Part shown: positions 1 through 64,000 of the stretch, in pieces
Position numbering within the stretch: position 1 is the first letter of the stretch
Layout: the number at the start of each line of letters is the position of its first letter
DNA from: a virus
Lineage: Duplodnaviria; Caudoviricetes
DNA: 64,000 nt
Strand: one strand, 5' to 3'
IMG/VR virus record: IMGVR_UViG_3300036802_000003
Coordinates: 1 to 64,000 of that record
The notes under the pieces: generated by a model
What the model saw: only the letters and a program-made list of their open reading frames with translations
Databases searched by the model: none
What the model was told of the DNA's origin: nothing
Made by a program: the position numbers and the translations under genes

Positions 1-1143
1 AATTCCACTATTGAATACTATATTAAGTCCGTAACCCAGAACTTTAATACCTTTGGTGCATGGGTTACAACTATAGGAGTAATTAGAGGATGTGAGCCAT
101 CTAAACGCTTTAGCCCTCCAGTAGGGAAGTTCGAACAGTATGAAGGTCATGGCTTCTTAGGTGACAACAGTACTATTTCAGAGCAAAAGGCTAGCGGAGG
201 TTTACCAACTCTAAATGACTTATGGAACCAGATATTTGGTGGTATGCTGGGTGGCGGAGGTTTACTAGGTAATATTGGATTAGGAATAGGAGCAGGTGCT
301 GGTATAGATGGTAATGCTGCACAGAAAGTAGTAGCAGGTGCACAGAGCGTACTGCAAAATGGTGTCAATGGTGTGAGAGTTCGCTACACATTCGGTGGAG
401 GTAACCCTGCATCTGGTGCTCTAGACTGTTCATCCTTTACTCAGTACATCTACAAAACTTATGCAGGCATAGACATTGGTAGGGTTACTGGAGAACAAGT
501 TAAGAAGGGTGTAGAGGTACCTAAGGCTCAACTACAGCCAGGGGACTTAGTATTCTTCAAGAATACTTATAATAGTGGATACATCTATGGGGTTTCCCAC
601 GTAGGTATTTATGTAGGTGGAGGTAACTTTATTGAGAACTCTAGTTCCAAGTCTGTAACTCTAACTGCCCTAAGTAACTCTTATGCTACCGCTCACTGGT
701 TGATGGGTAGACGTGTTCTAACCTCTACTGCTGGGGGTAGTAGTAGCGGTGGTAGTGGTAACGGAGGTCACGGTAATGGTCAGTTAGCAGGTGGTTCAGG
801 AGGTACTAAGTTCATAGCAACTGTATATAGTTCACCGAACATAGATAACTATTCTCCGAACACTACTACTGCTGTAGGTGCTCCCACTGTAGAAGGAGAG
901 ACTATTGCAGTTGACCCTAAAGTAATCCCTCTACATAGTAGGGTTCAGATTACTTGTCCTTCTTATCCAGCTATCAATGGTACCTATACTGCACAAGATA
1001 CAGGGAGTGCAATCAAAGGTAACCGCATAGATATCTACTGGGAAGGTAGACCTCCTAGAAATCCAGAGTCAGTTAAGAAAGCTATGAATAACTTTGGTAA
1101 GAAGGAAGTCTTTGTTAAGGTAGTAAGATATGGGAAAGGGTGA
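1..1143 (+). CDS. Tail-associated peptidoglycan hydrolase / baseplate hub, C-terminal part (NlpC/P60 + 3D domain); 5'-truncated by the window edge
   Basis: Frame is open from base 1 (NSTIEYYIKSVTQNF...). NlpC/P60 motifs LDCSSF, PGDLVFF, HVGIYVG; 3D motifs IAVDPKVIPL, AQDTGSAIKGNRIDIY; Gly/Ser linkers. Confidence 0.9.
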   Translation, partial: NSTIEYYIKSVTQNFNTFGAWVTTIGVIRGCEPSKRFSPPVGKFEQYEGHGFLGDNSTISEQKASGGLPTLNDLWNQIFGGMLGGGGLLGNIGLGIGAGAGIDGNAAQKVVAGAQSVLQNGVNGVRVRYTFGGGNPASGALDCSSFTQYIYKTYAGIDIGRVTGEQVKKGVEVPKAQLQPGDLVFFKNTYNSGYIYGVSHVGIYVGGGNFIENSSSKSVTLTALSNSYATAHWLMGRRVLTSTAGGSSSGGSGNGGHGNGQLAGGSGGTKFIATVYSSPNIDNYSPNTTTAVGAPTVEGETIAVDPKVIPLHSRVQITCPSYPAINGTYTAQDTGSAIKGNRIDIYWEGRPPRNPESVKKAMNNFGKKEVFVKVVRYGKG

Positions 1144-2285
1144 TTGCTATGCAATTTCAACCACATCTTGGTAGAGAATTTAAAGATAACTATAAGCCAC
1201 AGGACAGACTTAACTTCATGTCCTTGGCTAAGGTTATCAAAGTCCACCATAAGCACCATACAGCAGATGTGCAGTTGATTAAAACTAATGATACCATACG
1301 TTCCAGTGAAGAATCTGAAGGTAAGTATAGTGCTAGGATACTTACACAGGGTGCTCACTTTGATGATGCAACAATAGGAACATCTGGTATCATGTACCCT
1401 ATCCAAGAAGGTCAGCTAGTAGTAGTTGCCTTCTTAGATGGAGTATATACACAACCAATTATTATTGGTAGTACTCACAATAACAAAATGGATGAATTCA
1501 ATATTCTTCCTAACAGGTACCCTCTAAGACCTGACAGTTCTCTAGAGGATATGAGGGAATCACTGAAGTACCTAAATGTACACCCATCTCAATTCTATAC
1601 AATGATAGATGGTATAGGTTCGGTGGAGATGTCTCACCCCTCTAAGACTTTCCTAAAGATTGACCCTGATATATACAGTGAGATATCGGATGAGCATGGA
1701 GGGTTTGACCACCAGCACTTAACAGAGCGTGACCCTATGACATATAGACCTCGTTCTGCTAAGACAGAGAATACTGCATACCCTGTTAAGATGCTATTTA
1801 ACTATCGAACTAGTTTTGAGGATACTGACACTAGCTGGACTAAGTTTTTCCTTAATAGTGACGGAATGTTCAGGGTGACTAGGGATACCAACGATGAAGC
1901 CATAACTTACCAAGAATTAGGTGCACGTGGGGAATACAAGGTACGTAGACAGCTAGATAGCGCTAAGCACGGTGAGGGCAAAGACTTTGTAGAGTTAGTT
2001 ATTGAGGAAACAGGTAGAACCATTATTAAAAGGTCTGTAGATGGCAACGAGTCTAGGATAGAGATAAGCGAGCTAGGAGACATAGCACTAGAGAATTCTA
2101 CAGATACCTATGTCAGAGTAACCGTTGATGGGGATATTAATTTACGAGCAGATGGGGAACTCAATATCACAACGGAAAATGGTAAAGCGTTTCCAGTATT
2201 GGTTTCTAGCGAAGAACCGCCAAACCCGAAGGACGGGTTAATTTGGTTAGACACAAGCATTCCAACGGAGGTGCCTAAGCCATGA
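1140..2285 (+). CDS. Baseplate spike / gpV-like protein
   Basis: N-terminal OB-fold-like segment (LAKVIKV...YPIQEGQLVVVAFLDG...PIIIGS), beta-repeat C-terminus, position after hub. Confidence 0.65.
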   Translation: MIAMQFQPHLGREFKDNYKPQDRLNFMSLAKVIKVHHKHHTADVQLIKTNDTIRSSEESEGKYSARILTQGAHFDDATIGTSGIMYPIQEGQLVVVAFLDGVYTQPIIIGSTHNNKMDEFNILPNRYPLRPDSSLEDMRESLKYLNVHPSQFYTMIDGIGSVEMSHPSKTFLKIDPDIYSEISDEHGGFDHQHLTERDPMTYRPRSAKTENTAYPVKMLFNYRTSFEDTDTSWTKFFLNSDGMFRVTRDTNDEAITYQELGARGEYKVRRQLDSAKHGEGKDFVELVIEETGRTIIKRSVDGNESRIEISELGDIALENSTDTYVRVTVDGDINLRADGELNITTENGKAFPVLVSSEEPPNPKDGLIWLDTSIPTEVPKP

Positions 2286-2791
2286 ATGCACAAAACGATG
2301 GAAAGAACAAACTAAGACGTATGGAGTTCGTCTTCAATGGTCAATCCTTTAAACTAGCCTTAAACCCAGAAGAATACGACCAGTCTCAACCTAGTAGGGT
2401 AGCAGTTACTCAAACTAAAGGTGGGGCTTGGGTAGATGACTGGGGTGCTGGTATTGCTAATATAAGTATGAAGGGAACTACTGGTTGGAAGAACGGTACA
2501 GGTGACCCTACTAGCGGTTTCAAGAAGTTTAGAGAGCTACAGGCAATGGTAGAAGCATACTACACTAAGTTACCTCCTGGGTCTACTATACCAGCAGATA
2601 AAGAAATGATATTCCACAACTACACTGATGAACAGCATTACGTAGTAATACCTAAGGTATTTAGACTATTCAGATCTGTAGCTAGACCATTGCTTTATCA
2701 GTACCAACTTGAGCTAATATGTCAACGAGATGCTAGTGCTCCTGCTAGTAGAGGGGCATCGGTTGAAATAAAACAGGGAAGGGTGCAGTGA
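2282..2791 (+). CDS. Baseplate/tail-tube initiator-like virion protein
   Basis: LNPEEY...TQTKGGAWVDDWG..I.ISMKGTTG pattern typical of myophage tail-tube-fold baseplate proteins; synteny. Confidence 0.55.
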   Translation: MNAQNDGKNKLRRMEFVFNGQSFKLALNPEEYDQSQPSRVAVTQTKGGAWVDDWGAGIANISMKGTTGWKNGTGDPTSGFKKFRELQAMVEAYYTKLPPGSTIPADKEMIFHNYTDEQHYVVIPKVFRLFRSVARPLLYQYQLELICQRDASAPASRGASVEIKQGRVQ

Positions 2792-2795
2792 TAAT

Positions 2796-3419
2796 ATGTA
2801 CGCAACTCCATCAGAAGACTATATCTCTGCTAATCTGAACTCTAAGGCTCTTAATTACCTACTTGACACTATGTGTAACATTAGTTCTGTATTGGGAGAT
2901 ACGGATGGTAGGGTGACAATAACAACTGCTACAGAGCTTACTAAGTCTCTAGATATATCTGCTAATGGGCTTGTCCTGTCTAACAGTGAGGTTATACAGG
3001 ACGCTCCTTCTTCCTACCTAATTGAAGAATATTATGCTCCAGAAGTAGCTTATGACTCCTACCTAACATACTTGTATATGAGGTCAGGTGACCCAAACTA
3101 TGTACTTAGCATAACAGACAGTAGGGAGATAACAAGTCCTCTGTTGAGGCTCACTAGAGAACAACATGCTCCAGCATACCTTACTATCAGAAGCCTTTAC
3201 TTGGAGTCCTTCAGCATATATAAAGGTGCTGTAGAATTAAAGACTGTAGACTTATCCCAAGCAGATAAAGTTATAACAAATTGTAAAGTGCTTGCTTCCT
3301 ACTTGGCTAATAAAGACAAAGTGAACTATGACTTATTGGAGGTACTGAAGACACTGAAACTGTCCCTAATGTTCCTTAAACACTATGCTCACTTGCTACC
3401 TGAACAGGAGGGATACTAA
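2796..3419 (+). CDS. Hypothetical virion protein
   Basis: 207-aa ORF translationally coupled within the baseplate operon. Confidence 0.6.
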   Translation: MYATPSEDYISANLNSKALNYLLDTMCNISSVLGDTDGRVTITTATELTKSLDISANGLVLSNSEVIQDAPSSYLIEEYYAPEVAYDSYLTYLYMRSGDPNYVLSITDSREITSPLLRLTREQHAPAYLTIRSLYLESFSIYKGAVELKTVDLSQADKVITNCKVLASYLANKDKVNYDLLEVLKTLKLSLMFLKHYAHLLPEQEGY

Positions 3420-4018
3420 TGAAATATCGTAAGTATCTGGTCAAGCATAACGACACAATACAGATGATAGCCCAAAATGAGCTAGGAGATGCCTCTAAGT
3501 GGACTGACCTAGCCCTCTTGAATGACTTGGCTTATCCATTTATTGATTTACTATCTAGTAAGGGAGTAGCTGCCCCTGGGGATTACTTACTAATCCCTAT
3601 GGGTGAGGGAATCGAATCTGACCCTAGCCTAGTATATGGTCAAGACCTTTTGCTAACCACTGACAAGTTCAGCTTAACGAATGGTACTAATGGTGACCTA
3701 ATAGCAGTGGATGGGGATTTTGCTATCATAGATGGGGTGCAAACTCTTAAACAGGACTTATTCCACAGACTTCTAACACCTCTAGGTACTCTTCCTTACC
3801 ATCCTGATTATGGTAGTAACATGCCTATGCTGATAGGTACTGTCAGGACAGATGAGTGGAGAGTTAAGATGAGTATAGAGGTGGCAAGAACGTTCAAGAG
3901 TGATGCTAGGGTAGTAGACGTTGCCAACATCAAGGTAGAGCCTATCGACAATGGGGTTGTCATTGAATGCGACATCATCACAGATGTAGGAGAGACTAGG
4001 ATACGAGAGATTATATAG
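3419..4018 (+). CDS. LysM-like + gp25/GpW-like baseplate wedge protein
   Basis: N-terminal YLVKHNDTIQMIA..ELGDASKW; C-terminal RLLTPLGTLPYHPDYGS...DARV. Confidence 0.8.
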   Translation: MKYRKYLVKHNDTIQMIAQNELGDASKWTDLALLNDLAYPFIDLLSSKGVAAPGDYLLIPMGEGIESDPSLVYGQDLLLTTDKFSLTNGTNGDLIAVDGDFAIIDGVQTLKQDLFHRLLTPLGTLPYHPDYGSNMPMLIGTVRTDEWRVKMSIEVARTFKSDARVVDVANIKVEPIDNGVVIECDIITDVGETRIREII

Positions 4019-4030
4019 GAGGTGTGACAA

Positions 4031-5074
4031 ATGAAAATTAAGACTATGAAAGAGATAGTGTCTGACATGGCAGGTTACATGGTAACCATTGGTAGTAAAA
4101 TTACTAACTTCAATCCAGGTTCTATAGTAAGAACTCTATTTGAAGCAGTAGCCACAGAAATAGAGCAACTATACTTCAAAATGAAGAAAGGTCATGCTGA
4201 AGCTATAGAAGGCTCTCTGTATACTAGCTTTGGTTTCAGTAAGACACCTGCTACTAAGGCTACTGGTCTGTTAACTCTGGAATTCAAAGCACCTTTGAGT
4301 CTAGTGTTTACAATCAGTAAAGGACACTCATTCTATACAGTGCCAGTAAAGGGAAAGGTTATCTACTTCGAATGTCTGGAGGATAAGACTATACCTATCG
4401 GTGAGACTTCTGTAGATGTAAAGGTTCAGTGTACAGAAGCAGGGGAGATTGGTAATGTGCCTCCTTTATCTATCCGTAACGTGATGTCCCCTTTACCAAT
4501 GGTAGAACGTATGTATAACCTATCCCCTTTCCATACAGGCTTACCTGAAGAGACTACTGAACAACGTAAGAAACGTTTCAGTAACTTCATTGGTACTTTA
4601 CAGAGGGGTACGGTTGATTCTATAAAATATGGAGTGTCTCAAATACCTGATGTTGCTGGGGTTAATGTGAGAGAGGATGTAGGTTTAATCTACATCTACG
4701 TTCATGATGCACAAGGACAGTTACCTGACCCTCTAAGAGTTCAAGTAGAGAATCTTGTACCTAACTACAAGTGTGGGGGAATTAAGCCTATTGTGTCCCA
4801 AGTCAATATTAAAAAGGTAGATATCGACATCAAGGTGTCTTTAGAAAATGGATTCGATAGAGGCACATACGCCCTAATCATTTACAATTCCATTAGTACT
4901 TTCTTAGAAAGGTACACAGTAGGTAAACCGTTACTACGAGCTGAGATAGTACGATTTATCATGAACTTGGACTATAATGCTATACTGAATGTAAACCTTA
5001 GTATTGACAAGGACGTTATAGCCCAAGATAATGAACTAGTAAGACCTGGTAAGATTACTATAAACGTAGAGTAG
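4031..5074 (+). CDS. Baseplate J-like wedge protein
   Basis: NFNPGSIVRTLFEA, CTEAGEIGNV, GLPEET.EQ.KKRF, RGT motifs. Confidence 0.9.
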   Translation: MKIKTMKEIVSDMAGYMVTIGSKITNFNPGSIVRTLFEAVATEIEQLYFKMKKGHAEAIEGSLYTSFGFSKTPATKATGLLTLEFKAPLSLVFTISKGHSFYTVPVKGKVIYFECLEDKTIPIGETSVDVKVQCTEAGEIGNVPPLSIRNVMSPLPMVERMYNLSPFHTGLPEETTEQRKKRFSNFIGTLQRGTVDSIKYGVSQIPDVAGVNVREDVGLIYIYVHDAQGQLPDPLRVQVENLVPNYKCGGIKPIVSQVNIKKVDIDIKVSLENGFDRGTYALIIYNSISTFLERYTVGKPLLRAEIVRFIMNLDYNAILNVNLSIDKDVIAQDNELVRPGKITINVE

Positions 5075-5076
5075 GA

Positions 5077-5622
5077 GTGGTTTACATGGCATTCATTAGT
5101 AAACTGGCTTCCTTCTTTAATAGAAAGTCTAAAGGAGAGCTAGGCAACTTAGCAGGTGCTTGGCAGAAGTCCCTTGATAAGGCTGAAGCAGACCTAACAG
5201 AGCTAGAACTCCAATATATCATAGACACTGCTACTGGTGAGTGGCTAGAGGAATGGGGTTCTTGGTTCGAGGTTAGTAGGAAGCTCAATGAAACAGACGT
5301 GAACTATAGAAAACGAATTAAGCTAAAAATGACCAGAGCTAAGAGCACTATCCCAGCACTAGTAGCAGCTGTTAAAGAAGCTATGGGGGAAGATACAATT
5401 GTTGTACCCTATGAAACCTATAAGGACTTATTTATACACAATATGTCTCCTCTAAGTGGAACACACAGATTACAGGATGCTCAGTACACTAGGCTTGCGG
5501 TAGTAGTGCTTAAGATAAATAAGCAGTTGACCCCTGAAGCTGACCTACTCTTACGTAGTGTCAAAGGGGGAGGCATAAGGCTTATAGTAGAGTATGTGCC
5601 TAACCTTCAACCTCAACCTTAA
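5077..5622 (+). CDS. Baseplate wedge protein (gpI/XkdU-like)
   Basis: IDTATGEWLEEWGSWF..SRK.NETD..YRKRI motif directly after baseplate J. Confidence 0.75.
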   Translation: MVYMAFISKLASFFNRKSKGELGNLAGAWQKSLDKAEADLTELELQYIIDTATGEWLEEWGSWFEVSRKLNETDVNYRKRIKLKMTRAKSTIPALVAAVKEAMGEDTIVVPYETYKDLFIHNMSPLSGTHRLQDAQYTRLAVVVLKINKQLTPEADLLLRSVKGGGIRLIVEYVPNLQPQP

Positions 5623-5708
5623 TCATACCCTGTACCGCAATATGCGGGCAGGGTTATTCTATTAGAAATTAGAATAGTAGAACTCAACGAAAAGGAGATG
5701 AAAACCTT

Positions 5709-8700
5709 ATGATTAACAAAGACGCTCCTTACTATGACGACTTTGACCCAGCTAAGAAGTTTAGTAAAATATCCTTCGTACCAGGCAGAGTAGCCCAAGC
5801 ACGTGAGTTTACTCAAATGCAGACCATTATCTTTGAGTATCTTAAACGTGTGTCGGACACTCTATACAGAGACGGTTCTGTGGTATCTGGGATGGGTTGG
5901 ACTCTGACTAGTAATACTATAAAGATTGATTCAGGTAAGGTATATCTTAAAGGGGTAGTTCATCTATTCGATGCCCAAGAGATACCAATAACTAAAAAAG
6001 GTAAAGAGATTGTAGGGGTTAAGCTTAAAGAAGAGATGATTACAGAGGATAAAGACGTATCACTCACAGACCCAGCTCTTAATATGGGTAATTATGGTCA
6101 GCCAGGTGCTCATAGGGTTAAGTCTAGTGTTGAGCTTAAAATCAATGACCCTGATGCTTCTCCTATCTACGAATTCAATGAAGGGGAACTGCAATTAGAA
6201 ATGGCTAGACCTCAATTTGATAGCGGTTTAATGGACATGCTAGCAAAACGTACTGTAGATACTAATGGTAACTATCGTGTTCGTGGTCTAGATTTAAGTG
6301 CAGAAGAGCATGATGCCAACAATATGAGAATCATAGTAGAAGCAGGTACGGCTTATATCATGGGTTATGAGGTTATTAAGGTAACCCCTGTTAAGAAAGT
6401 CATACCTAAAGCCTTAGATACCCGTACAGTGCAGAATGAGCCTCAAGTGTACTTAGGAAACCAAGACAAGTACCCACTGAATAACTCTCCTGTTAAACGT
6501 ATTGACCGTGTATCTGGTGAAGTTCAGGTAACAGAGACCGTTACAAGAGGTGCAACTATCAACGGCATTGACCCATTAAGTAAGAACCCAGTATCCGACA
6601 TCGTGTCAATCACTGGCTATGCTAAGGGGACAGATTATCAACTTACTACTAATGGTGTAGACTGGAGTGCTGGTGGAGTTAGTGGAAAAGAACCTGCTAC
6701 AGGCTCTACTTACTCTGTAACATATAAGTACAGAAAGAACTTTGTAAATGCTACTGACTATAAGCTCATTACTATCACTGATGCTTGGGGTGTTACCAAA
6801 GACAATCTTCAGTGGCTTGCAGGAGATAAACCTGTTAATAATACACAGGTTAACATTGATTATCAATTCTACTTACCACGTGCTGACTTAGTGTCAATCG
6901 ACCGTTATGGTAACGTAATAGTCACACAAGGTCAGAGTGATATAGAATTAAACGTGGTAGCTCCACAACCATCTAGTGAGGAACAACTAGTCCTTGGTGC
7001 AGTTTATATAAATCCTGGACCAAATAATAAGACTGCTAGGACTAAATTCAACGCAATAACAAGGATGGAAATGGGAGAGATTCAACGTCTAGCTAGACGT
7101 GTTGATGACTTGGAGTATAACCAAGCAATAACAGCACTTGACCGTGATGCAATGGCTGGAGAACTACCTTCAGACTTGAAAGGCATATTCTCAGATAGCT
7201 TTAGGTCTGTTACACGTGGTGACTTATCACATCCAAACTTCAATATTATGTACTCATTGGAGGATGGGGTAATCATGTTACCTACAGATACAACTAAGGA
7301 CATCAAGCCAAATATCAATATGGACTTGTCTAACGTTAAGTCATTTGGACGTTTAATAGGTGCTCCTATGACTGAGGTTGTGGGTGTTGAGCAGCCATAT
7401 GCTACTCAATCTATGTTAGTCAACCCTTACCTATCATTTAATGTATTCTCTAGCTTAAAGCTTACTCCTGCTTCAGATAACTGGGTGGATGAAAGCTATA
7501 TCAAGATTGAGAATACTGAATATAGTGTTCGTAACTTCTATCGTTGGTGGGGACATCCAGAAGCAGTACCTTGGGTACAAGACCTCTTAGACCTTAAGAT
7601 GGATGATGGAAGAACAGTAGGGGACTGGAGACCACCTTGGACACCAGGTGAGACAGTAGATACTTCACCTAGAACAACTGTATCAAAGGTTGAGAAGTCT
7701 CGTAGTATCCTAGAAGACGCTATCACTATCATGAGACAGAGGGACATAGAAATCTTCTGTGAGAACTTACAGCCTACAGCAGATAACCTAGAGCTGACGT
7801 TTGATGGTGTACGTGTTCCACTTACTCCTATCAAGGGTACTGCAACAGGTGCTAATCCGGGTACCGTTAGAGCTAATAGCTCTGGTCAGGTGTGGGCTAA
7901 GTTTACAATACCAGCTGGTATTAAAACTGGTACACGAGAAGTTCTGTTACGAAATTCTACTAACTCTGCGGTGGCTTCATTCACCTCTATTGGTACTAAG
8001 AGAACGGTTACAGATACTATTCTGACTAAACGTATTACCCTAGTGCCTGTCGATCCACTAGCACAGACGTTTGAGTTCGATAGAGATACTTTAATGACTT
8101 CAGTAGGAGTTTACTTCTCTGCCAAACACGATACTAAGCCTTGTACAGTTCAGATTCGTAACGTAGTCAATGGCTACCCAAGTAACGTAATATATGCTGA
8201 GAAGGTTCTACAACCTTCTGATATCAAAGTTAGCTCTAATGCTATCTCAGAAACTAAGATTACATTCGATGACCCTGTAATGTGTCAAGCTAATATTCAG
8301 TACTGTATGGTAATCTTATCTGACAATGATAAACACTCTATGTGGGTGTGTGACTTAGGTCAGAAGGATGTTACTACTGGTGTGCAGGTTACTCAGCAGC
8401 CTTACCTAATTGGTATGTTATTTAGCTCTAAGAATGCTAAGACATGGACTGCTCATCAGTCTATGAACTTGAAGTTCAAAGTATATAAAGCTGAATTCCA
8501 ACCAGTAGGAGTAATCGAGTTTGACCCTATCTCTAACTTAGGAGCAGACCGTTTAGTACTTCTTGCAGACTACTTAGTACCTGCTAATACAGGTTGTATC
8601 TGGGAAGTTAGCTTGGATGACGGAATGTATACTCCATTAGGGAACTATGAACCGCATGACTTATCTCAGATTGTTAGTAAGGTTAAGCTACGAGCTACCT

Positions 8701-9083
8701 TCAAGTCTGAAAAGAATATGTCTCCTTTAATGTCTAAGGATAGCTTTACCTTAGTAGGATTCATGTCAGGTAAGACAGGTTCATACCTAGGACGTACAGT
8801 AGAGATGCCACAGATTTATACTACTGTTAAACAAACTTACGATGCTCACTTACCTGCTGGGTGTACTGTTACACCACAGTTCAGTTATGATGATGGAGCT
8901 ACTTGGATTACACCTCCATTAGTAAGTAGCCAACAAGTATCCTCTGATTATACTCGCTATAACCATGAGACAACAGTACTTGCTAGTAAGAATGCTAAGA
9001 AGTTTAAAGCACGTTTAAATCTATCTACTCCTAATGCGGTAATTAGACCTACTGCAAGAAGGTTCATTAATATTATGAAGTAA
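5709..9083 (+). CDS. Large baseplate/adsorption virion protein (DUF4815-like)
   Basis: PYYDDFD...F.PGR..QARE.TQMQ N-terminus; DPLAQTF and SVGVYF motifs; RBS AAGGAG. Confidence 0.8.
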   Translation: MINKDAPYYDDFDPAKKFSKISFVPGRVAQAREFTQMQTIIFEYLKRVSDTLYRDGSVVSGMGWTLTSNTIKIDSGKVYLKGVVHLFDAQEIPITKKGKEIVGVKLKEEMITEDKDVSLTDPALNMGNYGQPGAHRVKSSVELKINDPDASPIYEFNEGELQLEMARPQFDSGLMDMLAKRTVDTNGNYRVRGLDLSAEEHDANNMRIIVEAGTAYIMGYEVIKVTPVKKVIPKALDTRTVQNEPQVYLGNQDKYPLNNSPVKRIDRVSGEVQVTETVTRGATINGIDPLSKNPVSDIVSITGYAKGTDYQLTTNGVDWSAGGVSGKEPATGSTYSVTYKYRKNFVNATDYKLITITDAWGVTKDNLQWLAGDKPVNNTQVNIDYQFYLPRADLVSIDRYGNVIVTQGQSDIELNVVAPQPSSEEQLVLGAVYINPGPNNKTARTKFNAITRMEMGEIQRLARRVDDLEYNQAITALDRDAMAGELPSDLKGIFSDSFRSVTRGDLSHPNFNIMYSLEDGVIMLPTDTTKDIKPNINMDLSNVKSFGRLIGAPMTEVVGVEQPYATQSMLVNPYLSFNVFSSLKLTPASDNWVDESYIKIENTEYSVRNFYRWWGHPEAVPWVQDLLDLKMDDGRTVGDWRPPWTPGETVDTSPRTTVSKVEKSRSILEDAITIMRQRDIEIFCENLQPTADNLELTFDGVRVPLTPIKGTATGANPGTVRANSSGQVWAKFTIPAGIKTGTREVLLRNSTNSAVASFTSIGTKRTVTDTILTKRITLVPVDPLAQTFEFDRDTLMTSVGVYFSAKHDTKPCTVQIRNVVNGYPSNVIYAEKVLQPSDIKVSSNAISETKITFDDPVMCQANIQYCMVILSDNDKHSMWVCDLGQKDVTTGVQVTQQPYLIGMLFSSKNAKTWTAHQSMNLKFKVYKAEFQPVGVIEFDPISNLGADRLVLLADYLVPANTGCIWEVSLDDGMYTPLGNYEPHDLSQIVSKVKLRATFKSEKNMSPLMSKDSFTLVGFMSGKTGSYLGRTVEMPQIYTTVKQTYDAHLPAGCTVTPQFSYDDGATWITPPLVSSQQVSSDYTRYNHETTVLASKNAKKFKARLNLSTPNAVIRPTARRFINIMK

Positions 9084-9089
9084 TGAGTT

Positions 9090-9121
9090 TGGGCAGGTAT
9101 ATTATACCTGCCCATTCTTTA
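9090..9121 (+). terminator. Intrinsic terminator
   Basis: TGGGCAGGTAT/ATACCTGCCCA stem followed by TTCTTT. Confidence 0.7.
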
Positions 9122-9155
9122 TGCACTTTTAAATTTACAGGAAGGGGATGTTGAT

Positions 9156-9395
9156 ATGCCAGAGATGAAGGTACTGGAAAGTGGGGGTATAGTATTCGTC
9201 CCTACGGCAGAGGAACAAAAAGTAGCAGATATGAAGATACAAGCCCAGAGAGACTTAGAAGAGACTCAATTATTAAAGACCCAAGCACAACAAGAGCTAT
9301 TCGAGGTCAGGCAAATGAAGGAAGAAATAGAGGTGATACACAGAAGAGCAGAGAAAGTACTACAAGACTTGAAGGAGATGAGACGAAATGGCTAG
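9156..9395 (+). CDS. Small coiled-coil virion protein
   Basis: 79-aa ORF with RBS GAAGGGG, overlapping the tail fibre start. Confidence 0.65.
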   Translation: MPEMKVLESGGIVFVPTAEEQKVADMKIQAQRDLEETQLLKTQAQQELFEVRQMKEEIEVIHRRAEKVLQDLKEMRRNG

Positions 9396-12300
9396 TATGA
9401 AGGTCAGATTAGGTGGTAAGTGGGTTACTGTAGCAGGTGGCGGAGTATCTCAAGAAGACCTGCAACAAGTGGTAAATGAAGCCAATGATTATGCTAACCG
9501 ATTAAAGGAACAAATAGATGACGACATCAAGGCTATGGAGGACAGCATCACAGGTCTAGAAAATAATATTGAGGGTGCATTCTCTGATGGTATTATTACT
9601 AAGACTGAAGCTAGACGTATTCAATCTTATATTAATACTTTAGATACAAACAAAGCACGCTTTGACAAAGAGTATACTAGTCTTATCAACAACCCATTCA
9701 TGAACGAAAACGATAAGCAAGGTTTAATCTCTGCTAAGGCTAGCCATGACGAGAAATTCACTTTACTTATCAAGGCTATCACTGACGCTATTGCGGATGG
9801 TAAAGCCACTGTGGAAGAAGCTAATCATGTTAATAGTAGTTTTGCTGACTACAATAATGCAGCTGCTGTGCTTACTTCTGCTATCTATGAAGCGATTGAT
9901 GATATTGCAACTAATAAAACAGGGGTAGCCCTAGAAGATGCTAAGTCATTTGCTAGCCAAGCAGCAGAGGGAGTTAAGACTATCCTAACTGCTGAAGTAC
10001 AAGGTGTTCAGAAGTCTGTAACTGACCTAGATACAGAAATCAAGGGTGCATTCCGTGATGGCATCATACAAGAGAATGAACTATCTTCTATTAAGGCTTA
10101 TTTAAATACTCTTGATACTTCTAAGCAAGGCTTAGATAAGAGATATGAGTCCACGTACAACAATGTTGACTTACCTGCACAGAACAAGACTAATCTTAAT
10201 ACCGTTAAGATTGATTATGACCGTTCTTATACTGCATTAATCAACACTATCAATGATGCTATTGTTGACCAGTTAGGTACTCCAGAAGAGCAGACTCTTA
10301 TCAATACAAAGTTTAAGGACTACAACCAAAAACTTGCGCTATTAACAACTCAATTGGAACTTGCAATTGAAGCAATTTCTAAGACTAAATCTACTAGAGC
10401 AGAAACGAATGCAAAAACATATTCTGACCAAATCAAAGGTGAGATGGCAGATGAGATTAAAGGGGTAGAAGATGCTACTACTGCATTGAAGAAGGAAATC
10501 AATACTACCTTTAAAGATGGAATCATAGATGCAAGTGAGGCACAGAAGATTAAGTCTTATATAAACTTATTGGATAACAATAAGAAAGCTTTACTAGAAA
10601 GATATACTGAGCTATACAACAACGGATTCATTTCTGCTATAGCTAAGACAACTTTAACTAGCAAGAAGACATTGTTTGACGCTAAATACAATCTTCTTAT
10701 TAGTGAGATTACTAATGCAATTGCTGATGGTAAAACTACTATGGGTGAGTCTCAAGCTGTAGACTCTGCATTCACTGTGTATAATGATGCGGTTAAAGAG
10801 TTTACAAATGCTATGGAAAAAGCAGCAGATAGCATAGCACAAGGTAAAGCAAATGCAGCAGAGTTTAACGCTGGAGAGTATGCAGATGAGGCTAGTAACC
10901 GCCTAGATGTAATTAAAGTACGATACATCAAAAATACTCTTTCGGGTAGTTCGGTTAATGCTTACAAACACTGGACTGAAATCAAAGCTATTAGTAAAGG
11001 TGTAAACGTTGCTCTATCTGGCACTGTTACTGGTAGTCCTGGTATTACAAACCTTGGCGTGGTTAATAACGACAAAGTAGATGACCAGTTTGCAGAAGAC
11101 CGTACAACAGGTGATTCATTCGTACAGATTGACTTAGGTACAATCAAGGATGATATCGACTACATTCAATTATGGCACTATTACCAAGATGCAAGACAGT
11201 ATAACGGTAACAAACTAGAGGTATCGGCTGATGGACAGAAATGGTACACTATGTTCAATAGTACTAAATCTGGTACGTACAAAGAGTCTGCTGATGGTTT
11301 CATTGTACCAATCAATGCTGGGCGTATCTATAATCACACTATGCAACGTATCACTAGTACCGAGACTCAGATAACTAATATTAATGGTGAATTACAGTCT
11401 AGAGTAAAGACTACAGTATTTGACCAAGGTATCAAGGACTCTAAGGAACATGCAGATGCAGTAGCACAGGCTATACGTAATGAGCTATCTAACTTCTCTA
11501 ACCTTATCACTACTCGCATTGATGGTATTGAAGACCAAGTGGATGGTAATATCACCACCTGGTTCTTATCTGGAGCGCCTACACTAACTAACAAACCAGC
11601 AGTAGACTGGAATACAGATGTGTTAAAGGATACTCACTTAGGTGACCTTTACTACGATTCTGCTACAGGATACTGTTACCGATTCTTGAAGACAGGTATT
11701 ATCTATGCATGGGCTAAGATAACTGACTCTGACGTTACTGAAGCCATCCAAAAAGCAGCTAAGGCACAAGATACAGCAGATGGTAAGAGACGAGTATTCG
11801 TTGTTCAACCTATTCCTCCATATGATGTAGGTGATTTATGGGCACAGGGTTCTGCTGGAGATTTAATGCGTTGTAACGTTGCTAAGGCACAAGGTGCATT
11901 GTATAATGCAGGAGACTGGAGTAAAGCTTCTAAATATGTTGACCAAAAGGCAGTAAATGATACCCTAAATCCATTCGTAACTAGATTAGAGACTGCTGAG
12001 TCATCTGTTACACAGAATGCTAGGGAAATCTCTGAACGTGTTAAGATTGATACGTATAACCAAGAGATTATTAACATCAATACTAATGTGGGTAACATCG
12101 ATACTGCACAAAAAGGCACTGCCGATAAATTAAACAAGTTGTCTATTGGTGGTCGTAACTTACTGAAGAACAGTGGTAACTTTGTTACTATTGAGAACTG
12201 GACGTCTTCTGACACTGCTACTGCTACAGTAATGCTAGATAAAGATGACCTTAAAATCAGTAAAGTGGGATTAGCTACAGCAGTTCACATTATCAACCCT

Positions 12301-15300
12301 AGCTTACAACGTGTTGAATGGGATGTTAATAAGGAGTATACTATTACTATTAGAGCTAAAGGTTCTACTGGCTTTGATCTTAGCTTAGGTATTCAGAGTG
12401 CTACTATCATTCCTCTAGGAATCGTTTCGGTAGGTGCAGTTACTACTGCATACAAGGAGTTCACTCTAACATTCAAGCCTAAGGTAACAGGTGTTGCAGA
12501 CTTCCGTATCTCAACTACTGCTATTCCTAATGGAGGAGCTTTATGGGTTGACTGGGTTAAGGTGGAAGAGGGTAACAAGCCTACCGCTTGGTCACCAGCA
12601 CCAGAGGACTTAACAGACTATGCAGATATATCTGTAAGCCAGATACTAGATTCCTCATTTGAAAGAGGTCTACGTTTCTGGAGTGCCTATAATGCAACTA
12701 TTGATGTAGGAGCACCTTTACAAAGTGGGGTGACTTACAAGACTTCTTCTGACAGCATTACTGGTAGAACTGCTTTACAAATATCTGATGCAGAAGGTTG
12801 GATATACTCTTCTAATGCTATTCCAGTAGACACAAGCCGAGTATATCGTGTTCGCTTCCGTGTTAAGAAAACACGTGATGTTGATACTGGTGGCACTAAC
12901 GTGTATGCAGGGGTTGCTACCTATGATAAGAACGGTGTGCTTCAAAGTACAGCTCCTGGTAACCACAGATACTGTGCAGCAAATGGGAAACCATTAAAGG
13001 TAGCTGATGGATGGCAGGTATTTGAAGGGTACATCACTGGTGAGGGCAATGTGACTCATAACCAATTTAGACCAGGTACAGCGTATGTAAAACCTATGTT
13101 TGTAGTGGACTATGCTAAAGGAACTGGCGGTATCAACATAATCGACCTTATGGACTTTGAAGATGTTACTGCACAGATTAAGGCACAGGACTACTCTGAA
13201 ACTAAGATAGGTGAAGCTAAGACTGCACAGGAAGCATATGCTAGAGCACAGGCAGAAGCAGCTAAGACAGTAGCTAATGCGTATGCGGATGGTATTGTTA
13301 CTGCTGAAGAGCAACGTGCAATAGATGATGCCAATGCAAAGCTACAAACAGCTAAGGCATATGCAGAGCAGAAGGCAAAAGATGCACAAGATGCAGCACA
13401 GGGCTATGTGGATGGCATTGAGATAGGAGGCACTAACCTTCTTAAGAATGCTGGATTTAAAGACAGCCTCAACTACTGGACAAATGGTGTGGGTGTTACT
13501 ATAGACCCAAGTAAAGAATTTGAAGGATACCCTACTGTAGTTAGTAACCAGACTGGTCTTCTTGATGATGCTTGGAGAGGTATTGCTAACTCTTCTTATA
13601 TGTATCCTTGTAAGCCTGGGGATAAGTTTACAGGCAGTGTCTACACTTACACTGAGAATAAAGCTGGTCTTGACAAGGGTGCTTTTGTCCTAGTAGACTT
13701 CTATGACATAAACGGGGTTAGAATTACTGGATGGTCATTTACTTCTATAGTTCCTACTAAAGATATGGAATGGCAACGTTTCACAGTGAACGGTATTGCT
13801 CCAGTAAATGCAGTTAAGGCTCGTATATGGGCATATGTCAGCCGTAATGGTAAATTATGGTTTGCTAAACCTCAGTTGGAAAAAGGGGATAAATCTACTG
13901 CATGGGGGCTTGCTCCAGAGGATTTAGTAGAAGCTATTGGAAACATCAAGGTGGGTGGACGTAACCTTCTTAATAGGTCTGACATTCTTAATACTGTCTG
14001 GGGTTCTGATATGGGCACTACCCTAACTAGATCTATCATAACAGTTGGTACAGAGAAAGCAGTTGAAATTAAGGTTAATACTGCTATAGCAGGCACTTTC
14101 GCCAACGCATACCTTTGGTTAGAGGGTAACTGGGAGAAAGGTCTAGATGCTAATAAAGAGTATACTTTAAGTGCTGACCTTAAAGCTCCTAAATCTGGTG
14201 CATTTATGAAGACTAGAGATGAACCACAAACTAAGATGAATCAAGCAGATGTACCCGTATCAGCAGGATTCATAAGAGTTTCTCTTAGTTTCAAATATTC
14301 TACTGCCCTTTCTAGAATGCTACTAGTCTTTGACATACCTAAAGCATGGGCTATAGGAGATGCTTTAGTTGTTAAGAACTTTAAGCTAGAAGAGGGTAAC
14401 AAGATGACAGACTGGACACCTTCTATTACTGATGTTAATAAGCTTATATCGGATGTGGACACTAAGGCTCAGAATGTTACTAATAAGGTAGACGATATGT
14501 CAGCAGATGGAAAGCTAACTCCTCTAGAGAAACAAGAGACTAAGAAGGATTGGGATATTATTACTGGAGAGTATAATAATTTATACACTCAAGCTGATGC
14601 TTTCAAAATCACTACTGAGAAATCTGCATACAAGGGCAGGTATGATGAGTTGAATACCTACCTTACCCCTTTGCTTGCTAAGATGAATGAGACATCAGAC
14701 ATTACAAGAGCTGACTATAGACTAAAATTCAAGAACTATTTTGAAAATAAGTCTGCACTAGCAAAAGCTATCTCTGATGCATCTAAGTCTCAGATTGACA
14801 GTATTTCAGTAGGTGGTCGTAACGTTGTCTTAGGTACGGCAACACCTAAGTTTATTGTAGGTAACAACACTGCCAACCAGACTACCAACATCTATAACTT
14901 TGCAGGAGGTAGCTCTCAAAAGATTATGGGTAAGGAAGTGTCTATTGCTTTTGACTGGGTAATAGAAGGAACTGCTGGTGGTACCCTGTACCTGCAAGGT
15001 AGTAACCCTTATCATACCATTGCAGATAAGATTACTTTCTCCTCTTCTAATGCTAGTGGAAGATATACAGTTACTAGAATTATCCCAGCAGGAAGCCCAT
15101 TTACTTCTATTAATATGCGTTTAGATGGAGTGCCTGTAGGAGCTAAGGTTACCATCTCCAATCTTAAGATTGAGCTAGGTAACCGTATCACTGACTGGAC
15201 TCCTGCTCCAGAGGATATAGACCAGTTAATAGCAGATACTAACAAAAAGGCGGATGACCTACAAGCTAGCGTGAATGATATGTCTGATGACAATAAGCTT

Positions 15301-18300
15301 ACTCCTAGTGAGAAATCCTTATTGAAAAAGGACTGGGATTCTATCGTTGGTGAGTATCCTACCATCTCCGCACAAGCGGATGCATTTGGAGCAGTAGCAG
15401 AGAAGGATAACTACAAGAAAGCTTATGATGCTCTTAAGCTTCTTATAGAGACTCCTCTTGCGGATGTTACTACTACATCTCCTGTAAACGGTGCTGACAT
15501 GAGAAACAAATTCAAGGACTATGCTGACAAGAAATCTAAGCTATTAAGATACCTGTCAGATGCAGCTAAGTCCCAAATAGACGGCATTAATGTTGGTGGA
15601 CGTAACTTAGTCTCTGGTACAATGTTCAAAGACTCTGTTGGATGGACTAGGTGGAGTAACCTTGAGACTGTAGGAGTTCGTAATGATCCCTTTAACAACT
15701 TTGACTTCCTAGTAACAGAGACTAAAGTAAATGGAGCTAACTCAACCGTACCTACTGGTACAGCCATAGGTATGAGAGGTATTGCACGTCCATTCCCTGT
15801 TAAAAAGGATAATCAATATACAGTGTCTATGGTTGTCGCTACTAGTGAGATTGGCAACATGCTTAACTATACCTATATCATGTATAGTGATGGTTCAGGG
15901 GTTAACCAAAGAATACCAGATATTAAGGTTGATAGCTTCCCTAAATATAGCCTTATAGCTTCTGGGTCAGCAACTTACTTCTATAAGGTGTCCTTTACTT
16001 TCACAGCCAGCAAGGATGACAAAATAGCTCATCTATTGATAGGGGGGTCAGTAGCTAGAGATTTACCTACTGCTTCTAACAATGCATATGCTTGGATTCG
16101 AGTAGCATACCTTAAAGTAGAGGAAGGTAATAGACCTACTGCATGGACACCATCCTTTGAAGATGTATTTGGGGATATTAAGTCAGCAGATGACAAGGCA
16201 CAGGCAGTACAGAACTCTGTAAACGATATGTCTGCGGATAACAAAATGACTGCCCTAGAGAAGCACCAAGCTAGTAAAGACTGGGAAGGGGTTAAAGCCG
16301 AGTACCCTATAGTAGCTGCACAGGCAGATGCCTACAGCAAGACTGCTGAAAAGACTGCTTATACGACTGCTTATACTGCACTGAAAAACTATATTGAACC
16401 TATTTTAGTTAAGCTAAATGAGACTTCTGATATAGATGGCAACAACTACCGAGGACTATGGAAGAATTATTCCGATACTAAATCTAAGCTACTAAGAGCA
16501 GTTACGGATGGCTCTAAGGATGCCATTGACAATGTATCTGTTGGTGGTAGAAACCTAATCCTAGGCTCTCATAAGGACTTCTCAACAACAGACTATCTAA
16601 TCAACCAGTACATGCTATCTGAGAACTGGATAGCTGGTCAGGAGTATACTTTTGTTATAAAAGGCACTGTCCCAGCAGGTCAGAAGTTTGGTATATGGAT
16701 GAATGGTGGCTCTAATAACGTTGGGTACGTAGATATTACTCAAAAATCCCAGACACTATATACAGGGGTATATTTTGTTACATTTAAAGCCATAGCTACT
16801 ACTTCTGGTAATGAGAGAATCATCAACCTGTATAATGTCCCAAGTAACACTACTGCATCTACTGTAGATTGGGTTGCATTGTATAGAGGTAATAAGCCTA
16901 TGGACTGGACACCTGCTCCAGAAGAGGTACAGGGTAATATTGACAATATCCAAGTGGGTAGCCGTAACTACCTTGCCAATGGTGACTTCAGTACCCCTAT
17001 TGTAGATGACCCTAATACTGCCTATTATGCTAAAGGGGACGTAACAGAGATTGTGGACATCACTAATGAGACTCCCCCACATAAGAAGGCTCTACACTGT
17101 AAGAACACTGCTGCTAAGAATAATGGTCAGTCCACCATGCCTATCTTCATAGGAGGCGCTGCTAGTGACTTGTTTGGTAAGGAAGTTACAATTAGTGCAT
17201 GGATAAAGTACCAAAACGTAGTTCTAGGGGTTAACTCTTGGAACAAACTACGTGCAGTTGAATTAGTAATAGAATATAAGAAAGCTGATGGCACATCATT
17301 CTATGACTACCCAAGCATTATAAGTGCTGTAGGTACGGACATGACTTGGAAAAAGGTGTTCAGAACTGTCAAGTTAAACCACCCAGACGCTAAGAGTGTA
17401 GTTAAAGTTTCTTATAAATCTATGCTTGAGGGCTGTATCGGGGAGTTCTGGATTACTGGTCAGAAGATAGAGATTGGTAACAAGGTTACTGACTGGACAC
17501 CAATGCCTGAAGAGGTTAACAACGTTATCTCTACCATTACAACTCGTGTTGGTTCTGTAGAGGCTACTACTAAAAACTTAGGAGACCAGCTTCTTAGTAA
17601 AGTAGAGAGCACTGACGTATATACCAAGCAAGAGGTACTAGGTAAACTTGCAGAAGGTGAAATCTATCTAAAAGGTACTGGTCTAAACCACGGTGGAAAC
17701 CGAGTACTAAAGGTAAATGGAGCTACTAAGTATGATAGTAATGCTACTCGTGGTTTACGCTTACTGACTTTGAGTAGAGCAAACTTAGCAACAGTAGAGG
17801 ACATCAACTATGATGTATATGCAAGTGATGCTCAACAGATTGCCCTATCTGATAAGCTGAAATCTTTAGGTAATAACGTCTTGGTCACTCTTACATCTTA
17901 CGATGCAATTAACATGACTACTAACACTGGATTGCTAGATACCCTAGCTGACTTTGGGGGTTCTGGTCAAGAGCTACGAGGTAGATTCCCATTTGCATTT
18001 ATAGGTCTTAAGGGTCTTGGTAAAGGGTCTGGTATTGAGGTATCAACTGGTTTAGACCAAACGAAAACACCTGTAGCAGAGGTGTTTACTAAGGTATCAT
18101 CAGGTATACCACAAGGATTCAATACTTCCTCTAAGGTACTAAATGATACGGTAAGTACTATCACTACTAGAGTAACTACTGCCGAGTCTACAATCAGTCA
18201 GCATTCCAAGAGTATTGACCTAAAAGTAAATGTTGATGGAGTTATTGCAGCTATCAACCTCTCTCCTGAAATTGGGAAGGGTGTACTAATCCAAGGGGAG

Positions 18301-20187
18301 AACATCATGCTTGATGGTAAGGTAAAAGCTAGACACCTTGCAGTGACGGACTTAGCTAACATCGTTGGGAACAGTGATTTAAAGGACGGTTTGCAAGGCT
18401 TCAGTGCAGGTACTTTGATTAAGAAGGCTAATGCAAATAGAGCCAATGAGGTACCAACTGACTATGTTATAGAGCATAATGGCAGAGACATGTACTATGG
18501 TGACTGGTTCCCTATCAACAAAGAGGAAGTATTCTCTTGCTCTATGATGGCTAAGCAAATTGCAGGTACGGCAGTAGGGGGCATAGGTCTGGCATTCCAA
18601 TCAATTAACTCTGCTGGTACTGTTACTCAGAGTGGTTGGATTAAGGGTACCACTTTTGCCAATGACACAGACATACCTAACACTCCTTGGAAGACACAAC
18701 AGGGTCTAGTTACTGCCCCAAGCTGGGCAACACATGCTAGGGTATGGGTGCAGATAGATCAGCCTAATGGTACCACTACTACTAAGTGGCAATTCACTTT
18801 ACCTACAGTTAGACGTACTGGTTTACTAACATTCGACCAAGCAAAAGGGGGTACTCTTGAACTAGGTGAGGGTGGACGTGGAGTACTTCGTGTATATGCA
18901 ACTGTCAATGGTAACCAAGATACAGTGGGTCAGATTGATGAGAACGGTGCTAGCTTCACTAGGGTTAGAACTAATATCTTGGATGTGTCTGGTACCCTTA
19001 ATGCTCCTAATATAGTAACTAGTAATAAAGGTTGGATGGAAGTGTTCGTAGACCCAGCCAACAACAATAACTATTCTCCAGATGGTACTCAAGCTAGACC
19101 TTACAAGACTATGAGGGATGCCATAAATAGTATACCTAAGTATCTTGAAGGGGATGTGGAAATCAAACTACAGAGTGATGTATATGAGCAATGGGTAGAC
19201 ATCAAAGGTTTTGTGGGAGCAGGCGGAGTAGGGGGAGCCAATGGTATCTTCATTAGAGCAGGTACTAATGGAAGAAAAACTATCTGGGGCGGTATCAGAT
19301 GCTGGTTCAATAGCTGTCATGTGTATATACAGGACACTAATATCAGTAGTAGTGTGCAGGATGCTAATGGGGTTCTGGAAGTTTATGGTAGTGCTAAAGT
19401 ATCAGCATGGAACTGCAACTTCACTGGCAATAACAAAACTAGAGCATGTGTCTACTGTGATACTAGTAATGTGATTGTGAATGGATGCGAGATGTATGAC
19501 GCTTGGGATATGGTTAGATGTGTGAGAGGTTATCTGTGCATCCTAGACTGTCGTGGAGGTAACTGTACTACTGTATTCTCTGTTAGTGCTGGTACTATTC
19601 AAGGTGGAGGAACTAGACCAGGATTTAAGAGTGGAGGTTCAGAGAGATATGCAGACCAAGGAGGCTTCATAAGTGGTGCATGGACAGAGAACACAGGTTC
19701 TTGGGTTAAACCTACTCCCCCAGTCACTATACAAGAAGCCTTCATTGAGCCTAATGGTGCTAAATCATGGCGTGAAAACTATGGTGGACAATGGTATCGT
19801 GATGAAGTCCTACAAGGTACATGGGATGGATGGGGTAACTACAGAGGGTGCTGGTTCTTTGGTAACAAGTTTGACTTCCTGAAAGGTAAGACTATCTTGG
19901 ATATGACAATATACATCAAACGCTTAAATAGTGGTGGAGCTAGTGCTGCACAACAGGTTAGCATACGTACTCATGACCTACTTAGCCAACCAGCAGGTGT
20001 ACCTCCGTTATCTAACCCTGTAACAGGTAACTTCTTTGCATGGGGTGAAGGAAAGTGGATTAACGTTAAGGCTCTTGCTGGTAGCTTCCAGACAGGGAAT
20101 GCTAAAGGATTTGGTATATATGCTGATGCAGGCTCTCCTTATATGATATTTGATGCTTGGTGTCAGGTTTGGGTTAAGTACCAATAA
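9388..20187 (+). CDS. Giant modular tail fibre / receptor-binding protein (3599 aa)
   Basis: Helical repeats, discoidin-like domain, seven G(G/S)(R/T)N...GN(K/R)xTxW.P carbohydrate-binding-like modules, ILEI-like domain, Cys-rich beta-helix-like C-terminal region. Confidence 0.85.
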   Translation: MASMKVRLGGKWVTVAGGGVSQEDLQQVVNEANDYANRLKEQIDDDIKAMEDSITGLENNIEGAFSDGIITKTEARRIQSYINTLDTNKARFDKEYTSLINNPFMNENDKQGLISAKASHDEKFTLLIKAITDAIADGKATVEEANHVNSSFADYNNAAAVLTSAIYEAIDDIATNKTGVALEDAKSFASQAAEGVKTILTAEVQGVQKSVTDLDTEIKGAFRDGIIQENELSSIKAYLNTLDTSKQGLDKRYESTYNNVDLPAQNKTNLNTVKIDYDRSYTALINTINDAIVDQLGTPEEQTLINTKFKDYNQKLALLTTQLELAIEAISKTKSTRAETNAKTYSDQIKGEMADEIKGVEDATTALKKEINTTFKDGIIDASEAQKIKSYINLLDNNKKALLERYTELYNNGFISAIAKTTLTSKKTLFDAKYNLLISEITNAIADGKTTMGESQAVDSAFTVYNDAVKEFTNAMEKAADSIAQGKANAAEFNAGEYADEASNRLDVIKVRYIKNTLSGSSVNAYKHWTEIKAISKGVNVALSGTVTGSPGITNLGVVNNDKVDDQFAEDRTTGDSFVQIDLGTIKDDIDYIQLWHYYQDARQYNGNKLEVSADGQKWYTMFNSTKSGTYKESADGFIVPINAGRIYNHTMQRITSTETQITNINGELQSRVKTTVFDQGIKDSKEHADAVAQAIRNELSNFSNLITTRIDGIEDQVDGNITTWFLSGAPTLTNKPAVDWNTDVLKDTHLGDLYYDSATGYCYRFLKTGIIYAWAKITDSDVTEAIQKAAKAQDTADGKRRVFVVQPIPPYDVGDLWAQGSAGDLMRCNVAKAQGALYNAGDWSKASKYVDQKAVNDTLNPFVTRLETAESSVTQNAREISERVKIDTYNQEIININTNVGNIDTAQKGTADKLNKLSIGGRNLLKNSGNFVTIENWTSSDTATATVMLDKDDLKISKVGLATAVHIINPSLQRVEWDVNKEYTITIRAKGSTGFDLSLGIQSATIIPLGIVSVGAVTTAYKEFTLTFKPKVTGVADFRISTTAIPNGGALWVDWVKVEEGNKPTAWSPAPEDLTDYADISVSQILDSSFERGLRFWSAYNATIDVGAPLQSGVTYKTSSDSITGRTALQISDAEGWIYSSNAIPVDTSRVYRVRFRVKKTRDVDTGGTNVYAGVATYDKNGVLQSTAPGNHRYCAANGKPLKVADGWQVFEGYITGEGNVTHNQFRPGTAYVKPMFVVDYAKGTGGINIIDLMDFEDVTAQIKAQDYSETKIGEAKTAQEAYARAQAEAAKTVANAYADGIVTAEEQRAIDDANAKLQTAKAYAEQKAKDAQDAAQGYVDGIEIGGTNLLKNAGFKDSLNYWTNGVGVTIDPSKEFEGYPTVVSNQTGLLDDAWRGIANSSYMYPCKPGDKFTGSVYTYTENKAGLDKGAFVLVDFYDINGVRITGWSFTSIVPTKDMEWQRFTVNGIAPVNAVKARIWAYVSRNGKLWFAKPQLEKGDKSTAWGLAPEDLVEAIGNIKVGGRNLLNRSDILNTVWGSDMGTTLTRSIITVGTEKAVEIKVNTAIAGTFANAYLWLEGNWEKGLDANKEYTLSADLKAPKSGAFMKTRDEPQTKMNQADVPVSAGFIRVSLSFKYSTALSRMLLVFDIPKAWAIGDALVVKNFKLEEGNKMTDWTPSITDVNKLISDVDTKAQNVTNKVDDMSADGKLTPLEKQETKKDWDIITGEYNNLYTQADAFKITTEKSAYKGRYDELNTYLTPLLAKMNETSDITRADYRLKFKNYFENKSALAKAISDASKSQIDSISVGGRNVVLGTATPKFIVGNNTANQTTNIYNFAGGSSQKIMGKEVSIAFDWVIEGTAGGTLYLQGSNPYHTIADKITFSSSNASGRYTVTRIIPAGSPFTSINMRLDGVPVGAKVTISNLKIELGNRITDWTPAPEDIDQLIADTNKKADDLQASVNDMSDDNKLTPSEKSLLKKDWDSIVGEYPTISAQADAFGAVAEKDNYKKAYDALKLLIETPLADVTTTSPVNGADMRNKFKDYADKKSKLLRYLSDAAKSQIDGINVGGRNLVSGTMFKDSVGWTRWSNLETVGVRNDPFNNFDFLVTETKVNGANSTVPTGTAIGMRGIARPFPVKKDNQYTVSMVVATSEIGNMLNYTYIMYSDGSGVNQRIPDIKVDSFPKYSLIASGSATYFYKVSFTFTASKDDKIAHLLIGGSVARDLPTASNNAYAWIRVAYLKVEEGNRPTAWTPSFEDVFGDIKSADDKAQAVQNSVNDMSADNKMTALEKHQASKDWEGVKAEYPIVAAQADAYSKTAEKTAYTTAYTALKNYIEPILVKLNETSDIDGNNYRGLWKNYSDTKSKLLRAVTDGSKDAIDNVSVGGRNLILGSHKDFSTTDYLINQYMLSENWIAGQEYTFVIKGTVPAGQKFGIWMNGGSNNVGYVDITQKSQTLYTGVYFVTFKAIATTSGNERIINLYNVPSNTTASTVDWVALYRGNKPMDWTPAPEEVQGNIDNIQVGSRNYLANGDFSTPIVDDPNTAYYAKGDVTEIVDITNETPPHKKALHCKNTAAKNNGQSTMPIFIGGAASDLFGKEVTISAWIKYQNVVLGVNSWNKLRAVELVIEYKKADGTSFYDYPSIISAVGTDMTWKKVFRTVKLNHPDAKSVVKVSYKSMLEGCIGEFWITGQKIEIGNKVTDWTPMPEEVNNVISTITTRVGSVEATTKNLGDQLLSKVESTDVYTKQEVLGKLAEGEIYLKGTGLNHGGNRVLKVNGATKYDSNATRGLRLLTLSRANLATVEDINYDVYASDAQQIALSDKLKSLGNNVLVTLTSYDAINMTTNTGLLDTLADFGGSGQELRGRFPFAFIGLKGLGKGSGIEVSTGLDQTKTPVAEVFTKVSSGIPQGFNTSSKVLNDTVSTITTRVTTAESTISQHSKSIDLKVNVDGVIAAINLSPEIGKGVLIQGENIMLDGKVKARHLAVTDLANIVGNSDLKDGLQGFSAGTLIKKANANRANEVPTDYVIEHNGRDMYYGDWFPINKEEVFSCSMMAKQIAGTAVGGIGLAFQSINSAGTVTQSGWIKGTTFANDTDIPNTPWKTQQGLVTAPSWATHARVWVQIDQPNGTTTTKWQFTLPTVRRTGLLTFDQAKGGTLELGEGGRGVLRVYATVNGNQDTVGQIDENGASFTRVRTNILDVSGTLNAPNIVTSNKGWMEVFVDPANNNNYSPDGTQARPYKTMRDAINSIPKYLEGDVEIKLQSDVYEQWVDIKGFVGAGGVGGANGIFIRAGTNGRKTIWGGIRCWFNSCHVYIQDTNISSSVQDANGVLEVYGSAKVSAWNCNFTGNNKTRACVYCDTSNVIVNGCEMYDAWDMVRCVRGYLCILDCRGGNCTTVFSVSAGTIQGGGTRPGFKSGGSERYADQGGFISGAWTENTGSWVKPTPPVTIQEAFIEPNGAKSWRENYGGQWYRDEVLQGTWDGWGNYRGCWFFGNKFDFLKGKTILDMTIYIKRLNSGGASAAQQVSIRTHDLLSQPAGVPPLSNPVTGNFFAWGEGKWINVKALAGSFQTGNAKGFGIYADAGSPYMIFDAWCQVWVKYQ

Positions 20188-20242
20188 GTTGATTTTTATA
20201 ATGGAGGGGTTATTACAACCCTCCATCTACATATAGGAAGGA

Positions 20243-20710
20243 GTGGTAATGGTGAAAGTACTAATCTATCATGTAGAAAACGGTGAACCAGTTAAGGGTA
20301 TGAGATTAGAAGGTCTTCAAAACATTAGGGTATCTGATGATGAAAAGACCATCTACCACTCTACAGGCTCTTGTGAGGGTATTAAGGGAAGTCTCCTTAT
20401 CCTACCAGACGATGTAGACTTTGACTCTTCTTTCTTAGACTTGAGACGTAGAGCTTACTCTACATCTTTATTCAAAGGGGATAACCTTATGGATAGCTTC
20501 AAGCAAATGCTTGAGATGGTACAGGGGATGAATAACTTTCAAGTACAGCAAACTATGGAAACAGATGCTAAAACAGAGGTTCTGCAAGTCGTTTGTGACT
20601 ATGTTATGTCTGCTATTGAAGGTATGCAACTGACTATTGATGAGCAAGCTAAGAGGATTGAAGCCCTGGAACAAGGCAAACCTATCACAGCAGTAGGAAA
20701 AGGAGTGTAA
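20243..20710 (+). CDS. Putative tail fibre-associated protein/chaperone
   Basis: Directly after the fibre gene; C-terminal coiled coil; RBS AAGGAG. Confidence 0.55.
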   Translation: MVMVKVLIYHVENGEPVKGMRLEGLQNIRVSDDEKTIYHSTGSCEGIKGSLLILPDDVDFDSSFLDLRRRAYSTSLFKGDNLMDSFKQMLEMVQGMNNFQVQQTMETDAKTEVLQVVCDYVMSAIEGMQLTIDEQAKRIEALEQGKPITAVGKGV

Positions 20711-20713
20711 GCA

Positions 20714-20980
20714 ATGGCTGAATTAACTAATGGAACAAGTGGAATAGGCGGAAAACTAGTCGGTGATGAGTGGTATCCTTACTATGAGCCAGGCTGGACT
20801 GCTAAAGACCAAGCATGGTGTTGTAACCTAGTGAATCGATATAAAGTACCTATTTCAGTAATAACTCCGTTATATCGTACTATCATTGAGCAAGGCAAGT
20901 GTAATACTTTTGAAGCTGAGCACCAACGATATAAAGAGTTCCTAGCAGAGCATGGCATCGACCCATGGAACCCTAGATAA
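20714..20980 (+). CDS. Hypothetical protein
   Basis: 88-aa ORF with RBS AAGGAG. Confidence 0.65.
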   Translation: MAELTNGTSGIGGKLVGDEWYPYYEPGWTAKDQAWCCNLVNRYKVPISVITPLYRTIIEQGKCNTFEAEHQRYKEFLAEHGIDPWNPR

Positions 20981-20996
20981 CTCTTACAAAACAGAC

Positions 20997-21030
20997 AGAC
21001 ACCTCTACATAGGGGTGTCTTTTGTTTTTT
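20997..21030 (+). terminator. Intrinsic terminator
   Basis: AGACACCTCTA/TAGGGGTGTCT stem followed by T tract. Confidence 0.75.
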
Positions 21031-21069
21031 ACAATTTTATTAGTGTACACTTTCTATGGAGGGGTAAAT

Positions 21070-21561
21070 ATGCATCTTAGCTATCAGGAAGTTAAGAGGA
21101 AGGAGGGCACAATGGGACACTATGTAATGAAAGCATTCGAGGGTTTCGAATGGAAAATCCTAGCGAGCGTTTTTGGAACGGTTGTTGCATATATAGAGGG
21201 ATTCTATACTGAACTAATTTGGTCTTTCTTAGCACTTTTTACACTAGACCTTATTACTGGCATAATGAAATCTAAACGGAACGGTATCCCTATTAGTAGT
21301 AAAAGGCTAAGAGACTCGGTTAGTAAGCTAGGAGCTTACATTATTCTCATTACAGCCCTAATCATAGCTAGTAAGATGGAAACACAGTTCGTTCCAGTAG
21401 TGACACTAGCATACTACTATTTTATTTTTACTGAGTTTAAGTCTATTATTGAAAATGTAGAGGAAATGGGTCTTAAAGTACCTGGATTTTTAAAGTCTAA
21501 GGTAGATGAACAGATACCACAAGACTCTACAGAGGAAGAAAAAGAAAGGGGAGATAGATAA
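21070..21561 (+). CDS. Holin (phage holin 4_1-type), alternative start at 21112
   Basis: Hydrophobic helices; LDLITGI.K...ISSK.L...KL and E.KSIIENV..MG..VP motifs; precedes the endolysin. Confidence 0.85.
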   Translation: MHLSYQEVKRKEGTMGHYVMKAFEGFEWKILASVFGTVVAYIEGFYTELIWSFLALFTLDLITGIMKSKRNGIPISSKRLRDSVSKLGAYIILITALIIASKMETQFVPVVTLAYYYFIFTEFKSIIENVEEMGLKVPGFLKSKVDEQIPQDSTEEEKERGDR

Positions 21562-22589
21562 TGGTAGCATGGAGAGACGACTTTATTCGTATCAACCAGT
21601 ATTCTAGACCAGGTTCTAGTTTGACAGCAGTACGTAAGATTATCTTACATTACACTGCTAACCCAGGTGCTAGTGCCTCTAACCATCAACGTTATTTTAA
21701 TAACCTTACTGACCGTTATGCATCAGCACATTTATTCGTAGACAAGATTGAGGCAATCTGTATTATCCCATTAAGTGAGGTATCTTACCAAGCTAATGAT
21801 GGATCATACAGAGGAGTAGAAGCATTGAAGCCTAATGCTAACTTCCTATCTGTTGGTGTAGAAATGTGTCAAGAGCCAGACGGTAGCTTCCACCCTGATA
21901 CAGTTACCCGTGCAGTAAACGTGTGTGCAGATTTATGTCGTAAGTTCGGTTTATCTGCTGGAGACATCGTACGACATTATGATGTAACTCATAAGTACTG
22001 TCCTGGTCCATATGTAGATAATGCAGCATTATTTACTGCTTTCAAGAATCGTGTAGGTGATGTATTAGGTGGCGGTTCTGGTGGTGGTACAGGTGGAACT
22101 ACTCCTCCTACAGGTGGTGGAACACCAACACCAACAAATGGGGTAGCTACAATCAATGGCACAGGAGTACGCTTACGTAAGGGTCCAGGTACTGGATACG
22201 ATGTTATCCGTACACTAGGTCAAGGAGAAGAGTATGAAGTATTTGCTGAACAAGATGGTTGGTTATGCTTAGGTGGAGACCAATGGGTATACAATGACCC
22301 ATCTTACATCACCTATACTCGTGGTAGCGGAGGTTCTACAGGTGGCTCTACTGGTGGTTCTGGTTCTACTAACGCTGGTAAACGAGTAGTATCAAAAGTG
22401 GATGGCTTAAACTTCTACAGCAGACCTACATGGGATAAAACTTATGTGGTTGGTCAGTGTAACACAGGTGAAGGCTTTACTATTATTACTAAAGTTCCTG
22501 TAGATGACTCATATCAGTACAAAGTACAGAACTCCAAGGGTGCAACTTATTATATCACTGCTAGTCCTACTTATGTGGAGATTAGATAG
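21561..22589 (+). CDS. Endolysin: N-acetylmuramoyl-L-alanine amidase (Amidase_2) with SH3b-like and C-terminal cell-wall-binding domains
   Basis: IILHYTAN, SAHLFVD, GVEMC, RHYDVTHKYCPG; Gly/Thr linkers; VRLRKGPGTGY. Confidence 0.92.
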   Translation: MVAWRDDFIRINQYSRPGSSLTAVRKIILHYTANPGASASNHQRYFNNLTDRYASAHLFVDKIEAICIIPLSEVSYQANDGSYRGVEALKPNANFLSVGVEMCQEPDGSFHPDTVTRAVNVCADLCRKFGLSAGDIVRHYDVTHKYCPGPYVDNAALFTAFKNRVGDVLGGGSGGGTGGTTPPTGGGTPTPTNGVATINGTGVRLRKGPGTGYDVIRTLGQGEEYEVFAEQDGWLCLGGDQWVYNDPSYITYTRGSGGSTGGSTGGSGSTNAGKRVVSKVDGLNFYSRPTWDKTYVVGQCNTGEGFTIITKVPVDDSYQYKVQNSKGATYYITASPTYVEIR

Positions 22590-22600
22590 GAGGGCTTTAA

Positions 22601-22957
22601 ATGAATTTGTTAGACGTAGTAACACAAATTGGTGCTGAGGTAGTCACTATTCTAGTGGGTGCCTTAGTAGCATTAGTATTAGATCAAGGTAGACGTTTAT
22701 TGAAACGAGCTAAACAGAAGGATGAACTTGGTATCATTGATTCTATCACTGACCAAGTGGTGCAATATGCTGAAGCCGAGCTAAAAGGTAAGAAAGGTAT
22801 TGAGAAACGTGATTGGGCGGTTGACCAAGCCTTACACATTTTAGCGACTAAAGGTATACACTTGAGTCAGGAAGAAGTTATTGCAGGAATTGAGAATGGT
22901 GTACGGAAGTTGAAGAGTCAAGATGACCTTTCAATAGACGGTTTGAGCCAGCGATAG
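22601..22957 (+). CDS. Second holin (LL-H family-like)
   Basis: Single N-terminal TM helix; V.YAE...G.EK...A and IE..V motifs. Confidence 0.75.
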   Translation: MNLLDVVTQIGAEVVTILVGALVALVLDQGRRLLKRAKQKDELGIIDSITDQVVQYAEAELKGKKGIEKRDWAVDQALHILATKGIHLSQEEVIAGIENGVRKLKSQDDLSIDGLSQR

Positions 22958-22963
22958 CTACCC

Positions 22964-22998
22964 AAAAAACCCTTGAATTAGACGATTCAAGGGTTTTT
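22964..22998. terminator. Terminator ending the late/lysis transcript (A/T tracts on both sides)
   Basis: AAAAAACCCTTGAAT/ATTCAAGGGTTTTT. Confidence 0.85.
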
Positions 22999-23166
22999 CT
23001 ATGTCCGAAATTTGGAGGAAATTCACCTAGAACATTACTAGGAGCCTATTTTGTCAAAGTCACCGCTATGGCTCTATATGAAAAACCTCTGAAGAAAAAA
23101 GAAATGAGGAAAGAAGGTGAAAACTCTATTTGGGGTGGTTATTTTAAATAGGAAATAAATTCGGAG

Positions 23167-24642
23167 GTGTTACATATGGCGGTTATCGAAATAGGTAATT
23201 TACACTCAACGGTCATTGATGCTAGTGCAAAGAGTTTAAAGTTGGTTGATACTACACTATCGGTAGAAACTCCAGGATACCAGTTCACTCCATTGTATAG
23301 AAATGGAACATGGGATGGACAGACGAGGTTCTTCAGCATGAAGACTAAGAAGTTTCCTAGCGGTTTATTATCCAAGGTTGTGTGGGCACTCGAAAAAGCA
23401 GGGGAAACGGTAGAGATAGTTGACAAACGAAAATCAATAGAAGTCTCTATCCCAGAGGAAATACAGCTAAAAGATGAGAAGATTGGTCACATTACTTTAC
23501 GTAATTATCAGTATGATGCTGTAAAAGATGCATTCAAGGCTACTAGAGGTATCGTAAATGTTGCTACTAATGGTGGGAAGACTGAGATAGCAGCAGGTAT
23601 CATAAAACATGTTGTACCTAGCCTTAAATCAGACCAGCGAGTACTATTCTTTACTCACTCCAAGGAGATATTCTCACAGTCTCATAAGAGACTAGAAGAA
23701 AGACTAGGCATGAAGGTTGGTAGAATTGGTACTGGTGTGTGGGATGTTCAGCAGGTAAATGTTGTAATGATACCAACTGTATCTAAGTACCTAAATCCTA
23801 AAAAGATTCCAAAGAATATGAACAAGGAGAAATACCTAGATACATGTAAAGCAACTGCTGAGTTACTTAAATCTTGTTACTGCTTCCTAGGGGATGAGGC
23901 ACATCACTCATCATCTGATACTTGGTATAAACTGTTCATGAAACTGACTAACGCATACTTCAGATTTGGTTTAACTGGTACTGTAGATGAGTCTAATCAG
24001 ATTAATGTGAAGAGACTATTAGGATGTACTGGAAGAATAGTTATTAAGATATCTAACGATTTCTTAATCCAACAAGGATTCTCTGCCAAACCAACAATCT
24101 ATATGTTACCAGTAGATACTGATGTGATTGAGGATGAAACGTATTCTGACTCTCGTAAGCTGGGTATCATCTCTAATGTAGACAGAAACACGGTGTTAGC
24201 TGATAAGGTCAGTGAGAGGGTGGATTTCGGGAAACAGTGTTTAATTATTGTGAACGAAACCGAACATGGAGACATCGTATCTGAACTGTTGGAACAATAT
24301 GAGATAGACCACAGGTTTGTTCATGGAGACAGAACTACTAAGTTTAGAGAGTCTGCTTTAGAGGACTTTAAGAATGGAGAGTTCCCTGTAATGATAGCTA
24401 CATCCATACTGGATGAAGGTGTTGATATCTCTGGTATCAACTGTCTATTCCTAGCTGCTGGTGGGAAGTCAATGAGACAACTGTTACAAAGGATTGGTAG
24501 GGGTCTAAGAAAGAAAGCTGATGGTTCAGGTATTGAGGTCTATGACTTCTTGGATTACCACAATGAATACTTAGCTGAACACACTCTAGACCGCTATGAA
24601 ACATACAAAAATGAAGCGTTCCATATAGTGAAACTGGACTGA
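23167..24642 (+). CDS. Superfamily 2 DNA helicase (UvsW/RadD-like)
   Basis: ATNGGKT, DEAH, GLTGT, ILDEGVDI, QRIGRGLR. Confidence 0.92.
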   Translation: MLHMAVIEIGNLHSTVIDASAKSLKLVDTTLSVETPGYQFTPLYRNGTWDGQTRFFSMKTKKFPSGLLSKVVWALEKAGETVEIVDKRKSIEVSIPEEIQLKDEKIGHITLRNYQYDAVKDAFKATRGIVNVATNGGKTEIAAGIIKHVVPSLKSDQRVLFFTHSKEIFSQSHKRLEERLGMKVGRIGTGVWDVQQVNVVMIPTVSKYLNPKKIPKNMNKEKYLDTCKATAELLKSCYCFLGDEAHHSSSDTWYKLFMKLTNAYFRFGLTGTVDESNQINVKRLLGCTGRIVIKISNDFLIQQGFSAKPTIYMLPVDTDVIEDETYSDSRKLGIISNVDRNTVLADKVSERVDFGKQCLIIVNETEHGDIVSELLEQYEIDHRFVHGDRTTKFRESALEDFKNGEFPVMIATSILDEGVDISGINCLFLAAGGKSMRQLLQRIGRGLRKKADGSGIEVYDFLDYHNEYLAEHTLDRYETYKNEAFHIVKLD

Positions 24643-24699
24643 GAAGTCCAGTTTTCTGTATGAAAAGGACACTGCTGGTACTGGTTCTCCTATGTGGTG

Positions 24700-24830
24700 G
24701 AATTTAATTTTTAGTTACTAACGTAACTAAAAATTATAAAAAGTATATTTATTTATAAATAAGTCTTAAAAGTAGAGAAAAGTTTAAAGGTTTACTTTTA
24801 AATAATTAAAAAATTTAAAGAAAAAAGGGA
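24700..24830. other. AT-rich intergenic island with a 14-bp inverted repeat; candidate replication origin
   Basis: TAATTTTTAGTTAC-taac-GTAACTAAAAATTA (24705-24736) followed by a near-pure A/T tract, between replication genes. Confidence 0.45.
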
Positions 24831-24895
24831 GGCAAAAGCCCTATGCTCCGTAGTCCGAGAGGGCGTTCAACGGACAGCTTTTATATGAGAGGACA

Positions 24896-25684
24896 GTGTT
24901 TAGTATGGCAAAAAGGAAACCAAGGGTTATAAAGAGGGTACCTATCATACGGAAAGCTATAATCCTACCGCAAGAAGTAAAAGCATACTTGAAACTGTTA
25001 CAATTGCAGGAGGAAACTAGGGAGGATGATATCTTAGAGATTGTCAGACATTATGAGATGTTGGCACGAAAGGTAATAGGAAAGGCTGGCTACTGTGTAG
25101 TATCTCCCAAAGAGCCTACTAAAAGCAAGAGATGGATACACTTTGAAAGAGTGTACGAGGTATGTAGAATGCAACACTGGGATGGGAAATTATATATTGA
25201 ATCCCAGTTTAAGAGGTTAGGCGGAGTGCCGATGGCTCATATGATGTACTCTGTTGCAGCTATGAGATACTTCACGAACTATCTGGCGAACATAAAACGT
25301 ATGTCAGAGAAGGACGTGGGAGGCAAGAAAAAAGAAAAAGGAAGACGAACTCTCAGCGGTAGAGAAGAAGTGATTGAGGGTGTAATCACCTCTGCGGAGG
25401 TTCTTAACACCTACATCAGTAAATCTATTATGGATGACAAGGCTCAGTACAAGGCTATCAAGATATACCAGGCTTGGAGAGAACTGTCACCATACTACCT
25501 ATGGTCAGTGCCTTGGTTCCATGACGTGGTATCCACAATGACAGGCGAATCCAATAGGGAGAAGCTGGTTATGAAGGAGTTTAACATGATTCACGAGACC
25601 AAAAGCCTACAGGAACTTATAAGAAAGACTGTGACAGAGGTAGAGTCCTACTTTAATATTCCTCCTAACATCGCACTGGGATAG
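24896..25684 (+). CDS. Hypothetical replication protein (possible helicase loader/initiator)
   Basis: Basic 262-aa ORF directly upstream of the DnaB-like helicase; function inferred from position only. Confidence 0.5.
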   Translation: MFSMAKRKPRVIKRVPIIRKAIILPQEVKAYLKLLQLQEETREDDILEIVRHYEMLARKVIGKAGYCVVSPKEPTKSKRWIHFERVYEVCRMQHWDGKLYIESQFKRLGGVPMAHMMYSVAAMRYFTNYLANIKRMSEKDVGGKKKEKGRRTLSGREEVIEGVITSAEVLNTYISKSIMDDKAQYKAIKIYQAWRELSPYYLWSVPWFHDVVSTMTGESNREKLVMKEFNMIHETKSLQELIRKTVTEVESYFNIPPNIALG

Positions 25685-25686
25685 GC

Positions 25687-25727
25687 AAGAGAGGACTTTT
25701 GTGGTCTTCTCTTTTATTAAGTCGGAG
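25687..25727 (+). promoter_or_regulatory. Putative phage middle promoter
   Basis: AAGAGA-N19-TTTTATT-AAGTCGGAG. Confidence 0.55.
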
Positions 25728-25754
25728 GACAGTTTGAAGGGGGTAGCGTATTGC

Positions 25755-27086
25755 ATGCCTGAAACATATGAATTTTCAGAATCGTTCCAGTCGAAGATAC
25801 TGGCACTAATGGCACGTGACAAAGTTTTTTACATCACATTTAGAGAGGTACTTAAACCTAAGTTCCTTAGAAAAGACATCCATATTGACATGGCTCGTAT
25901 CATTCAGGAACACTATGAACGAGAGGCAGACCGTTCTACTAAGAAGGGCACTGAGGTTAACCCTCCAACTACAGAGGTACTTTGGGAAGAGGTAAGGAAA
26001 CTTACCAGCAATAACAAACTTAAAGCCAAGATTAAAGACCAATATGAAGATTGTATATTTGATATATATGAAGCTGACTTGTCAGATGCAGAATATATAA
26101 AGGATAACGTCATTGCCTTTGGTAGGCGTTCCGCAATAGAACAGGCTATCTGGGACTCTGTAGGTCTACTAGAAAAAGGCTCACCAGAGGACTTCAATAA
26201 GATAGAAGACCTTGTAGGTAAAGCCCTTAGGATAGGAGAAGATATAGGTGACCTTGGTACGGATTACTATTCAAATGCTCAAGAACGTATTGAGAACTAT
26301 CGTGAAGGTACGGATGGTGTTCGTAGGATTCCGACAGGCATAGGTGGAGTAGACAAGATTCTACATGGAGGTCTTGGTGGTGGAGAGTTAGGGGTAGTTA
26401 TCGCACCTCCTAACCGTGGTAAATCTATTGCACTGATTAACATTGGTGCAGGAGCAATACTAGAAGGGTACAACGTAGTGCACTTCACACTAGAGATGCC
26501 AGAGAAACAGGTAACTAAGCGTTATGACCAACGCTTAATGGGTAAATCATTCGAGTATATGAAAGAGAACCCAGATAAGATACTTAAAGCTATCATGAAT
26601 ATGCAGAAGACTAAGAGAGGTCAACTGTTCGTTAAGAAGTACAAGACCAATGACTGTACAGTACACACAATGCGTTCATACCTTACTAGGTTATGGATGG
26701 AGAAAGGCATTAAGCCTGACGTTATTATTGTTGATTATGGTGACCTTGTACAACCACGTAGAACCTACTCTGATAAGCGTTTCGAGTTAGAGTCTGTGTA
26801 CTTAGATTTACGTGACTTAGCAGCAGAGTATGACTGTCCAGTGTGGACTGCATCACAGGCTAACCGTGGAGCACTAGACAAGAAGGTTATCACAATTGGG
26901 GACTTAGCAGAGGCATTCAATAAGGCTAACATTGCAGACTTTATGATGGCTCTATGTCAGACTACAGAAGAAAAAGAAGATGGCGAAATGCGTATATACA
27001 TCTCCAAGCATAGGGATGGTGAAGCCAACCTTACAATTAATAATGAGATTGACTACGCTACGATGACCTTGAGTTCATACGAATAG
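25755..27086 (+). CDS. dnaB: DnaB-like replicative helicase
   Basis: APPNRGKS Walker A, HFTLEM, IIVDYGDL, WTASQANR, KHRDG; start reassigned to ATG 25755 after RBS GAAGGGGG. Confidence 0.92.
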   Translation: MPETYEFSESFQSKILALMARDKVFYITFREVLKPKFLRKDIHIDMARIIQEHYEREADRSTKKGTEVNPPTTEVLWEEVRKLTSNNKLKAKIKDQYEDCIFDIYEADLSDAEYIKDNVIAFGRRSAIEQAIWDSVGLLEKGSPEDFNKIEDLVGKALRIGEDIGDLGTDYYSNAQERIENYREGTDGVRRIPTGIGGVDKILHGGLGGGELGVVIAPPNRGKSIALINIGAGAILEGYNVVHFTLEMPEKQVTKRYDQRLMGKSFEYMKENPDKILKAIMNMQKTKRGQLFVKKYKTNDCTVHTMRSYLTRLWMEKGIKPDVIIVDYGDLVQPRRTYSDKRFELESVYLDLRDLAAEYDCPVWTASQANRGALDKKVITIGDLAEAFNKANIADFMMALCQTTEEKEDGEMRIYISKHRDGEANLTINNEIDYATMTLSSYE

Positions 27087-27097
27087 GGAGGATTAAT

Positions 27098-27391
27098 ATG
27101 GTAATAGTGATGGAGAAAGAACCACCATTAAAGCTACTGGGTAAAGAGGGGGCAGACTTAGACTACTGGAGTTACGTAGGATTTATAGCCGAGAATCCTA
27201 TGTTGGTACAGGTGATGTGTAGTGAATGCTATTCCAAGAGTATAACTATTAGGTCTATTCTAGATGGAAAGACATTGTGTTCTAACAATATAACTGTCAC
27301 TATGAAGGCTATCAAAACTACTGAAGGTATGTTTTATCTAGGTGGTTGTCCAGATTGTGGCACTATCTACTGGGGAAAGGGGAATAGCTAA
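27098..27391 (+). CDS. Zn-ribbon hypothetical protein
   Basis: CSEC and CPDC pairs; RBS GGGAGG. Confidence 0.65.
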   Translation: MVIVMEKEPPLKLLGKEGADLDYWSYVGFIAENPMLVQVMCSECYSKSITIRSILDGKTLCSNNITVTMKAIKTTEGMFYLGGCPDCGTIYWGKGNS

Positions 27392-27606
27392 TGTTAGAGC
27401 ATGGGTACACTTTAAAGGAGCATTTCGGAGCTATTGTAGGAATGCTTAGAGAGAAGACAGTGGAAAGCTATGATATTGTTATGAGAAGTGAGACTGCTCA
27501 CTTTGAGGACTACTTAAAGAAGGAACGTATCAAGTATAGCAAAACCGTTAGCTACGGTAAAGGCATTGGGGAACCCCCTATTAACACCTTTAGACTGGAG
27601 GAATAA
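27391..27606 (+). CDS. Hypothetical protein
   Basis: Translationally coupled 71-aa ORF. Confidence 0.6.
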   Translation: MLEHGYTLKEHFGAIVGMLREKTVESYDIVMRSETAHFEDYLKKERIKYSKTVSYGKGIGEPPINTFRLEE

Positions 27607-27609
27607 ATA

Positions 27610-28161
27610 ATGAATTGTCCAAGTTGTAAAAAGCGTGGGCACAACGTAGAGGTTATCAACAGTGGTAACCTCTATCGTTGTTTAAGATGCTTAAAAGATA
27701 CCACGGAGAAGGAATTCAAAGATTCCCTTTCTTTAAAGGGAAGGGGCAAGGTTCTGTTGTGTACCATACATGGGAGAACGGTTGTACCTGAAGCTGACAT
27801 ACAATTATTAGCGGTAGGGAAACCTAAAGGACGAACGTACTTCCAGTGGTGGGAACATAAGCCAGGGCTAGCTCCTACTAGGGAACTTGTCACCTTCACA
27901 AAGGAACACAATAGAAAAGGTAGACTTGATGGGTGGTTTGAACGCTACACTGAAAGCTTACTAGAAGAATGGGAAGAGCGTGGAGACTTCTTTGCACAGT
28001 TTAGTGAACTAATTAATTGGCTGACAGAAGGTAAGACAGTGGCGATAGCTTGTTACTGTGATCATCATAAGCGACCTGTGTGTCACTTGAGCATTTTGAG
28101 AGGTTTAATAGAGGACTTTGGTTTTACTGTAGAAGAGGCAGAACCAATAGAATATAAATAG
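27610..28161 (+). CDS. Zn-ribbon + DUF488-like protein
   Basis: CPSC/CLRC; LAPTREL...F.RY; V.IACYC......CH..IL. Confidence 0.6.
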   Translation: MNCPSCKKRGHNVEVINSGNLYRCLRCLKDTTEKEFKDSLSLKGRGKVLLCTIHGRTVVPEADIQLLAVGKPKGRTYFQWWEHKPGLAPTRELVTFTKEHNRKGRLDGWFERYTESLLEEWEERGDFFAQFSELINWLTEGKTVAIACYCDHHKRPVCHLSILRGLIEDFGFTVEEAEPIEYK

Positions 28162-28172
28162 GAGGGTACAAA

Positions 28173-28532
28173 ATGGATATGGTGCGTATCGAATTAAACG
28201 AGATGCGTAAGGGAACTATTAAGGGATTTATTGATGCTTGGTCAGACGTAGAAGACAGAGACGCTACGGACTGGGGTATAAAGGCTGGTTTAGGTTGGGT
28301 AGTACGCAAGCTACAGATTAATGAAATTATTTATGAAGTGGGTAATTTCACTATAGAAATCCCATTAGTATTAGTTAATGAATGTAGGAAAGAGTGGAGA
28401 GAAAACTCCATAAACGCCTATTGGAATCTGGGTTATGCCAGAGCTATATTTTCAGTGTTTTCTACTCTAGGCTTACAAATGAGACATGATGAAGAAGCTA
28501 TTGAATGTATACTAGATTACTACAATAAATAG
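28173..28532 (+). CDS. Hypothetical protein
   Basis: 119-aa ORF with RBS AGGAGG. Confidence 0.65.
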   Translation: MDMVRIELNEMRKGTIKGFIDAWSDVEDRDATDWGIKAGLGWVVRKLQINEIIYEVGNFTIEIPLVLVNECRKEWRENSINAYWNLGYARAIFSVFSTLGLQMRHDEEAIECILDYYNK

Positions 28533-28543
28533 GAGATGATATT

Positions 28544-29602
28544 ATGTTATACGCAGTATCAGCAGATATCCATGGACACATTTATCCAGAACACAATAAG
28601 CCTTCAGACTTTACAGGGTCTACAAGGCTTGATAATATAGTTCTTTCATTGAGATACAAGAAACAGTATTGTTTGGACAACAATATTAAACATATGATGA
28701 TTGCTGGAGACTTATATCACCAGAGAGCAAGAGTACATACAGTGGTTTACAACAGTCTGCGTGATGAAATTAAAGCTATTGGTGAAGCAGGTATTGAAGT
28801 GCTGATGATACCAGGTAACCATGACCAGATAGATAACAGTGACTTACCCCAACACTCCTTACACTCATTTAAGGAATTGGATAATATAACTGTTGTAGAT
28901 GACTTCCGTGTGGTAAGGTTTGGGGATTCTGATGTAGTGTGTGCCCCCTATAGCAAAAACGCACAGATGGTTAAGGACTTTATTATGTCTGTACCAGATG
29001 ACTTGCAGAACCCTATCCTATTAGCCCACTTAGGTGTTAGTGGTGGGTTTGTAGGTAATGGTAACTTCCCTATGGCTGACGCCTTTAAGGTGGAGGACTT
29101 GAGACCTGATTATTTCAAGTATGTGTTCCTAGGTCACTTCCACAAATACCAGTTACTAGGAGGACATCCTCATGTAATGTACGTAGGGTCTCCACTAGAG
29201 CATAGTCACGGAGATGAGGGTGAGGATAAAGGATTTGTAGTAGCAGATACTAGTAAACGCTTTGATGCTAAACTAATGCCAATCCCTAACCCTAAGTTCA
29301 TAACTCTAGAGGCTGATGCTATCCATGATGGAGATGAGTTAAAGAGACACGCTGAACTAGGTAACTACCTACGCTTTGAGCTTAATGCTGAAGATGCAGG
29401 ACACCTATCATCCATAGCCCCTTCTAACTTGCTGTATAAGGTTATCCTAAAGAAAGAATACCAGGCAGAGGTAAGAGTCCCTGTTAAAATAGGGATGAGC
29501 TTTGAGGATATTATAACTAAGTACTCTGAGGAATATAACCCAGATGCACTGGACGTAGGGTTAGAGATACTTCAGAAGGTACAGCAAGCGAAAGGGGTGT
29601 AA
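28544..29602 (+). CDS. sbcD: SbcD/Mre11-like metallophosphoesterase nuclease
   Basis: ADIH, AGDLYH, PGNHD, LAH, GHFH, YVGSP. Confidence 0.92.
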   Translation: MLYAVSADIHGHIYPEHNKPSDFTGSTRLDNIVLSLRYKKQYCLDNNIKHMMIAGDLYHQRARVHTVVYNSLRDEIKAIGEAGIEVLMIPGNHDQIDNSDLPQHSLHSFKELDNITVVDDFRVVRFGDSDVVCAPYSKNAQMVKDFIMSVPDDLQNPILLAHLGVSGGFVGNGNFPMADAFKVEDLRPDYFKYVFLGHFHKYQLLGGHPHVMYVGSPLEHSHGDEGEDKGFVVADTSKRFDAKLMPIPNPKFITLEADAIHDGDELKRHAELGNYLRFELNAEDAGHLSSIAPSNLLYKVILKKEYQAEVRVPVKIGMSFEDIITKYSEEYNPDALDVGLEILQKVQQAKGV

Positions 29603-29605
29603 ACG

Positions 29606-29986
29606 ATGTGTACTACTTGTGTACGTCAACCTGTCAAAGTTAAGCGTAAGGCTATTACCTACTTCACAGAGAGAGGAATAGGGAATGGTAAGTGGTTCGC
29701 CTTTCCTATTCCAGAGGATGAGAGACCTCCTAGGCTATCTAGGAAATTAAAGAATAATGAGAAACATATATGGTGTCCTTGGTGTGCTGACTTCACAATA
29801 TATAAGAAGGGTCGTTCAGACACTAACTACAATTGTACTGGTTGGTGTGGTTGGGGTAACACTGGAGAGTTTTATGTAAACAAGTATAATGACCTTTGGT
29901 TTGATGATGTACCCACAGCAGACCTTAAAAAAGTAACAATGCCAGCTCCAGCTAAACCTAGAGGTGGTAAGAAGCGGAGGGGTTAA
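29606..29986 (+). CDS. Cys-rich hypothetical protein
   Basis: WCPWC and CTGWCG motifs. Confidence 0.6.
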   Translation: MCTTCVRQPVKVKRKAITYFTERGIGNGKWFAFPIPEDERPPRLSRKLKNNEKHIWCPWCADFTIYKKGRSDTNYNCTGWCGWGNTGEFYVNKYNDLWFDDVPTADLKKVTMPAPAKPRGGKKRRG

Positions 29987-30230
29987 GTTGAAGATAGTTA
30001 AACAGGAAAAGGATAAAGTCATCGTGGAACTAGACCCTATGGAAGCAGAAATGTTCCAAAAGAGTATGGTAAGACATAGCAAGATGCTTAATAACAAGTG
30101 GGACTCACTTGAAACTAAATACCCTGAAGAGATACTATATCATGCTGCTAGAAAGGACAGAGCCGATGGCTTGAAGCGTAAGTTCGGTCTAGTAGTTAAT
30201 AGATTTAGGGAATGGGGAGTCCTAAAGTAG
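29964..30230 (+). CDS. Hypothetical protein (true start may be TTG near 29988)
   Basis: ORF track; GGAGGGG RBS precedes a TTG. Confidence 0.5.
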   Translation: MVRSGGVKLKIVKQEKDKVIVELDPMEAEMFQKSMVRHSKMLNNKWDSLETKYPEEILYHAARKDRADGLKRKFGLVVNRFREWGVLK

Positions 30231-30302
30231 CGGTTGAGAAAATTCTCAATCGCTTTCTTTTTTATTTGTGAAGGGCGATTGACATACGAGAAGGTGGGAG
30301 AC

Positions 30303-30401
30303 ATGGGTATTGTAGAGTTCATACTAGAACTGATTGGGTGTATCCTGGATTTATTAGGTGCAATATTTGAAGGTAGTAAAAAGGAGGAAGAAGACGAATG
30401 A
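30303..30401 (+). CDS. Small hydrophobic peptide, 32 aa (MGIVEFILELIGCILDLLGAIFEGSKKEEEDE); not in the ORF track
   Basis: Translated by hand; RBS AAGGTGG; stop overlaps the sbcC start (ATGA). Confidence 0.55.
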   Translation: MGIVEFILELIGCILDLLGAIFEGSKKEEEDE

Positions 30402-32311
30402 GATTAGGTGAAATGGTAGTACAGAATTTCTTATCTATCCAAGATGCAGAAATGGACTTCTCTAATAAAGGGTTAGTCTTAGTGCAGGGGTCTAATGAGG
30501 ACTCTACAGCTTTTGATAGTAACGGGGCAGGTAAGTCTACTCTAGTATCTGAAGCTCCAACATGGTGTATATATGGTAAGACAATTCGTGGTTTTAAGCC
30601 TGACAAGGTAGTTAATCGTATTGCTGAAAAGAATACTAGAGTATCATTGAAAGTCTATGACGATATGGGTGATGAGTATGAGATTATCCGTCACCGTAAA
30701 CATAAAGAGCATAAGAACCACGTCCTGTTATACAGGAATGGTGAGAATATCACAGGCAAGAGCGATACTGATACAGACAAGATGATTGAGGATATTATTG
30801 GCATGGACTTTGTAACCTTCTCTAACTCTATCATGTTTGGACAAGGTGCAGGCACTATGTTTGCCCTAGCAACTGATGCTACTCAAAAGCAAGTGCTTGA
30901 GAGAATGTTACAAATTGAGCTATTTAAAGACATGCAGGAGCAAGCTAAGAAGAGTCTAGCTGAAGAGGAAAAGAAAATATCCGATGTAACTGCTAATATT
31001 CAGTCTAACCAAACAGGTCTGGCTACTATCAAGACAACTATTGAGGACTTACAGACTAAGGAAGCAGCACTAGAGAAGACAGTAGATGTCCGTATTAATC
31101 AGCTTAATAAAGAGTATGAAGAAGCTGAAGACCAGTTATCCCTACAACCTAGTACAGAAGACTTAGAATCGGATAAAGCTGAAGTAGAAGGTTTAATAGC
31201 TGATGTGAAGAAAGGTCTAGAGTCCTACGAGTCAACTGAGAAACAGAAGACAGAATTGCTAGGCACTATTAACTCCCTAGAGAAGGAGATTGATAAGTAT
31301 GACAAACATATTAAGAAGACAGAAAAACAGCTAGATGATGTTAAGAACAAAAGAGACATACCAGAAAACTGTTCTGCATGCGGTCAATCGCTTCCTTTGG
31401 AAGACACAACTGCAATCGAAAATCACCTACAAAGTGATATAGACAAAAACAAGAAGGAACGTGAAGAAACGGTTGAAGATTTGGAGGAAATGATTGGCTA
31501 TTTGAGAAAGACTAACAAGAAGCTAGAGAACAAGAAACCTCTAGAAGAGAATCTAAATGACCTACGTACGGAGTTAGCAGAAACAAATAGTGAGATTAAG
31601 TCTATAGGTGATAAGAAAGCTTCTATCAAGAAAACAATGTCTGGTATCGAGAGACAGATAAAAGAGCAGGAAGAGTTAAAGAACTCTACGTTCACTGAGA
31701 TTATTGAGAAGAATATAGAGGATGCTAAGACTCTGGAAGCTACAATAAAAGAGCTTACTGAAACAATGAGCACTCACATGGCTTTAGCTGATAAGTACAC
31801 GTTCTGGGTTAATGGCTTTGGTAACCAAGGTATCAAGTCAGTACTACTGGACAGTGTGACTCCTTTCCTTAATGAACGTGCTAACTATTATCTAGCAAAG
31901 CTAACGGAATCGACTATTGAGGTTGAATTTACTACACAAGAGAAGCTTAAAAATGGTAATATGAAAGACAAGTTCTCTGTAAAAGTAACCAACATTCATG
32001 GGGATGATGAGTACAAAGGTAACAGTAATGGTGAGAAACGTAGGGTTGACGTTGCTATTAACATGGCTCTGCAAGACCTTGTGTCATCTAGGTCTAATAA
32101 GAAATTGGACATCATCGTATATGATGAGGTATTCGATGGTTTAGATGAAATCGGCTGTAACACTGTTATTGAACTCCTACAGGAGAAAGCAAGAATGTTT
32201 GGTACTGTTATAGTTATCACTCATAATGAGCATCTTAAACAGATGTTTACTAAGTTCCTCACTGTTAAGAAAGAGGACGGTAGAACGGTGGTGCTTGAAT
32301 TTGCAGCGTAA
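30398..32311 (+). CDS. sbcC: SbcC/Rad50-like ATPase
   Basis: SNGAGKS, CSAC zinc hook, coiled coils, SNGEKRR signature, YDEVFDGLD, ITH. Confidence 0.93.
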   Translation: MRLGEMVVQNFLSIQDAEMDFSNKGLVLVQGSNEDSTAFDSNGAGKSTLVSEAPTWCIYGKTIRGFKPDKVVNRIAEKNTRVSLKVYDDMGDEYEIIRHRKHKEHKNHVLLYRNGENITGKSDTDTDKMIEDIIGMDFVTFSNSIMFGQGAGTMFALATDATQKQVLERMLQIELFKDMQEQAKKSLAEEEKKISDVTANIQSNQTGLATIKTTIEDLQTKEAALEKTVDVRINQLNKEYEEAEDQLSLQPSTEDLESDKAEVEGLIADVKKGLESYESTEKQKTELLGTINSLEKEIDKYDKHIKKTEKQLDDVKNKRDIPENCSACGQSLPLEDTTAIENHLQSDIDKNKKEREETVEDLEEMIGYLRKTNKKLENKKPLEENLNDLRTELAETNSEIKSIGDKKASIKKTMSGIERQIKEQEELKNSTFTEIIEKNIEDAKTLEATIKELTETMSTHMALADKYTFWVNGFGNQGIKSVLLDSVTPFLNERANYYLAKLTESTIEVEFTTQEKLKNGNMKDKFSVKVTNIHGDDEYKGNSNGEKRRVDVAINMALQDLVSSRSNKKLDIIVYDEVFDGLDEIGCNTVIELLQEKARMFGTVIVITHNEHLKQMFTKFLTVKKEDGRTVVLEFAA

Positions 32312-32642
32312 TATTAGGAGTGTAACCCTTCCAGGATTAGATAAGCCCATCCTCAAGAGCCTATCAGATAAGATGAAGGTTCTTGCGGCTCTAGGTGCTA
32401 TAGAAGAGTCTATAAGACTCAAAGCTCTAGAGTTTGAACAGGTATCTGGTGAGAAAGCTAGGTATGTTATTATGGATGAGACCTCGTACATAGAGATGTC
32501 AGTTTTAGACGGAATGGCTCATCCTCATAAGGATAAACCACTGACTTCTCTGGAGCGTAAATATGGGGTTGTGGATAAGTTTGATTACATGGACGTAATA
32601 ATAGTACATGACCGTGGGAGGGGAATACAAATTGGGTGCTAG
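32226..32642 (+). CDS. Hypothetical protein, paralogue of the next gene (true start probably downstream)
   Basis: Shares A.YV..D..Y.E and GRGI.(I/V)G with 32608-32883. Confidence 0.55.
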   Translation: MSILNRCLLSSSLLRKRTVERWCLNLQRNIRSVTLPGLDKPILKSLSDKMKVLAALGAIEESIRLKALEFEQVSGEKARYVIMDETSYIEMSVLDGMAHPHKDKPLTSLERKYGVVDKFDYMDVIIVHDRGRGIQIGC

Positions 32643-32883
32643 AGGACTTGATATAGAAAAGCGTATCATGAAAGAAGCCTATGATTTTCGAGCAAAGCGA
32701 TATGATGAAGCTGAATACGTCATGCTAGACAATGACACTTATGAGGAGCTATTGGCACACTGTAGGGAAGAGGTCAGGGCAATACAGCCTCCTCCAGATA
32801 TATCTAAGTATATGGGGATGACTATTGTTAGAACCTACTTAGCAGGAAGAGGAATAGCTGTAGGGAGGGCTGCTAGACCATGA
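32608..32883 (+). CDS. Hypothetical protein, paralogue of the previous gene
   Basis: Shares A.YV..D..Y.E and GRGI.(I/V)G with 32226-32642. Confidence 0.55.
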   Translation: MTVGGEYKLGARGLDIEKRIMKEAYDFRAKRYDEAEYVMLDNDTYEELLAHCREEVRAIQPPPDISKYMGMTIVRTYLAGRGIAVGRAARP

Positions 32884-33092
32884 TTAATCTACATTTAGAT
32901 GATGAAGTAAGCTTTATGTATACTAACTGGCGTGGAGAAACAAAAAGACGATACGTAGATGTAATAGGGTTCTACTGGGGTAAGACTGAGTGGCACCCTG
33001 AATATCAGATGTTGCTATTTGCACATGACAAAGATAAAGGTAGCTCTAGGTTCTTTGCAGTCAAAGATATGAGTGATGTTGCACCAATGTAA
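32880..33092 (+). CDS. Stand-alone WYL-domain protein
   Basis: V.F.YTNWRGE...R.V.......LL.A.D.DK...R.F...M pattern. Confidence 0.7.
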   Translation: MINLHLDDEVSFMYTNWRGETKRRYVDVIGFYWGKTEWHPEYQMLLFAHDKDKGSSRFFAVKDMSDVAPM

Positions 33093-33106
33093 CAATTTTA
33101 ATACTT

Positions 33107-33138
33107 AGGAGACGATTTCAAGACCTTCCCCTTTAATT
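33107..33138 (+). promoter_or_regulatory. Putative middle promoter overlapping a terminator hairpin
   Basis: AGGAGA-N19-TTTAATT; AGACCTTCC/GGAAGGTCT hairpin at 33121-33151. Confidence 0.55.
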
Positions 33139-33163
33139 AGGTGGAAGGTCTTTTCTTTGAGAG

Positions 33164-34207
33164 GTGATAGAAATGATAACGGACTACCTAGATGGATCAC
33201 TAGGAGAGGGTAATTACCATAAGACGCAGAAAGGTGACCAGTATAGCTATCAGTGTCCTTTCTGCAAAGACCATAGAGACAGGATGTTTGTCAATGTGGA
33301 TAGGAAGGTATACTTTTGTCATAACTGTGATGCGACTGGTACACTAATCTCACTCATAGCTGACTATACACAGATTTCATACAAGGAAGCACTAGATATA
33401 TTCAGAGAATACGATGGGTATGAGCAGGAGCTACCAGATGACTTGGAAGAGGAAATATACAAGAGACTGTATAAGGCACCAGAGATTGAGATAGTTAAGA
33501 CTATTCATCCCTTACCTGAGGAGTTTGTCCCAATAGAAGAAGCTAGGGGCAAGCTAGGAAAAGAGATGGTTAAGTATATTAAGAGCAGGGGACTGACTCT
33601 TAGTATGGCAGAGCGTTACTCAATGGGTTACTGTAATGGAGGAAAGTATGACAGACGTATCATTATGCCAGATTTTGAAGACTATGAACTCATATACTGG
33701 CAGGCAAGGACAATAGACCCACCACCTAAGCTAAAGCTTCTGAAGAAGCATTATAGAAAGGTACTGAATCCTTCTCTAACTGAAGAAGAGATAGACAGAG
33801 GTATGATGGCTGTAGATAAGTCAGAGATTGTATCTAACATTGACTTAATACTGGACAATGGTGTTGCAGTTATCTGTGAGGGTAAGATGGATGCCTACAC
33901 AATAGGTGATAGCGGAGCTGCTATCCATGGTAAGGTTATGTCTGATACTCAATTTATGAAACTAGTCTCAAACAAAGACAAGATAGACGTTATATACGTT
34001 ATGTTGGATGGTGATGCTTTCGAGTATGCAATAAGAATTGCAAAGCGACTATATAAGCACTTTGACGATGTGTACATTTGTAGAATGCCTCATAAGGAAG
34101 CAGACCCGAATGGTATTGGTGCTAGGGGTTGCTTGCAGGTAATAGAGGAAGCAGTGAGATATTCCCCTCTATTTGAGGTTAAAGCTCGCATCAGAGGATG
34201 GATGTAG
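33164..34207 (+). CDS. DNA primase (Zn finger + TOPRIM)
   Basis: CPFC...CHNC; RRIIMP; ICEGKMDA; LDGDA; DPN. Confidence 0.9.
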   Translation: MIEMITDYLDGSLGEGNYHKTQKGDQYSYQCPFCKDHRDRMFVNVDRKVYFCHNCDATGTLISLIADYTQISYKEALDIFREYDGYEQELPDDLEEEIYKRLYKAPEIEIVKTIHPLPEEFVPIEEARGKLGKEMVKYIKSRGLTLSMAERYSMGYCNGGKYDRRIIMPDFEDYELIYWQARTIDPPPKLKLLKKHYRKVLNPSLTEEEIDRGMMAVDKSEIVSNIDLILDNGVAVICEGKMDAYTIGDSGAAIHGKVMSDTQFMKLVSNKDKIDVIYVMLDGDAFEYAIRIAKRLYKHFDDVYICRMPHKEADPNGIGARGCLQVIEEAVRYSPLFEVKARIRGWM

Positions 34208-34209
34208 CA

Positions 34210-34249
34210 GGGGGACGAGTTTTCGTGGGAGGGTTTTTTTAAGTCGAAC
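34210..34249 (+). promoter_or_regulatory. Putative middle promoter
   Basis: GGGGGA-N18-TTTTTTT-AAGTCGAAC. Confidence 0.6.
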
Positions 34250-34272
34250 AAGCAATTGAGGAGGACGAGGAC

Positions 34273-34866
34273 ATGGACAGACTATTAACTTTAGAGAAAA
34301 CGGTGTTAGATTTAGAAGATGCTCTGCACCAGACACAACGAGAATTCAAACTATTTAAAGACCTTATGTTAGGTCAACCAGAATTACCATACTTCTCTGA
34401 TATCCCAGGATACCAGTTACAGTACCATCACAATGGAGATGCAGGTATTGACCTACCTATCTTTGATGAGCGCTTACTTGATGGTGAATTCGGTACTGAA
34501 GGGTTTGTAGACATCCACCCAGGATGTAGCTATACTCTTAAAACAGGAATTCATATGGCAATCCCACAAGGTCATTATGGTATGCTGGACACACGTTCAG
34601 GCACATCTAAGTTAAAAATGACTCTGTTATGCCGCACTATTGATGAGCCATTCCGTGGTAACATTCGTTTAGCATTACACAATGTAGGCACTGAAACAGT
34701 TCGTGTGGCTAACTACGATGAACTAGCACAAATGGTTATCAAGCGTTACACTAAGGCTGCACCTAAGGGCTTTGCCACTTATGGTGAGTTCCTTGAATAT
34801 GCAGGTAATACTGCACGTGGGCAGGAAGGTTTTGGTAGTAAAGAACGTAATGTAGGAGGGAAATAA
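34273..34866 (+). CDS. dut: Trimeric dUTPase
   Basis: DAGIDL, TRSG, TIDEPFRG, LAQMV, RGQEGFGS. Confidence 0.9.
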   Translation: MDRLLTLEKTVLDLEDALHQTQREFKLFKDLMLGQPELPYFSDIPGYQLQYHHNGDAGIDLPIFDERLLDGEFGTEGFVDIHPGCSYTLKTGIHMAIPQGHYGMLDTRSGTSKLKMTLLCRTIDEPFRGNIRLALHNVGTETVRVANYDELAQMVIKRYTKAAPKGFATYGEFLEYAGNTARGQEGFGSKERNVGGK

Positions 34867-35315
34867 TGAAAACTAGTACTGCACTAGATGTCATTGAACA
34901 GGGTAGAGCAGTTAGACGCAGGGGTTGGGTAAAAGGTGCTGTAGTATATAAGTCTGACAATGATATCATTGTGGACTATTCTAGAGTAGAGGAGTCTAAA
35001 CTGAGTGAAGCCTTCTCTACAGTGAGATGGATAGCCAAGCCTGAAGATTTGGTGGCTACTGACTGGGTAGACCTAGGGGTACTTACAGAAGGTAAGGAAC
35101 CTAACTGGGAAACTGGTTGGTCTAAGTATGATGAGCGCTTACAGGAGTTTGCAGTAAAGGCAGATGCAGTTAGGCTTGCGGTTAATGACCACATAGACCT
35201 AGCTAGCTATGCAAGAAACTCGTTCCGCATGCATATGGATACTACTATGTTGTGGGGCAAGCAAGCAATAGAAGATGCTATTGCACGTGAAGAGCTTATA
35301 AAGGAGGGCAAATAA
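34866..35315 (+). CDS. DUF2829/Tad2-like domain fused to an Acb2/Tad1-like helical hairpin (putative anti-defence sponge)
   Basis: ALDVIEQGRAVRRRGW...W....EDLVATDW; C-terminal ARNSFRMHMDTTMLWGKQAI. Confidence 0.55.
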   Translation: MKTSTALDVIEQGRAVRRRGWVKGAVVYKSDNDIIVDYSRVEESKLSEAFSTVRWIAKPEDLVATDWVDLGVLTEGKEPNWETGWSKYDERLQEFAVKADAVRLAVNDHIDLASYARNSFRMHMDTTMLWGKQAIEDAIAREELIKEGK

Positions 35316-35316
35316 C

Positions 35317-35490
35317 ATGAGTAGACCTAGAGAGATTCAGGCAGGGGAGTTAGCTAAGAGATTTACGTCCCTTAGGAGCCTTATTGATATTACTATACCT
35401 GATAGTCGTGAGAAGTCAGTGGCTCTCACTAATTTAGATACTGGGTATCTATGGGCAAAAGAAGCTCTAGACAAGAAAGGGGACAAGTGA
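35317..35490 (+). CDS. Acb2/Tad1-like hairpin protein, 57 aa; not in the ORF track
   Basis: MSRPREIQAGELAKRFTSLRSLIDITIPDSREKSVALTNLDTGYLWAKEALDKKGDK; RBS AAGGAGG; P.SREKS.A.T.L....W motif. Confidence 0.7.
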   Translation: MSRPREIQAGELAKRFTSLRSLIDITIPDSREKSVALTNLDTGYLWAKEALDKKGDK

Positions 35491-35491
35491 T

Positions 35492-35752
35492 ATGGACATT
35501 GGATATGCTAGAAACTTGATTAAAGAGGGAAAAAAGGCTGCTCGTAAAGGTTGGAATGGGGCAAACATGTTCATATACTATGTACCTGCTGCTTCATACC
35601 CACCTGTAACAGATGTTGCAAAAGAAGCATTTGGCGGAGAAGATGTACCATATCGTGAATACGTTGCCTTAAAAACAGCACAGGGAGACGTTGCTACGTG
35701 GTCACCTAGTGGCTCTGATTTCCTAGCTGATGATTGGATAGAAGTAAGATAA
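35492..35752 (+). CDS. DUF2829 / Thoeris anti-defence 2 (Tad2)-like protein
   Basis: GKKAARKGWNG..MF...Y.ALKTAQG....WSPS.SD.LADDW. Confidence 0.8.
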   Translation: MDIGYARNLIKEGKKAARKGWNGANMFIYYVPAASYPPVTDVAKEAFGGEDVPYREYVALKTAQGDVATWSPSGSDFLADDWIEVR

Positions 35753-35914
35753 GTGAGAAACTGGTGGGATATATACACCATTGATTACTGGAAAGAGTTT
35801 TGGTTTAGGGTCTACATCCGTAAGTATCATATGGATGTAGCCCGTTTCCATAAAGAAGTAGCTAAAAAATATAAGAATGGAGCTGAACAAGATGTCAGTA
35901 GTAAACAAAGGTAA
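35753..35914 (+). CDS. Possible Trp/aromatic-rich 53-aa peptide; not in the ORF track
   Basis: GTG start directly after the Tad2-like stop; MRNWWDIYTIDYWKEFWFRVYIRKYH...; fills the intergenic gap; weak RBS. Confidence 0.4.
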   Translation: MRNWWDIYTIDYWKEFWFRVYIRKYHMDVARFHKEVAKKYKNGAEQDVSSKQR

Positions 35915-36269
35915 AAATATCAAGCAGGTAGATGAGAAGAAGCAGAAACAACAGGAGATTAAGCGTAAGGAGAAAGAGGTACAACGTCAAAAGGCTTACT
36001 GGAATGCTATGATTACACGTGAAGAAGCACGTGATATGGTTATCAAGTCACAAGAGCCTTTAATGGAGCAAATGCGTACTATGTTTATTCAAGTGAAAAC
36101 ACTTACAGAATTTGTGTTACAGAATGGTATTGCTACAGAAGAACAGCTTAATGAGATTGGAGTGCCTATCTACAATGAAATGTACGGTATTCCAAGTAAG
36201 CAAGAAGTAGAGAATCCAGAGGAGGTGACTAAGGATGCCGATAAACCTGTCCAAGGGTCAAACAATTAA
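35877..36269 (+). CDS. Hypothetical protein
   Basis: 130-aa ORF overlapping the terD start. Confidence 0.6.
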   Translation: MELNKMSVVNKGKNIKQVDEKKQKQQEIKRKEKEVQRQKAYWNAMITREEARDMVIKSQEPLMEQMRTMFIQVKTLTEFVLQNGIATEEQLNEIGVPIYNEMYGIPSKQEVENPEEVTKDADKPVQGSNN

Positions 36270-36900
36270 TCTGTCTAAAGAAGGTACTAACGGTCTAAAG
36301 AACGTAACAATTGGTCTTAGCTGGGGTGCAAAGGTATTAAAGGCAAGCCCTACTAAGGAAGAGGCAAAAGGGTTTATGGAAAAGTTCTCTTCCTTTTTTA
36401 AAGGCGGAGAGACGAAAATCACTACCCCTACTAGTGTTCCTAAAATGGACATCGACTCTTCAGTATTCTTGATTAAGAATACTAACGAACGCCTGACAAC
36501 GGTATACTATGGTAACCTACGTGCTCCTGGTGTACGACATGCTGGAGATGACCTTACAGGTAACAATAAGAAGGGTAAGCACGACAATGAGGAGATTCAT
36601 GTAGACTTTGACAAGATACCTCGTAATGTGCACAAACTATTCGTAGTTGCTAATGTATTCTCTCCTATGACTGGTCACTTTGGGTGGGTACCTGGATCAT
36701 ACATCCGTATCAAGGATGAAAAAGGTAACGAGGTAGTACGTTATGAATTAGGGGCAGACTTCAAGGATAAGAAAGGTATTGTTGTAGCAGAGTTATACCG
36801 TGATGGTAACGGTGACTGGAATTTCCGTGCCATTGGTAAAGCTACAAAAGGTAATTCTATGAGGAATCTAGAAGACTTATGTTTACAGGGGGACTTCTAA
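36235..36900 (+). CDS. terD: TerD/TerZ-family stress protein
   Basis: INLSKGQTINLSK, GLSWG, DIDSS, HAGDDLTG, DNEEI, AELYR...W.FRAIG. Confidence 0.9.
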   Translation: MPINLSKGQTINLSKEGTNGLKNVTIGLSWGAKVLKASPTKEEAKGFMEKFSSFFKGGETKITTPTSVPKMDIDSSVFLIKNTNERLTTVYYGNLRAPGVRHAGDDLTGNNKKGKHDNEEIHVDFDKIPRNVHKLFVVANVFSPMTGHFGWVPGSYIRIKDEKGNEVVRYELGADFKDKKGIVVAELYRDGNGDWNFRAIGKATKGNSMRNLEDLCLQGDF

Positions 36901-36903
36901 TAT

Positions 36904-37656
36904 ATGGAAATCTTACAACATATACTTGATACCTACGCACAGTTCTTTGACTGGAGCATGTGGGGAGAAGTACTTACTAGTAAATCAGCTTGGGGCTTAA
37001 TCCTAAGTTTAGTAATCCTTGAGGGCTTGTTATCAGCAGATAACGCCCTCGTACTTGCCATCATGGTAAAACACTTACCAGAGGAACAACGTAAGAAAGC
37101 TTTATTCTATGGACTACTTGGTGCATACTTCTTCCGATTCCTATTCATTGGAGTAGGGACTCTACTAATCAAGCTGTGGTACGTTAAACTAATTGGTGCG
37201 GCATACCTACTGTGGATTGTAGTTGACCACTACCGTAAGAAGAATGTAGAGCAAGAAGAGGGTAAAGAGTTCAATACAGGTGGAGTACTTGTAAAATGGT
37301 TCGGTGTATTCTGGGCTACTGTTATCTCTGTTGAGATAATGGACATAGCGTTCTCTGTGGACAGTATCCTAGCAGCGCTTGGTGTATCAGAGCAAGTTTG
37401 GGTATTATTACTTGGTGGAATGTTAGGAATTCTAATGATGCGTGGAGTGGCTCAACTATTCCTATGGTTACTAGACAGAATTCCTGAACTAGAGAATACT
37501 GCATACTTCTTGATACTGGCGATTGCAGTTAAGATGGGTGGAAGCGTGTTTGGTCTAGAAATTAGCCATGAAGTGTTCGTTATCACTCTAGTGAGTGCAT
37601 TTGCCATCACATTTGCGTTGCATTATCTTAAAAAATACCTACCCCGTAAGGGTTAA
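36904..37656 (+). CDS. terC: TerC-family membrane protein (YceF/MeeF-like)
   Basis: LEGLLSADNALVLA.MVKHLP..QRKKAL.YG; MDIAFSVDSILAA; GGMLGILMMR. Confidence 0.93.
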   Translation: MEILQHILDTYAQFFDWSMWGEVLTSKSAWGLILSLVILEGLLSADNALVLAIMVKHLPEEQRKKALFYGLLGAYFFRFLFIGVGTLLIKLWYVKLIGAAYLLWIVVDHYRKKNVEQEEGKEFNTGGVLVKWFGVFWATVISVEIMDIAFSVDSILAALGVSEQVWVLLLGGMLGILMMRGVAQLFLWLLDRIPELENTAYFLILAIAVKMGGSVFGLEISHEVFVITLVSAFAITFALHYLKKYLPRKG

Positions 37657-37724
37657 CATAGATTAGAGAGAGGATATCCTCTCTCTATTTTCTTTGTTTA
37701 AGAAGGGTATAATTTAAGGGGGTT

Positions 37725-38255
37725 TTGAAAATGGCTAAGACAGGTGGCAAGGGTATTAATAGTAAAAACAAGGGTGCAGAGTATGAGCGTAAGATTGCTA
37801 AGGCTCTAGGCTCTTGGTGGGGTGAACAGTTCCAACGTACTCCTGCTAGTGGAGGATTACAGTGGAAAAAGGATAACCGAGTTACAGGTGACATAGTTAC
37901 ACCTCCAGAGTCTGTATTCCCATTTACTATTGAGTGTAAGAAGAGAGAGGGCTGGTCTTTAGAGCAGTTCTTAAAGAATACTGGTGAAATGGAAGAATGG
38001 TGGACACAATGTATTAGAGACGCTAAGAAGATAGACAAGAAGCCAATGGTTATCTTCAGTAAGAATTTTGATACTGACTATGTAATGATGTCTAGGGCTG
38101 ATTTTGATGCTGTTACGGAGGGCATACTTGAACTTAATGCGTTTAATAACTTTGTGGTACACAAAGAAGGTTTAGAAGCAAGAGTTATCTGTGAGTTGGA
38201 TAAGTTAATTGCTAATGTTTCTAAGGAAGACGTCATCAAGGCTTACAGTCTGTAA
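37725..38255 (+). CDS. Holliday junction resolvase (PD-(D/E)XK)
   Basis: KGAEYER.IAK, RTPASGG, GDI, IECKK, WW.Q. Confidence 0.85.
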   Translation: MKMAKTGGKGINSKNKGAEYERKIAKALGSWWGEQFQRTPASGGLQWKKDNRVTGDIVTPPESVFPFTIECKKREGWSLEQFLKNTGEMEEWWTQCIRDAKKIDKKPMVIFSKNFDTDYVMMSRADFDAVTEGILELNAFNNFVVHKEGLEARVICELDKLIANVSKEDVIKAYSL

Positions 38256-38267
38256 CCTATTTGATAA

Positions 38268-38330
38268 GAAGAGACAAGCTTGATAGGGAAAATGAGTTAC
38301 TTTTCCTACTGGCTTGTCTCTTTATTTTTT
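38268..38330 (+). terminator. Long nested hairpin / terminator
   Basis: AAGAGACAAGC...GCTTGTCTCTT enclosing TAGG(G)AAAA/TTTTCCTA, followed by a T tract. Confidence 0.55.
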
Positions 38331-38414
38331 CTGAGAGGACGGGAAAAATGAATTCAAGAGTTGAGCAATCAACCAAAACCAAAACCAAATTGAGTATAAA
38401 GGAGATGTTGAGGA

Positions 38415-39107
38415 ATGAGTAACCAACAAATGTATGAGGTAGAAGGACAATACGTGGCTGATTTGAAAGCGGTAGCAACTGTGTTAAATGTACCTAAGGT
38501 GTTAAAACGTGATATTCAGGAGGGTGGGGCATTAGAAGGTAAGGTAAAATTAGTAAATGCGGAGGAAGTGGGAGAGGGTATCAAGACTGAGGGTAGTGAA
38601 GAAGAGTGGGATAACTTTAAAGCTAAGACAGATGAAGCGATTGCTAAAGAAGTATCAGAGGAAGTAGAAACAGTAGAAGAAGATGATGAAGAGCCACAAA
38701 TGATAAGCTACGTAAGAGATGAAGATATCATGAACACTAAAGAGGAAATCCTAGAACAGCTACCTGAATTTAAGACACTGAAGGAGTTTAAGGACTGGTA
38801 TAAAGACATTGATACACAAACTGTTGAGTACTTTGCTAAGGCGATTGGTCTAACATGGACAGCAACAGAACATGCTAATATCCACCGTATGAGAATCTCA
38901 ATGGCTATGCAACGCTTCTTCTTCCCAGAGATGTTTAAACCTAAAGAGGGTAAGAAGAAGAAAGCTAAATACGGTGACCTTTCTACAGACGACTTATTCA
39001 AAATGGTAACTGCTAATAAGCTAGATGTGAAGAAGACTAACAATGTTCCAATCGACCGTATGAATGCAATAATGGCTCTAAAGAAAGCAGGTAAATTACC
39101 AAAGTAG
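38415..39107 (+). CDS. Hypothetical protein with two helix-extension-helix-like repeats
   Basis: Acidic linker; two ..I.RM..(S/I)MA repeats. Confidence 0.65.
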   Translation: MSNQQMYEVEGQYVADLKAVATVLNVPKVLKRDIQEGGALEGKVKLVNAEEVGEGIKTEGSEEEWDNFKAKTDEAIAKEVSEEVETVEEDDEEPQMISYVRDEDIMNTKEEILEQLPEFKTLKEFKDWYKDIDTQTVEYFAKAIGLTWTATEHANIHRMRISMAMQRFFFPEMFKPKEGKKKKAKYGDLSTDDLFKMVTANKLDVKKTNNVPIDRMNAIMALKKAGKLPK

Positions 39108-39277
39108 GGCAGGAGAGGGGAGGGTTTTCCCTCTTCTTTTTTATTACTTGAGAGCTAGAGAAATCGGGTCTCCCCCACCCCTAGGAAAGAGAGATTGACA
39201 AAAGGAGCCAATTTTGCAAAAATGAATTCATCGCCACCACGAGTGGCAGTGAGCCAGAGCCAAAAGGAGAGGGTATT

Positions 39278-39556
39278 ATGGAAAACAACAAGAAAGTACA
39301 TGATTACAAACCTGAGTTAAAGGCTGAGATTTTAGAGGACTGTCTGTCAATCCCTATCTCCAGCACCCAGAAGTTGCGAGTACTATTGGTTAGAGATGAG
39401 AATTTAGGCATCCGAGTATCAGCACAGAAGTGGTGGAGAGAGAATAGGGATGGGGAATGGGTACCTGGTAAGGGGTTTATGATGACAGGTCGCCAAGCCC
39501 TAATGATGGGTAAAGCTTTACAAGAGGTTGGCAAGCGTACTATTAACGTGAAGTAA
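39278..39556 (+). CDS. PC4/YdbC-like ssDNA-binding protein
   Basis: LRV...RVSAQKWW....GEWVPGKGF pattern. Confidence 0.65.
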   Translation: MENNKKVHDYKPELKAEILEDCLSIPISSTQKLRVLLVRDENLGIRVSAQKWWRENRDGEWVPGKGFMMTGRQALMMGKALQEVGKRTINVK

Positions 39557-39577
39557 TTATATCTAATTGGGGGAAAA

Positions 39578-40222
39578 TTGAATATGTCTAATCTATGTAG
39601 AAACGGTGAAGCACTTAAATTATCTTGGGACGCAGTAGTTAAGCAGTTTAACAACTTAGTGAAGTATGCAGCTAGACAAAAAGCACAGAACAGTACATTA
39701 GACGGTATGTTGTCGGCAGAAGACCTCTATCAAGAGGGCATGATTAAGTTGTATGACTGCTGGGATAAGTGGTGCATGGGAGAGAACAAAGATATGGATG
39801 AATTTGCTCCTATCTTCCGTAAGTCTTTATACAGACAAATGGACAACAAAGGTGGAGGGAGCAAGTTTACCTACATAGACCTAGAAGATGCGTTTACAAA
39901 CATAGAGGACAGCCAAGGCTATGACGTAGTAGAAAGAATGTACCGAGATAATGGAATCACTAAGCTGAAAGATATGCTGAGTGAGATATCTAGGGACTTC
40001 CTAGAAGAGCTTATAGAACCAAGCGAGGCTACATTATTCCAGGTATGGGCTGATACTGCTCGTAAGAACATGCTTAAATCACAAGGAAAACGTATTAACA
40101 TCCCTAAGGACACAACAGTAAGAATGAAGCACATACAGAGAGCCTTAGGGTTAACAGGTAAGCAGTATGACAACGTAATGCAAGAGATTAGAGAGAAAGC
40201 ACCGTTAGCATTACAGTACTAG
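39578..40222 (+). CDS. Phage RNA polymerase sigma factor
   Basis: Region 2: LVKYAA...AEDLYQEGMIKL...F; TTG start with GGGGGA RBS. Confidence 0.8.
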   Translation: MNMSNLCRNGEALKLSWDAVVKQFNNLVKYAARQKAQNSTLDGMLSAEDLYQEGMIKLYDCWDKWCMGENKDMDEFAPIFRKSLYRQMDNKGGGSKFTYIDLEDAFTNIEDSQGYDVVERMYRDNGITKLKDMLSEISRDFLEELIEPSEATLFQVWADTARKNMLKSQGKRINIPKDTTVRMKHIQRALGLTGKQYDNVMQEIREKAPLALQY

Positions 40223-40302
40223 GGAGATAGCAGTTTAGGAGAAAAAATCAAATAAATCACTTCTTTTATAAGTGATTACATCTGAATGGGGGAAATGTAG
40301 TT

Positions 40303-40770
40303 ATGAGTTTCTTTGGAAATATTGATTCTAAATTATTAGACGCATTACAAGAGAGTACGTGTTTTGGTATCGCACACGATGAAAGTGTACCTGAATGTCA
40401 GAAGTGTGATGTACGAGGACAGTGTAAAGCACGCATGGAGGGGGCTAATATCCCAACCCCACGTAAGAAAGAGAAGAAGGTTGTAGAAACTCCTAAGGAG
40501 ACTAAACCAGCAACTAAGACCGCACCAAAGTCGGACAAGCCTTCTACTGGTAGCACAGGAACAGTTAAGAAAACTACTCCTGCTAAACCTAAAGCAGAAG
40601 CTAAGAAAGACCCTGTTCAATATTCATCTGATATGCCAGACTTCAAGCCTATGAGCTTTGAGGCACTGAAGGAATTAGCTACAGAGCGTAACGTTGAATG
40701 GAAAGACTACAGTAATGATTCTATCACACGTATGCGTTTGATTATGAATCTTAAGAAATCGTACCAGTAA
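40303..40770 (+). CDS. Hypothetical protein: Cys cluster + Lys/Pro/Thr linker + HeH-like C-terminus
   Basis: CFG...ECQKC....QC; C-terminal ITRMRLIMNLKK. Confidence 0.65.
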   Translation: MSFFGNIDSKLLDALQESTCFGIAHDESVPECQKCDVRGQCKARMEGANIPTPRKKEKKVVETPKETKPATKTAPKSDKPSTGSTGTVKKTTPAKPKAEAKKDPVQYSSDMPDFKPMSFEALKELATERNVEWKDYSNDSITRMRLIMNLKKSYQ

Positions 40771-40830
40771 TATAAAAGGGTGTGCCATTGCAGGGTACAC
40801 CCTTTCATTAAGTTTCAGGAGGTAAGACAT

Positions 40831-41679
40831 ATGAATAGTGATAATATTGTAAGGACTCCTATTGTCGTAAATAGAAGTCCTATATCTGTATCTTTTTGTC
40901 ACTGCTACAATCAAAAAATCGTTAAGCACAATGACCACGCATATGCGGTGTTGGGAGATAGTATGAGTGTAGGTGACCTTAAAGACTACCTAATGTTAGA
41001 GTTACCAAATCCTATATACTTCACTCACCTAGTAAGCAACTGGGAAGAGAAGATTAATCTAGTGCTGGATAACAATACACCAGTGATTCTAAAGACAGGA
41101 AAGGCGATACCTATCTATCTTGTTAAGAAGATGGGGGAACAGAACCGCTCGACTTTGAGGGTTGTTATTAACTCTCTAGAGGACTCTGCACGAAAGTTGG
41201 TACAGCAGGAGTCCTCCGAGATGAAAGACATCAGGGAGATGATGTTTGTAGCAAAAGCGTGGAAAGTTTTCGTGTCGTGTCACGTAGATTACTTCCCTCA
41301 TATAATGAAGCCATTAGACTTATTGCAACTGGTGGAGATGAATAAAAGCTTGGTATCCTCTATTACGATAGACTTCCCAGCCTTTACAACGGAATTCTTA
41401 GAAGCAATGGTAGACCGATGGCAGATGATTAACCCACACTTTATGGAACATATCCAAAAGTACTATTTAAAAGATGAACACGGTATATATCAGCCTAGAT
41501 GTAAGGCTGAGACACTGTCTAAACTAGATAACTTTGTCAAGGGTAGACGTGTTAATATCATAGACCTTCCAGATCACAACGTTACAGAGTATCATACTGA
41601 AGAGCCACCATTTGGTATATCTTATGATAATCATGAACCAGTTACTTGTGGTAAATGTGGGAGACTTTTATATGCATAA
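40831..41679 (+). CDS. Degenerate radical-SAM/SPL-like fold protein
   Basis: Start at ATG 40831 after AGGAGG; FCHCY, VILKT, VVINSLEDSARKLVQ resemble the SPL-like radical SAM family but the full CxxxCxxC motif is missing. Confidence 0.45.
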   Translation: MNSDNIVRTPIVVNRSPISVSFCHCYNQKIVKHNDHAYAVLGDSMSVGDLKDYLMLELPNPIYFTHLVSNWEEKINLVLDNNTPVILKTGKAIPIYLVKKMGEQNRSTLRVVINSLEDSARKLVQQESSEMKDIREMMFVAKAWKVFVSCHVDYFPHIMKPLDLLQLVEMNKSLVSSITIDFPAFTTEFLEAMVDRWQMINPHFMEHIQKYYLKDEHGIYQPRCKAETLSKLDNFVKGRRVNIIDLPDHNVTEYHTEEPPFGISYDNHEPVTCGKCGRLLYA

Positions 41680-41680
41680 C

Positions 41681-41710
41681 AAAAAGGTAGCCCATTACAG
41701 GCTACCTTTT
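41681..41710. terminator. Bidirectional terminator between convergent genes
   Basis: AAAAAGGTAGCC/GGCTACCTTTT. Confidence 0.8.
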
Positions 41711-42546
41711 AATATTGAATTTATTATGCTTGTGAAGTCCTCATGTGTACCGCTCAAGAATCTAACCATCGAGCCATGTGTATAGTGCCTCATCTCATTT
41801 ACCCTTTTGGTAAATCCATTCTTAGTTAACAGTAGAACACGTGGAAACGTAGGATTCTTGAACACCCTTGCCCATTCCTTTTTAGCCCACTGTTTGGACA
41901 CATAGTAATCTTTGTAATTGTCAATCTTGTTCTTGATAACTGGTAACCTCTCCGTACCCATGTCGACCTCAATGCAGAATCCATATCCTTTACCCTTACA
42001 CTTAAATATGCAAACAATGTCGGGCTTAATGTAACTGTCATTAAAGTGGCACTTCTCTTCCGTCTCATAATATATCATCTCTCCCCCTAGTTCTCTAAGA
42101 ACTTCCTGTATCAAGCATTCACACTCATTAATGGCAACTCTGTGGTGAAACCCATCTACTAGTGTTCGCTGACCAGAAGAGTCATACTTGATTGGCTTGC
42201 TATATCGTTCTATATCCAGCAAGATTATTCCTGCCCTATCAATACATATGTGCTGTTGAGCACTTCCCTGCCCTAAAGGTACAGGAGGAACTATTCTATC
42301 TATCACATGCTTGTTGAACAGTATCTTCAACCTATTGTTAAGCCTTTCGGTGCTAGCAAATTCTGGGTAAAGGCGTTGTATCTGGTTTCTCTTTAGCACC
42401 CTCTTATCAGCCAGTAATCTTAACAACCCCATATCCCTCTCTGTAATGTTGTTGCAGTTATTGTAAACCCACTCTTTGGTAATCTGCTTTACCTCTGGAC
42501 GCTTATAAATACCTTTCATATCAGCCTTCCTCCAGTCCATCATCAT
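41695..42546 (-). CDS. Replication-relaxation (Replic_Relax) family protein
   Basis: wHTH-like ITERD..LL..L...RL..L; H.VAINE; IKPD; IEVDMGTE....K...Y..Y; FPRVL. Confidence 0.85.
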   Translation of the reverse strand: MMMDWRKADMKGIYKRPEVKQITKEWVYNNCNNITERDMGLLRLLADKRVLKRNQIQRLYPEFASTERLNNRLKILFNKHVIDRIVPPVPLGQGSAQQHICIDRAGIILLDIERYSKPIKYDSSGQRTLVDGFHHRVAINECECLIQEVLRELGGEMIYYETEEKCHFNDSYIKPDIVCIFKCKGKGYGFCIEVDMGTERLPVIKNKIDNYKDYYVSKQWAKKEWARVFKNPTFPRVLLLTKNGFTKRVNEMRHYTHGSMVRFLSGTHEDFTSIINSILKGSL

Positions 42547-45256
42547 TTAATACTTCCTCTAGTAATTCCATTATTTCCTCTGCACCTTCTTCATCACCAT
42601 CCTCTAGTAGCTTAGTTACTAGTGCACCAGCATCCTTTTCTAGTGTACGCAATTCCTCTTCATGTTGTTCTCTACGCTCATCTTCATCAATCTCAATAGG
42701 GGTGTTTTTTGGTGGGGTTTTGCCCTTCTTGATGTCTTCCTCTACTAACTCGACACTGAACTCCGCATTGTTCTTGTATCGGAACAACTCATTCAGCACT
42801 TCCTGTTTCGGTCTTCCCATAAGCTTTGCATTCTCATCGTATAAGTCATTATTGTTATACTTCTTGTATCTCTTTTCAGGCTCATTAATAGCCTTAACCA
42901 TAAATGGAGGAGTAGCTTCACCCTTCTTATTGTACATCTTTAGCTTGACGATTGCATGATGCTTAGGCATACCCTTTGCTATTTGGTCTGCACTAAACTC
43001 TGGTTGAATAACAGACTCCAGTTCTTTCAAGTTATCTCTATCTGTTTGGAATACTACATAGTGTGGACCAGCCTTACGTATCATCTTAGGCAAGGACTTA
43101 TCCATAGCCTTTAACTGCTCCCACCCATGGAACATAAATGTTAGACCACAACGGTACTTTCTATAACGAGTTAACATATTTCTCCAACGCTCACTACCTT
43201 TGATATAATGGTCTGGCTCATCTAGTATAATGAAGCATGGCTTACGGTCATCCTCTTCCTCGATATCCTCCCTGCTAATGATGGCAAGGTTGAATTTAGA
43301 TATTAAGAAGGATACCAATGCAGTCTGGTTCTCTTCTCCTAATGTCTCATTAGCCTTGACTAATACTAGGCAACCCTCATCCATCCACTTTCTGAAGTCT
43401 ACTATATATTCACCATTCTCATCCTTTTTAGGCTTCTGAAGTATGAAACTCTTTAGAGCCTTCTTACGCATTACAACCGCTAAACGTCTGAATGCTTGTT
43501 CATATATAGCTTTTCTGTCCTCTTTAGACATCTTCTCATGGAAGTACTCCCAATCACTACGCAACTCTGGGTCATCAATATGAGGAATAATGCTGGCACG
43601 GTACTCCGCATTACTCAGCATATTCTCTATATCCTGCAACGTTGCATCTGGAGTAGTGTATACTGCACGTACAGCATTCTCAACCCAGATTCTAGATGTC
43701 ATGCTTAACTCCGTACCTGCAACTAACTCAACGTATGACAGAATCTCTTCAGTAATTAAATCCTCAATAACATCAGCATTTCTACCTCTAAATATCTCAT
43801 TCCATCCTAACCCTACTGGGTTCTCTGAATTTAAGAAATCTATTATCTTTACCTTATGTCTCTTCTCTGGTGGAACTAGATTCAGTATCCTCTGTGCTAA
43901 CTTACCATCTGCCGCATCTACTACCATAGACCCATAACCTTTCTCCAGTGCATCTAGTGCAAAGCTAGCTGCAAAGGTAGACTTACCGCTACCTGGCTCT
44001 CCTATGACCACACGTGACATACACAGTAGGTTAGGGTTATCTCCTGCGAAGTATACTGTCTTAGTTTCACCATCTGTGTCCTCATATGTCGCAAACGGTA
44101 TACCCTTACCATCATCCTCAAATATTTCCTTAGGAATATCTGCTGAACTTCTATGCTGAACAGTATCTAGCTCATTTTGGTGCTCCATTTGTAGTACTTG
44201 GTCTGGTACCTGTATAATCTTAGCTAACTCTAGGGAGCATAGCTCATCTCCATTCATCTTAACAACCATCTTACGGTCTCTAATATTCTTGAGGGCTTTA
44301 ATTTTGTCTCTACCCTCTACTTCTTTCGCCACTAGTTTGTTATCCCCTTCTAAAGGGTGGAAACCTGCTGTAAGGCTTCTCGTGATAGCTCTACGTCTAT
44401 CTTCATCATCAGATATAGCTATTGCATTAAAGTTAATCTTGAACCCCTCACTATACTTCTTACGTAGTGAGGATTTAGAACGTCCCTCATGTGCCTTTCG
44501 CTTTAGCGACTCTCTAAATTCAGTATTCATCTCCCATCCAGGTATGAGGAAATCTCCTACTATGTTCATAAGTTCTTCAAGAACAAGACCCATGACGTTA
44601 GCCAAGCCCACCAAGACGTTTTTTGATGTAAACATCGTACCTTTTTTCTTAGGGATGACGTTCTTCTCCTTGATATTTTCACCAATCCCAACCATAGTCT
44701 CATTCCAAGACTCACCAAGCGGTCTCATCCCTAGTTGTAGTATCGCATAATCCTCATCCTTGAGATAGTTTGTAGTCGTCAGGATAGAGTCAAGTGGGGT
44801 ATACTTAGGGTTCTCCATGTCCAAGGCTAGTGCTGGGTGATTCTGCAAGGACATTTTGGTAACACTAGTATTGTCCATGTGAAGGTTAGGCAGAGGGTCT
44901 TTCACCTCCCTCACCGTAGAACGTTTCCAGCATCTTCTTATCTGCCTAGTAAGTGCATCCTTTAAATGGTCTTTATCAGGTATAACCAAATAGAACTTTA
45001 CCTGACCTTTGTGTATGACCACTTCCCACCATATATTCATCTCTGGAGTGTATATAAGTCTACCACCTCCAAAGTTTATACGCTTGTTTAGTGGAGTAAA
45101 CAATGTTGCAAACTCTGTTATAAGCCATCTAACCCCTGCATTGGACGTCATCTTACTAGGAATAACCTCCAGTGTCACATACTGTATTTCCTCTTTCTCT
45201 ACTAAACGTATCTTCTCCTTAGTAGTTGGATTAACAATATTAACCTCTGGTTGCAT
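42521..45256 (-). CDS. VirD4/VirB4/HerA-like DNA-translocating ATPase (911 aa)
   Basis: Walker A VIGEPGSGKST, VVDAADG, Walker B FIILDEPD, RKYR.GL...H; large N-terminal domain with a hydrophobic segment. Confidence 0.82.
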   Translation of the reverse strand: MQPEVNIVNPTTKEKIRLVEKEEIQYVTLEVIPSKMTSNAGVRWLITEFATLFTPLNKRINFGGGRLIYTPEMNIWWEVVIHKGQVKFYLVIPDKDHLKDALTRQIRRCWKRSTVREVKDPLPNLHMDNTSVTKMSLQNHPALALDMENPKYTPLDSILTTTNYLKDEDYAILQLGMRPLGESWNETMVGIGENIKEKNVIPKKKGTMFTSKNVLVGLANVMGLVLEELMNIVGDFLIPGWEMNTEFRESLKRKAHEGRSKSSLRKKYSEGFKINFNAIAISDDEDRRRAITRSLTAGFHPLEGDNKLVAKEVEGRDKIKALKNIRDRKMVVKMNGDELCSLELAKIIQVPDQVLQMEHQNELDTVQHRSSADIPKEIFEDDGKGIPFATYEDTDGETKTVYFAGDNPNLLCMSRVVIGEPGSGKSTFAASFALDALEKGYGSMVVDAADGKLAQRILNLVPPEKRHKVKIIDFLNSENPVGLGWNEIFRGRNADVIEDLITEEILSYVELVAGTELSMTSRIWVENAVRAVYTTPDATLQDIENMLSNAEYRASIIPHIDDPELRSDWEYFHEKMSKEDRKAIYEQAFRRLAVVMRKKALKSFILQKPKKDENGEYIVDFRKWMDEGCLVLVKANETLGEENQTALVSFLISKFNLAIISREDIEEEDDRKPCFIILDEPDHYIKGSERWRNMLTRYRKYRCGLTFMFHGWEQLKAMDKSLPKMIRKAGPHYVVFQTDRDNLKELESVIQPEFSADQIAKGMPKHHAIVKLKMYNKKGEATPPFMVKAINEPEKRYKKYNNNDLYDENAKLMGRPKQEVLNELFRYKNNAEFSVELVEEDIKKGKTPPKNTPIEIDEDERREQHEEELRTLEKDAGALVTKLLEDGDEEGAEEIMELLEEVLNDDGLEEG

Positions 45257-45267
45257 CTTAATCCCTC

Positions 45268-45468
45268 CTATTTAAACCATCCTTGCATAAATTCTGGTAA
45301 CACGTACATCATCTCTTCCCTAGCCTTCTCACCTATAGACTCAAACGTTGCATCAAAGATACCACCCATTATACCACCAATGAACTTTAGACCATTCCCA
45401 GATAGCTCTGGTACTGCTAGAGACACCACCACATATATACAAGAGTATGCTAACTTCCTTATCTCCAT
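45268..45468 (-). CDS. Small membrane protein (66 aa)
   Basis: Hydrophobic/GxxxG segments; RBS GGAGG. Confidence 0.65.
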   Translation of the reverse strand: MEIRKLAYSCIYVVVSLAVPELSGNGLKFIGGIMGGIFDATFESIGEKAREEMMYVLPEFMQGWFK

Positions 45469-45469
45469 A

Positions 45470-45613
45470 TTAGTGACCTCCCATCCACATACCCATCAGC
45501 ACTTTGACAGTCTTATATGCCACTTGATATGAGAATCCAGGAGCTATATACTCGATGGCTCCCATTATCAAGAGCGTCTTAGCTATACTTCCAACCAGCT
45601 TAACCCAGAACAT
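45470..45613 (-). CDS. Small membrane protein, 47 aa (MFWVKLVGSIAKTLLIMGAIEYIAPGFSYQVAYKTVKVLMGMWMGGH); not in the ORF track
   Basis: Translated by hand; RBS GGAGGT; 1-nt gaps to both neighbours. Confidence 0.7.
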   Translation of the reverse strand: MFWVKLVGSIAKTLLIMGAIEYIAPGFSYQVAYKTVKVLMGMWMGGH

Positions 45614-45614
45614 A

Positions 45615-45749
45615 TTATTGTACCTCCAAGAGTACTTCTACTGCCTTATTAACTGACCATGTTAACACCTTGATAGTCACCATACCTGCTGTAACCAACC
45701 CTGCACCAACAACATACAACACTTTATTGCTTACTGGTTTCTTTTCCAT
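45615..45749 (-). CDS. Small membrane protein, 44 aa (MEKKPVSNKVLYVVGAGLVTAGMVTIKVLTWSVNKAVEVLLEVQ); not in the ORF track
   Basis: Translated by hand; RBS AGGAGGGG; single TM segment. Confidence 0.7.
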   Translation of the reverse strand: MEKKPVSNKVLYVVGAGLVTAGMVTIKVLTWSVNKAVEVLLEVQ

Positions 45750-45760
45750 CTGAACCCCTC

Positions 45761-46141
45761 CTATTGAAATTGTTTAGTATTCATGCTTAAAGCTTTGTCT
45801 AGGTCTATCTCCTTGTCTTGCTGTACAAGTATCTTTGGCTTGGATTCTTTTATCTGAGGTGCAGGCTTCTTATCTGACACTGGGAGATGAGGTTTCTGAT
45901 GTGATACTTTTTTCTTAGTTTTACTAGGGTTCTCTGGTCTCTGATGTGATTTGATAGGAGTCTGTGACATTATCTCTGATGTGATGTTATCATATAACCT
46001 CTGTGACAGCTTTGGGTCATGCTCTACTGCAAATAGTACACACTCTCTGATAAATCTACTTCTATCCCTCATATCATCCAAGTGTGCTTCCAGCCATTCT
46101 GTAGACTTAGTTGTTCTGAATGTATACTGTTTATCAGCCAT
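45761..46141 (-). CDS. ParR-like ribbon-helix-helix adaptor
   Basis: QYTFRT strand + WLEAHLD...DRSRFIRECV helices, disordered tail; directly downstream of the actin-like ATPase. Confidence 0.7.
   Translation of the reverse strand: MADKQYTFRTTKSTEWLEAHLDDMRDRSRFIRECVLFAVEHDPKLSQRLYDNITSEIMSQTPIKSHQRPENPSKTKKKVSHQKPHLPVSDKKPAPQIKESKPKILVQQDKEIDLDKALSMNTKQFQ
45895..46008. repeat. Iteron-like repeats (TCTGATGTGAT x3, TCTGTGACA x2) inside the parR-like gene
   Basis: TCTGATGTGAT at 45895, 45940, 45975; TCTGTGACA at 45961, 46000. Confidence 0.7.
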
Positions 46142-46142
46142 A

Positions 46143-47180
46143 TCACACACCCCTAATCAGATTTCTAATACCCCATTTGTGATACCCCTTAGCTACTGCA
46201 AACTGACCATTCTGTGATAGTTCTGTGTTCGGAAAGTGGTCTTTCATATGAGGATATAGTGAAGCTCCTCCCCCACCAGCAAATATTATTTTATCTAGGA
46301 AGTTAATCTCATCCTTCCAGAAGTTATGCAGTCTGTTAGTGATGTCGTAGGCTACATTCTCGTAAGCCCAGTCTATTGTTGGAGCCATGTCATACACCTT
46401 AGTTCCAGACTTCAATACTCTGCTCTGTACTACATGCTCTGCTTTGTACAGTGGGAAGTTTACTCCTGTGTGGTCTAATATATTATCTGAGACAACTTGG
46501 TTTACCGAATTCATAGCAACGCTGAAGCTAGTAGTCAGATGCTCAATGTTATTGAAGACCTCACACACATAGATGTCTGTAGTTCCAAACCCTATATCAA
46601 CTACTGCTACCCTTGACTTAGCTAAGTTTGTATCTGCTATCTCACCTTTATCATCCAATATTCTGTCCATTAATGCTCCAAATGGTTGTGGTACGAATAG
46701 ACCTTTCCTACCCTTAACTGATCCATTTACTCTTATACCAGAGGACTCTATATTGTACTCATGCTTATTGTCCATAAACAGGCTCCTAATAGCTTCCTTG
46801 TATTCATCAAAGTGGCTAACTGGTAGACCTGATACAAAGTTAGTTTCCTTTGCTCCACCATTCATCCCTAGACCGAGGATAGTCCCTAATAATATCTTTG
46901 TAACCTCACTATCAAAGCGGTCACTCGTCAGAGAGTGTTTAACGATTCTAGATTGAGTTATTGCTAAGTCCGATACAAAGTGTACACCTTGTGAATCTCT
47001 GTATTCTATGTCGTCATGCTTTTTGTCTACCGCAAACGAGTCTGTTACACTCCTGTTGAAATCCTTTAGCTTTCTATCTTTCCCTACACCTACAACCGAC
47101 TTGATTATGATTGGCTTACCATTGATAATCCCTTTTGTATACATAAACCCTAAGTCAGCCACCGTAACTGCTTTACTCAT
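46143..47180 (-). CDS. parM: ParM/StbA-family actin-like segregation ATPase
   Basis: Phosphate-1 ADLGFMYTK, SGLPV, VPQPFGA, phosphate-2 VVDIGFGTTD, adenosine FAGGGG, AKGY; start at 47180 after AAGGGGG. Confidence 0.9.
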   Translation of the reverse strand: MSKAVTVADLGFMYTKGIINGKPIIIKSVVGVGKDRKLKDFNRSVTDSFAVDKKHDDIEYRDSQGVHFVSDLAITQSRIVKHSLTSDRFDSEVTKILLGTILGLGMNGGAKETNFVSGLPVSHFDEYKEAIRSLFMDNKHEYNIESSGIRVNGSVKGRKGLFVPQPFGALMDRILDDKGEIADTNLAKSRVAVVDIGFGTTDIYVCEVFNNIEHLTTSFSVAMNSVNQVVSDNILDHTGVNFPLYKAEHVVQSRVLKSGTKVYDMAPTIDWAYENVAYDITNRLHNFWKDEINFLDKIIFAGGGGASLYPHMKDHFPNTELSQNGQFAVAKGYHKWGIRNLIRGV

Positions 47181-47193
47181 ATCTGATTCCCCC

Positions 47194-47673
47194 TTAGAAA
47201 GATATAGATGAACGGATGATATTCGAAATCCAGCGTAGCATTTGGAACATAGTAGGTAACATTGAGATTCCAATATAAGCGTACCCTACGTTCTTAATTC
47301 TGTTCCATCCAGCATCCTTACTCTTACCTGTTGCCATCATGATAAACCCTATCAGAGCGTAGAACCAAAGTATTGGCTCTGCTATTGCAGTGAATATATC
47401 AACTATATCCATGAACCCTCTGCGTAGGTCGTTGGCATTTTGAGTAGCTGCAAATGCATGTGTAGCTCTCATCCCTAGTCTAGTAACGATTGCTGTAGGT
47501 AGAATCATCTCTCCGAACCATCTAACCAAGGACTTTCTACCCTGCTCTAGTTCTCCAGCATGTCGTGATTTATTTTCGTATTGAGGTTCTATGAAATCCC
47601 ACTTAATTACTTCTGGCTTCTTAACGTTGCTCACTTGAATGCCTTTACCCGTAGTTACCAATTGCGTCATCAT
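47194..47673 (-). CDS. VirB2/TrbC pilin-like membrane protein
   Basis: AHAFA-like cleavage site (THAFA|ATQ) then two TM helices with a GKSK.GW.RIK..G.Y loop; start at 47673 after GGAGGAG. Confidence 0.6.
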   Translation of the reverse strand: MMTQLVTTGKGIQVSNVKKPEVIKWDFIEPQYENKSRHAGELEQGRKSLVRWFGEMILPTAIVTRLGMRATHAFAATQNANDLRRGFMDIVDIFTAIAEPILWFYALIGFIMMATGKSKDAGWNRIKNVGYAYIGISMLPTMFQMLRWISNIIRSSISF

Positions 47674-47820
47674 AATCTCCTCCATACTCATTGATTTCCG
47701 CAACCCAGAGCGGAGACACCCCAAAGTAAGAAAAAATGTTTCGGTTTTGCTGGAGAGTGGGACACCTAGAGAATCAAAGGGTGTACTAGCATTGCCCCCT
47801 CATTACCAAAAAGTGACGGT

Positions 47821-47846
47821 GGGTCGTTTCGGGGGGTCGTTTCGGG
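47821..47846. repeat. Perfect 13-bp tandem repeat GGGTCGTTTCGGG x2
   Basis: 47821-47833 and 47834-47846; partial GTTTCGG at 47738. Confidence 0.8.
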
Positions 47847-47977
47847 TTTGCTTTAACTTTACGTTGGTCTAGCTTGTCACATTACTAGGGACGAGTTCAA
47901 TGCCATTGCTTCCTGCTAATACGGAAGAATATTCCTGTCGTGGATTGGGGAAATCTAAGTTCAGGGGGTGGCTATCA

Positions 47978-48079
47978 ATGGAAGAGAAGAAAGCACTAGG
48001 TGAACGTATCTTTGACTTTTCAATAAGAGGGCTTATAGTACTCTATTTCATAAAAGCGGCAGTGGAAGTATTTGGCTAG
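47978..48079 (+). CDS. 33-aa membrane peptide (MEEKKALGERIFDFSIRGLIVLYFIKAAVEVFG); not in the ORF track
   Basis: Translated by hand; RBS AGGGGGTG. Confidence 0.6.
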   Translation: MEEKKALGERIFDFSIRGLIVLYFIKAAVEVFG

Positions 48080-48109
48080 AACACCGAGGAATCCCCACGG
48101 AGGGGAGGG

Positions 48110-48243
48110 AAAAAAGAAAAAGGAAGAGAGAGCAACGCACTACGAACTGGCATAGTGAATAGTATAGGGAAGTGAAGATACCTCGATTTCATGACTCTGT
48201 AGCTGATTCCCTAGTTTCGTAGCTACCTTGTGTCTCTCTTTTA
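48110..48243 (-). ncRNA. Candidate structured small RNA (~130 nt rod)
   Basis: Nested helices 48124-31/48233-40, 48140-46/48216-22, 48165-71/48207-13; minus-strand TATAAT at 48250-55 just upstream; U tract right after the closing stem. Confidence 0.5.
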
Positions 48244-48310
48244 CTGTGTATTATACTATAGTCTCCTCCATGATAATTTATTATAGACAAGTTATTTTGG
48301 AGGTGTAGGA

Positions 48311-48622
48311 ATGGCTATTAACAAATATATCCATGATGTAAATGCTTATGTGGAGCAACAAAAACGCTACGGAACTGACAGTGTTAAGGTTGAGCTGGAT
48401 GACACTAATAACAAGGTTACTGTTGCATTGATTGATGCATACAACAACCCTGTTGCAGGTGCACCACTATTGGTAGATGAGAAATTACCTGATGCACGTA
48501 AAGCTGTCAAGTTCTATGAAGAGATGATTCACCAGTTAGAGCAAGGTGATATCATCCGTAACCTACAGACTACTGGGAAACCAACATCTGGTGGATACAA
48601 CGATAATAACAGTCGCTACTAA
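48311..48622 (+). CDS. Hypothetical protein
   Basis: 103-aa ORF with RBS GGAGGTG and its own terminator. Confidence 0.75.
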   Translation: MAINKYIHDVNAYVEQQKRYGTDSVKVELDDTNNKVTVALIDAYNNPVAGAPLLVDEKLPDARKAVKFYEEMIHQLEQGDIIRNLQTTGKPTSGGYNDNNSRY

Positions 48623-48631
48623 GCAACGCTT

Positions 48632-48665
48632 AAAAGAGTACCCTTTGGGTACTCTTTTTATTTTT
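48632..48665 (+). terminator. Intrinsic terminator
   Basis: AAAAGAGTACCC/GGGTACTCTTTT. Confidence 0.85.
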
Positions 48666-48772
48666 GTCTTTTTTATTAAAAGGAGTATTTAAAAATTTTC
48701 TTTAAATTTTTAAGAATTTTAAGTATACTTTTAAAATTTTTAGTAAGTAAGGGACTAGGTTAGCCATACGGA

Positions 48773-48812
48773 CGGAGACAACTTTGGGTTTGGGGGCTTT
48801 TATTAAGCGAAC
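48773..48812 (+). promoter_or_regulatory. Putative middle promoter
   Basis: CGGAGA-N19-TTTTATT-AAGCGAAC. Confidence 0.6.
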
Positions 48813-48834
48813 TCAACCAAAGGAGGAATTTAAT

Positions 48835-50004
48835 ATGGCTGAAATATTTACAGGCAATAACCCATCCCAAATGTACATGGATGCACTGTTTACACTATGT
48901 TTAGAAGGTGACATTGTAAAGCCACGTGGCAAAGCGGTAAAGGAGATTCGTCCAGTAATCCTAGAGTTTACTGAACCTGCTAACCGTTTAACATTCTTGT
49001 TAGGACGTGTGGTAAATCCATTCTTCCAACTAGCTGAATCTACAGTGTGGATTCCAGGTGGTAGAAGTGACGTAGCATGGTTGCTAGACTACAATGCTAG
49101 CATGGAACAGTTCTCTGATGATGGAGTATACTTCAATGCCCCATATGGTGAGCGTTTACGACACTGGAACAAGAGTGATGCGAATAACTTTATCCTGAAT
49201 CCTTTTGACCAGTTATACGATGTGTATGAGAAGCTTAAAGCTGACCCTGACACACGCCAAGCAGTAGCAGTAATTTATAACCCTATCTTCGACCATGCAC
49301 GCAATGAGACGAAAGATAGACCATGTAACCTTCTCTTGACTTTCAAGATACGTAAAGGTAAACTAGACTTAACAGTTATGAACCGTAGTAATGACTTGCA
49401 TTGGGGTACATTTGGTGCTAACCTTTGTCAATTTGCTACTATTCTAGAGTGTATGGCAAGCTGGTTAGGAATTCCAATGGGAACATACAACCAGATTACT
49501 GACTCTCTTCATATCTATCTTGAGGATTATGGTGCAAAAGAGACTGATAAAGTACTAAACGCATATGGGTTAACTACTAACACATTGGTGGGACGTGACG
49601 TACCACAAGTACAACAGTTCACATTCTTCAACGAGCCTAGAATGTCTAGTAATTTCGATGAGTTCCATGATATTCTAGAGTATTTCTTTGAAGAAATTGA
49701 TCCTCTGTTTAGCCTACCTGGAACTTATGTGAATGGTAACTGGAGTGATGTGTTAGACCGCATTCACGGTATCGAGGATGACTACCTAAGAATGTCATTC
49801 TTTGCAATGTTTGCCTACCGAGCACATAAGCGTGGTAGCTGGAACGTGATGGTAGACGCACTAGATAGTATGCCTTCCTGCTCTTGGAAGCTGTCTTGTC
49901 TACGATTCTTGTATCCTAAATATAAGGACTTGTTAGATTTCCAAGCTTTATACGAGGGCTGGGATTACGACAAAGTTCTTTACATCGAACGCACAAACGG
50001 ATAA
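48835..50004 (+). CDS. Thymidylate-synthase-family enzyme (possible dUMP hydroxymethylase)
   Basis: YGERL, DTRQAV, catalytic PC, RSND..WG...N, SLHIY; long C-terminal extension; start at 48835 after AAGGAGG. Confidence 0.85.
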   Translation: MAEIFTGNNPSQMYMDALFTLCLEGDIVKPRGKAVKEIRPVILEFTEPANRLTFLLGRVVNPFFQLAESTVWIPGGRSDVAWLLDYNASMEQFSDDGVYFNAPYGERLRHWNKSDANNFILNPFDQLYDVYEKLKADPDTRQAVAVIYNPIFDHARNETKDRPCNLLLTFKIRKGKLDLTVMNRSNDLHWGTFGANLCQFATILECMASWLGIPMGTYNQITDSLHIYLEDYGAKETDKVLNAYGLTTNTLVGRDVPQVQQFTFFNEPRMSSNFDEFHDILEYFFEEIDPLFSLPGTYVNGNWSDVLDRIHGIEDDYLRMSFFAMFAYRAHKRGSWNVMVDALDSMPSCSWKLSCLRFLYPKYKDLLDFQALYEGWDYDKVLYIERTNG

Positions 50005-50009
50005 CACAG

Positions 50010-50050
50010 GGGAGAGAATTCAGGACACTTCCTCTTTTTTCAAAGCGAAC
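50010..50050 (+). promoter_or_regulatory. Putative middle promoter
   Basis: GGGAGA-N19-TTTTTT-CAAAGCGAAC. Confidence 0.55.
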
Positions 50051-50087
50051 GGACGATTGGTCTGTTCGCTATATTTTTGGAGAGGGA

Positions 50088-50477
50088 GTGGCTTTAATGG
50101 GAAAGGCACTATTAGACGGAGAGATTATATTAGCAGTAGATTTTGATGGAACGATTAGTACAGAGCCTGATATGGGGCATGCACTGGTATTACAGCCAAA
50201 CTGTAAACAAGTACTGGAAAGATTCTATGAGGATGGTGTTCGTTTAATACTATGGACTTGCCGTACTGCGGCACCCCTAGATGAAGCTTTAGCGTTTCTA
50301 GAAGCAAATGAATTAGGTCATATCTGGTGTGCTATCAATGACCAACTACCTGAAGTGAATGCAAAATATGAACCAAACGTAGCTAGAAAAGTTGGTGCTG
50401 ATATTTATATCGACGATAAGTCAATTGGATATAAAGTCGATTGGTTAGCAATCGAAAAACACATATATGGAGAGTGA
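50088..50477 (+). CDS. HAD-superfamily phosphatase
   Basis: AVDFDGT, ILWTCR, RKVGADIYIDDK. Confidence 0.88.
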   Translation: MALMGKALLDGEIILAVDFDGTISTEPDMGHALVLQPNCKQVLERFYEDGVRLILWTCRTAAPLDEALAFLEANELGHIWCAINDQLPEVNAKYEPNVARKVGADIYIDDKSIGYKVDWLAIEKHIYGE

Positions 50478-51174
50478 TTGTATGTTCTTCCCTAAAGTTG
50501 GAGATAAAGTACTAGTAGCAGGTCATGGGTGGAAGGAGTTTGAGATAAAGGATGTAGCCATCCTTAATTCTGATAAGACTTCCTCTACTCTAGCCAATGG
50601 AGGGTCTGTCAAGTTTAAGGTGGATATAGATGGACTACTAGAATGGATTCACATTGATGCTATTAATACAGCGGAGTACATTAAAACATCTACGCTTATT
50701 GTGCCTGAGAACACGGATATGGATGCAGCATTTATAGGTCAGAAGATGACTAGCTGGATGGTAGGGTTGAAGAACCAACCAGATAACAGTAAGCTACCAG
50801 AGATTGTAACACTGTTAATGGCAATCCAGTATGACAAAGAGAAGTACTATGGCTCATCTTGGAAGGGTAAAGGGGAAATACGTGGTATCATGGCAAACCT
50901 TGACCGCAAATATGACCGCCTAGATAAGATGACAAACGATGAGATAGCTGGTGAGATGCAAGGTCTAGCAACACTGGAGAAACTACTAGTGAATGGTACC
51001 ATCAAGGCAGAGAAGGTAGGGGAAAGCAAGATAGACGCTATTGCAGACCTTACGAATTATGGAATCCTGTATATGACGTATGTTAGAGACCACTTCCCTA
51101 ACTTATTTAAAATATGGGTGGAACAAAATGTTCCAGATTACCTGAAAGATAAAATGTCTTTCCTACAACAGTAG
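50467..51174 (+). CDS. DUF1599/Nmad1-like all-alpha nucleotide-modification-associated protein
   Basis: K...YGSSW...G...I...L.RK.DRL...D...DL.NY..L. Confidence 0.7.
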   Translation: MESDCMFFPKVGDKVLVAGHGWKEFEIKDVAILNSDKTSSTLANGGSVKFKVDIDGLLEWIHIDAINTAEYIKTSTLIVPENTDMDAAFIGQKMTSWMVGLKNQPDNSKLPEIVTLLMAIQYDKEKYYGSSWKGKGEIRGIMANLDRKYDRLDKMTNDEIAGEMQGLATLEKLLVNGTIKAEKVGESKIDAIADLTNYGILYMTYVRDHFPNLFKIWVEQNVPDYLKDKMSFLQQ

Positions 51175-51211
51175 TACTGGGGAGATAATGATAAACACTC
51201 TCCCCTATCAG

Positions 51212-51250
51212 GGGAGAAAAGATTTTGTGAGACGGTTTTTTTAAGTCAGA
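51212..51250 (+). promoter_or_regulatory. Putative middle promoter for the HU gene
   Basis: GGGAGA-N18-TTTTTTT-AAGTCAGAA. Confidence 0.6.
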
Positions 51251-51346
51251 AGGGTCACAAGGGGAGAAGCTCACTGGCGGTTACACCAGAACTTCTACAA
51301 TACTTGAGACTTTTACTATAACATATTTCCTTAGGAGGAATTTAAA

Positions 51347-51655
51347 ATGAATAAACAAGAAACTGTAAAAGCTATTTCTGTACGTACTGGATTAACACAA
51401 GTAGATGTAAACAAAGTGTTTACTGCGCTTAAAGAAATCACTGTAGAAACTCTACAAAAAGGTGAAAAGCTACAATTAACTGGTTTCTGGGGAGTAGAGC
51501 CTGCATACCGTGCACCACGTAAAGGTTTCGACCCTATTAAGAAAGAGCCAATGGAAATCGCTGCTACTGTAGGCGTTCGTATCAAAGCTGGCGAAGATTT
51601 AAAGAAAGCTGTAAAAGGCTTAAAAGTAGAAGACTTTGCTCCTAAAGCAGAGTAG
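51347..51655 (+). CDS. HU/IHF-family DNA-binding protein (TF1-like)
   Basis: MNKQE.VKAIS...GEKLQLTGF...R.PRKGFDP...KAG..LK.AV. Confidence 0.92.
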   Translation: MNKQETVKAISVRTGLTQVDVNKVFTALKEITVETLQKGEKLQLTGFWGVEPAYRAPRKGFDPIKKEPMEIAATVGVRIKAGEDLKKAVKGLKVEDFAPKAE

Positions 51656-51719
51656 TCTATAACGATCATAGCTGCATATATCTGAACGGTATCGTTCACA
51701 CATACTTCTGAAAGTGTTC

Positions 51720-51755
51720 AAAAGACTCTAGGATTCGCTCCCTAGAGTCTTTTTC
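51720..51755 (+). terminator. Intrinsic terminator
   Basis: AAAAGACTCTAGG/CCTAGAGTCTTTT. Confidence 0.85.
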
Positions 51756-51813
51756 ATTGTAAGAGAGAGGTTCTGCAACCTCTCTTTTTATTAGTTTTGA
51801 AGGAGTTGATTCG

Positions 51814-54591
51814 ATGAAGTGTACTGCATGTAGGCTTTCTGAGACCTGTCCAAAGGTGCTACAAATGGGACATGGCAAGAAAAAAGCTAGGGTCATGGTT
51901 ATACAGGAGAACCCTTACGAGCATGAGAATAAGAAGGGTAAATACTTTAGTGGTAAAGCTGGTAAACTACTCCAATCAGCCTTTGAAGAGGTGGGTATAG
52001 ATGCTGATGATGTCTATTATACTGCGGTAGTTAAGTGCTCAACACCAGAGGATAGACTACCCCTAAAGGACGAGGTTAAGGCATGTGAAGACTATCTATG
52101 GGCAGAGATTGATGCAGTAGAACCAGAGATTATTATACCGACAGGTAACATGTCTCTATGGGCTTTAACAGGTCGTACTGCAATAACTAAGCAACGTGGG
52201 AGACTTATTGAGAAGGATGGTTACAAGTTCTTCCCTATGATACACCCTAATATGGTTCTAAAGCAACCAAAGTATATGGAGTTCTTTTCTAAGGACATCA
52301 TTAATTTACACTCAATACTAGAAGGTGTGCTCCCTGCTGACATATTAGCGTATGAACAGGAGAGACTGTACTGTGAGGACTATGACACTGCTATCAACGA
52401 ATTGAAGAGACTAATGGCTCTACCAGATGGTCATTTGGTAACAGTCGATTTAGAGACCGTTAAGTCCAATCCCTACTTGGACAAGACGGTTATGTCAAAG
52501 ACTAAGAGAGCTATGTTCCCTGAGAGTGAGATAGTTAAGATATCTGCAATAGGATTCTCTGATAGAGCTGGGTATGGTAATGCCATTCCATTATACCATA
52601 GAGAAACCCCTTTTACAGGTAATCAGATTGGAACAATAGTGAAGTTCATACGTTTCCTAATTGAGGACTCTAAGCTGGAGTTTGTGGCACACAATAGTAA
52701 GTTCGAGATGAAGTGGCTACTACAACAGCTAGATATATACCTAGCCGACCTCAAGTGGGACACTATGTTAATGCACTATCTTGCAGTTACAGAGGAAAAG
52801 GGTACACATGACTTGAAGCAGTTGGCATGGTTAGAGACTGATATGGGCGGATATGATGATGAGTTAGACCCATACCTACCTAAGGGTGATGATGAAGGTA
52901 ACTATGACATGATACCTTGGGATACACTCAAAGTCTACCTAGCAGCCGATGTTGATGTAACATACCGATTACTAGACAAATATAAACCTCTTATTGAAGA
53001 GGATAAAGAGAAGAAATGGCTATGGGATAACCTCATGGTACCTGGTCTGTATGCATTGATGGACATTGAACACACTGGTGCTAAGGTAGATGGAGACTTG
53101 CTTGGAATCTATAGAGGTCGTTATGAGGAAGAGATTGACCGTATAGAAGCCAAGCTAAGGGAATATCCAGAGATTGTTAGCCTAGAGCGTGAAAGACATG
53201 AACTTTGGTTAGAGCGTGTTGCGATAGGCGGAATTAAGAAGGCTAACCGTACTGAGGAACAACAGACTAAGTTTGAGAAGAATAAGAAGTATGACCCTAA
53301 GAAGGGTGGAGATAAGCTAAACTTTGGTTCATCTACCCAACTACAGGTACTCTTCTTTGAGATAATGGGCTTAGAAACGGTTGTCCTTACTGATAAAGGT
53401 CATCCAAGTACTAATGATGACTCATTGAAATATATGAGAAATCAGCATCCTATGATTGCTCTATTAATGGAGTACCGCAAGGTTGCCCATTTATATAGTA
53501 ACTTCATTGATAAGATGTCAATGCACGTAGATGCAAGAGGTCTTATACATGGTAACTACAATCTGCATGGAACAGTTACAGGGCGTTTAAGTAGTAATGA
53601 ACCGAATATGCAACAGTTACCTCGTAAGGTGAATGACCCCTTCCTATTCCAGTACTGGAATGAGATTAAAGCACTGTTTGTATCTAGGTTTGGGGACGAT
53701 GGCGTTATTATCCAGTTTGACTATTCTCAGTTAGAGTTACGTATCCTAGCTGTTATGACTGGTGACCCAGAGCTTATCCGACTGTATCGTTCAGGAGCTG
53801 ACTTACATAAAGAGGTAGCATCTGGTGCATTCGGAGTACCTGTGTCTGAAGTTACTAAAGACCAACGTACTGCATCTAAGAAGATTCAGTTCGGTATCGT
53901 ATACCAAGAGTCTGCTAAAGGTCTGTCAGAAGACTTACGTGCAGAGGGTATTAATATGTCTGTAGAAGAGTGTCAAAGCTTCATTGATAGCTACTTCAAG
54001 CGATTCCCAGTAGTAGAACGCTGGATTAAGCGCATTAAGAAGTTTGCTAAAAAGAATAAGCATGTTAGAACAATGACTAACCGTATCCGTCACCTAGATG
54101 CTATTGATTCTACTGACCGTTCAGTAGCAAACGAGGCAGAGCGTCAGGCAGTAAACGCACCTATTCAGTCTACAGGTTCAGACTGTACATTAATGGCACT
54201 TATCATTATTAATGACTGGTTACAAAACTCTGACCTGAAGAGTAGAATAGTAATCACTGTACATGATAGTATCGTGTTTGACTGTCCTAAGGATGAGGTA
54301 GTGGAAGTGTCTGAGAAAGTTAAGCATGTTATGGAGAACTTAGCAGAGTACAACGAGTTCTATAAGTTCTTAGGTGATGTACCAATTCTGTCTGAGATGG
54401 AGATTGGATACAACTATGGTCACTCATTCGAGTGCAGTATTGAGGACATAAAGGAGCAGGGTGTAGATGGGTTCCTACAGAAAGAGTTGGCAGATAAACA
54501 TACTAAAGAGCAAGAAAAGTACGCTAAAGCAGAAAAAGAAGGTACTCCTATACCGAAGCATGTTACAGGTTATTGGGAGAATATAGCATAG
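51814..54591 (+). CDS. polA: Family A DNA polymerase with N-terminal uracil-DNA-glycosylase-like domain and 3'-5' exonuclease
   Basis: CTACRL...ENP...VKC...HP (UDG family 4-like); DLET, HNSKFE, YLAAD; TVTGRLSS, DYSQLELR, K..FGIVY, NAPIQS, VHDS. Confidence 0.95.
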   Translation: MKCTACRLSETCPKVLQMGHGKKKARVMVIQENPYEHENKKGKYFSGKAGKLLQSAFEEVGIDADDVYYTAVVKCSTPEDRLPLKDEVKACEDYLWAEIDAVEPEIIIPTGNMSLWALTGRTAITKQRGRLIEKDGYKFFPMIHPNMVLKQPKYMEFFSKDIINLHSILEGVLPADILAYEQERLYCEDYDTAINELKRLMALPDGHLVTVDLETVKSNPYLDKTVMSKTKRAMFPESEIVKISAIGFSDRAGYGNAIPLYHRETPFTGNQIGTIVKFIRFLIEDSKLEFVAHNSKFEMKWLLQQLDIYLADLKWDTMLMHYLAVTEEKGTHDLKQLAWLETDMGGYDDELDPYLPKGDDEGNYDMIPWDTLKVYLAADVDVTYRLLDKYKPLIEEDKEKKWLWDNLMVPGLYALMDIEHTGAKVDGDLLGIYRGRYEEEIDRIEAKLREYPEIVSLERERHELWLERVAIGGIKKANRTEEQQTKFEKNKKYDPKKGGDKLNFGSSTQLQVLFFEIMGLETVVLTDKGHPSTNDDSLKYMRNQHPMIALLMEYRKVAHLYSNFIDKMSMHVDARGLIHGNYNLHGTVTGRLSSNEPNMQQLPRKVNDPFLFQYWNEIKALFVSRFGDDGVIIQFDYSQLELRILAVMTGDPELIRLYRSGADLHKEVASGAFGVPVSEVTKDQRTASKKIQFGIVYQESAKGLSEDLRAEGINMSVEECQSFIDSYFKRFPVVERWIKRIKKFAKKNKHVRTMTNRIRHLDAIDSTDRSVANEAERQAVNAPIQSTGSDCTLMALIIINDWLQNSDLKSRIVITVHDSIVFDCPKDEVVEVSEKVKHVMENLAEYNEFYKFLGDVPILSEMEIGYNYGHSFECSIEDIKEQGVDGFLQKELADKHTKEQEKYAKAEKEGTPIPKHVTGYWENIA

Positions 54592-54596
54592 TATTA

Positions 54597-54630
54597 GAGA
54601 GGATTCCGTCTAGGAGTCCTCTTTTTCTTT
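54597..54630 (+). terminator. Intrinsic terminator
   Basis: AGAGGATTCC/GGAGTCCTCT followed by T tract. Confidence 0.75.
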
Positions 54631-54721
54631 ATATCCCTCGTAGTTCTGTAGCCCACGGAGGAATTTTCCTGTGGAAAACAGGATAAAACTTTGAAAAACT
54701 CAATTTGAGGGAGGAATCAAT

Positions 54722-54865
54722 ATGACCAAGGATAAAACTTACGAAATGGTGAATAAATCTAATGGTGCAACAATCACATGTACGGAGAAATACGTTCTAG
54801 ACTGGATTAGCAGGGGCTTTGAGGTAGATAAAATCATACTAAAGGGAGCGAAAAAGACATGCTAG
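54722..54865 (+). CDS. 47-aa hypothetical protein; not in the ORF track
   Basis: MTKDKTYEMVNKSNGATITCTEKYVLDWISRGFEVDKIILKGAKKTC; RBS GAGGGAGG; overlaps the next start. Confidence 0.7.
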   Translation: MTKDKTYEMVNKSNGATITCTEKYVLDWISRGFEVDKIILKGAKKTC

Positions 54866-55161
54866 AGCATATACCTAATAATGTAGATTTTGATAAGGTT
54901 GACTGGGTTGTCTTGGCTAGGCAGCTAGGACTAAAATTATCTGACGAGCCTATAGAAATTACCAGACTTGGCACCCCTTACAGACAGTACTTAGCATCGG
55001 TCACGATGGCGTCTAGGATGGTTGATTGTAACCTTAGACTAGAGCAGATAAATGATGAATTAGATGAGATGATGGATGAACGACAGATAACCTCCTTTGA
55101 CAAGGCGTGTATCAAGTTGTATTTAAATAGAATAGTAGAAAACGAGAAGCTCCCTCATTGA
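54859..55161 (+). CDS. Hypothetical protein
   Basis: 100-aa ORF, RBS AAGGGAG, followed by a terminator at 55146-55174. Confidence 0.65.
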   Translation: MLEHIPNNVDFDKVDWVVLARQLGLKLSDEPIEITRLGTPYRQYLASVTMASRMVDCNLRLEQINDELDEMMDERQITSFDKACIKLYLNRIVENEKLPH

Positions 55162-55189
55162 TAGGGAGCTTTTCATTTTGTTATAGGTC

Positions 55190-55230
55190 AGGAGACGATT
55201 CCCGTTTCCCGACCTTTTTTTATGTCGAAC
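55190..55230 (+). promoter_or_regulatory. Putative middle promoter
   Basis: AGGAGA-N19-TTTTTTT-ATGTCGAAC. Confidence 0.65.
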
Positions 55231-55321
55231 AGGTTGTTGAACCCCACGATACTAAGAGATGGTGGAGAAAAAATTGTGTGCCTTGCTTTAATAATTGTGA
55301 AGGCGTTCAGGACAGAAAGGT

Positions 55322-55693
55322 ATGATGAGTATGTCTCGTAAGATTATAAGAATCGCCTTACCAAAAGGTAAGATGTACCAAGCGGATTTACAGAAGGAGT
55401 TATCCATAGATGGCTCTAATGTCCTTCAGGAAGTCCTAAACCACTCTAGTAAGTATGCGTGGTGGAAGACCCTGTATGATGTGGCTGAGAATCATGTACA
55501 GTACTTAGAAGACCTTAATATTGGTGGTGAACGTCACGAGAGAGCAGTAGAGCACAGAGATACTCTACAGTCTACCCTTGAAGCGTTTAATCATAGAGAA
55601 TCAACATTGAAGCTATTGTTACGTAGTGATAATAAGCGTAAAGTGTTGAAAAGTTACAACAAAAATATCACACATTTAATGGGCGTAATTTAG
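55322..55693 (+). CDS. Helical hypothetical protein (possibly UvsY-like recombination mediator)
   Basis: EL.ID..N...E....S.YAWW...AF..R...L; located before SSB. Confidence 0.45.
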   Translation: MMSMSRKIIRIALPKGKMYQADLQKELSIDGSNVLQEVLNHSSKYAWWKTLYDVAENHVQYLEDLNIGGERHERAVEHRDTLQSTLEAFNHRESTLKLLLRSDNKRKVLKSYNKNITHLMGVI

Positions 55694-55729
55694 GTCATTG
55701 ACCATACTAGCCCTAAGGAGGAATTATTA

Positions 55730-56671
55730 ATGGGTAAATTAGACGTATCAGCACTAGCAGCAAGATTAACGGAGTTAAACAGCAATAGCGGAGGTAATGG
55801 TTCTGGCGGTGGTATTAGCTGGCTTAATCTTAAAGATGGACGTAATGTTATCCGTATCTTACCACCTAAAGGTGATGGAGTATTTGCTAAAGAGGTATTC
55901 GTACACTTTGGTGTGAATAAGACAGAGGAAAACAAGCGAGGTACAATGGTTGTATGCCCTAAGACACATGGCGACAACAAGCCTTGTCCAGTATGTGATG
56001 TGGTTGCTGAAATGCGTAAGCTATCTAAGAAGAAAGATGACAAGTACGACAAGATGGCTAGAGAGCTGAATAAGAAGACACGTGTATACTACAACGTTAT
56101 TGACCGTGCTGACGATTTATCTACATTTGAGAAGAAAGAAGTAGATGGTAAGGAAAAATGGTTCAACGCTGATGATGAAGAGGAAACACCTATCAAAGTG
56201 TTTGGTTCTGGTATCGGTATTTATAAGGCGTTACTAGCACTTATCATTGATCCAGAGTATGGAGATATCACTGATGAAGAAGAAGGTCTAGATATCATTA
56301 TCACTAAATCTGGTACAGGCTATAACACTAAATATGAAGTTAAATCTGTACGTAAAGAGTCTGTTATAGGTTTCGATAACTGGGAAGAAGAGTCTCACGA
56401 CTTAAACCCATTAGCTAAAGCTAAGAGTTATGATGAAATCGACGCTATCCTTAATGGTGAAGAGCCTGAGGATAAGGACGATGACGATGAGGAAGAAGAG
56501 GAAAAGGAAGAAAAGCCTAAAAAATCCTCTAACAAGTCTAAGCCTGAAAAAGAAGAGAAGGAAGAGGAAGAGGAAAAGTCTGAATCTGAAGACTCTAGTG
56601 AGGGCGATGGAGACGACCTACAGTCAGAAATTGCAGCAAAATTAGCAGCACGTAAGAAACGCAGAGGTTAA
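55730..56671 (+). CDS. Single-stranded DNA-binding protein (gp32-like)
   Basis: IRILPP, H...CP......CPVC zinc site, DITD...G.D..I.K.G.G..T.Y, long acidic tail. Confidence 0.8.
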   Translation: MGKLDVSALAARLTELNSNSGGNGSGGGISWLNLKDGRNVIRILPPKGDGVFAKEVFVHFGVNKTEENKRGTMVVCPKTHGDNKPCPVCDVVAEMRKLSKKKDDKYDKMARELNKKTRVYYNVIDRADDLSTFEKKEVDGKEKWFNADDEEETPIKVFGSGIGIYKALLALIIDPEYGDITDEEEGLDIIITKSGTGYNTKYEVKSVRKESVIGFDNWEEESHDLNPLAKAKSYDEIDAILNGEEPEDKDDDDEEEEEKEEKPKKSSNKSKPEKEEKEEEEEKSESEDSSEGDGDDLQSEIAAKLAARKKRRG

Positions 56672-56736
56672 TACTTAGGACTACAGGCAGGTGGGCAACC
56701 ACCTGCTAATACTTTTGAAAAGGGGATATATACCAT

Positions 56737-57582
56737 ATGAAAAATATTACACAAGAATTAGACGTTGCTCATGAGTTTAAGTATGAATTAGGCTGTATAG
56801 AAGATGGTATTTGTAAGAATATCGCTATAAATGGTTTAAAGAATGCTCCTGATTACTTCTGGTATGTACCTGCATCAGCTAGTGGTAAATATCATCCAAA
56901 GAGTAGCTTAGGTCTAGCAGGTCTTATTAGGCATGTTAAAGCAGTATTCCTTATCTCTGAGGAGTTGTTAAATCATAAACTATATTCTCCGTTTACTCCT
57001 GTAGAGAAGGATATGATTCGTGTTGCGGTACTACTACATGACTGTTTAAAGCAAGGTGTAGAGGGGACTCATACTGTGGCTGAACATCCATTATTAGTAC
57101 GTGAAGCGTTGCATCCAGTTAAGGGTAAAGTATTTACTGATGATATGAATTCTACTCTTATGGTTAAGGATATGGAAGAGAAGTGGAACCTAATCTGTAC
57201 TATGATTGAGACCCACATGGGCATCTGGAATACAGATAAAGAAGGTAATGAAATTATGGACATTCCTAAAACTAAAGCCCAACTACATGTCCACATGTGT
57301 GACTATCTAGCTAGTAGAAAGTGCATTGAGGTGGATGTAACATCTAGAGAAGCACAGTCTAACTACACTAAGAAGGATGAAAGTAGTGCTCCTGCATGGT
57401 TAAGTGATAAGGCTACCCAAGGTCAAGTGGGCTTTATCAAGAAACTATTAGTTACTGCTATGATTAAAGGAGTGTCTCATCCCTACGATGGACTGACTTT
57501 AGTAAATAGCGATGGTATTGCTATTACGAAAGGTAAAGCAAGTGAGATTATCCAAGCTTTACAACGTTTGACAGGGCAATAA
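56737..57582 (+). CDS. HD-domain phosphohydrolase
   Basis: PASASGKYHP, GL.RH, LLHD..K, HMG, VH.CDY. Confidence 0.85.
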   Translation: MKNITQELDVAHEFKYELGCIEDGICKNIAINGLKNAPDYFWYVPASASGKYHPKSSLGLAGLIRHVKAVFLISEELLNHKLYSPFTPVEKDMIRVAVLLHDCLKQGVEGTHTVAEHPLLVREALHPVKGKVFTDDMNSTLMVKDMEEKWNLICTMIETHMGIWNTDKEGNEIMDIPKTKAQLHVHMCDYLASRKCIEVDVTSREAQSNYTKKDESSAPAWLSDKATQGQVGFIKKLLVTAMIKGVSHPYDGLTLVNSDGIAITKGKASEIIQALQRLTGQ

Positions 57583-57628
57583 ACCCTAAGGAGTCGATTT
57601 CCGACTCCTTTCTTTTATTTTTTGTGAG

Positions 57629-58120
57629 GTGATTGAGATGGCAGAAGCAGGAAGAAAAAGATTGTGGCAACCACATTGGAATAACGAAATCCTTAAAGCC
57701 CTTGAGGAGACAGGTGAATACGACTATACTTCTATAATTGAGAAGGGTCTACGTGTGGTATGGGTGAGAGATAAAATTAGAGCACTGTGTAAGCAGGCAC
57801 ATGATGGTAGTGTATCACTTAGATGGGATAAGAATTCTCATGTAGTGTATATACGTAAAACTTATGTTAGACCCAAGCCTGTAATACCTAAGGGTACACC
57901 TGCAATTGAGAAATATGCAGAACAGGCTAAGGCTATCAGAAGTAATAGAGATAAATTTATTGCTCTCTGTGAAAAGGATGGGGATAAGTATCCTATCAAT
58001 TTATACGCTGTAACTGAAAGACATGCTAGGATGGATTTAGCAGAGAACTACAAGGTAGATAAGATTATAGACATTCTACCTGCAAAAGATTACCGTAAGA
58101 AATATATAAGACCACTATAA
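57629..58120 (+). CDS. Hypothetical protein
   Basis: 163-aa ORF with RBS GAGGTG. Confidence 0.65.
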   Translation: MIEMAEAGRKRLWQPHWNNEILKALEETGEYDYTSIIEKGLRVVWVRDKIRALCKQAHDGSVSLRWDKNSHVVYIRKTYVRPKPVIPKGTPAIEKYAEQAKAIRSNRDKFIALCEKDGDKYPINLYAVTERHARMDLAENYKVDKIIDILPAKDYRKKYIRPL

Positions 58121-58132
58121 GGAGGAATTAAT

Positions 58133-59065
58133 ATGCTACTACTAATTGATGGGAATAATATCGGATATAGAGCATTTCATACTAGTCAGGGAGACCTTTG
58201 TACAAAGGATGGCAAGCCTACAGGTGTAATGCAAGGTGTCCTTAAATCCATTAAGCTATATCTAGAACGTTTCCCAGAAACTACTAAATGTTTGGTGTGT
58301 TTCGATGGCGGGAAAGCAGAATGGCGTAAGGAATTATACCCCGAATATAAGGCAAATCGTAGTTATGGTGATGACCCTGAAGAGAAAGCTAAGTTCGATG
58401 GGCTATTTGCTCAATTAAATGAGCTTAATGATATGCTTCCTAAGATCAATGTACGTAGTATTAAGCTAGATGATCATGAAGCTGACGATTTAATATATGC
58501 ATTCTGTGAGCTTACTCAAGATAACGTTATGATTGTCTCAAGTGATAAGGATATGCTACAGCTCATCAATGAGCGTGTATCAGTGTATACTCCTTATAAA
58601 GACCGAGTAATTGGCATCAGTGACTTCTATGATGAAACTGGGGTAACGATGGAAGCCTACCTTGGTTACCGAGCACTAGTGGGGGATAAATCAGATAATA
58701 TTATTGGTGTCCACGGTATCGGTGAGAAGAAAGCTAAAGCCTTGATGGATAAATATGGTCACATTGACCACATCTTAGGTGCTACTGGTGATGTGAAGAA
58801 AGCCTTAATGAAGTCTAAGGTTAACGCACGTATCTTTGAACCAGAGAATCTACAACGTCTGGGTATCAATAACAAGATTATGAATCTTAAATTCTTTGAT
58901 TACACAGGAATCCGTAATGACCTAGACAAAGCCCTAAATGATCCTATTGAGTTCGATAGCAACTACTTCAAGAACTGGCTGATGCGTAACCAGTTTGCTG
59001 CTATCCTAGCAGAGTACCTAGCATTCTCTATGGTATTCCGAGCACTAGAGGAGGATGATGAGTAA
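58133..59065 (+). CDS. 5'-3' exonuclease / flap endonuclease
   Basis: LIDGNN, FDGG, R..YPEYKANR, EADD, SSDKDM.QL, GDKSDNI.GV.GIGEK.A. Confidence 0.93.
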   Translation: MLLLIDGNNIGYRAFHTSQGDLCTKDGKPTGVMQGVLKSIKLYLERFPETTKCLVCFDGGKAEWRKELYPEYKANRSYGDDPEEKAKFDGLFAQLNELNDMLPKINVRSIKLDDHEADDLIYAFCELTQDNVMIVSSDKDMLQLINERVSVYTPYKDRVIGISDFYDETGVTMEAYLGYRALVGDKSDNIIGVHGIGEKKAKALMDKYGHIDHILGATGDVKKALMKSKVNARIFEPENLQRLGINNKIMNLKFFDYTGIRNDLDKALNDPIEFDSNYFKNWLMRNQFAAILAEYLAFSMVFRALEEDDE

Positions 59066-59486
59066 TATGTGGCATGACAGAGCCAATGGTGATATGTGGA
59101 GACAGCTAGAAAGGTCAGAAGTTAGGACGGTGACTCTACAGTGTATTAGGGAGACTGTTACTCAACATGTTAACTATGACCCTTGTATGGGTAACTTTGA
59201 GGTCTTTATGGAAGGGGCAATCAATGGTCTAGCTAGTGGGTATGTAATGGGCATATCAAGAAGAGTACCTGCTAAAGAGTTTGAGAAGACGGTTACCTTC
59301 CAAGTACCTGCCACATGGTGGCAACACTTTAAGCAGTCCCACTTCCCTAAGTGGGCGCTAAAGAAATTTCCAGTTAAGTATGAAATCTTAGCTGAGACTA
59401 TTGGATTTAAGGCTATATACGACCACATTATACCTGGTCATGACCCTCATATCCAAGTACGTGTGGCAGAACATAAATGGGAGTAA
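59055..59486 (+). CDS. Hypothetical protein
   Basis: PATWWQHFK motif; coupled ORF. Confidence 0.65.
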   Translation: MMSNMWHDRANGDMWRQLERSEVRTVTLQCIRETVTQHVNYDPCMGNFEVFMEGAINGLASGYVMGISRRVPAKEFEKTVTFQVPATWWQHFKQSHFPKWALKKFPVKYEILAETIGFKAIYDHIIPGHDPHIQVRVAEHKWE

Positions 59487-59713
59487 GAGTGTGGAACACC
59501 TTAGAAAAAGTGTGGTGGTGCTGGATGTTCAGCTACTTATTCCAGTTGGCAGGACTTATCCTAGTAGGAGTAGTGTGGTGGGGTATTCTAGACTTAGATG
59601 ACTACTACGTTACTCACCCACCAAGCTTGACTATTTGGAGTATAAAGGTTCTAAGTTGGGTAACCAGTTTCATTCTGGTATATCGTCTAGCTAAAAAGGA
59701 GGGGTCTCTGTAG
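59477..59713 (+). CDS. Small membrane protein
   Basis: Two hydrophobic, Trp-rich segments. Confidence 0.55.
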   Translation: MGVRVWNTLEKVWWCWMFSYLFQLAGLILVGVVWWGILDLDDYYVTHPPSLTIWSIKVLSWVTSFILVYRLAKKEGSL

Positions 59714-59811
59714 AGAGACCTCTTATTTTGTGTTATATGACAAATAAAGGGAAAACTCTGAGAACTTCCCTTCTTTTATTTCAGAGACCTTGAAAGGAGA
59801 GATTTATCTAA

Positions 59812-61104
59812 ATGACTAAAGAAATTATACAGGCATTCGAATTGCTAGAAGCTATAGGTGGAACTACATCAAGAACAGCTAAAGAAGACTTCCTAAGAGC
59901 AGGTGAGGATAACCAAGTATTTAAAGAGATTCTAAAGAGAACATACCATCCCGACTTAATATATGGAATTAAGAAGAAATCAAAGTCTATTACCTTAGAT
60001 ACTGATTTTGCCTCCCCCTCTACTATAGGAGGTAATTACGATGATTTCCTACAGCTTACTTCTGACCTAACTTTACGTAAGGTTACTGGTAACGCTGCAT
60101 TAGAAGCTCTGTCATTCTTCTTAGCAGGTTGTGGTAAGAAGGAAGCAGAATGGTATATGAAAGCTATCCAGAAGGACTTTAAGATTGGCATTACTGCCAA
60201 GAGCATCAATAAAGTGTATCCTGGGTTCATAGCTCAACACTCATGTGCTTTGGCTATGCCCCTGAAGACTTACCCTAAGCGTTATGCAGTAGATAAGAAA
60301 CTGGATGGCTACAGATGTAACGCCTTTAACTATGGTAATGGTAGGGTGCTTCTTAAGTCTAGAAATGGTAAGTTACTTACTGGGTACACTGGAATTGAAC
60401 AGGATATTGCTCAGTTGCCTGTTGGATATATGTATGATGGTGAGATTATGGCTCCCTCTGGTAAGTTTGCTGATGTACAAAAGTCTGCATTTAAGAAAGC
60501 AGATGACAAGATAGGGATACTCCACATATTTGATGCAGTACCTATAGAAGACTTCAATGTAGGAGAAAGTACTGCAATTCTTGAAGAGCGTATTGTCTTC
60601 CTAGAGTCGGTAGATGCAGAGTACATTCAAGAGCTTCCTTTATGGAATCTAGAATATGTAATTCCAGATGGAATCTTCTACGAGGACACTGAAGAGACTC
60701 AAGCAGAAGTGTTTAGTATCCATAGACGTAACAGACAAGCTGGTTATGAAGGTACTATGGTTAAGGACTTGGATGCTACATATAAGTGTAAACGTAGTCG
60801 TGACATCCAAAAGGTAGTAGATGTAGAAAGAGTTGACCTTGAAGTAGTGGGGTTTGAAGAAGGTAAAGAGGGAACTAAGAATGAAGGGGTATTAGGAGCT
60901 TTAGTCGTTGAGTACAAAGGTAATGAGGTATCTATTGGTGGAGGTTACACTGATGAGATGCGTGTAGACCTTTGGGCAAGACGCAATGAACTCATTAATA
61001 AGGTTATAGAGATTGAGTACCGAGAAGAGTCTACTAATAGTAAGACTGGTAAGAAGTCTCTACGTTTCCCTGAGTTTATAAGATTCCGTCCTGACAAAGA
61101 ATAG
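59812..61104 (+). CDS. ATP-dependent DNA ligase
   Basis: KLDGYR, SRNGK, YDGEI, FD, EGTMVK, SLRFP.F.RFRPDK. Confidence 0.92.
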   Translation: MTKEIIQAFELLEAIGGTTSRTAKEDFLRAGEDNQVFKEILKRTYHPDLIYGIKKKSKSITLDTDFASPSTIGGNYDDFLQLTSDLTLRKVTGNAALEALSFFLAGCGKKEAEWYMKAIQKDFKIGITAKSINKVYPGFIAQHSCALAMPLKTYPKRYAVDKKLDGYRCNAFNYGNGRVLLKSRNGKLLTGYTGIEQDIAQLPVGYMYDGEIMAPSGKFADVQKSAFKKADDKIGILHIFDAVPIEDFNVGESTAILEERIVFLESVDAEYIQELPLWNLEYVIPDGIFYEDTEETQAEVFSIHRRNRQAGYEGTMVKDLDATYKCKRSRDIQKVVDVERVDLEVVGFEEGKEGTKNEGVLGALVVEYKGNEVSIGGGYTDEMRVDLWARRNELINKVIEIEYREESTNSKTGKKSLRFPEFIRFRPDKE

Positions 61105-61117
61105 GAGTGGTTAATGT

Positions 61118-61420
61118 ATGAAGGAATTTCTCAAAGCACTACAATATCGATCTATGATAGATAGCTCTCCTGTAGCTGGTGCTGTAGACGAGCAACACAA
61201 AAAGTTAAGAGAAGAGTATAAAGCTCTTGAAGGTAGACGTGCACTGTTTAGTAGTGGCTCTACCAAGGAAGTTCGTGTTATCCGAATAGTGGAAGCTCAC
61301 GAGAGATACCTACGAGTTAGTTATGAGTGCTTTGGGATGGACTACACGGTTGAAGTCTTTACCTGCATATGCTGGAATGGTATCTTCAGTGGGGAAGAAA
61401 GGATTAGTGACGTAGAATGA
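61118..61420 (+). CDS. Hypothetical protein
   Basis: 100-aa ORF with RBS AGGAG. Confidence 0.6.
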   Translation: MKEFLKALQYRSMIDSSPVAGAVDEQHKKLREEYKALEGRRALFSSGSTKEVRVIRIVEAHERYLRVSYECFGMDYTVEVFTCICWNGIFSGEERISDVE

Positions 61421-61980
61421 ACGATATGACACCTCCTACTCATTTTGAGCCTGTGTATCTCTTCAATAAGTACGAACCACTTAGAAGAAAGATATACAAC
61501 AAGTTCAAAGACCAGATGGCTAACTACACAGATAGGGAAGAGTTGTCTGCTGAAATAGACCGTACATTCCTAAGTCTAGTAACGGAATACAACCCCCATC
61601 GGGGGGTTGACTTTCCCTACTATATTAAGAAGATGCTTGATTTACGTATCTTCCACTGGGTTAACAAGTACCATAAGAACATAAACCGTGAGACATACAG
61701 CAATGATGACAATGGTATTGTGGTGGAGGATACCCAGTATGCAGAGTTGCTTCAGCGTATAGTTGACCTTCATAGTATTGACCCAGACATCCAACTAGGA
61801 GAGAAACACAGAAATCTTATGATTGGGCTTCTAGTAGAGCAGAAGACTATCCAGCAGTTAGCAGAGGAAGAAGGGGTACCTGCTAATAGGCTTCATGCTA
61901 GATTGTACTTCTTAATACAGAAATTTGACAAAGAGTATGCAAGACTAATTGAGTGGTGGGGAGAGGACTTATATGACTAA
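61417..61980 (+). CDS. Second phage sigma factor
   Basis: LFNKYEPL...EYNPHRGVDFPYYI (region 2); KTIQQLAEEEGV (region 4 HTH). Confidence 0.8.
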   Translation: MNDMTPPTHFEPVYLFNKYEPLRRKIYNKFKDQMANYTDREELSAEIDRTFLSLVTEYNPHRGVDFPYYIKKMLDLRIFHWVNKYHKNINRETYSNDDNGIVVEDTQYAELLQRIVDLHSIDPDIQLGEKHRNLMIGLLVEQKTIQQLAEEEGVPANRLHARLYFLIQKFDKEYARLIEWWGEDLYD

Positions 61981-62368
61981 TGAATACCAAATGAAGAAGC
62001 ATGAGGAAGCTATGGCAACCAGGGTTAATGATATTTTAAAAGCTATAGCCAGCTTTGAGAAATTTCACCGTAACCTTGACAAGATAGACAGTCCTATACA
62101 GCTTATGACTATCGTAGAAGACTGTCTAGTTTCTTGTGGTTCTGAACCTAAGCCACACTTCCTAGAAGTCAGTACCAATTTTGTACAAGTATATACATTA
62201 GTTAAGATGAATGCTAACCTGTATCCATTCTTTGCGGATGACCACCCACAAAATGATAGATTTCATAAGGTTGTAACACAGACCCTCCTTGGGACGGATT
62301 TAATAGAGTCCGTTAAGTGGCTACCCAAAGAGAATGGCTCAATTTTATTGGTGACAAGGAGGGTATAA
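61973..62368 (+). CDS. Hypothetical protein
   Basis: Start reassigned to ATG 61973 after GAGAGG. Confidence 0.6.
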   Translation: MTNEYQMKKHEEAMATRVNDILKAIASFEKFHRNLDKIDSPIQLMTIVEDCLVSCGSEPKPHFLEVSTNFVQVYTLVKMNANLYPFFADDHPQNDRFHKVVTQTLLGTDLIESVKWLPKENGSILLVTRRV

Positions 62369-62369
62369 G

Positions 62370-62744
62370 ATGATAGCGGTTATTATCGAGGGGTGGTCAG
62401 ACCATAATGCTATTCGCAGAGTCTACAGCCCAAAAGACGTTCAAACCATAGTAACTAATGGTACTAAAATGAATAACCGTATCAGTGAGCAGATTCAGGA
62501 AGCCTTAGACATGGGGCTTCCTACTTTCATATTATCTGACCCTGATAAGGCTGGAGATGACCTTGCTAGCATGGTTAAGAGTAACTTTAATATCTCTAGG
62601 CTCACGGTAGACCCTGATAAGGCAAAGCAGGAGCGTATGTTTAGAACAAAATATGGCATTGAGTATTGCACTGATGAATATTTAAAAGAGTTACTGGAGG
62701 GAGCGGTTCAGTATGGAAGGCACAAAAATATGCATCGCCTGTGA
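62370..62744 (+). CDS. TOPRIM protein, RNase M5-like
   Basis: VIIEG..D, IVTNG, ILSDPD.AG, GIEY. Confidence 0.8.
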   Translation: MIAVIIEGWSDHNAIRRVYSPKDVQTIVTNGTKMNNRISEQIQEALDMGLPTFILSDPDKAGDDLASMVKSNFNISRLTVDPDKAKQERMFRTKYGIEYCTDEYLKELLEGAVQYGRHKNMHRL

Positions 62745-63006
62745 TTTAGAGCTATCTGTGGATGAGTTCCATAGAGACAAGAAGTCTCCTGATGGAAGAG
62801 TACGCAAATGTAAATTGTGTACTAAGATGAACAGAGGAGCAAAGAAACCTATCACTAAAAGCAGAAGTGTATCCCTTACGGCTATCAGGCTGTCTAGAGC
62901 AATAAATACCCTTGCTAAACGCATGAAGATTCCAGTAAGTATTCAAGTGAACAATGACACGTCCATTACTGTTACTATCAAGGGGGAGACATCAGATGAA
63001 GAATAA
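62713..63006 (+). CDS. Zn-finger protein
   Basis: KICIAC.....EF..DK...DG....CK.C. Confidence 0.7.
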   Translation: MEGTKICIACDLELSVDEFHRDKKSPDGRVRKCKLCTKMNRGAKKPITKSRSVSLTAIRLSRAINTLAKRMKIPVSIQVNNDTSITVTIKGETSDEE

Positions 63007-63622
63007 GGGTAAGGGAATTGTAATACAAGGTAGTGTTGGGGCAGGAAAGAGTACTCTAGCTGAGATGTTAGCAGCGCACACAGGTATTACTTTATTTAGA
63101 GAACCAGTCAAGAGTAACCCTTATCTAGAGGACTACTACAAAGATCCGCATAAACATGGTTATGCAATGCAGGTATTCCTATTACATGAACGCTTCAAGC
63201 AAGCCCTACATGCAACTCGATTAGACGAACACATTATGGATATGAGCATGTATGGAAACTTAATATTTGCTTCTATTATGACTCAAGAGGGCATTATATC
63301 TGAGCGTAATATGAATGACTATATTAATATGTTCCATCAATTCCGTAAGCTGACTGAACCACCAGCACTTATGGTCTACTTAAAGTGCTCCACTGATGAA
63401 TGTATCAACCGAATTCAAAAAAGAAATAGGAAATCGGAGTTGGACGTAGAGCGTTCGTATTGGGAGAAGCTAAACCAAGCGTATGAGGTGTGGTACAGAA
63501 CATACTCCTACAGTCCTAAGGTTGAAATTGACGTTACAAATATCAACATAGTTGATAGCAAGGAATCAGCTCACTATGTAATGGAGACTATTATGAAAGA
63601 ACACGTCAAGGCTACCCTCTAG
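62996..63622 (+). CDS. Deoxynucleoside kinase
   Basis: GSVGAGKSTL, EPV..NPYL..YY, Q..L..RF, RI.KRNR.SE; start at 62996 after AAGGGGG. Confidence 0.9.
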   Translation: MKNKGKGIVIQGSVGAGKSTLAEMLAAHTGITLFREPVKSNPYLEDYYKDPHKHGYAMQVFLLHERFKQALHATRLDEHIMDMSMYGNLIFASIMTQEGIISERNMNDYINMFHQFRKLTEPPALMVYLKCSTDECINRIQKRNRKSELDVERSYWEKLNQAYEVWYRTYSYSPKVEIDVTNINIVDSKESAHYVMETIMKEHVKATL

Positions 63623-63687
63623 GGTAGTCTTTTTCTTTATATGCCTACTGGTTTGACTTTTTTCAGGGATTCGGAAAAAATAAGGGT

Positions 63688-63951
63688 GTGGTCGAGGGAC
63701 ACACCAAGCATAAAGGAGAGGTGATATTCGTGCGTATTAACAGAATAGTAGGGGAATGTAGTTGTAACAACTGTTTGGACAGAGGTTTGACAGAAGCCTA
63801 TAAGATATATGTAGGTAGAACTAATACTACAACCACGATAGTCTTGTGTACCCAGTGCTTAATTAAGCTGAATGCTGACATTAACAGCAAGATTGGGATG
63901 ATAGCTATGAGGCATACCGTCGATTCCCTTCAACAAGGTAGGGAGGAATAA
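63688..63951 (+). CDS. Small Cys-containing hypothetical protein
   Basis: CSCNNC...LCTQC; true start likely GTG near 63730 after GAGGTG. Confidence 0.55.
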   Translation: MVEGHTKHKGEVIFVRINRIVGECSCNNCLDRGLTEAYKIYVGRTNTTTTIVLCTQCLIKLNADINSKIGMIAMRHTVDSLQQGREE

Positions 63952-64000
63952 GTAGTGAACATAAAGATTAACTACATCGCTGACCTTAGACTACGACAGG

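Follow-up and report, generated by a model that had tools for sequence, protein, structure and literature searches.

The window analysed here is a 64,000-nt stretch from a Bacillus cereus-group myophage that resembles CP-51 (Siminovitchvirus), in which a slot between the dUTPase gene and a TerD/TerC pair holds three small genes, hereafter (a), (b) and (c). As the initial annotation had described, these are three coupled ORFs on the plus strand that follow a dUTPase, the latter recognised by Pfam PF00692. The features of the locus are as follows.

34273..34866, plus strand: dUTPase, 197 aa (PF00692, E 6.8e-13; phrog_135, E 6.5e-33)
34866-35315, plus strand: gene (a), 149 aa, a two-domain ORF
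34866..35069, plus strand: residues 1-68 of (a), a compact divergent Tad2-like (DUF2829) domain (PF11195)
35073..35315, plus strand: residues 70-149 of (a), an orphan C-half with the HMDTTMLWGKQAIE motif and two long predicted helices (87-106 and 112-148)
35317..35490, plus strand: gene (b), 57 aa, a minimal Acb2/Tad1-hairpin (DUF7681) protein
35492..35752, plus strand: gene (c), 86 aa, a canonical Tad2 sponge by homology, nearest MoTad2/ModTad2
35727..35752, plus strand: recombination junction in the last ~8 codons of (c), located by blastn
37664..37687, plus strand: terminator-like hairpin (10-bp stem followed by a T-run), the first strong one downstream, past TerC

The dUTPase stop codon and the start of (a) overlap. 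At the junctions of (a), (b) and (c), stop and start codons are overlapping or separated by 1 nt, and a Shine-Dalgarno site precedes each of the three genes. There is no terminator-like site on the plus strand between 33750 and 37297 and the first strong hairpin comes after TerC, which suggests that a single transcript may run from the dUTPase or primase gene through TerC. A promoter scan returned 13 sites compared with 12.6 in shuffled sequences, and given this lack of excess we do not claim a promoter. All three genes are under purifying selection, with dN/dS values of 0.20 for (a), 0.18 for (b) (from only 5 differences) and 0.05 for (c) (computed against Shanette gp138).

Gene (c) had been described as a canonical-looking DUF2829 protein, and profile and PDB searches bear this out. 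It scores 78.7 bits against the Tad2-like family PF11195 (cut-off 25), matches solved MoTad2 (PDB 8V3E/9EIB) over its full length at E 3e-27 and ~56% identity, and matches SPO1 Gp34.65 at E 1e-9. The GWNG loop and the W..S.SD motif are kept, and the gcADPR pocket (W21, N22, G23, W70, S73, S75 and D76) departs from its counterparts by a single conservative T-to-S change. The pocket motif W..S.(S/T)D is common to (c) and the solved Tad2 proteins (MoTad2/ModTad2, 8V3E and 9EIB; SPO1 Gp34.65, 8SME; HgmTad2, 8KBI), from which (c) differs in that its last ~8 codons are recombinant. By sequence, (c) is thus a genuine Tad2. Its 56% identity to MoTad2 argues for a homo-oligomeric sponge, a homotetramer predicted to bind a TIR-derived signal, and homology together with the pocket residues points to TIR-made Thoeris signals of the ADPR type as its most likely ligands, sequestered in this conserved pocket. 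Binding of cUMP/cCMP, as in MoTad2, may also occur.

The unannotated 57-aa ORF (b) had been singled out as a second sponge-fold gene, and its family assignment holds. Its score against PF24729 (Acb2_Tad1_hairpin) is marginal, at 28.6 bits or 1.6 bits above the cut-off of 27, and it also matches phrog_1454 and phrog_14434 at E~1e-9. A profile of its family, DUF7681 (more than 6,600 members), retrieves from the PDB Acb2 homolog 43 (9PTQ) at E 1.3e-6 and Tad1 chains at E 0.012. An AF2 model of (b) is confident (pLDDT 91.6) and consists of two long antiparallel helices, residues 5-26 and 31-54. The Foldseek comparison that the initial annotation had called for agrees only in part: Tad1 chains fill ranks 1-7, but their E-values of 0.7-1.1 are not significant. 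All seven invariant residues of the family signature P..REK....T.......WA are intact in (b), including the motif R31-x6-T38-x7-W46 (R-x6-T-x7-W), whose columns are invariant among 40 family members. Judged by profile, signature and fold, (b) is a genuine, minimal member of the Acb2/Tad1-hairpin family (DUF7681). A full-text literature search for DUF7681 returned no papers.

What distinguishes (b) from its solved relatives is how little surrounds the hairpin. The two-helix hairpin and the signature are common to (b) and the solved proteins (9PTQ; CbTad1/CmTad1, 7UAV and 8KBB-8KBH; T4 Vs.4, 7UQ2), yet (b) is hairpin-only: it has neither the beta-sheet domain of Tad1, which carries the gcADPR/CDN pocket, nor the strands or tails at both termini with which Acb2 and Acb2_43 build their vertex pockets. 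Those pockets draw their residues from the segments at the two ends of the protein (in PaMx33 Acb2, Y11/L14/P90; in Acb2_43, the beta-1 strand T4-V7). In the AF2 model of (b) just 4 residues lie ahead of helix 1 and 3 past helix 2, and the end segments that shape the di-nucleotide/3'cADPR vertex pocket of Acb2 are absent. The comparison with 40 members further showed that (b) is missing the N-terminal segment IENNFKYH of typical family proteins and is ~10 residues shorter than their usual ~67 aa. In CmTad1 the phosphates of cA3 are bound by R88 and T95, and W103 is part of the hexamer interface (bioRxiv 10.1101/2023.11.15.567273). By analogy, (b) is predicted to form the family hexamer and to keep only the cyclic-trinucleotide pocket at the trimer interface, through Arg31 and Thr38. 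The R/T/W motif is also required for hexamer assembly, so its retention does not prove trinucleotide binding.

The N-terminal domain of (a) had been called DUF2829-like, and it does score 36.8 bits against PF11195 (cut-off 25; 37.5 bits in a search of its own genome). Its best solved matches, HgmTad2/AcrIIA7 chains, are weak (E 0.007-0.04, with 8kbi at E 0.007). The gcADPR pocket of HgmTad2 is built from W21/N22/G23 and W87/S90/T92/D93, and mutation of N22, S90 or T92 abolishes gcADPR binding. Within only 68 aa, (a) keeps both tryptophans and the aspartate of the solved Tad2 pocket (W21, with W55 and D61 at the positions of W87 and D93), but three of the seven pocket residues are replaced non-conservatively, N22 by V, S90 by K and T92 by E. 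Correspondingly, a GWVKG loop, one residue longer, stands in place of GWNG, W..K.ED in place of W..S.TD, and the insertion that forms the dinucleotide pocket of HgmTad2 is much shorter. The suggestion of as yet undescribed signals is purely speculative, although the altered pocket would allow a changed ligand. We read (a) as a predicted sponge of altered or unknown specificity, its Tad2-like ligand pocket apparently remodelled.

Unlike the solved Tad2 proteins, (a) continues into a C-terminal helical extension that is not seen in those structures. The initial annotation took this C-half to be Acb2/Tad1-like, and (a) to be a Tad2-like/Acb2-Tad1-like fusion; we could detect no link between the C-half and Acb2/Tad1. 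PF24729 gave no match even at E<=10, and hhalign against the profile of the 40-member hairpin family returned a probability of 2.5% over 15 columns. The hairpin family HMM scores the C-half at 6.2 bits, compared with 74.5 bits for (b). When (a) is anchored on W130, the equivalents of the invariant P, R, E, K, T, W and A are L112, Y115, A116, R117, M122, W130 and G131, such that only the Trp is kept, together with an Ala four residues later (A134); five of the seven invariants are lost, including the cyclic-trinucleotide-binding Arg and Thr. Reading residues 85-149 by eye gave no alternative R-x6-T register. The proposal that the locus holds two copies of each sponge fold thus survives for the Tad2-like fold, present in the N-domain of (a) and in (c), but not for the hairpin.

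Searches in other families were likewise negative. When the C-half was searched exhaustively with HMMER against 1.84 billion representatives, no real homologues emerged: the sole non-self matches (P0009 and P0010) are internally repetitive sequences with repeat-inflated scores. The C-half belongs to no Pfam or PHROG family, with PHROGs giving only noise (E 0.2-0.35), and an ESM Atlas feature search gave no usable match. Besides the window, it is carried only by CP-51 and three metagenomic relatives; its dN/dS is 0.18-0.27. The AF2 model of (a) is of low confidence (pLDDT 57.5), and the helical hairpin rests on predicted secondary structure only. Published sponge fusions, Tad2-Acb4 in Pasteurella phage Pm86 and Tad2-Sequestin (PF21825) (bioRxiv 10.1101/2025.07.12.664507), resemble (a) in joining a Tad2-like domain to a short all-helical domain in one polypeptide, in a phage anti-defence context. 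Both halves of those fusions are recognisable sponge families, whereas the partner domain of (a) matches neither PF21825 nor PF13876: Sequestin gave no match at E<=10 in a Pfam scan and a six-frame search of the whole phage genome, and Acb4 (PF13876) gave none at E<=10 across the 139-kb genome. We read (a), on its sequence, as joining a divergent Tad2-like domain to a helical tail without a known family, rather than as two known sponges fused together. The orphan helical-hairpin tail would most likely serve as an oligomerisation module.

Comparison of related phages revealed that the contents of the slot vary while the upstream dUTPase gene flanks it in all of them, making it the conserved anchor of a variable slot. 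The order is a|b|c in the window, a|b|t70 in three metagenomic relatives, a|t70 in CP-51 and c|t70 in Shanette and JL, where t70 denotes the relatives' 70-aa Tad2-like gene. In blastn, positions 35478-35747 of the window align with Shanette gene c and positions 35727-36300 with sequence downstream of t70 in L013, CP-51 and Shanette, the two alignments overlapping by 21 nt; from this junction on, homology to the 3' end of t70 and to the downstream genes of the relatives resumes. We propose that modules may be swapped by recombination both at the common stop/Shine-Dalgarno/start junctions and inside the conserved C-terminal motif of DUF2829 genes. Because relatives exchange four modules at the slot and (a) occurs in CP-51 with no (b) beside it, independent action of the parts is probable.

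These observations allow alternative accounts of the individual genes to be weighed. DUF2829 also includes AcrIIA7, and (a) need not be a sponge: the domain could have been recruited elsewhere, as an AcrIIA7-like or other protein-targeting inhibitor whose tail is a dimerising or target-binding coiled coil. The weak matches to HgmTad2/AcrIIA7 chains, the non-conservative replacements at N22, S90 and T92 and the shortened pocket insertion are consistent with such a role, as is the occurrence of DUF2829 in many larger phage proteins without a known role (phrog_1048, phrog_872 and phrog_30130). However, the slot otherwise holds sponge-family genes only, W21, W55 and D61 are kept, and Tad2 homologues are known to switch ligands through pocket remodelling; we consider a non-sponge function unlikely. 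Even harder to sustain, and in our judgement very improbable, is the idea that (b) has no function and is what decay has left of a full-length (~67 aa) gene for the hairpin. Its shortness, missing N-terminal segment and marginal Pfam score, and the lack of the gene in CP-51, would fit decay; against this, its start codon is coupled and preceded by a strong Shine-Dalgarno site, three other genomes conserve it at 96% with the low dN/dS given above, it retains every family invariant on a confidently predicted fold, and it has counterparts of 52-57 aa in other Bacillus phages and metagenomes (P0014, P0068 and C30-3).

The remaining alternative concerns the kinship of (a) and (b), whose likeness by eye had been the basis for proposing hetero-oligomeric or multi-specific sponges. 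It holds that (a) truly joins a Tad2 to an Acb2/Tad1 hairpin, and that this hairpin co-assembles with (b) into a hetero-oligomeric, multi-specific sponge. The alignment of the C-terminus of (a) with (b) proved real but very short: it spans 14 residues around the invariant Trp, with 6 identities (pairwise BLASTP E 0.001), and the rest of the hairpin does not align. This Trp motif, the one element that the C-half and the Acb2/Tad1 hairpin have in common after the loss of R, E, K, T and P, is rarer than chance, since the Smith-Waterman score was matched by 11-13 of 5000 shuffles (p≈0.002) and the 6.2-bit family HMM score was reached by 3 of 2000. The predicted helix-loop-helices are also alike in length, with the Trp similarly deep in helix 2, and the two genes are adjoining and translationally coupled in four of the five genomes with (a). 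Complex prediction, another check that had been suggested, gave a pass for residues 70-149 of (a) with (b) (0.50 versus 0.00 for the best control; at least 88% of contacts agreeing between runs and partner pLDDT at least 76), albeit a weak one. In calibration, 58 of 80 solved complexes passed, as did 2 of 110 mismatched pairs, and passes scoring <=0.60 comprised 7 of the 80 solved complexes and both passing mismatches; these calibration counts hold just roughly, as custom alignments were supplied for the co-fold. By this calibration a score so near the threshold is likelier to be wrong than right, and helical hairpins pack readily in models. Moreover, the profile searches above found no match to the hairpin family in (a), no homologues of its C-half turned up beyond four near-identical genomes, the family invariants P28, R31, E32, K33 and T38 are all replaced, and the hetero-oligomer idea is weakened both by CP-51, which retains (a) without (b), and by 10 other hairpin-bearing viral contigs, none of which has a Tad2-like domain. 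We regard a true co-assembling fusion as improbable, a little more so than the non-sponge account of (a). The Trp motif and the co-fold pass do leave room for kinship or contact between the C-half and (b). In a narrower form, assigned slightly lower odds again, the C-half would be an Acb2/Tad1-type hairpin, highly diverged and no longer with trinucleotide ligands of its own, that co-assembles with (b) into a mixed oligomeric core displaying remodelled Tad2-like domains. If true, this would be the first phage sponge built as a hetero-oligomer, and its target might be an immune signal of the Bacillus cereus group that has yet to be described.

Our preferred reading, to which we assign a probability of roughly 0.65, is a hypervariable anti-defence slot of independently acting, exchangeable small genes: the Tad2 sponge (c), the minimal hairpin (b) and the predicted altered-specificity sponge (a) with its orphan tail. 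The readings of (c) as a Tad2, of (b) as a member of the Acb2/Tad1-hairpin family, of the N-domain of (a) as Tad2-like and of the locus as an anti-defence cassette are all supported; the annotation is sound, and the locus includes one rare variant, (a). The locus is not new in kind. Clusters of sponges, fusions between them and drift in their specificity have already been published, the last exemplified by Acb2_43, which binds 3'cADPR, and MoTad2, which binds His-ADPR and cUMP/cCMP. No CP-51, Shanette or JL proteins were found in the supplement of a 2025 sponge-diversity preprint.

Work on phage sponges is advancing fast, and every newly found specificity has uncovered or corroborated an immune signal of bacteria. 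Five related phages provide a natural four-module series (a|b|c, a|b|t70, a|t70 and c|t70) that could be matched to the defence repertoires of the B. cereus group. Within it, the 57-aa hairpin (b) offers a clean test of whether the cyclic-trinucleotide pocket at the trimer interface works without the remaining Acb2/Tad1 protein, and the rare protein (a), in which a Tad2-like domain with a remodelled pocket precedes an orphan helical tail, makes a candidate for an altered ligand.

Three consecutive small genes, here called (a), (b) and (c), follow the dUTPase gene, and all three lie on the plus strand at the coordinates assigned to them in the initial annotation, which had proposed them as an array of immune-signal sponges.

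34273-34866, dUTPase (PF00692), directly before (a)
34866-35315, + strand, (a), 149 aa
35317-35490, + strand, (b), 57 aa
35492-35752, + strand, (c), 86 aa

The three genes are translationally coupled: at each junction the stop codon overlaps the next start codon or sits 1 nt away from it, and the Lys/Glu/Gly-rich coding tail of the preceding gene supplies every start with a Shine-Dalgarno sequence. No terminator-like hairpin was found between the primase and TerC genes, so this stretch is likely transcribed as one long transcript; the first strong hairpin of this kind lies at 37664-37687. All three are real coding genes, with dN/dS values against relatives of 0.20 for (a), 0.18 for (b), a figure based on five differences only, and 0.05 for (c). 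The window derives from a complete phage genome of 139,244 bp with direct terminal repeats, which shares ~86-87% nucleotide identity with the Bacillus phages CP-51, Shanette and JL (Herelleviridae, Siminovitchvirus).

The flanking genes have features of their own. Ahead of its Pfam match, which begins at residue 81, the dUTPase is extended at the N-terminus by ~55-80 residues (34273-34515) that match no family. Downstream, a Trp-rich 53-aa ORF (35753-35914; phrog_23323, E 4e-34) has a GTG start abutting the (c) stop codon and is overlapped by a Lys/Glu-rich 130-aa protein (35877-36269; phrog_24050, E 2e-72); both are kept in all relatives, between the sponge slot and TerD. TerD (PF02342, E 3e-38) and a TerC-like membrane protein follow directly (36235-37656) and apparently belong to this transcript, whose end is the 37664-37687 terminator.

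Judged by its sequence, (c) is a canonical Tad2, as had been proposed. It scored 78.7 bits against the Pfam Tad2-like family (PF11195, DUF2829; cut-off 25). Its matches among solved Tad2 structures include 8V3E/9EIB (MoTad2/ModTad2; E 3e-27, and ~56% identity by a count over the printed alignment) and SPO1 Gp34.65 (E 1e-9). The gcADPR pocket of HgmTad2 consists of W21/N22/G23 and W87/S90/T92/D93, and mutating these residues abolishes binding; (c) has W21, N22, G23 and W70, S73, S75, D76 at these positions. MoTad2 binds His-ADPR, and cUMP/cCMP in a second pocket, and (c) may share these ligands.

Its neighbor (b) is a new member of the Acb2/Tad1 hairpin family (PF24729, DUF7681), in agreement with the initial annotation. 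It passed the Pfam cut-off marginally (28.6 bits against 27) and was the only PF24729 match in the whole phage genome. A seven-sequence (b)-family profile picked out Acb2 homolog 43 (9PTQ; E 1.3e-6) and the Tad1 chains (E 0.012), precisely across SRE..ALT..E.A.MW. It also recovered >6,600 proteins, most of them 60-75 aa long and carrying the name DUF7681 or Acb2/Tad1 hairpin. By tblastn, relatives of (b) occur in ~190 phage records, among them hairpin-only proteins of 55-67 aa (Gordonia Smoothie gp11, Paenibacillus PBL1c gp73, Mycobacterium MyraDee gp45) and one protein of 165 aa with the annotation 'cyclic nucleotide sequestering protein'. P28, R31, E32, K33, T38, W46 and A47 are invariant in a 40-member alignment, and the R-x6-T-x7-W spacing is identical to that of CmTad1, where R88 and T95 coordinate the three cA3 phosphates at the trimer interface, while W103 is part of the hexamer interface (bioRxiv 10.1101/2023.11.15.567273). 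An AF2 model from a 40-sequence alignment (pLDDT 91.6) has helices at 5-26 and 31-54; the best seven PDB matches by Foldseek were Tad1 chains, at E-values that are non-significant, as expected for only 48 residues. In PaMx33 Acb2 (Y11, L14, P90) and Acb2_43 (T4-V7, strand beta-1), terminal parts build the vertex pocket that takes up cGAMP or 3'cADPR, whereas (b) is missing the N-terminal segment usual in the family and has almost nothing beyond the two helices. We infer that (b) would form a minimal hexamer keeping only the pocket for a predicted cyclic-trinucleotide ligand; the R/T/W motif is also structural.

Two observations concern relatives of (b). PBL1c gp73 (L009:1162-1365) and many P. 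larvae records encode 67-aa hairpin proteins, which several Paenibacillus phage and UniRef records label 'phosphomannomutase', in what looks like a propagated misannotation. In Curtobacterium phage JoyLin (gp61-gp62; L007:1123-2063), the 165-aa protein, a hairpin with a C-terminal beta-rich extension, is encoded immediately before a nicotinate ribosyltransferase gene, an arrangement that may combine a sponge with NAD-salvage counter-defence.

The initial annotation had read (a) as a fusion of the two folds, and only the first half of that reading held. Residues 1-68 score above the Tad2-like cut-off (36.8 bits, and 37.5 bits in a second search). The putative ligand pocket is remodelled: it reads GWVKG and W..K.ED, with HgmTad2 N22, S90 and T92 replaced by V, K and E, and the between-strand insertion that forms a dinucleotide pocket in HgmTad2 has only a short counterpart. 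The similarity noted by eye between the C-half (HMDTTMLWGKQAIE) and (b) (NLDTGYLWAKEALD) is real, with a pairwise BLASTP E of 0.001 and a score attained by 11-13 of 5000 shuffles; the C-half also scored 6.2 bits against the family HMM, a value attained by 3 of 2000 shuffles. However, hhalign against the 40-member hairpin profile gave 2.5% probability over 15 columns, and, anchored on the Trp, the C-half has Leu, Tyr, Ala, Arg and Met where the family has Pro, Arg, Glu, Lys and Thr. It had no Pfam match at E<=10, no PF24729, PF21825 (Sequestin) or PF13876 (Acb4) match in the genome profile search, and only noise in PHROGs. Exhaustive HMMER against 1.84 billion representatives returned itself and two repeat-protein artefacts, which we rejected as homologues, and tblastn across 50,697 phage records matched CP-51 alone. 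The AF2 model of (a), from four near-identical sequences only, is poor (pLDDT 57.5; two long helices, 87-106 and 112-148), and structure searches with it were uninformative. By sequence the C-half is thus an orphan, and (a) cannot be classed as a fusion of Tad2 with Acb2/Tad1; with roughly one chance in three, the C-half is a distant relative of the hairpin family or has converged with it in one helix.

Co-folding of (a) residues 70-149 with (b) scored 0.50 (runs 0.50, 0.53, 0.50; best of three controls 0.00), with contact agreement between runs of at least 88% and partner pLDDT of at least 76. Of 80 solved complexes 58 pass the mark, as do 2 of 110 mismatched pairs; passes at <=0.60 account for only 7 of the 80 and for both mismatches, counts that apply only roughly here as the alignments were author-made. 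This predicted complex nudges slightly toward the proposed hetero-oligomer and is not binding evidence.

Modules at the slot, the interval from the dUTPase gene to the conserved 53-aa gene, are shuffled among relatives.

Slot modules, in order
Window: a, b, c
Three metagenomic relatives: a, b, t70
CP-51: a, t70
Shanette and JL: c, t70

The CP-51 slot shows that (a) occurs without (b), and a Tad2-like domain was found in 0 of 10 other viral contigs with a (b)-like hairpin. The modules probably function independently of one another. Module junctions share a ~20-nt GGAGG..TAA.ATG motif. Homology of the window to relatives restarts 26 nt before the (c) stop, within the DUF2829 C-terminal (D/E)(D/E)W.(V/E)V motif, which indicates that (c) replaced t70 through recombination there. 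The t70 gene, a third Tad2-like gene, divergent and of 70 aa (L001:2482-2694, CP-51 gp79; L002:2373-2585, Shanette gp139; L013:3127-3339; phrog_1048, E 3.8e-10), occupies the slot of all relatives but not that of the window; in its pocket loop W-S-P takes the place of W-N-G, and its ligand may also have changed.

Published sponge-domain fusions include Tad2-Acb4 and Tad2-Sequestin/PF21825 (bioRxiv 10.1101/2025.07.12.664507), and likewise Sequestin-Acb4. Functional drift has been published within Acb2 (Acb2_43, 3'cADPR) and Tad2 (MoTad2, cUMP/cCMP; Tad2_71, N7-cADPR). Sponge fusions and specificity drift are thus already known; (a) is a rare variant, known from four to five genomes, with a partner domain that matches no family, and (b) and (c) add new members to known families.

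Follow-up and report, generated by a model that had tools for sequence, protein, structure and literature searches.

The 64-kb window, that is, the whole stretch of DNA analysed here, comes from a CP-51/SPO1-type Bacillus phage with a complete genome of 139 kb, and contains a conserved operon of eight plasmid-like genes. In the ORF listing these appear as eight consecutive minus-strand ORFs at 41695-47673. The features of the locus, with the basis of each call, are as follows:

47674-47900, no strand assigned: upstream non-coding region, a putative control region (repeats and conserved blocks)
47194-47673, minus strand: g1, 159 aa, VirB2/TrbC-like pre-pilin candidate (leader, two hydrophobic helices, sub-threshold Pfam match)
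46143-47180, minus strand: g2, 345 aa, ParM-type actin-like protein (Pfam, PDB, PHROG)
45761-46141, minus strand: g3, 126 aa, basic protein in the ParR position (position and composition)
45615-45749, minus strand: g4, 44-aa peptide with one transmembrane segment (hydropathy; PHROG 15178)
45470-45613, minus strand: g5, 47-aa peptide with one transmembrane segment (hydropathy; PHROG 23813)
45268-45468, minus strand: g6, 66 aa, hydrophobic N-terminal helix and Gly-rich amphipathic part (PHROG 15417)
42521-45256, minus strand: g7, 911 aa, predicted VirB4-type two-domain P-loop ATPase (AF2 models, structure matches)
41695-42546, minus strand: g8, 283 aa, Replic_Relax (MOBC-family) relaxase-like PD-(D/E)XK nuclease (Pfam PF13814)
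41682-41710, no strand assigned: bidirectional intrinsic-terminator-like hairpin (read directly from the sequence)

The present analysis established the gene identities and folds, the structure of the operon and its conserved catalytic residues. Each of the eight genes is preceded by a Shine-Dalgarno sequence of the GGAGG type, the intergenic gaps measure 1-13 nt and the final pair, g7 and g8, overlaps by 26 nt, in keeping with a preliminary description of eight tightly coupled genes with strong ribosome-binding sites. As that description also held, the operon is the sole clear minus-strand block within the window: GC skew is negative only at 42-48 kb, and a greedy set of ORFs of at least 80 aa contains one other minus-strand member, at 51331-51699. 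The bidirectional terminator proposed for its end is likewise present as a hairpin, AAAAGGTAGCC-cattaca-GGCTACCTTTT, with a perfect 11-bp stem and a 7-nt loop, flanked by an A-run on the 5' side and a T-run on the 3' side; it covers the final codons of g8 and is common to the operon and a convergent plus-strand gene (a simple terminator scan gave no call here). The flanks are as earlier reported, a sigma-factor region on one side and nucleotide metabolism, in the form of a thymidylate-synthase-like gene, on the other. Its counterparts in CP-51, JL and Shanette share 90-92% DNA identity with it over its whole length; in SPO1, gp29.1-gp27.3 are syntenic and keep the identical order of the eight genes. 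Conservation extends to at least four unrelated phage lineages.

The product of g2 matches the Pfam ALP_N (67.9 bits) and MreB-like_C (68.8 bits) domains and pCBH ParM (PDB 6ixw; E 2.7e-27), and falls in PHROG 691, partition protein, which bears out its identification as ParM. The next gene, g3, starts 1 nt past parM, and its product has an apparently ribbon-helix-helix-like N-terminus, a Lys-rich linker and three copies of the 11-mer TCTGATGTGAT. An Atlas feature search gave Plasmid_stab_B at 0.83, as a lead only. Searches of Pfam and NCBIfam returned no match for g3, hence its ParR identity is based on position and composition; the earlier ParR call is upheld to the extent that a small, basic protein is encoded where ParR would be expected.

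The first gene, g1, was described as pilin-like, and the alignment of its family agrees: the N-terminus is variable, with a hydrophobic leader that bears an AxA site and ends in AFA|A, and the mature part is conserved, with two hydrophobic helices. T4SS_pilin is matched by 15 of the 19 family members and TrbC by four, all below threshold (g1 itself scores 19.3 bits against a T4SS_pilin cut-off of 26.6). The Clostridium botulinum plasmid pCLK carries a bona fide TrbC/VirB2 gene (28.5 bits, cut-off 27.9) directly before a homologous ATPase gene, and g1 has a weak BLASTP match to its product (E 0.006). Of the three membrane peptides originally proposed, all are present as small hydrophobic peptides, and a clear transmembrane segment is seen in two, g4 and g5. 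These two genes, noted as missing from the ORF track, are real: they match PHROG 15178 (E 6e-27) and PHROG 23813 (E 5e-35), respectively, and are annotated in both CP-51 and SPO1. The third, g6, matches PHROG 15417 (E 4e-40) and lies directly upstream of the ATPase gene, the position of VirB3-like genes in T4SS operons; distant ATPase homologues have loose positional g6 homologues upstream.

The g7 protein comprises an N-terminal domain (residues 1-372), an ATPase domain (374-800) and an acidic helical tail (857-904); K425 and E680 are invariant and D679 nearly so. Its homologues carry the precomputed Pfam assignment DUF8128. In AF2 models of the two domains (pLDDT 91 and 94), the top structural match of the C-terminal domain is VirB4 4ag5 (Z 27.2, rmsd 3.4 over 344 aa), with TrwB (Z 25.3) and HerA (Z 23.3) as further matches; DndH, TrwB and HerA follow closely behind VirB4 (Z 23-25). 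The N-terminal domain is more selective: its match to TrwK/VirB4 reaches Z 15.3, while the next one scores 8.7, and in Foldseek all 13 of its 13 best matches are TrwK. Hydropathy detects no transmembrane segment at the N-terminus. The preliminary description took this protein for a VirD4-like ATPase; because both modelled domains fit VirB4 best and there is no N-terminal membrane anchor, we reject that candidate and regard g7, on its predicted structure, as VirB4-like. At the sequence level it reaches no VirB4 profile (PF12846, no match; TIGR02746, 11 bits), so the VirB4 assignment is one of fold alone. Phage matches to the ATPase come from phages of endospore formers in 144 of 145 records, a restriction that could simply stem from a gene pool centred on Bacillus and from the limited reach of tblastn.

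The g8 protein matches Replic_Relax (PF13814) at 68.4 bits against a cut-off of 25, as had been proposed. Its N-terminal part is predicted to bind DNA, and residues D176, E193, D195 and K207 are invariant in four phage lineages. Of the 67 phage records listed, most have a gene of this type beside the one for the ATPase. Replic_Relax proteins are the MOBC relaxases (PMC5357655; PMC12857230), and therefore the missing HUH relaxase, listed in the preliminary description among the absent parts of a T4SS, is no gap. The real gaps are others: a search of the complete 139-kb genome yielded neither a coupling protein (PF02534) nor VirB6/TrbL (PF04610), and by known rules the set is thus not a complete conjugation system.

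Upstream of g1, the non-coding region contains a tandem 13-bp repeat at 47817-47842 and a third, partial copy at 47738-47751, kept in SPO1 only in part. Three blocks are common to this region, CP-51 and SPO1: TGACAAGCT (47871-47879), which occurs exactly once in the 64-kb window, AAACGACCC and GCTAGTAC. The region is a candidate promoter/operator, parC or oriT. A search for a Spo0A box near the operon found none.

Systems of this kind are not undescribed, contrary to the preliminary description. Pathria et al. (2012) named orf200-207 of 0305phi8-36 the "DNA translocation operon", gave SPO1 gp27.3/27.4/27.9 as homologues, and reported that plaque size and yield were unchanged without orf200-207, which are dispensable in the laboratory (PMC3357382). 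For SPP1, Godinho et al. (2018) suggested that gp31.1/31.2/32 form a translocon; two of these proteins, gp31.2 and gp32, are non-essential (PMC6316719). The co-occurrence of the genes in relatives was checked and upheld: ParM, the adaptor-position gene, the small proteins, the ATPase and the relaxase-like protein are found together in SPO1, Nate, FADO, 0305phi8-36 and metagenomic SPO1-like contigs. Deposited circular plasmids of B. amyloliquefaciens and B. subtilis include FADO-like genomes with the module. SPP1 and some contigs have the ATPase with membrane genes and without ParM or relaxase; hence, the parts can work separately.

Our preferred reading, held tentatively and at somewhat less than even chances, is that the operon represents the accessory 'DNA translocation operon' of Bacillus phages in its CP-51-type version, has a plasmid or conjugative-element ancestry and serves DNA positioning in non-lytic persistence. 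Most likely it would position and process phage DNA, in a membrane-tethered manner, to achieve such persistence, e.g. spore entrapment. The cassette would unite three parts: a type II partition pair of ParM and the small basic ParR-position protein; a T4SS inner-membrane core of the VirB2-like pre-pilin, the three tiny hydrophobic peptides and the soluble VirB4-type ATPase, presumably anchored by the operon's membrane proteins; and the MOBC-family relaxase-like nuclease, whose translation is coupled to that of the ATPase. Cis sites within the conserved region upstream of g1 may be recognised by the adaptor and the relaxase; ParM filaments would bring the phage DNA to the ATPase platform on the membrane, at a pole or septum, where it could be nicked or held, with threading as a further possibility. 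The benefit is likely to be that the phage genome is kept or placed in non-lytic situations, mainly forespore capture or a carrier state. As the homologues are dispensable in the laboratory, the lytic cycle can probably do without the operon. A link to persistence is that spores entrap CP-51 DNA, which remains stable there for 305 days or longer (PMC4113786); SPO1 virospores have been quantified, and gene 27.9 (ParM) is named in the discussion of entrapment (PMC12991052).

A different and, in our estimate, unlikely role is that of a replication organiser modelled on AlpC/AlpA of the Corynebacterium prophage CGP3: the actin and adaptor would move DNA to the membrane, the nuclease would nick it for rolling-circle (sigma) replication, and the ATPase and membrane proteins would form the replication platform, raising burst efficiency with no role in transfer or persistence. 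Consistent with this, the operon sits amid DNA-metabolism and replication genes, the g8 family is labelled 'replication initiation by nicking' in PHROG and described by Pfam as spanning replication and relaxation (PMC3424549), a phage actin that directs DNA to the membrane has been summarised (PMC8026635), and the SPP1 homologues are transcribed early, with replication and lysis genes (PMC6316719). However, the unchanged plaques and yield of the 0305phi8-36 deletion and the non-essential SPP1 genes argue against it, as does the presence of the module on non-phage Clostridium plasmids beside a VirB2 gene. We know of no replication role for a VirB4-type N-terminal domain or a pilin-like protein.

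The union of a relaxase-family protein, a T4SS-type ATPase and a pilin-like protein in one operon would also suit a minimal apparatus, conjugation-like or Ced-like, for the export or import of phage DNA between neighbouring cells in chains or biofilms, perhaps borrowing missing parts from host conjugative elements. This reading was put forward by Pathria et al. (PMC3357382) and raised in the preliminary description, and is favoured by an M23 peptidase (peptidoglycan hydrolase) inside the Nate version and by the stimulation of conjugation by the R1 Par proteins (PMC4949242). We consider it quite improbable: no coupling protein or VirB6 was found genome-wide, a hydrolase is absent from the CP-51-type operon, a virulent phage would kill the would-be donor within one cycle, PLSDB mobility typing of 93 plasmids with the ATPase family gives 78 non-mobilizable and none conjugative, and no transfer phenotype is known. 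Least probable, in our view, is exclusion or defence, whereby a HerA/FtsK-class ATPase and a PD-(D/E)XK nuclease would attack competing DNA (superinfecting phages, plasmids) or host thymine-containing DNA, as against the hydroxymethyluracil DNA of the phage, with the membrane proteins acting where DNA enters. ATPase-nuclease pairs are typical of defence systems; the ATPase-family profile matches HerA, DptH and TdpA in the PDB, PADLOC matches g7 to mad8 (E 1.5e-11), and the g7 fold is near DndH-C and HerA of defence complexes (Z 19-25). Yet the N-terminal domain is specifically VirB4-like and not a HerA HAS-barrel, PADLOC has no match for the nuclease or other operon genes, the ATPase occurs without the nuclease in SPP1, and the ParM, ParR-position and pilin-like genes would be left unexplained.

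Among known systems, the 0305phi8-36 operon shares a MOBC-like relaxase, a large transmembrane-less ATPase, a ParM/MreB-like protein, small membrane proteins and a T4SS_pilin-like orf204 (19.6 bits); there too the relaxase gene comes after the ATPase gene and overlaps it, and each of the two is a virulent phage of the B. cereus group. It differs in that ParM comes first, a virion gene is inserted on the opposite strand and the proteins are 25-31% identical. It also has a 286-aa orf203 (VirB6-like according to its authors, a likeness not reproduced by Pfam), whereas the CP-51 type has only peptides of 44-66 aa; its ATPase was considered a VirD4-like coupling protein (PMC3357382), as opposed to VirB4-like in our models. 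SPP1 gp32 belongs to the g7 ATPase family (tblastn, 22.6% identity over 87%, E 5e-25), lacks a transmembrane segment, is preceded by overlapping small membrane-protein genes and has HHpred matches to TrwB, VirB4 and FtsK (PMC6316719); this phage, however, is a siphovirus with a 44-kb genome and no ParM, ParR-like or Replic_Relax gene adjoining gp32.

The T4SS VirB2-VirB3-VirB4 core (R388 TrwL/TrwM/TrwK; PDB 7o42, 8rtd) resembles the phage set in the two-domain VirB4 architecture predicted for g7, the small membrane-protein genes directly upstream of it and the pilin-like gene; in contrast, VirB6, VirB8, VirB10 and a coupling protein were not found in the phage, and g7 lies below every VirB4 sequence profile. 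The MOBC relaxases (pAD1 TraX, CloDF13 MobC) share PF13814 and the invariant PD-(D/E)XK-type acidic and Lys residues with g8, and the phage family has been tied to MobC by HHpred (E 4e-22; Pathria 2012, PMC3357382); the binding sites of TraX are direct repeats at a distance of 70-120 bp from nic (PMC12857230), and the phage operon has tandem repeats in its upstream region. Unlike these, g8 has no BLAST similarity to plasmid MOBC proteins, and no cognate coupling protein comparable to the MobB of CloDF13. In plasmid R1, ParM/ParR are functionally coupled with the relaxase, the coupling protein and a VirB4-like ATPase: these proteins interact with one another, and both transfer and the activity of the relaxase are enhanced by Par (Gruber et al., 2016; PMC4949242). 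The phage similarly combines a ParM/ParR-position pair with a relaxase-family protein and a VirB4-like ATPase; R1, a conjugative plasmid equipped with a full T4SS, keeps par and tra at separate loci, whereas the virulent phage, with no full T4SS, has its set in one operon.

The minus-strand operon of eight tightly coupled genes that the preliminary description had picked out is real, and it is intact and well conserved. The DNA of this region is 90-92% identical to that of the Bacillus phages CP-51, JL and Shanette (Herelleviridae, Spounavirinae, Siminovitchvirus), and the window is contained in a complete virus record of 139,244 bp with direct terminal repeats. The operon and its downstream boundary are as follows:

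41695-47673, minus strand: eight ORFs in succession (g1-g8)
41682-41710: terminator-like hairpin with an 11-bp perfect stem, a 7-nt loop and A and T runs at its sides, common to the convergent plus-strand gene

The products are a pilin-like protein (g1, 159 aa), a ParM-type actin (g2, 345 aa), a protein in the position of ParR (g3, 126 aa), three small proteins (g4, g5 and g6; 44, 47 and 66 aa), an ATPase (g7, 911 aa) and a Replic_Relax protein (g8, 283 aa). A GGAGG-type ribosome-binding site precedes all eight genes, the intergenic gaps are 1-13 nt, the ATPase and relaxase genes share a 26-nt overlap, and in a scan of the window the GC skew falls below zero at the operon only. The 44- and 47-aa genes, which the preliminary description had picked out as missing from the ORF track, are supported by PHROG family matches (E 6e-27 and 5e-35). 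The sole other minus-strand ORF of at least 80 aa in the non-overlapping ORF set is a predicted frame of 122 aa at 51331-51699. The same eight genes are annotated in CP-51 as gp97-gp90, and their order is identical in SPO1 (gp29.1-gp27.3), where they are flanked by the regulatory genes gp28/gp27 and the dUMP hydroxymethylase gene 29. We also considered that the cassette might be a decaying remnant; this was rejected because all eight genes are intact and the catalytic residues are invariant across lineages.

The assignment of g2 as ParM is confirmed by its matches to Pfam ALP_N (67.9 bits) and MreB-like_C (68.8 bits) and to the pCBH ParM (E 2.7e-27 across residues 2-337). The adjoining g3 codes for a basic protein of 126 aa whose start lies 1 nt past parM and whose N-terminus reads as ribbon-helix-helix-like. 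Since it has no match to a Pfam or NCBIfam family, and an Atlas feature search gave Plasmid_stab_B at 0.83, a lead below the 0.9 level that counts, we infer the label ParR from its position. The interior of g3 (45891-46008) has an 11-mer, TCTGATGTGAT, in three copies spaced by 45 and 35 bp, and TCTGTGACA in two copies; the same gene region of SPO1 has different repeats, CTTCAGTAAC. These could be peptide repeats, or putative binding sites co-evolving with the adaptor.

A further set of repeats is present in the 226-bp region 5' of g1: a tandem 13-mer at 47817-47842 with a partial third copy. Neither these 13-mers nor the 11-mers of g3 are kept as repeats in SPO1. The same region contains conserved blocks that SPO1 and a metagenomic relative share, among them TGACAAGCT. 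This block (47871-47879) occurs once in the 64-kb window, approximately 205 nt upstream of g1. CP-51 and SPO1 keep it in that position; in the metagenomic relative (L016) it lies about 312 nt upstream. The upstream repeats and blocks, together with the 11-mers of g3, are candidate promoter/operator, parC or oriT elements. With respect to promoters, a sigma-70 scan found promoter-like sites no more numerous than in shuffles, no SPO1 middle or late promoter consensus was assignable by eye, TGACAAGCT has no assignable match to a promoter consensus, and the Spo0A box (TGTCGAA) is absent near the operon. The adjacent stretch at 47900-48310 holds a 59-aa plus-strand ORF (CP-51 gp98) followed by about 230 bp of non-coding DNA and then a head-decoration-like gene.

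The pilin-like protein has, on sequence features, the layout of a VirB2/TrbC-type pilin: a long leader, a predicted signal-peptidase site and two helices. Its N-terminus is variable, and the hydrophobic leader closes with an AxA motif (AFA, VLA, TFA or VYA in the family alignment). The predicted mature part is strongly conserved, with two hydrophobic helices by hydropathy around a short basic loop of the GKNK type (...AIAEPILWFYAL...GKNK...GYAYIGIALLPTFF...). Against the T4SS_pilin profile the protein scores 19.3 bits, under the cut-off of 26.6; across its family sub-threshold matches are seen to T4SS_pilin in 15 of 19 members (best E 1.8e-4) and to TrbC in four of the 19. BLASTP comparisons of g1 with SPP1 gp31.1 and with a 160-aa protein of phage Nate gave no match. 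Of the three small proteins, g4 and g5 have one clear transmembrane segment each by hydropathy, and g6 has a hydrophobic N-terminus and loose positional counterparts 5' of distant ATPase homologues. Small hydrophobic genes are found directly upstream of the ATPase gene in every lineage seen. A complex prediction for g6 with the N-terminal domain of the ATPase scored 0.00, which is no verdict and says nothing either way.

The ATPase had been called VirD4-like, and here the preliminary description has to be corrected. Its matches to curated sequence profiles were P-loop noise only, and a profile built from 90 homologues reached weakly to HerA, DptH, TdpA, DotL and TrwB. The AF2 model is confident (pLDDT 91, and 94 for the N-terminal domain modelled alone). 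For the ATPase domain (residues 374-799) the best structural match is the C-terminal domain of VirB4 (4ag5: Z 27.2, rmsd 3.4 over 344 residues). By the same comparison the domain also resembles the coupling protein TrwB and HerA; because DndH-C (Z 25.4), TrwB (25.3), DotL (24.2) and HerA (23.3) score close to VirB4, this domain alone is not discriminating. The N-terminal domain, unlike the ATPase domain, does discriminate on the modelled structure: in Foldseek every match with E <1e-4 is TrwK/VirB4, the top 13 being all TrwK, and in an exhaustive alignment against 48,161 chains TrwK (7o42_A) stands at Z 15.3 (rmsd 3.6, 247 residues) with the next chain at 8.7. The Walker A and B motifs are intact, with K425 and E680 invariant and G424 and D679 nearly so among the 90 homologues. 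As its N-terminal domain matches TrwK/VirB4 and it has no N-terminal transmembrane segment, the modelled protein is folded like VirB4 and is no coupling protein of the VirD4 type. Its sequence does not reach the curated VirB4 profiles: the Pfam VirB4 profile AAA_10 (PF12846) has zero matches genome-wide, and the score on the F-type TraC profile of NCBIfam (TIGR02746) is 11.3 bits against a cut-off of 567. On the coupling-protein profile NF045973 it scores 14 bits, where 250 are required. The label precomputed by Pfam on its homologues is DUF8128.

The last gene fared as the preliminary description had read it: its product matches Replic_Relax (PF13814) at 68.4 bits against a gathering score of 25.3, over residues 42-222, and all its close homologues carry the same domain. 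Replic_Relax proteins are PD-(D/E)XK proteins (PMC3424549) and MOBC relaxases, exemplified by pAD1 TraX and CloDF13 MobC (PMC5357655; PMC12857230). All 14 sequences compared from the SPO1-like, Nate, FADO and 0305phi8-36 lineages share P175-D176, E193, D195 and K207 without variation; these are the putative PD-(D/E)XK-type catalytic residues. Neither a coupling protein (PF02534) nor VirB6/TrbL (PF04610) was matched in the complete 139,244-bp genome, in agreement, as regards VirB6, with the earlier remark that a full T4SS set is not visible; these are two profiles, and divergent Gram-positive analogues could escape them.

The ATPase belongs to a large family, with 4,338 cluster representatives at E <=1e-3. 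In the phage collection it is found in 145 records, including the SPO1-likes, SPP1 (gene 32), SP-10, Tsamsa/Nate-type and FADO-type large siphoviruses and 0305phi8-36. With a single exception these phages have endospore-forming hosts, and none is a phage of Staphylococcus, Listeria or Enterococcus. It is also present on 93 plasmids, chiefly of Bacillus and Clostridium; in these phage and plasmid records the module is found almost solely on mobile elements of spore-forming bacteria. Full-length relatives occur in only four of the 401 Bacillota genomes searched. The relaxase-like gene is found in 67 phage records, in most of those listed next to the ATPase gene. Beyond SPO1, the full set of ParM, adaptor-position gene, small proteins, ATPase and relaxase-like gene recurs in Nate, FADO, 0305phi8-36 (orf207-200) and metagenomic SPO1-like contigs, so that the genes do co-occur in relatives.

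Several individual records show further arrangements. FADO/PJN02-like genomes of 162-166 kb with the module, from B. amyloliquefaciens and B. subtilis isolates, have been deposited as circular plasmids (NZ_CP076118.1 and NZ_CP106792.1), as would be expected if they are carried like plasmids or if the cultures are persistently contaminated. A Logan phage contig (L013) with a 30%-identical ATPase has two separate ALP_N (ParM-like) genes, at 6783-7962 and 15862-17077, both with a small gene after them; one of the two adjoins the module and a gene for a tyrosine recombinase. In L015, a phage-like contig of 44.8 kb from a metagenome, there is at 320-4745 a module of 134-, 37- and 62-aa genes, ATPase and Replic_Relax, without ParM or adaptor. 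Adjoining it on the opposite strand (6197-10343) is a prkA / DUF444 (yhbH-like) / spoVR gene set, which we take to be sporulation-associated in Bacillus.

The identities, folds, operon structure and conservation are established, as is the laboratory dispensability of homologues. As a mechanism, we propose that ParM and the g3 adaptor would carry phage DNA to a membrane platform; this platform would be built from the VirB4-type ATPase together with the small membrane proteins, and the MOBC-type nuclease, whose gene overlaps that of the ATPase, may process the DNA there. A precedent is the R1 plasmid, where ParM/ParR are coupled physically and functionally with the relaxase, the coupling protein and the VirB4-like TraC (PMC4949242). 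CP-51 DNA is trapped in spores and survives there for at least 305 days (PMC4113786); from this and the near-confinement of the module to mobile elements of spore formers, we tentatively place first, as the likeliest role, one in non-lytic persistence, either through capture in the forespore or through a carrier state. The cassette might instead organise replication at the membrane in the manner of CGP3 AlpC/AlpA, which we regard as unlikely. True intercellular transfer appears improbable, and the missing coupling protein and VirB6 count against a complete conjugation system. Exclusion or defence is the least probable function, and two features speak against defence: an N-terminal domain specifically of VirB4 type and the presence of a pilin-like gene.

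On a bolder and rather doubtful reading, the operon would encode a working, minimal DNA-translocation machine in which a VirB2-like protein and tiny peptides resembling VirB3 join the VirB4-type ATPase, and which operates without coupling protein or VirB6. The MOBC relaxase would load this machine and ParM filaments would feed it, and through it a virulent phage would send its genome over a septum, to the forespore or else to a sister cell or a neighbour. If so, virulent Bacillus phages would actively enter dormancy, or spread without particles, by a route encoded in their own genes. More generally, should the cassette control the entrapment of phage in spores, carrier states or spread without particles, this would explain the persistence in soil of virulent phages of spore formers and would bear on the use of phages to control the B. 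cereus group.

The preliminary description regarded the system as undescribed, which is wrong because operons of this kind were already reported by Pathria et al. (2012) and Godinho et al. (2018). The finding itself is therefore not new; the useful correction here is that the ATPase is, by its modelled structure, of VirB4 type. In 0305phi8-36, iterated searches and HHpred had shown orf200 to be homologous to MobC, the relaxase of CloDF13, and had assigned orf201 to the VirD4-like translocases, though it lacks a transmembrane domain; orf207 was taken as MreB-like; the name "DNA translocation operon" was given, SPO1 gp27.3, gp27.4 and gp27.9 were recognized as the counterpart, and a mutant without orf200-207 was unchanged in plaque size and yield (Pathria et al., 2012, PMC3357382). 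The VirB6 homology published for orf203 was not reproduced by Pfam. For SPP1, gp31.1/31.2/gp32 were proposed to form a trans-membrane translocon, with 31.2 and 32 non-essential (Godinho et al., 2018, PMC6316719). The genome papers on Izhevsk and Kirov noted genes for ParM, a ParG-like protein and Replic_Relax and saw in them a hint that the phages are carried like plasmids, and a 2026 paper on SPO1 virospores named gene 27.9 (ParM) as possibly relevant to entrapment (PMC12991052). Strictly virulent model phages (SPO1, SPP1, CP-51) retain an intact, catalytically conserved cassette of plasmid-partition and conjugation type that is dispensable in the laboratory. The refinement offered here supplies testable parts for the tractable SPO1/B. 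subtilis pair: a predicted VirB4-type ATPase, a pilin-like first gene and a MOBC-family relaxase, with no coupling protein or VirB6. In comparison with the known versions, the CP-51-type operon is without a hydrolase, unlike Nate, where an M23 peptidase gene (69 bits; L005:4937-5659) is positioned within the module between the 160-aa gene and the 50-aa gene preceding the ATPase. SPP1 and several prophages have the small proteins and the ATPase only, and on the C. botulinum plasmid pCLK a gene passing the TrbC/VirB2 threshold lies directly 5' of the homologous ATPase.

Follow-up and report, generated by a model that had tools for sequence, protein, structure and literature searches.

Direct repeats inside the adaptor gene of an SPO1-type phage: a candidate centromere-like array beside a ParM-like gene

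A textbook type II partition system has three parts, and its centromere lies upstream of the operon, where it doubles as operator. Where should the corresponding site be sought in an SPO1-type phage that carries a ParM-like gene followed by the gene of a small adaptor? SPO1-type phages are regarded as lytic and a partition role is therefore not obvious; relatives of the phage considered here have been described as virulent or pseudolysogenic, and the DNA of SPO1-type phages is modified (hydroxymethyluracil). In the literature searched we found no description of the function of ParM or of its module in SPO1 or CP-51, nor of an in-gene parC. The stretch of DNA that was analyzed, from here on called the window, has 64,000 nucleotides and is the first 64 kb of a single-contig genome of 139,244 bp. 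The region of interest is 88-91% identical to the Bacillus phages CP-51, JL, Shanette and S4-1 (Herelleviridae, Siminovitchvirus).

The two genes belong to an 8-gene module on the minus strand (41695..47724) with the order pilin-like protein, ParM-like protein, adaptor, three tiny membrane peptides, P-loop ATPase and Replic_Relax protein. The gene of the pilin-like protein (47194-47724, minus strand) was recognized by a weak match to PF18895. The next gene (46143..47183, minus strand) encodes the ParM-like actin-family ATPase of 346 aa, which is gp96 in CP-51 and gp27.9 in SPO1; it matches the Pfam families ALP_N (1.5e-18) and MreB-like_C (8.2e-19), falls in phrog_691 (partition protein) and is matched by the ParM of pCBH (6ixw) with E = 1.6e-27. 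Immediately 3' of parM, with an overlap of a few bases, follows the adaptor gene (45761..46141, minus strand), which encodes 126 aa from an ATG at 46141 and is gp95 in CP-51 and a homologue of gp27.8 in SPO1. This order is kept in CP-51, SPO1, the Alicyclobacillus phage KKP_3916 and metagenomic loci. The three peptides encoded downstream of the adaptor gene on the minus strand have 44-66 aa each, and the P-loop ATPase, likewise encoded on the minus strand, has 911 aa. In SPO1 the equivalent module consists of gp29.1, 27.9, 27.8, 27.7-27.5, 27.4 and 27.3, and CampHawk has it too.

Is the 126-aa protein a ParR? Starting at the N terminus, it has an RHH-like domain, a third helix and a disordered linker, and its C-terminal helix is conserved. 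The fold predicted from the single sequence was poor; from an alignment of 21 sequences AlphaFold predicted helices at residues 12-21 and 27-41 (both with pLDDT 83-89) and at 43-60, disorder at 61-113 and a last helix at 114-125. The putative ribbon-helix-helix DNA-binding domain (46019..46141, minus strand, codons 1-41) begins with the extended strand KQYTFRTTK, which is followed by two helices. In the family alignment the N-terminal strand K-Q-Y-T-F-K-T-T-K is almost invariant, and the residues Q5, F8, T10, T11, T14, W16 and R32 are invariant. The conserved C-terminal helix (45767..45802, minus strand, codons 114-125) carries a DLDKAL..F-type motif; the consensus D-L-D-x-A-L-D-x-L holds family-wide, L118 being invariant or nearly so, and the helix presumably contacts the ParM-like motor.

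Database searches with the adaptor gave little. It falls in phrog_24040 (function unknown), a Pfam search of the window adaptor itself and a Foldseek search against the PDB returned no match, and a PDB profile search returned NikR alone (E = 1). Structural matches to RHH proteins were weak: Reg576 (Z 4.0), ParR of pSK41 (2q2k, Z 2.6) and omega (1irq, Z 2.6). Eight of 21 family members matched Pfam PF10784 (Plasmid_stab_B), which we equate with StbB/ParR; these matches share one register but stay below the threshold (13-20 bits, cut-off 25 bits). The protein has the architecture and the gene position of a ParR, and with matches of this weakness it is a putative member of the ParR family. A full HMMER scan of 1.84 billion representatives yielded no more than 12 adaptor relatives (E<=0.001), among them P0004, which aligns with the low-complexity tail only, and tblastn placed the family in SPO1-like phages and in phage KKP_3916. 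Among the plasmids of PLSDB none was found by blastn of the locus and none by tblastn of the family member P0013; the family looks phage-only in these searches.

The preliminary description of this DNA had located an 11-mer, TCTGATGTGAT, three times and a 9-mer, TCTGTGACA, twice within the adaptor gene, at positions that proved to be right. On the coding strand the 11-mer reads ATCACATCAGA. Its copy at 45895..45905 encodes V-S-H-Q-K-P, the copy at 45940..45950 is read in the same frame and encodes K-S-H-Q-R-P, and the copy at 45975..45985 is read in a different frame, as N-I-T-S-E-I. The 9-mer, on the coding strand TGTCACAGA, is found at 45961..45969 (M-S-Q-T), where it is identical in 8 of 8 clade sequences, and at 46000..46008 (L-S-Q-R), where it is private to the window phage; at this second place all 7 relatives carry TGGCACAGA on the coding strand. 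A degenerate copy at 45870..45879 (coding strand TGTCAGATAA, V-S-D-K) is identical across the clade members. The copies had been assigned to the low-complexity tail of the protein. This is correct for those at 45940 and 45895, which lie in the disordered tail, but those at 46000, 45975 and 45961 lie in the predicted third helix (residues 43-60).

With the repeats come five TGTGAY cores in about 110 bp (45900, 45945, 45963, 45980 and 46002), just as had been claimed. These cores are irregularly spaced (45, 18, 17 and 22 bp) and do not form a contiguous array. The additional TGTGAT cores that had been noted near 46179 and 46214 do exist (46178 and 46213, within 46175..46220), but they belong to the 3' end of the ParM-like gene; their conservation among close relatives is poor, and several of these have lost them.

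Could such a cluster have arisen by chance? Single matches to the 11-mer with one mismatch are indeed no rarity in a stretch of 64 kb (4 found, where 1.7 are expected). Chance is contradicted by the three exact copies within 91 bp, which are the only occurrences of TCTGATGTGAT in the whole genome of 139 kb and which make up the sole triple 9- to 11-mer of the 64-kb window. The plus strand of the window contains 22 TGTGAY, 7 of which are at 45900-46213 (314 bp), and in none of 300 first-order Markov simulations were more than 3 found in any 110 bp. Within the genome, the only cluster of at least 4 TGTGAY/RTCACA cores in 150 bp is the one in the adaptor gene. The feature moreover recurs across the family. 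By the simulations, the genome-wide uniqueness and the gene ranking and pooled words described below, chance clustering is refuted; its probability is practically negligible.

Are the repeats a property of the DNA or of the peptide? To answer this, the codons of each gene were resampled synonymously with the amino-acid sequence fixed, and local 8-mer repeats were counted. In the adaptor gene of the window the 8-mer repeats exceeded the resampling null in frame (p = 0.002) as well as out of frame (p = 0.001); the gene took rank 1 of 57 window genes, among which one other reached p<=0.01. The earlier claim that the 11-mer is a matter of the DNA rather than of the peptide is supported by this excess in and out of frame. 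Judged from the sequence, the repeats belong to the DNA itself and are more than a repetition in the peptide.

In the CP-51 clade the motifs told a less favorable story. Among its 8 distinct sequences 7 of 51 motif columns (13.7%) were variable as compared with 32 of 162 (19.8%) in the rest of the linker (p = 0.41), and no extra conservation of the motifs was thus found in this clade. Cores are broken there by synonymous changes of TCA to TCT or TCC and of ACA to ACC: L003 and L013 have a synonymous change in the core of the 45895 copy, in JL, Shanette and L009 the change of ACA to ACC breaks the core of the 45975 copy. In phage S4-1 the 45940 copy is degenerate.

Such a turnover of copies without extra conservation favors an explanation at the peptide level, according to which repeated linker motifs (S/T-Q, V-T-Q/P, S-H-Q-K/R-P) and low-complexity slippage generated the DNA repeats as by-products without cis function. 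A linker peptide motif, (K/E)-(V/I)-(T/S)-(Q/P), can be aligned through almost the whole family and could alone explain the in-frame copies. Since V-T-Q is encoded by GTN ACN CAR and the motif is conserved, peptide selection accounts for part of the in-frame signal. Most copies in SPO1 and CampHawk are in frame and show synonymous variation (GTT ACT vs GTA ACA), and the peptide motif of L044 and L046 is not accompanied by significant DNA repeats.

Loci of about 16 lineages were obtained from viral, metagenomic and genomic collections. The preliminary description had regarded an absence of the repeats from homologues as evidence against a role of the array. This is not what was found: close relatives keep most of the copies, and homologues that have diverged to 25-60% identity, from SPO1-like phages and from metagenomes, carry DNA repeats of their own in the linker-coding part, with the common core TGTCACACAA / GT(C/A)ACAC. 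Some of these repeats are 11-bp periodic and use all three frames. The resampling test was positive in 9 of 14 lineages (window phage, L023, L028, L031, L033, L030, L018, L026 and CampHawk), and in 8 of 14 loci the 120-bp segment richest in repeats lay in the adaptor linker or shared the first place with it. In L044 and L046 (both found later) and in L022, L025 and L027 the excess within the gene was not significant. In L023 the unit GTCACACAATT is repeated 2.6 times with a period of 11 and 100% identity and is read in three frames (S-H-N-C-H-T-I-V-T-P); in L033 there are 4.8 repeats, also with period 11 and in three frames. L018 has 3.6 copies of a 12-bp unit and the palindrome TCTCACA-CAAAA-TGTGAGA, and L031 has TGTCAGACAAA twice, in different frames, plus an inverted TCTGACA; the palindromes of both have 7-nt arms and a CAAAA spacer. 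Units of the type GTCACACAA occur in L026 and L028, and GGTAACAC and GTTAC units in L030, SPO1 and CampHawk.

When 12 lineages were pooled, TGTCACA was observed 7 times (0.05 expected), CACACAA 9 times (0.10 expected) and TCACA 18 times (1.6 expected); these most enriched words still exceeded the synonymous null by a factor of 3-9 (P<0.0005) and were found in each of the three frames. The exact 10-mer TGTCACACAA was present in four copies in 4 lineages, where about 0.17 were expected. Three of them are in adaptor linkers; the fourth, in L025, is in non-coding DNA 62 bp upstream of parM. The codons of the linker differ from the background, with 64% versus 38% ACA for Thr and 46% versus 21% TCA for Ser.

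Several of these findings count against a peptide-level origin: the out-of-frame copies above the null in the window phage, L023, L028, L031 and L033; the period of 11 bp, which is not a multiple of three; the use of the same codons in lineages whose synonymous sites should be saturated; and the occurrence of the same 10-mer in L025 where nothing is encoded. Also phage KKP_3916, whose adaptor gene has a short linker with neither in-gene repeats nor the peptide motif, nevertheless has an array upstream (see below). We regard the peptide-level explanation as doubtful, though it deserves to be taken seriously.

What, then, is upstream of the operon, where a type II centromere would be looked for? 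In the window phage Tandem Repeats Finder (TRF) detected no iteron array there or otherwise near the operon; the single upstream repeat that it found, a GC-rich 13-bp unit present 2.3 times (47817-47846), is unrelated in sequence. Only about 10 bp separate parM from the pilin-like gene in the window phage, and the CP-51 clade is without the pilin/parM spacer found in SPO1, CampHawk, L044, L028 and L046. In these five, the DNA just before parM has a conserved promoter-like element with a copy of the core inside it or next to it; the parM-proximal site of SPO1 is TCTGTGAT. The upstream 10-mer of L044 is not independent support, because it overlaps a small GTGT/ACAC hairpin with a T-run in the promoter-like element. 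In KKP_3916 there are 11.3 tandem 11-bp iterons (consensus CATTTGGGATA) directly upstream of parM, and they cover a perfect TTGACA-18-TATAAT promoter. Distantly related ParM/RHH pairs (L047-L052), which served as a control family, showed no excess in the gene, and 2 of them had their densest repeats just upstream of parM.

The motif at the promoter-like element in SPO1, CampHawk, L044, L028 and L046 could mean that the adaptor is a regulator only and that the in-gene sites serve autoregulation, or damp read-through into the genes of the membrane peptides, the ATPase and the Replic_Relax protein, without there being a centromere. ParR-type proteins do double as repressors (R1, pSK41), and the arrays are short and non-contiguous. 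Yet a repressor that acts from within a gene is not efficient, the conservation of the C-terminal helix and the neighboring ParM-like gene speak for a complex coupled to a motor, and the genome has no other centromere candidate. An operator without centromere function is in our opinion unlikely. The related suggestion made earlier, that the bound adaptor acts as a roadblock to downstream transcription, is pure speculation.

Even less probable is another function in nucleic acid, be it as an mRNA element, as a target of some further protein encoded in the module (such as the nick region of a relaxase) or as an antisense promoter. The palindromes of L018 and L031 would allow 7-bp hairpins whose loop is CAAAA. 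In the window, however, the RNA of the repeat region folded no better than shuffled sequences (z = 0.31), and RNA structure was rejected. On the plus strand the window has GTGACA-18-TATCAT at 45964-45993, which resembles a sigma-A promoter. The pattern is absent from 13 of 13 other lineages and promoter-like matches in the region are at chance level; being private to this clade, an antisense promoter was rejected as a general explanation. As to a relaxase, a Replic_Relax gene is indeed part of the module, but L033 has in-gene repeats without having the ATPase and Replic_Relax genes, and KKP_3916 and L025, with their sites upstream, are also without them. A link of the repeats to the relaxase-like gene is unlikely.

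The repeats, their excess at the DNA level, a family-wide core used in several frames and upstream sites in relatives without in-gene repeats are most economically read by assuming that the candidate in-gene sites are probably binding sites of the adaptor. The near-invariant putative DNA-reading strand of the adaptor fits the shared core; a comparison by eye of the residues of this strand with the motif variants in about 14 lineages revealed no clear pattern of covariation. We tentatively go one step further and propose, giving this a little less than an even chance, that the repeats are the adaptor's own candidate docking array, centromere-like and situated inside the adaptor gene, a layout that would be new for type II (ParMRC-like) systems and of which we found no description in the literature searched. 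The preliminary description had likewise suggested an equivalent of parC in the adaptor gene. The DNA-level repeats, the repeats of the homologues and the lack of an upstream array speak for it, but the sites are not contiguous and are not additionally conserved within the clade.

The mechanism would be as follows. The 126-aa protein would be a ParR-type adaptor with an N-terminal RHH domain, a disordered linker and a C-terminal helix that holds the ParM-like filament protein. Its docking sites would be the RTCACA-type cores (three times ATCACATCAGA, twice TGTCACAGA and the degenerate copies) within adaptor codons 45-83, with two weak copies at the end of the parM-like gene. Adaptor dimers sitting on these sites would tie the phage DNA to growing actin-like filaments, and the tethered DNA could be positioned or segregated during infection or in a carrier state. 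The bound adaptor might also tune the expression of the operon. That the adaptor binds to the sites, that the complex engages the motor and what the phage would gain from this are inferred.

How does this compare with known systems? As in the ParMRC plasmids (R1/NR1, pSK41, pCBH), the gene of an actin-like motor, which in the phage is clearly related to ParM of pCBH, is followed by that of a small, putatively RHH-type adaptor whose C-terminal part is disordered, and short direct repeats are the candidate docking sites; the 11-bp period seen in relatives of the window phage is that of parC from R1. In plasmids, however, parC is contiguous and overlaps the promoter upstream of parM, whereas the candidate sites of the phage are few, non-contiguous and inside the coding sequence of the adaptor. 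The centromere of R1 consists of two sets of five iterons (PMC2241845), and parC of pCBH is at 9901-10030, directly before parM (PMC6599009). Also unlike in the plasmids, the pair is embedded in an operon of eight genes, and the DNA that carries it is the modified genome of a large SPO1-type phage.

The RHH protein omega of pSM19035 binds the 7-bp sequence WATCACW in direct or inverted orientation and requires four or more contiguous heptads (PMC9499535). The 11-mer of the window includes AATCACA/TATCACA, which matches this sequence, and there is the weak fold match of the adaptor to omega already mentioned (1irq). The partner of omega is, however, a ParA-type (Walker) ATPase and that of the phage adaptor is actin-like; omega heptads are contiguous at promoters, whereas the heptad-like cores of the phage are 17-45 bp apart. 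Sequence homology between the adaptor and omega was not detected, and the likeness of the motifs may be coincidental.

Phage KKP_3916 has a homologous pair of ParM-like protein and adaptor, the latter from the same family. It differs in having its array upstream over a consensus promoter, in the canonical layout, and not in the gene. For a centromere site inside the gene of its own binding protein there is reportedly a precedent in the chromosomal ParABS system of Bacillus subtilis, in which Lin and Grossman are said to have found in 1998 a parS inside spo0J (parB). This system is of type I; it has an HTH protein, ParB, a single 16-bp palindrome and spreading, and has neither an RHH adaptor nor an actin-like motor.

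For the SPO1-type family as a whole the proposal can be extended, more speculatively and with the chances clearly against it. The codons of the linker would double as binding array of the adaptor, so that site and specificity travel together, and the motor would position hydroxymethyluracil DNA during infection or in the carrier state, possibly feeding the module of pilin, ATPase and relaxase-like protein. Should binding of the adaptor to the sites fail, the repeats would still be a clean case of a coding linker with DNA repeats out of frame, for which some other explanation would have to be sought. If the docking array is real, a type II centromere can be uncoupled from the promoter, constraints on protein and on DNA can be overlaid on one disordered linker, and an adaptor can be passed on together with its site as a single cassette. 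The result provides a testable handle on an uncharacterized 8-gene module that extends from CP-51 to SPO1 (gp29.1 to gp27.3).

The repeat cores within the adaptor coding sequence (RTCACA-type or TGTGAY, depending on the strand) themselves make up a match to a sigma-A-like promoter in antisense orientation, on the plus strand at window 45964-45993. It has the form GTGACA-18-TATCAT, with a TG upstream, and is confined to the lineage of the window phage. Besides the adaptor gene, only one gene in the window, encoding a 925-aa protein at 51814-54588, contains more local DNA repeats than expected when synonymous codons are resampled at fixed amino acid sequence (total p ≤ 0.005). A 14-bp tandem (ATTTCTAATACCCC / ATTTGTGATACCCC) is located at 46161-46188, among the final codons of the ParM-like gene. 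It is translated into the conserved G-Y-x-K-W-G-I-R tail of the ParM-like protein and is probably peptide-driven.

Upstream of the operon two further kinds of repeat are found. The first is a GC-rich 13-bp tandem (CGGGGGGTCGTTT, 2.3 copies, window 47817-47846) that has no sequence relation to the in-gene core; at the matching position SPO1 carries AAACGACCC / TTTTGACCC (L006, the SPO1 locus, about 3265-3300). The second kind are AT-rich arrays whose basic unit is the palindrome AAAGTACTTT (window 48688-48746; L006:2341-2397; and, in two other compared loci, L018:430-492 and L027:95-177), which form the strongest repeat cluster in several loci and are flanked, in the window phage and SPO1, by a head-decoration gene and a dUMP-hydroxymethylase-like gene.

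The spacer between the pilin-like gene and parM contains a conserved element in six loci (L006:3883-3982; L007:3884-3982; L018:1878-1994; L028:1827-1928; L044:2380-2482; L027:1878-1964), composed in order of CTTTGACAACTGAATA, an AGAGAA-like hexamer, about 17 nt and a T-run (TTTNTTT). It resembles a middle-class (gp28) promoter of SPO1. The CP-51 clade, to which the window phage belongs, lacks the element, and its gap between the two genes is about 10 bp.

In phage C30-1 (PQ069202) the ParM-like gene is present, the sequence downstream is different, and tblastn did not find the adaptor anywhere in the record; since the record is an UNVERIFIED partial genome, this arrangement may be an assembly artefact. 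In the metagenomic lineage L023 the ParM-like ORF (2373-3002) has a length of just 209 aa and may therefore be truncated or frameshifted. Both the adaptor of this lineage and the perfect 11-bp repeats within it are intact.

A textbook parC-like array of 11.3 tandem 11-bp iterons, overlapping TTGACA-18-TATAAT, is present in the Alicyclobacillus phage KKP_3916 (L008:3751-3894), where it lies upstream of a ParM-like and adaptor pair that carries no annotation.
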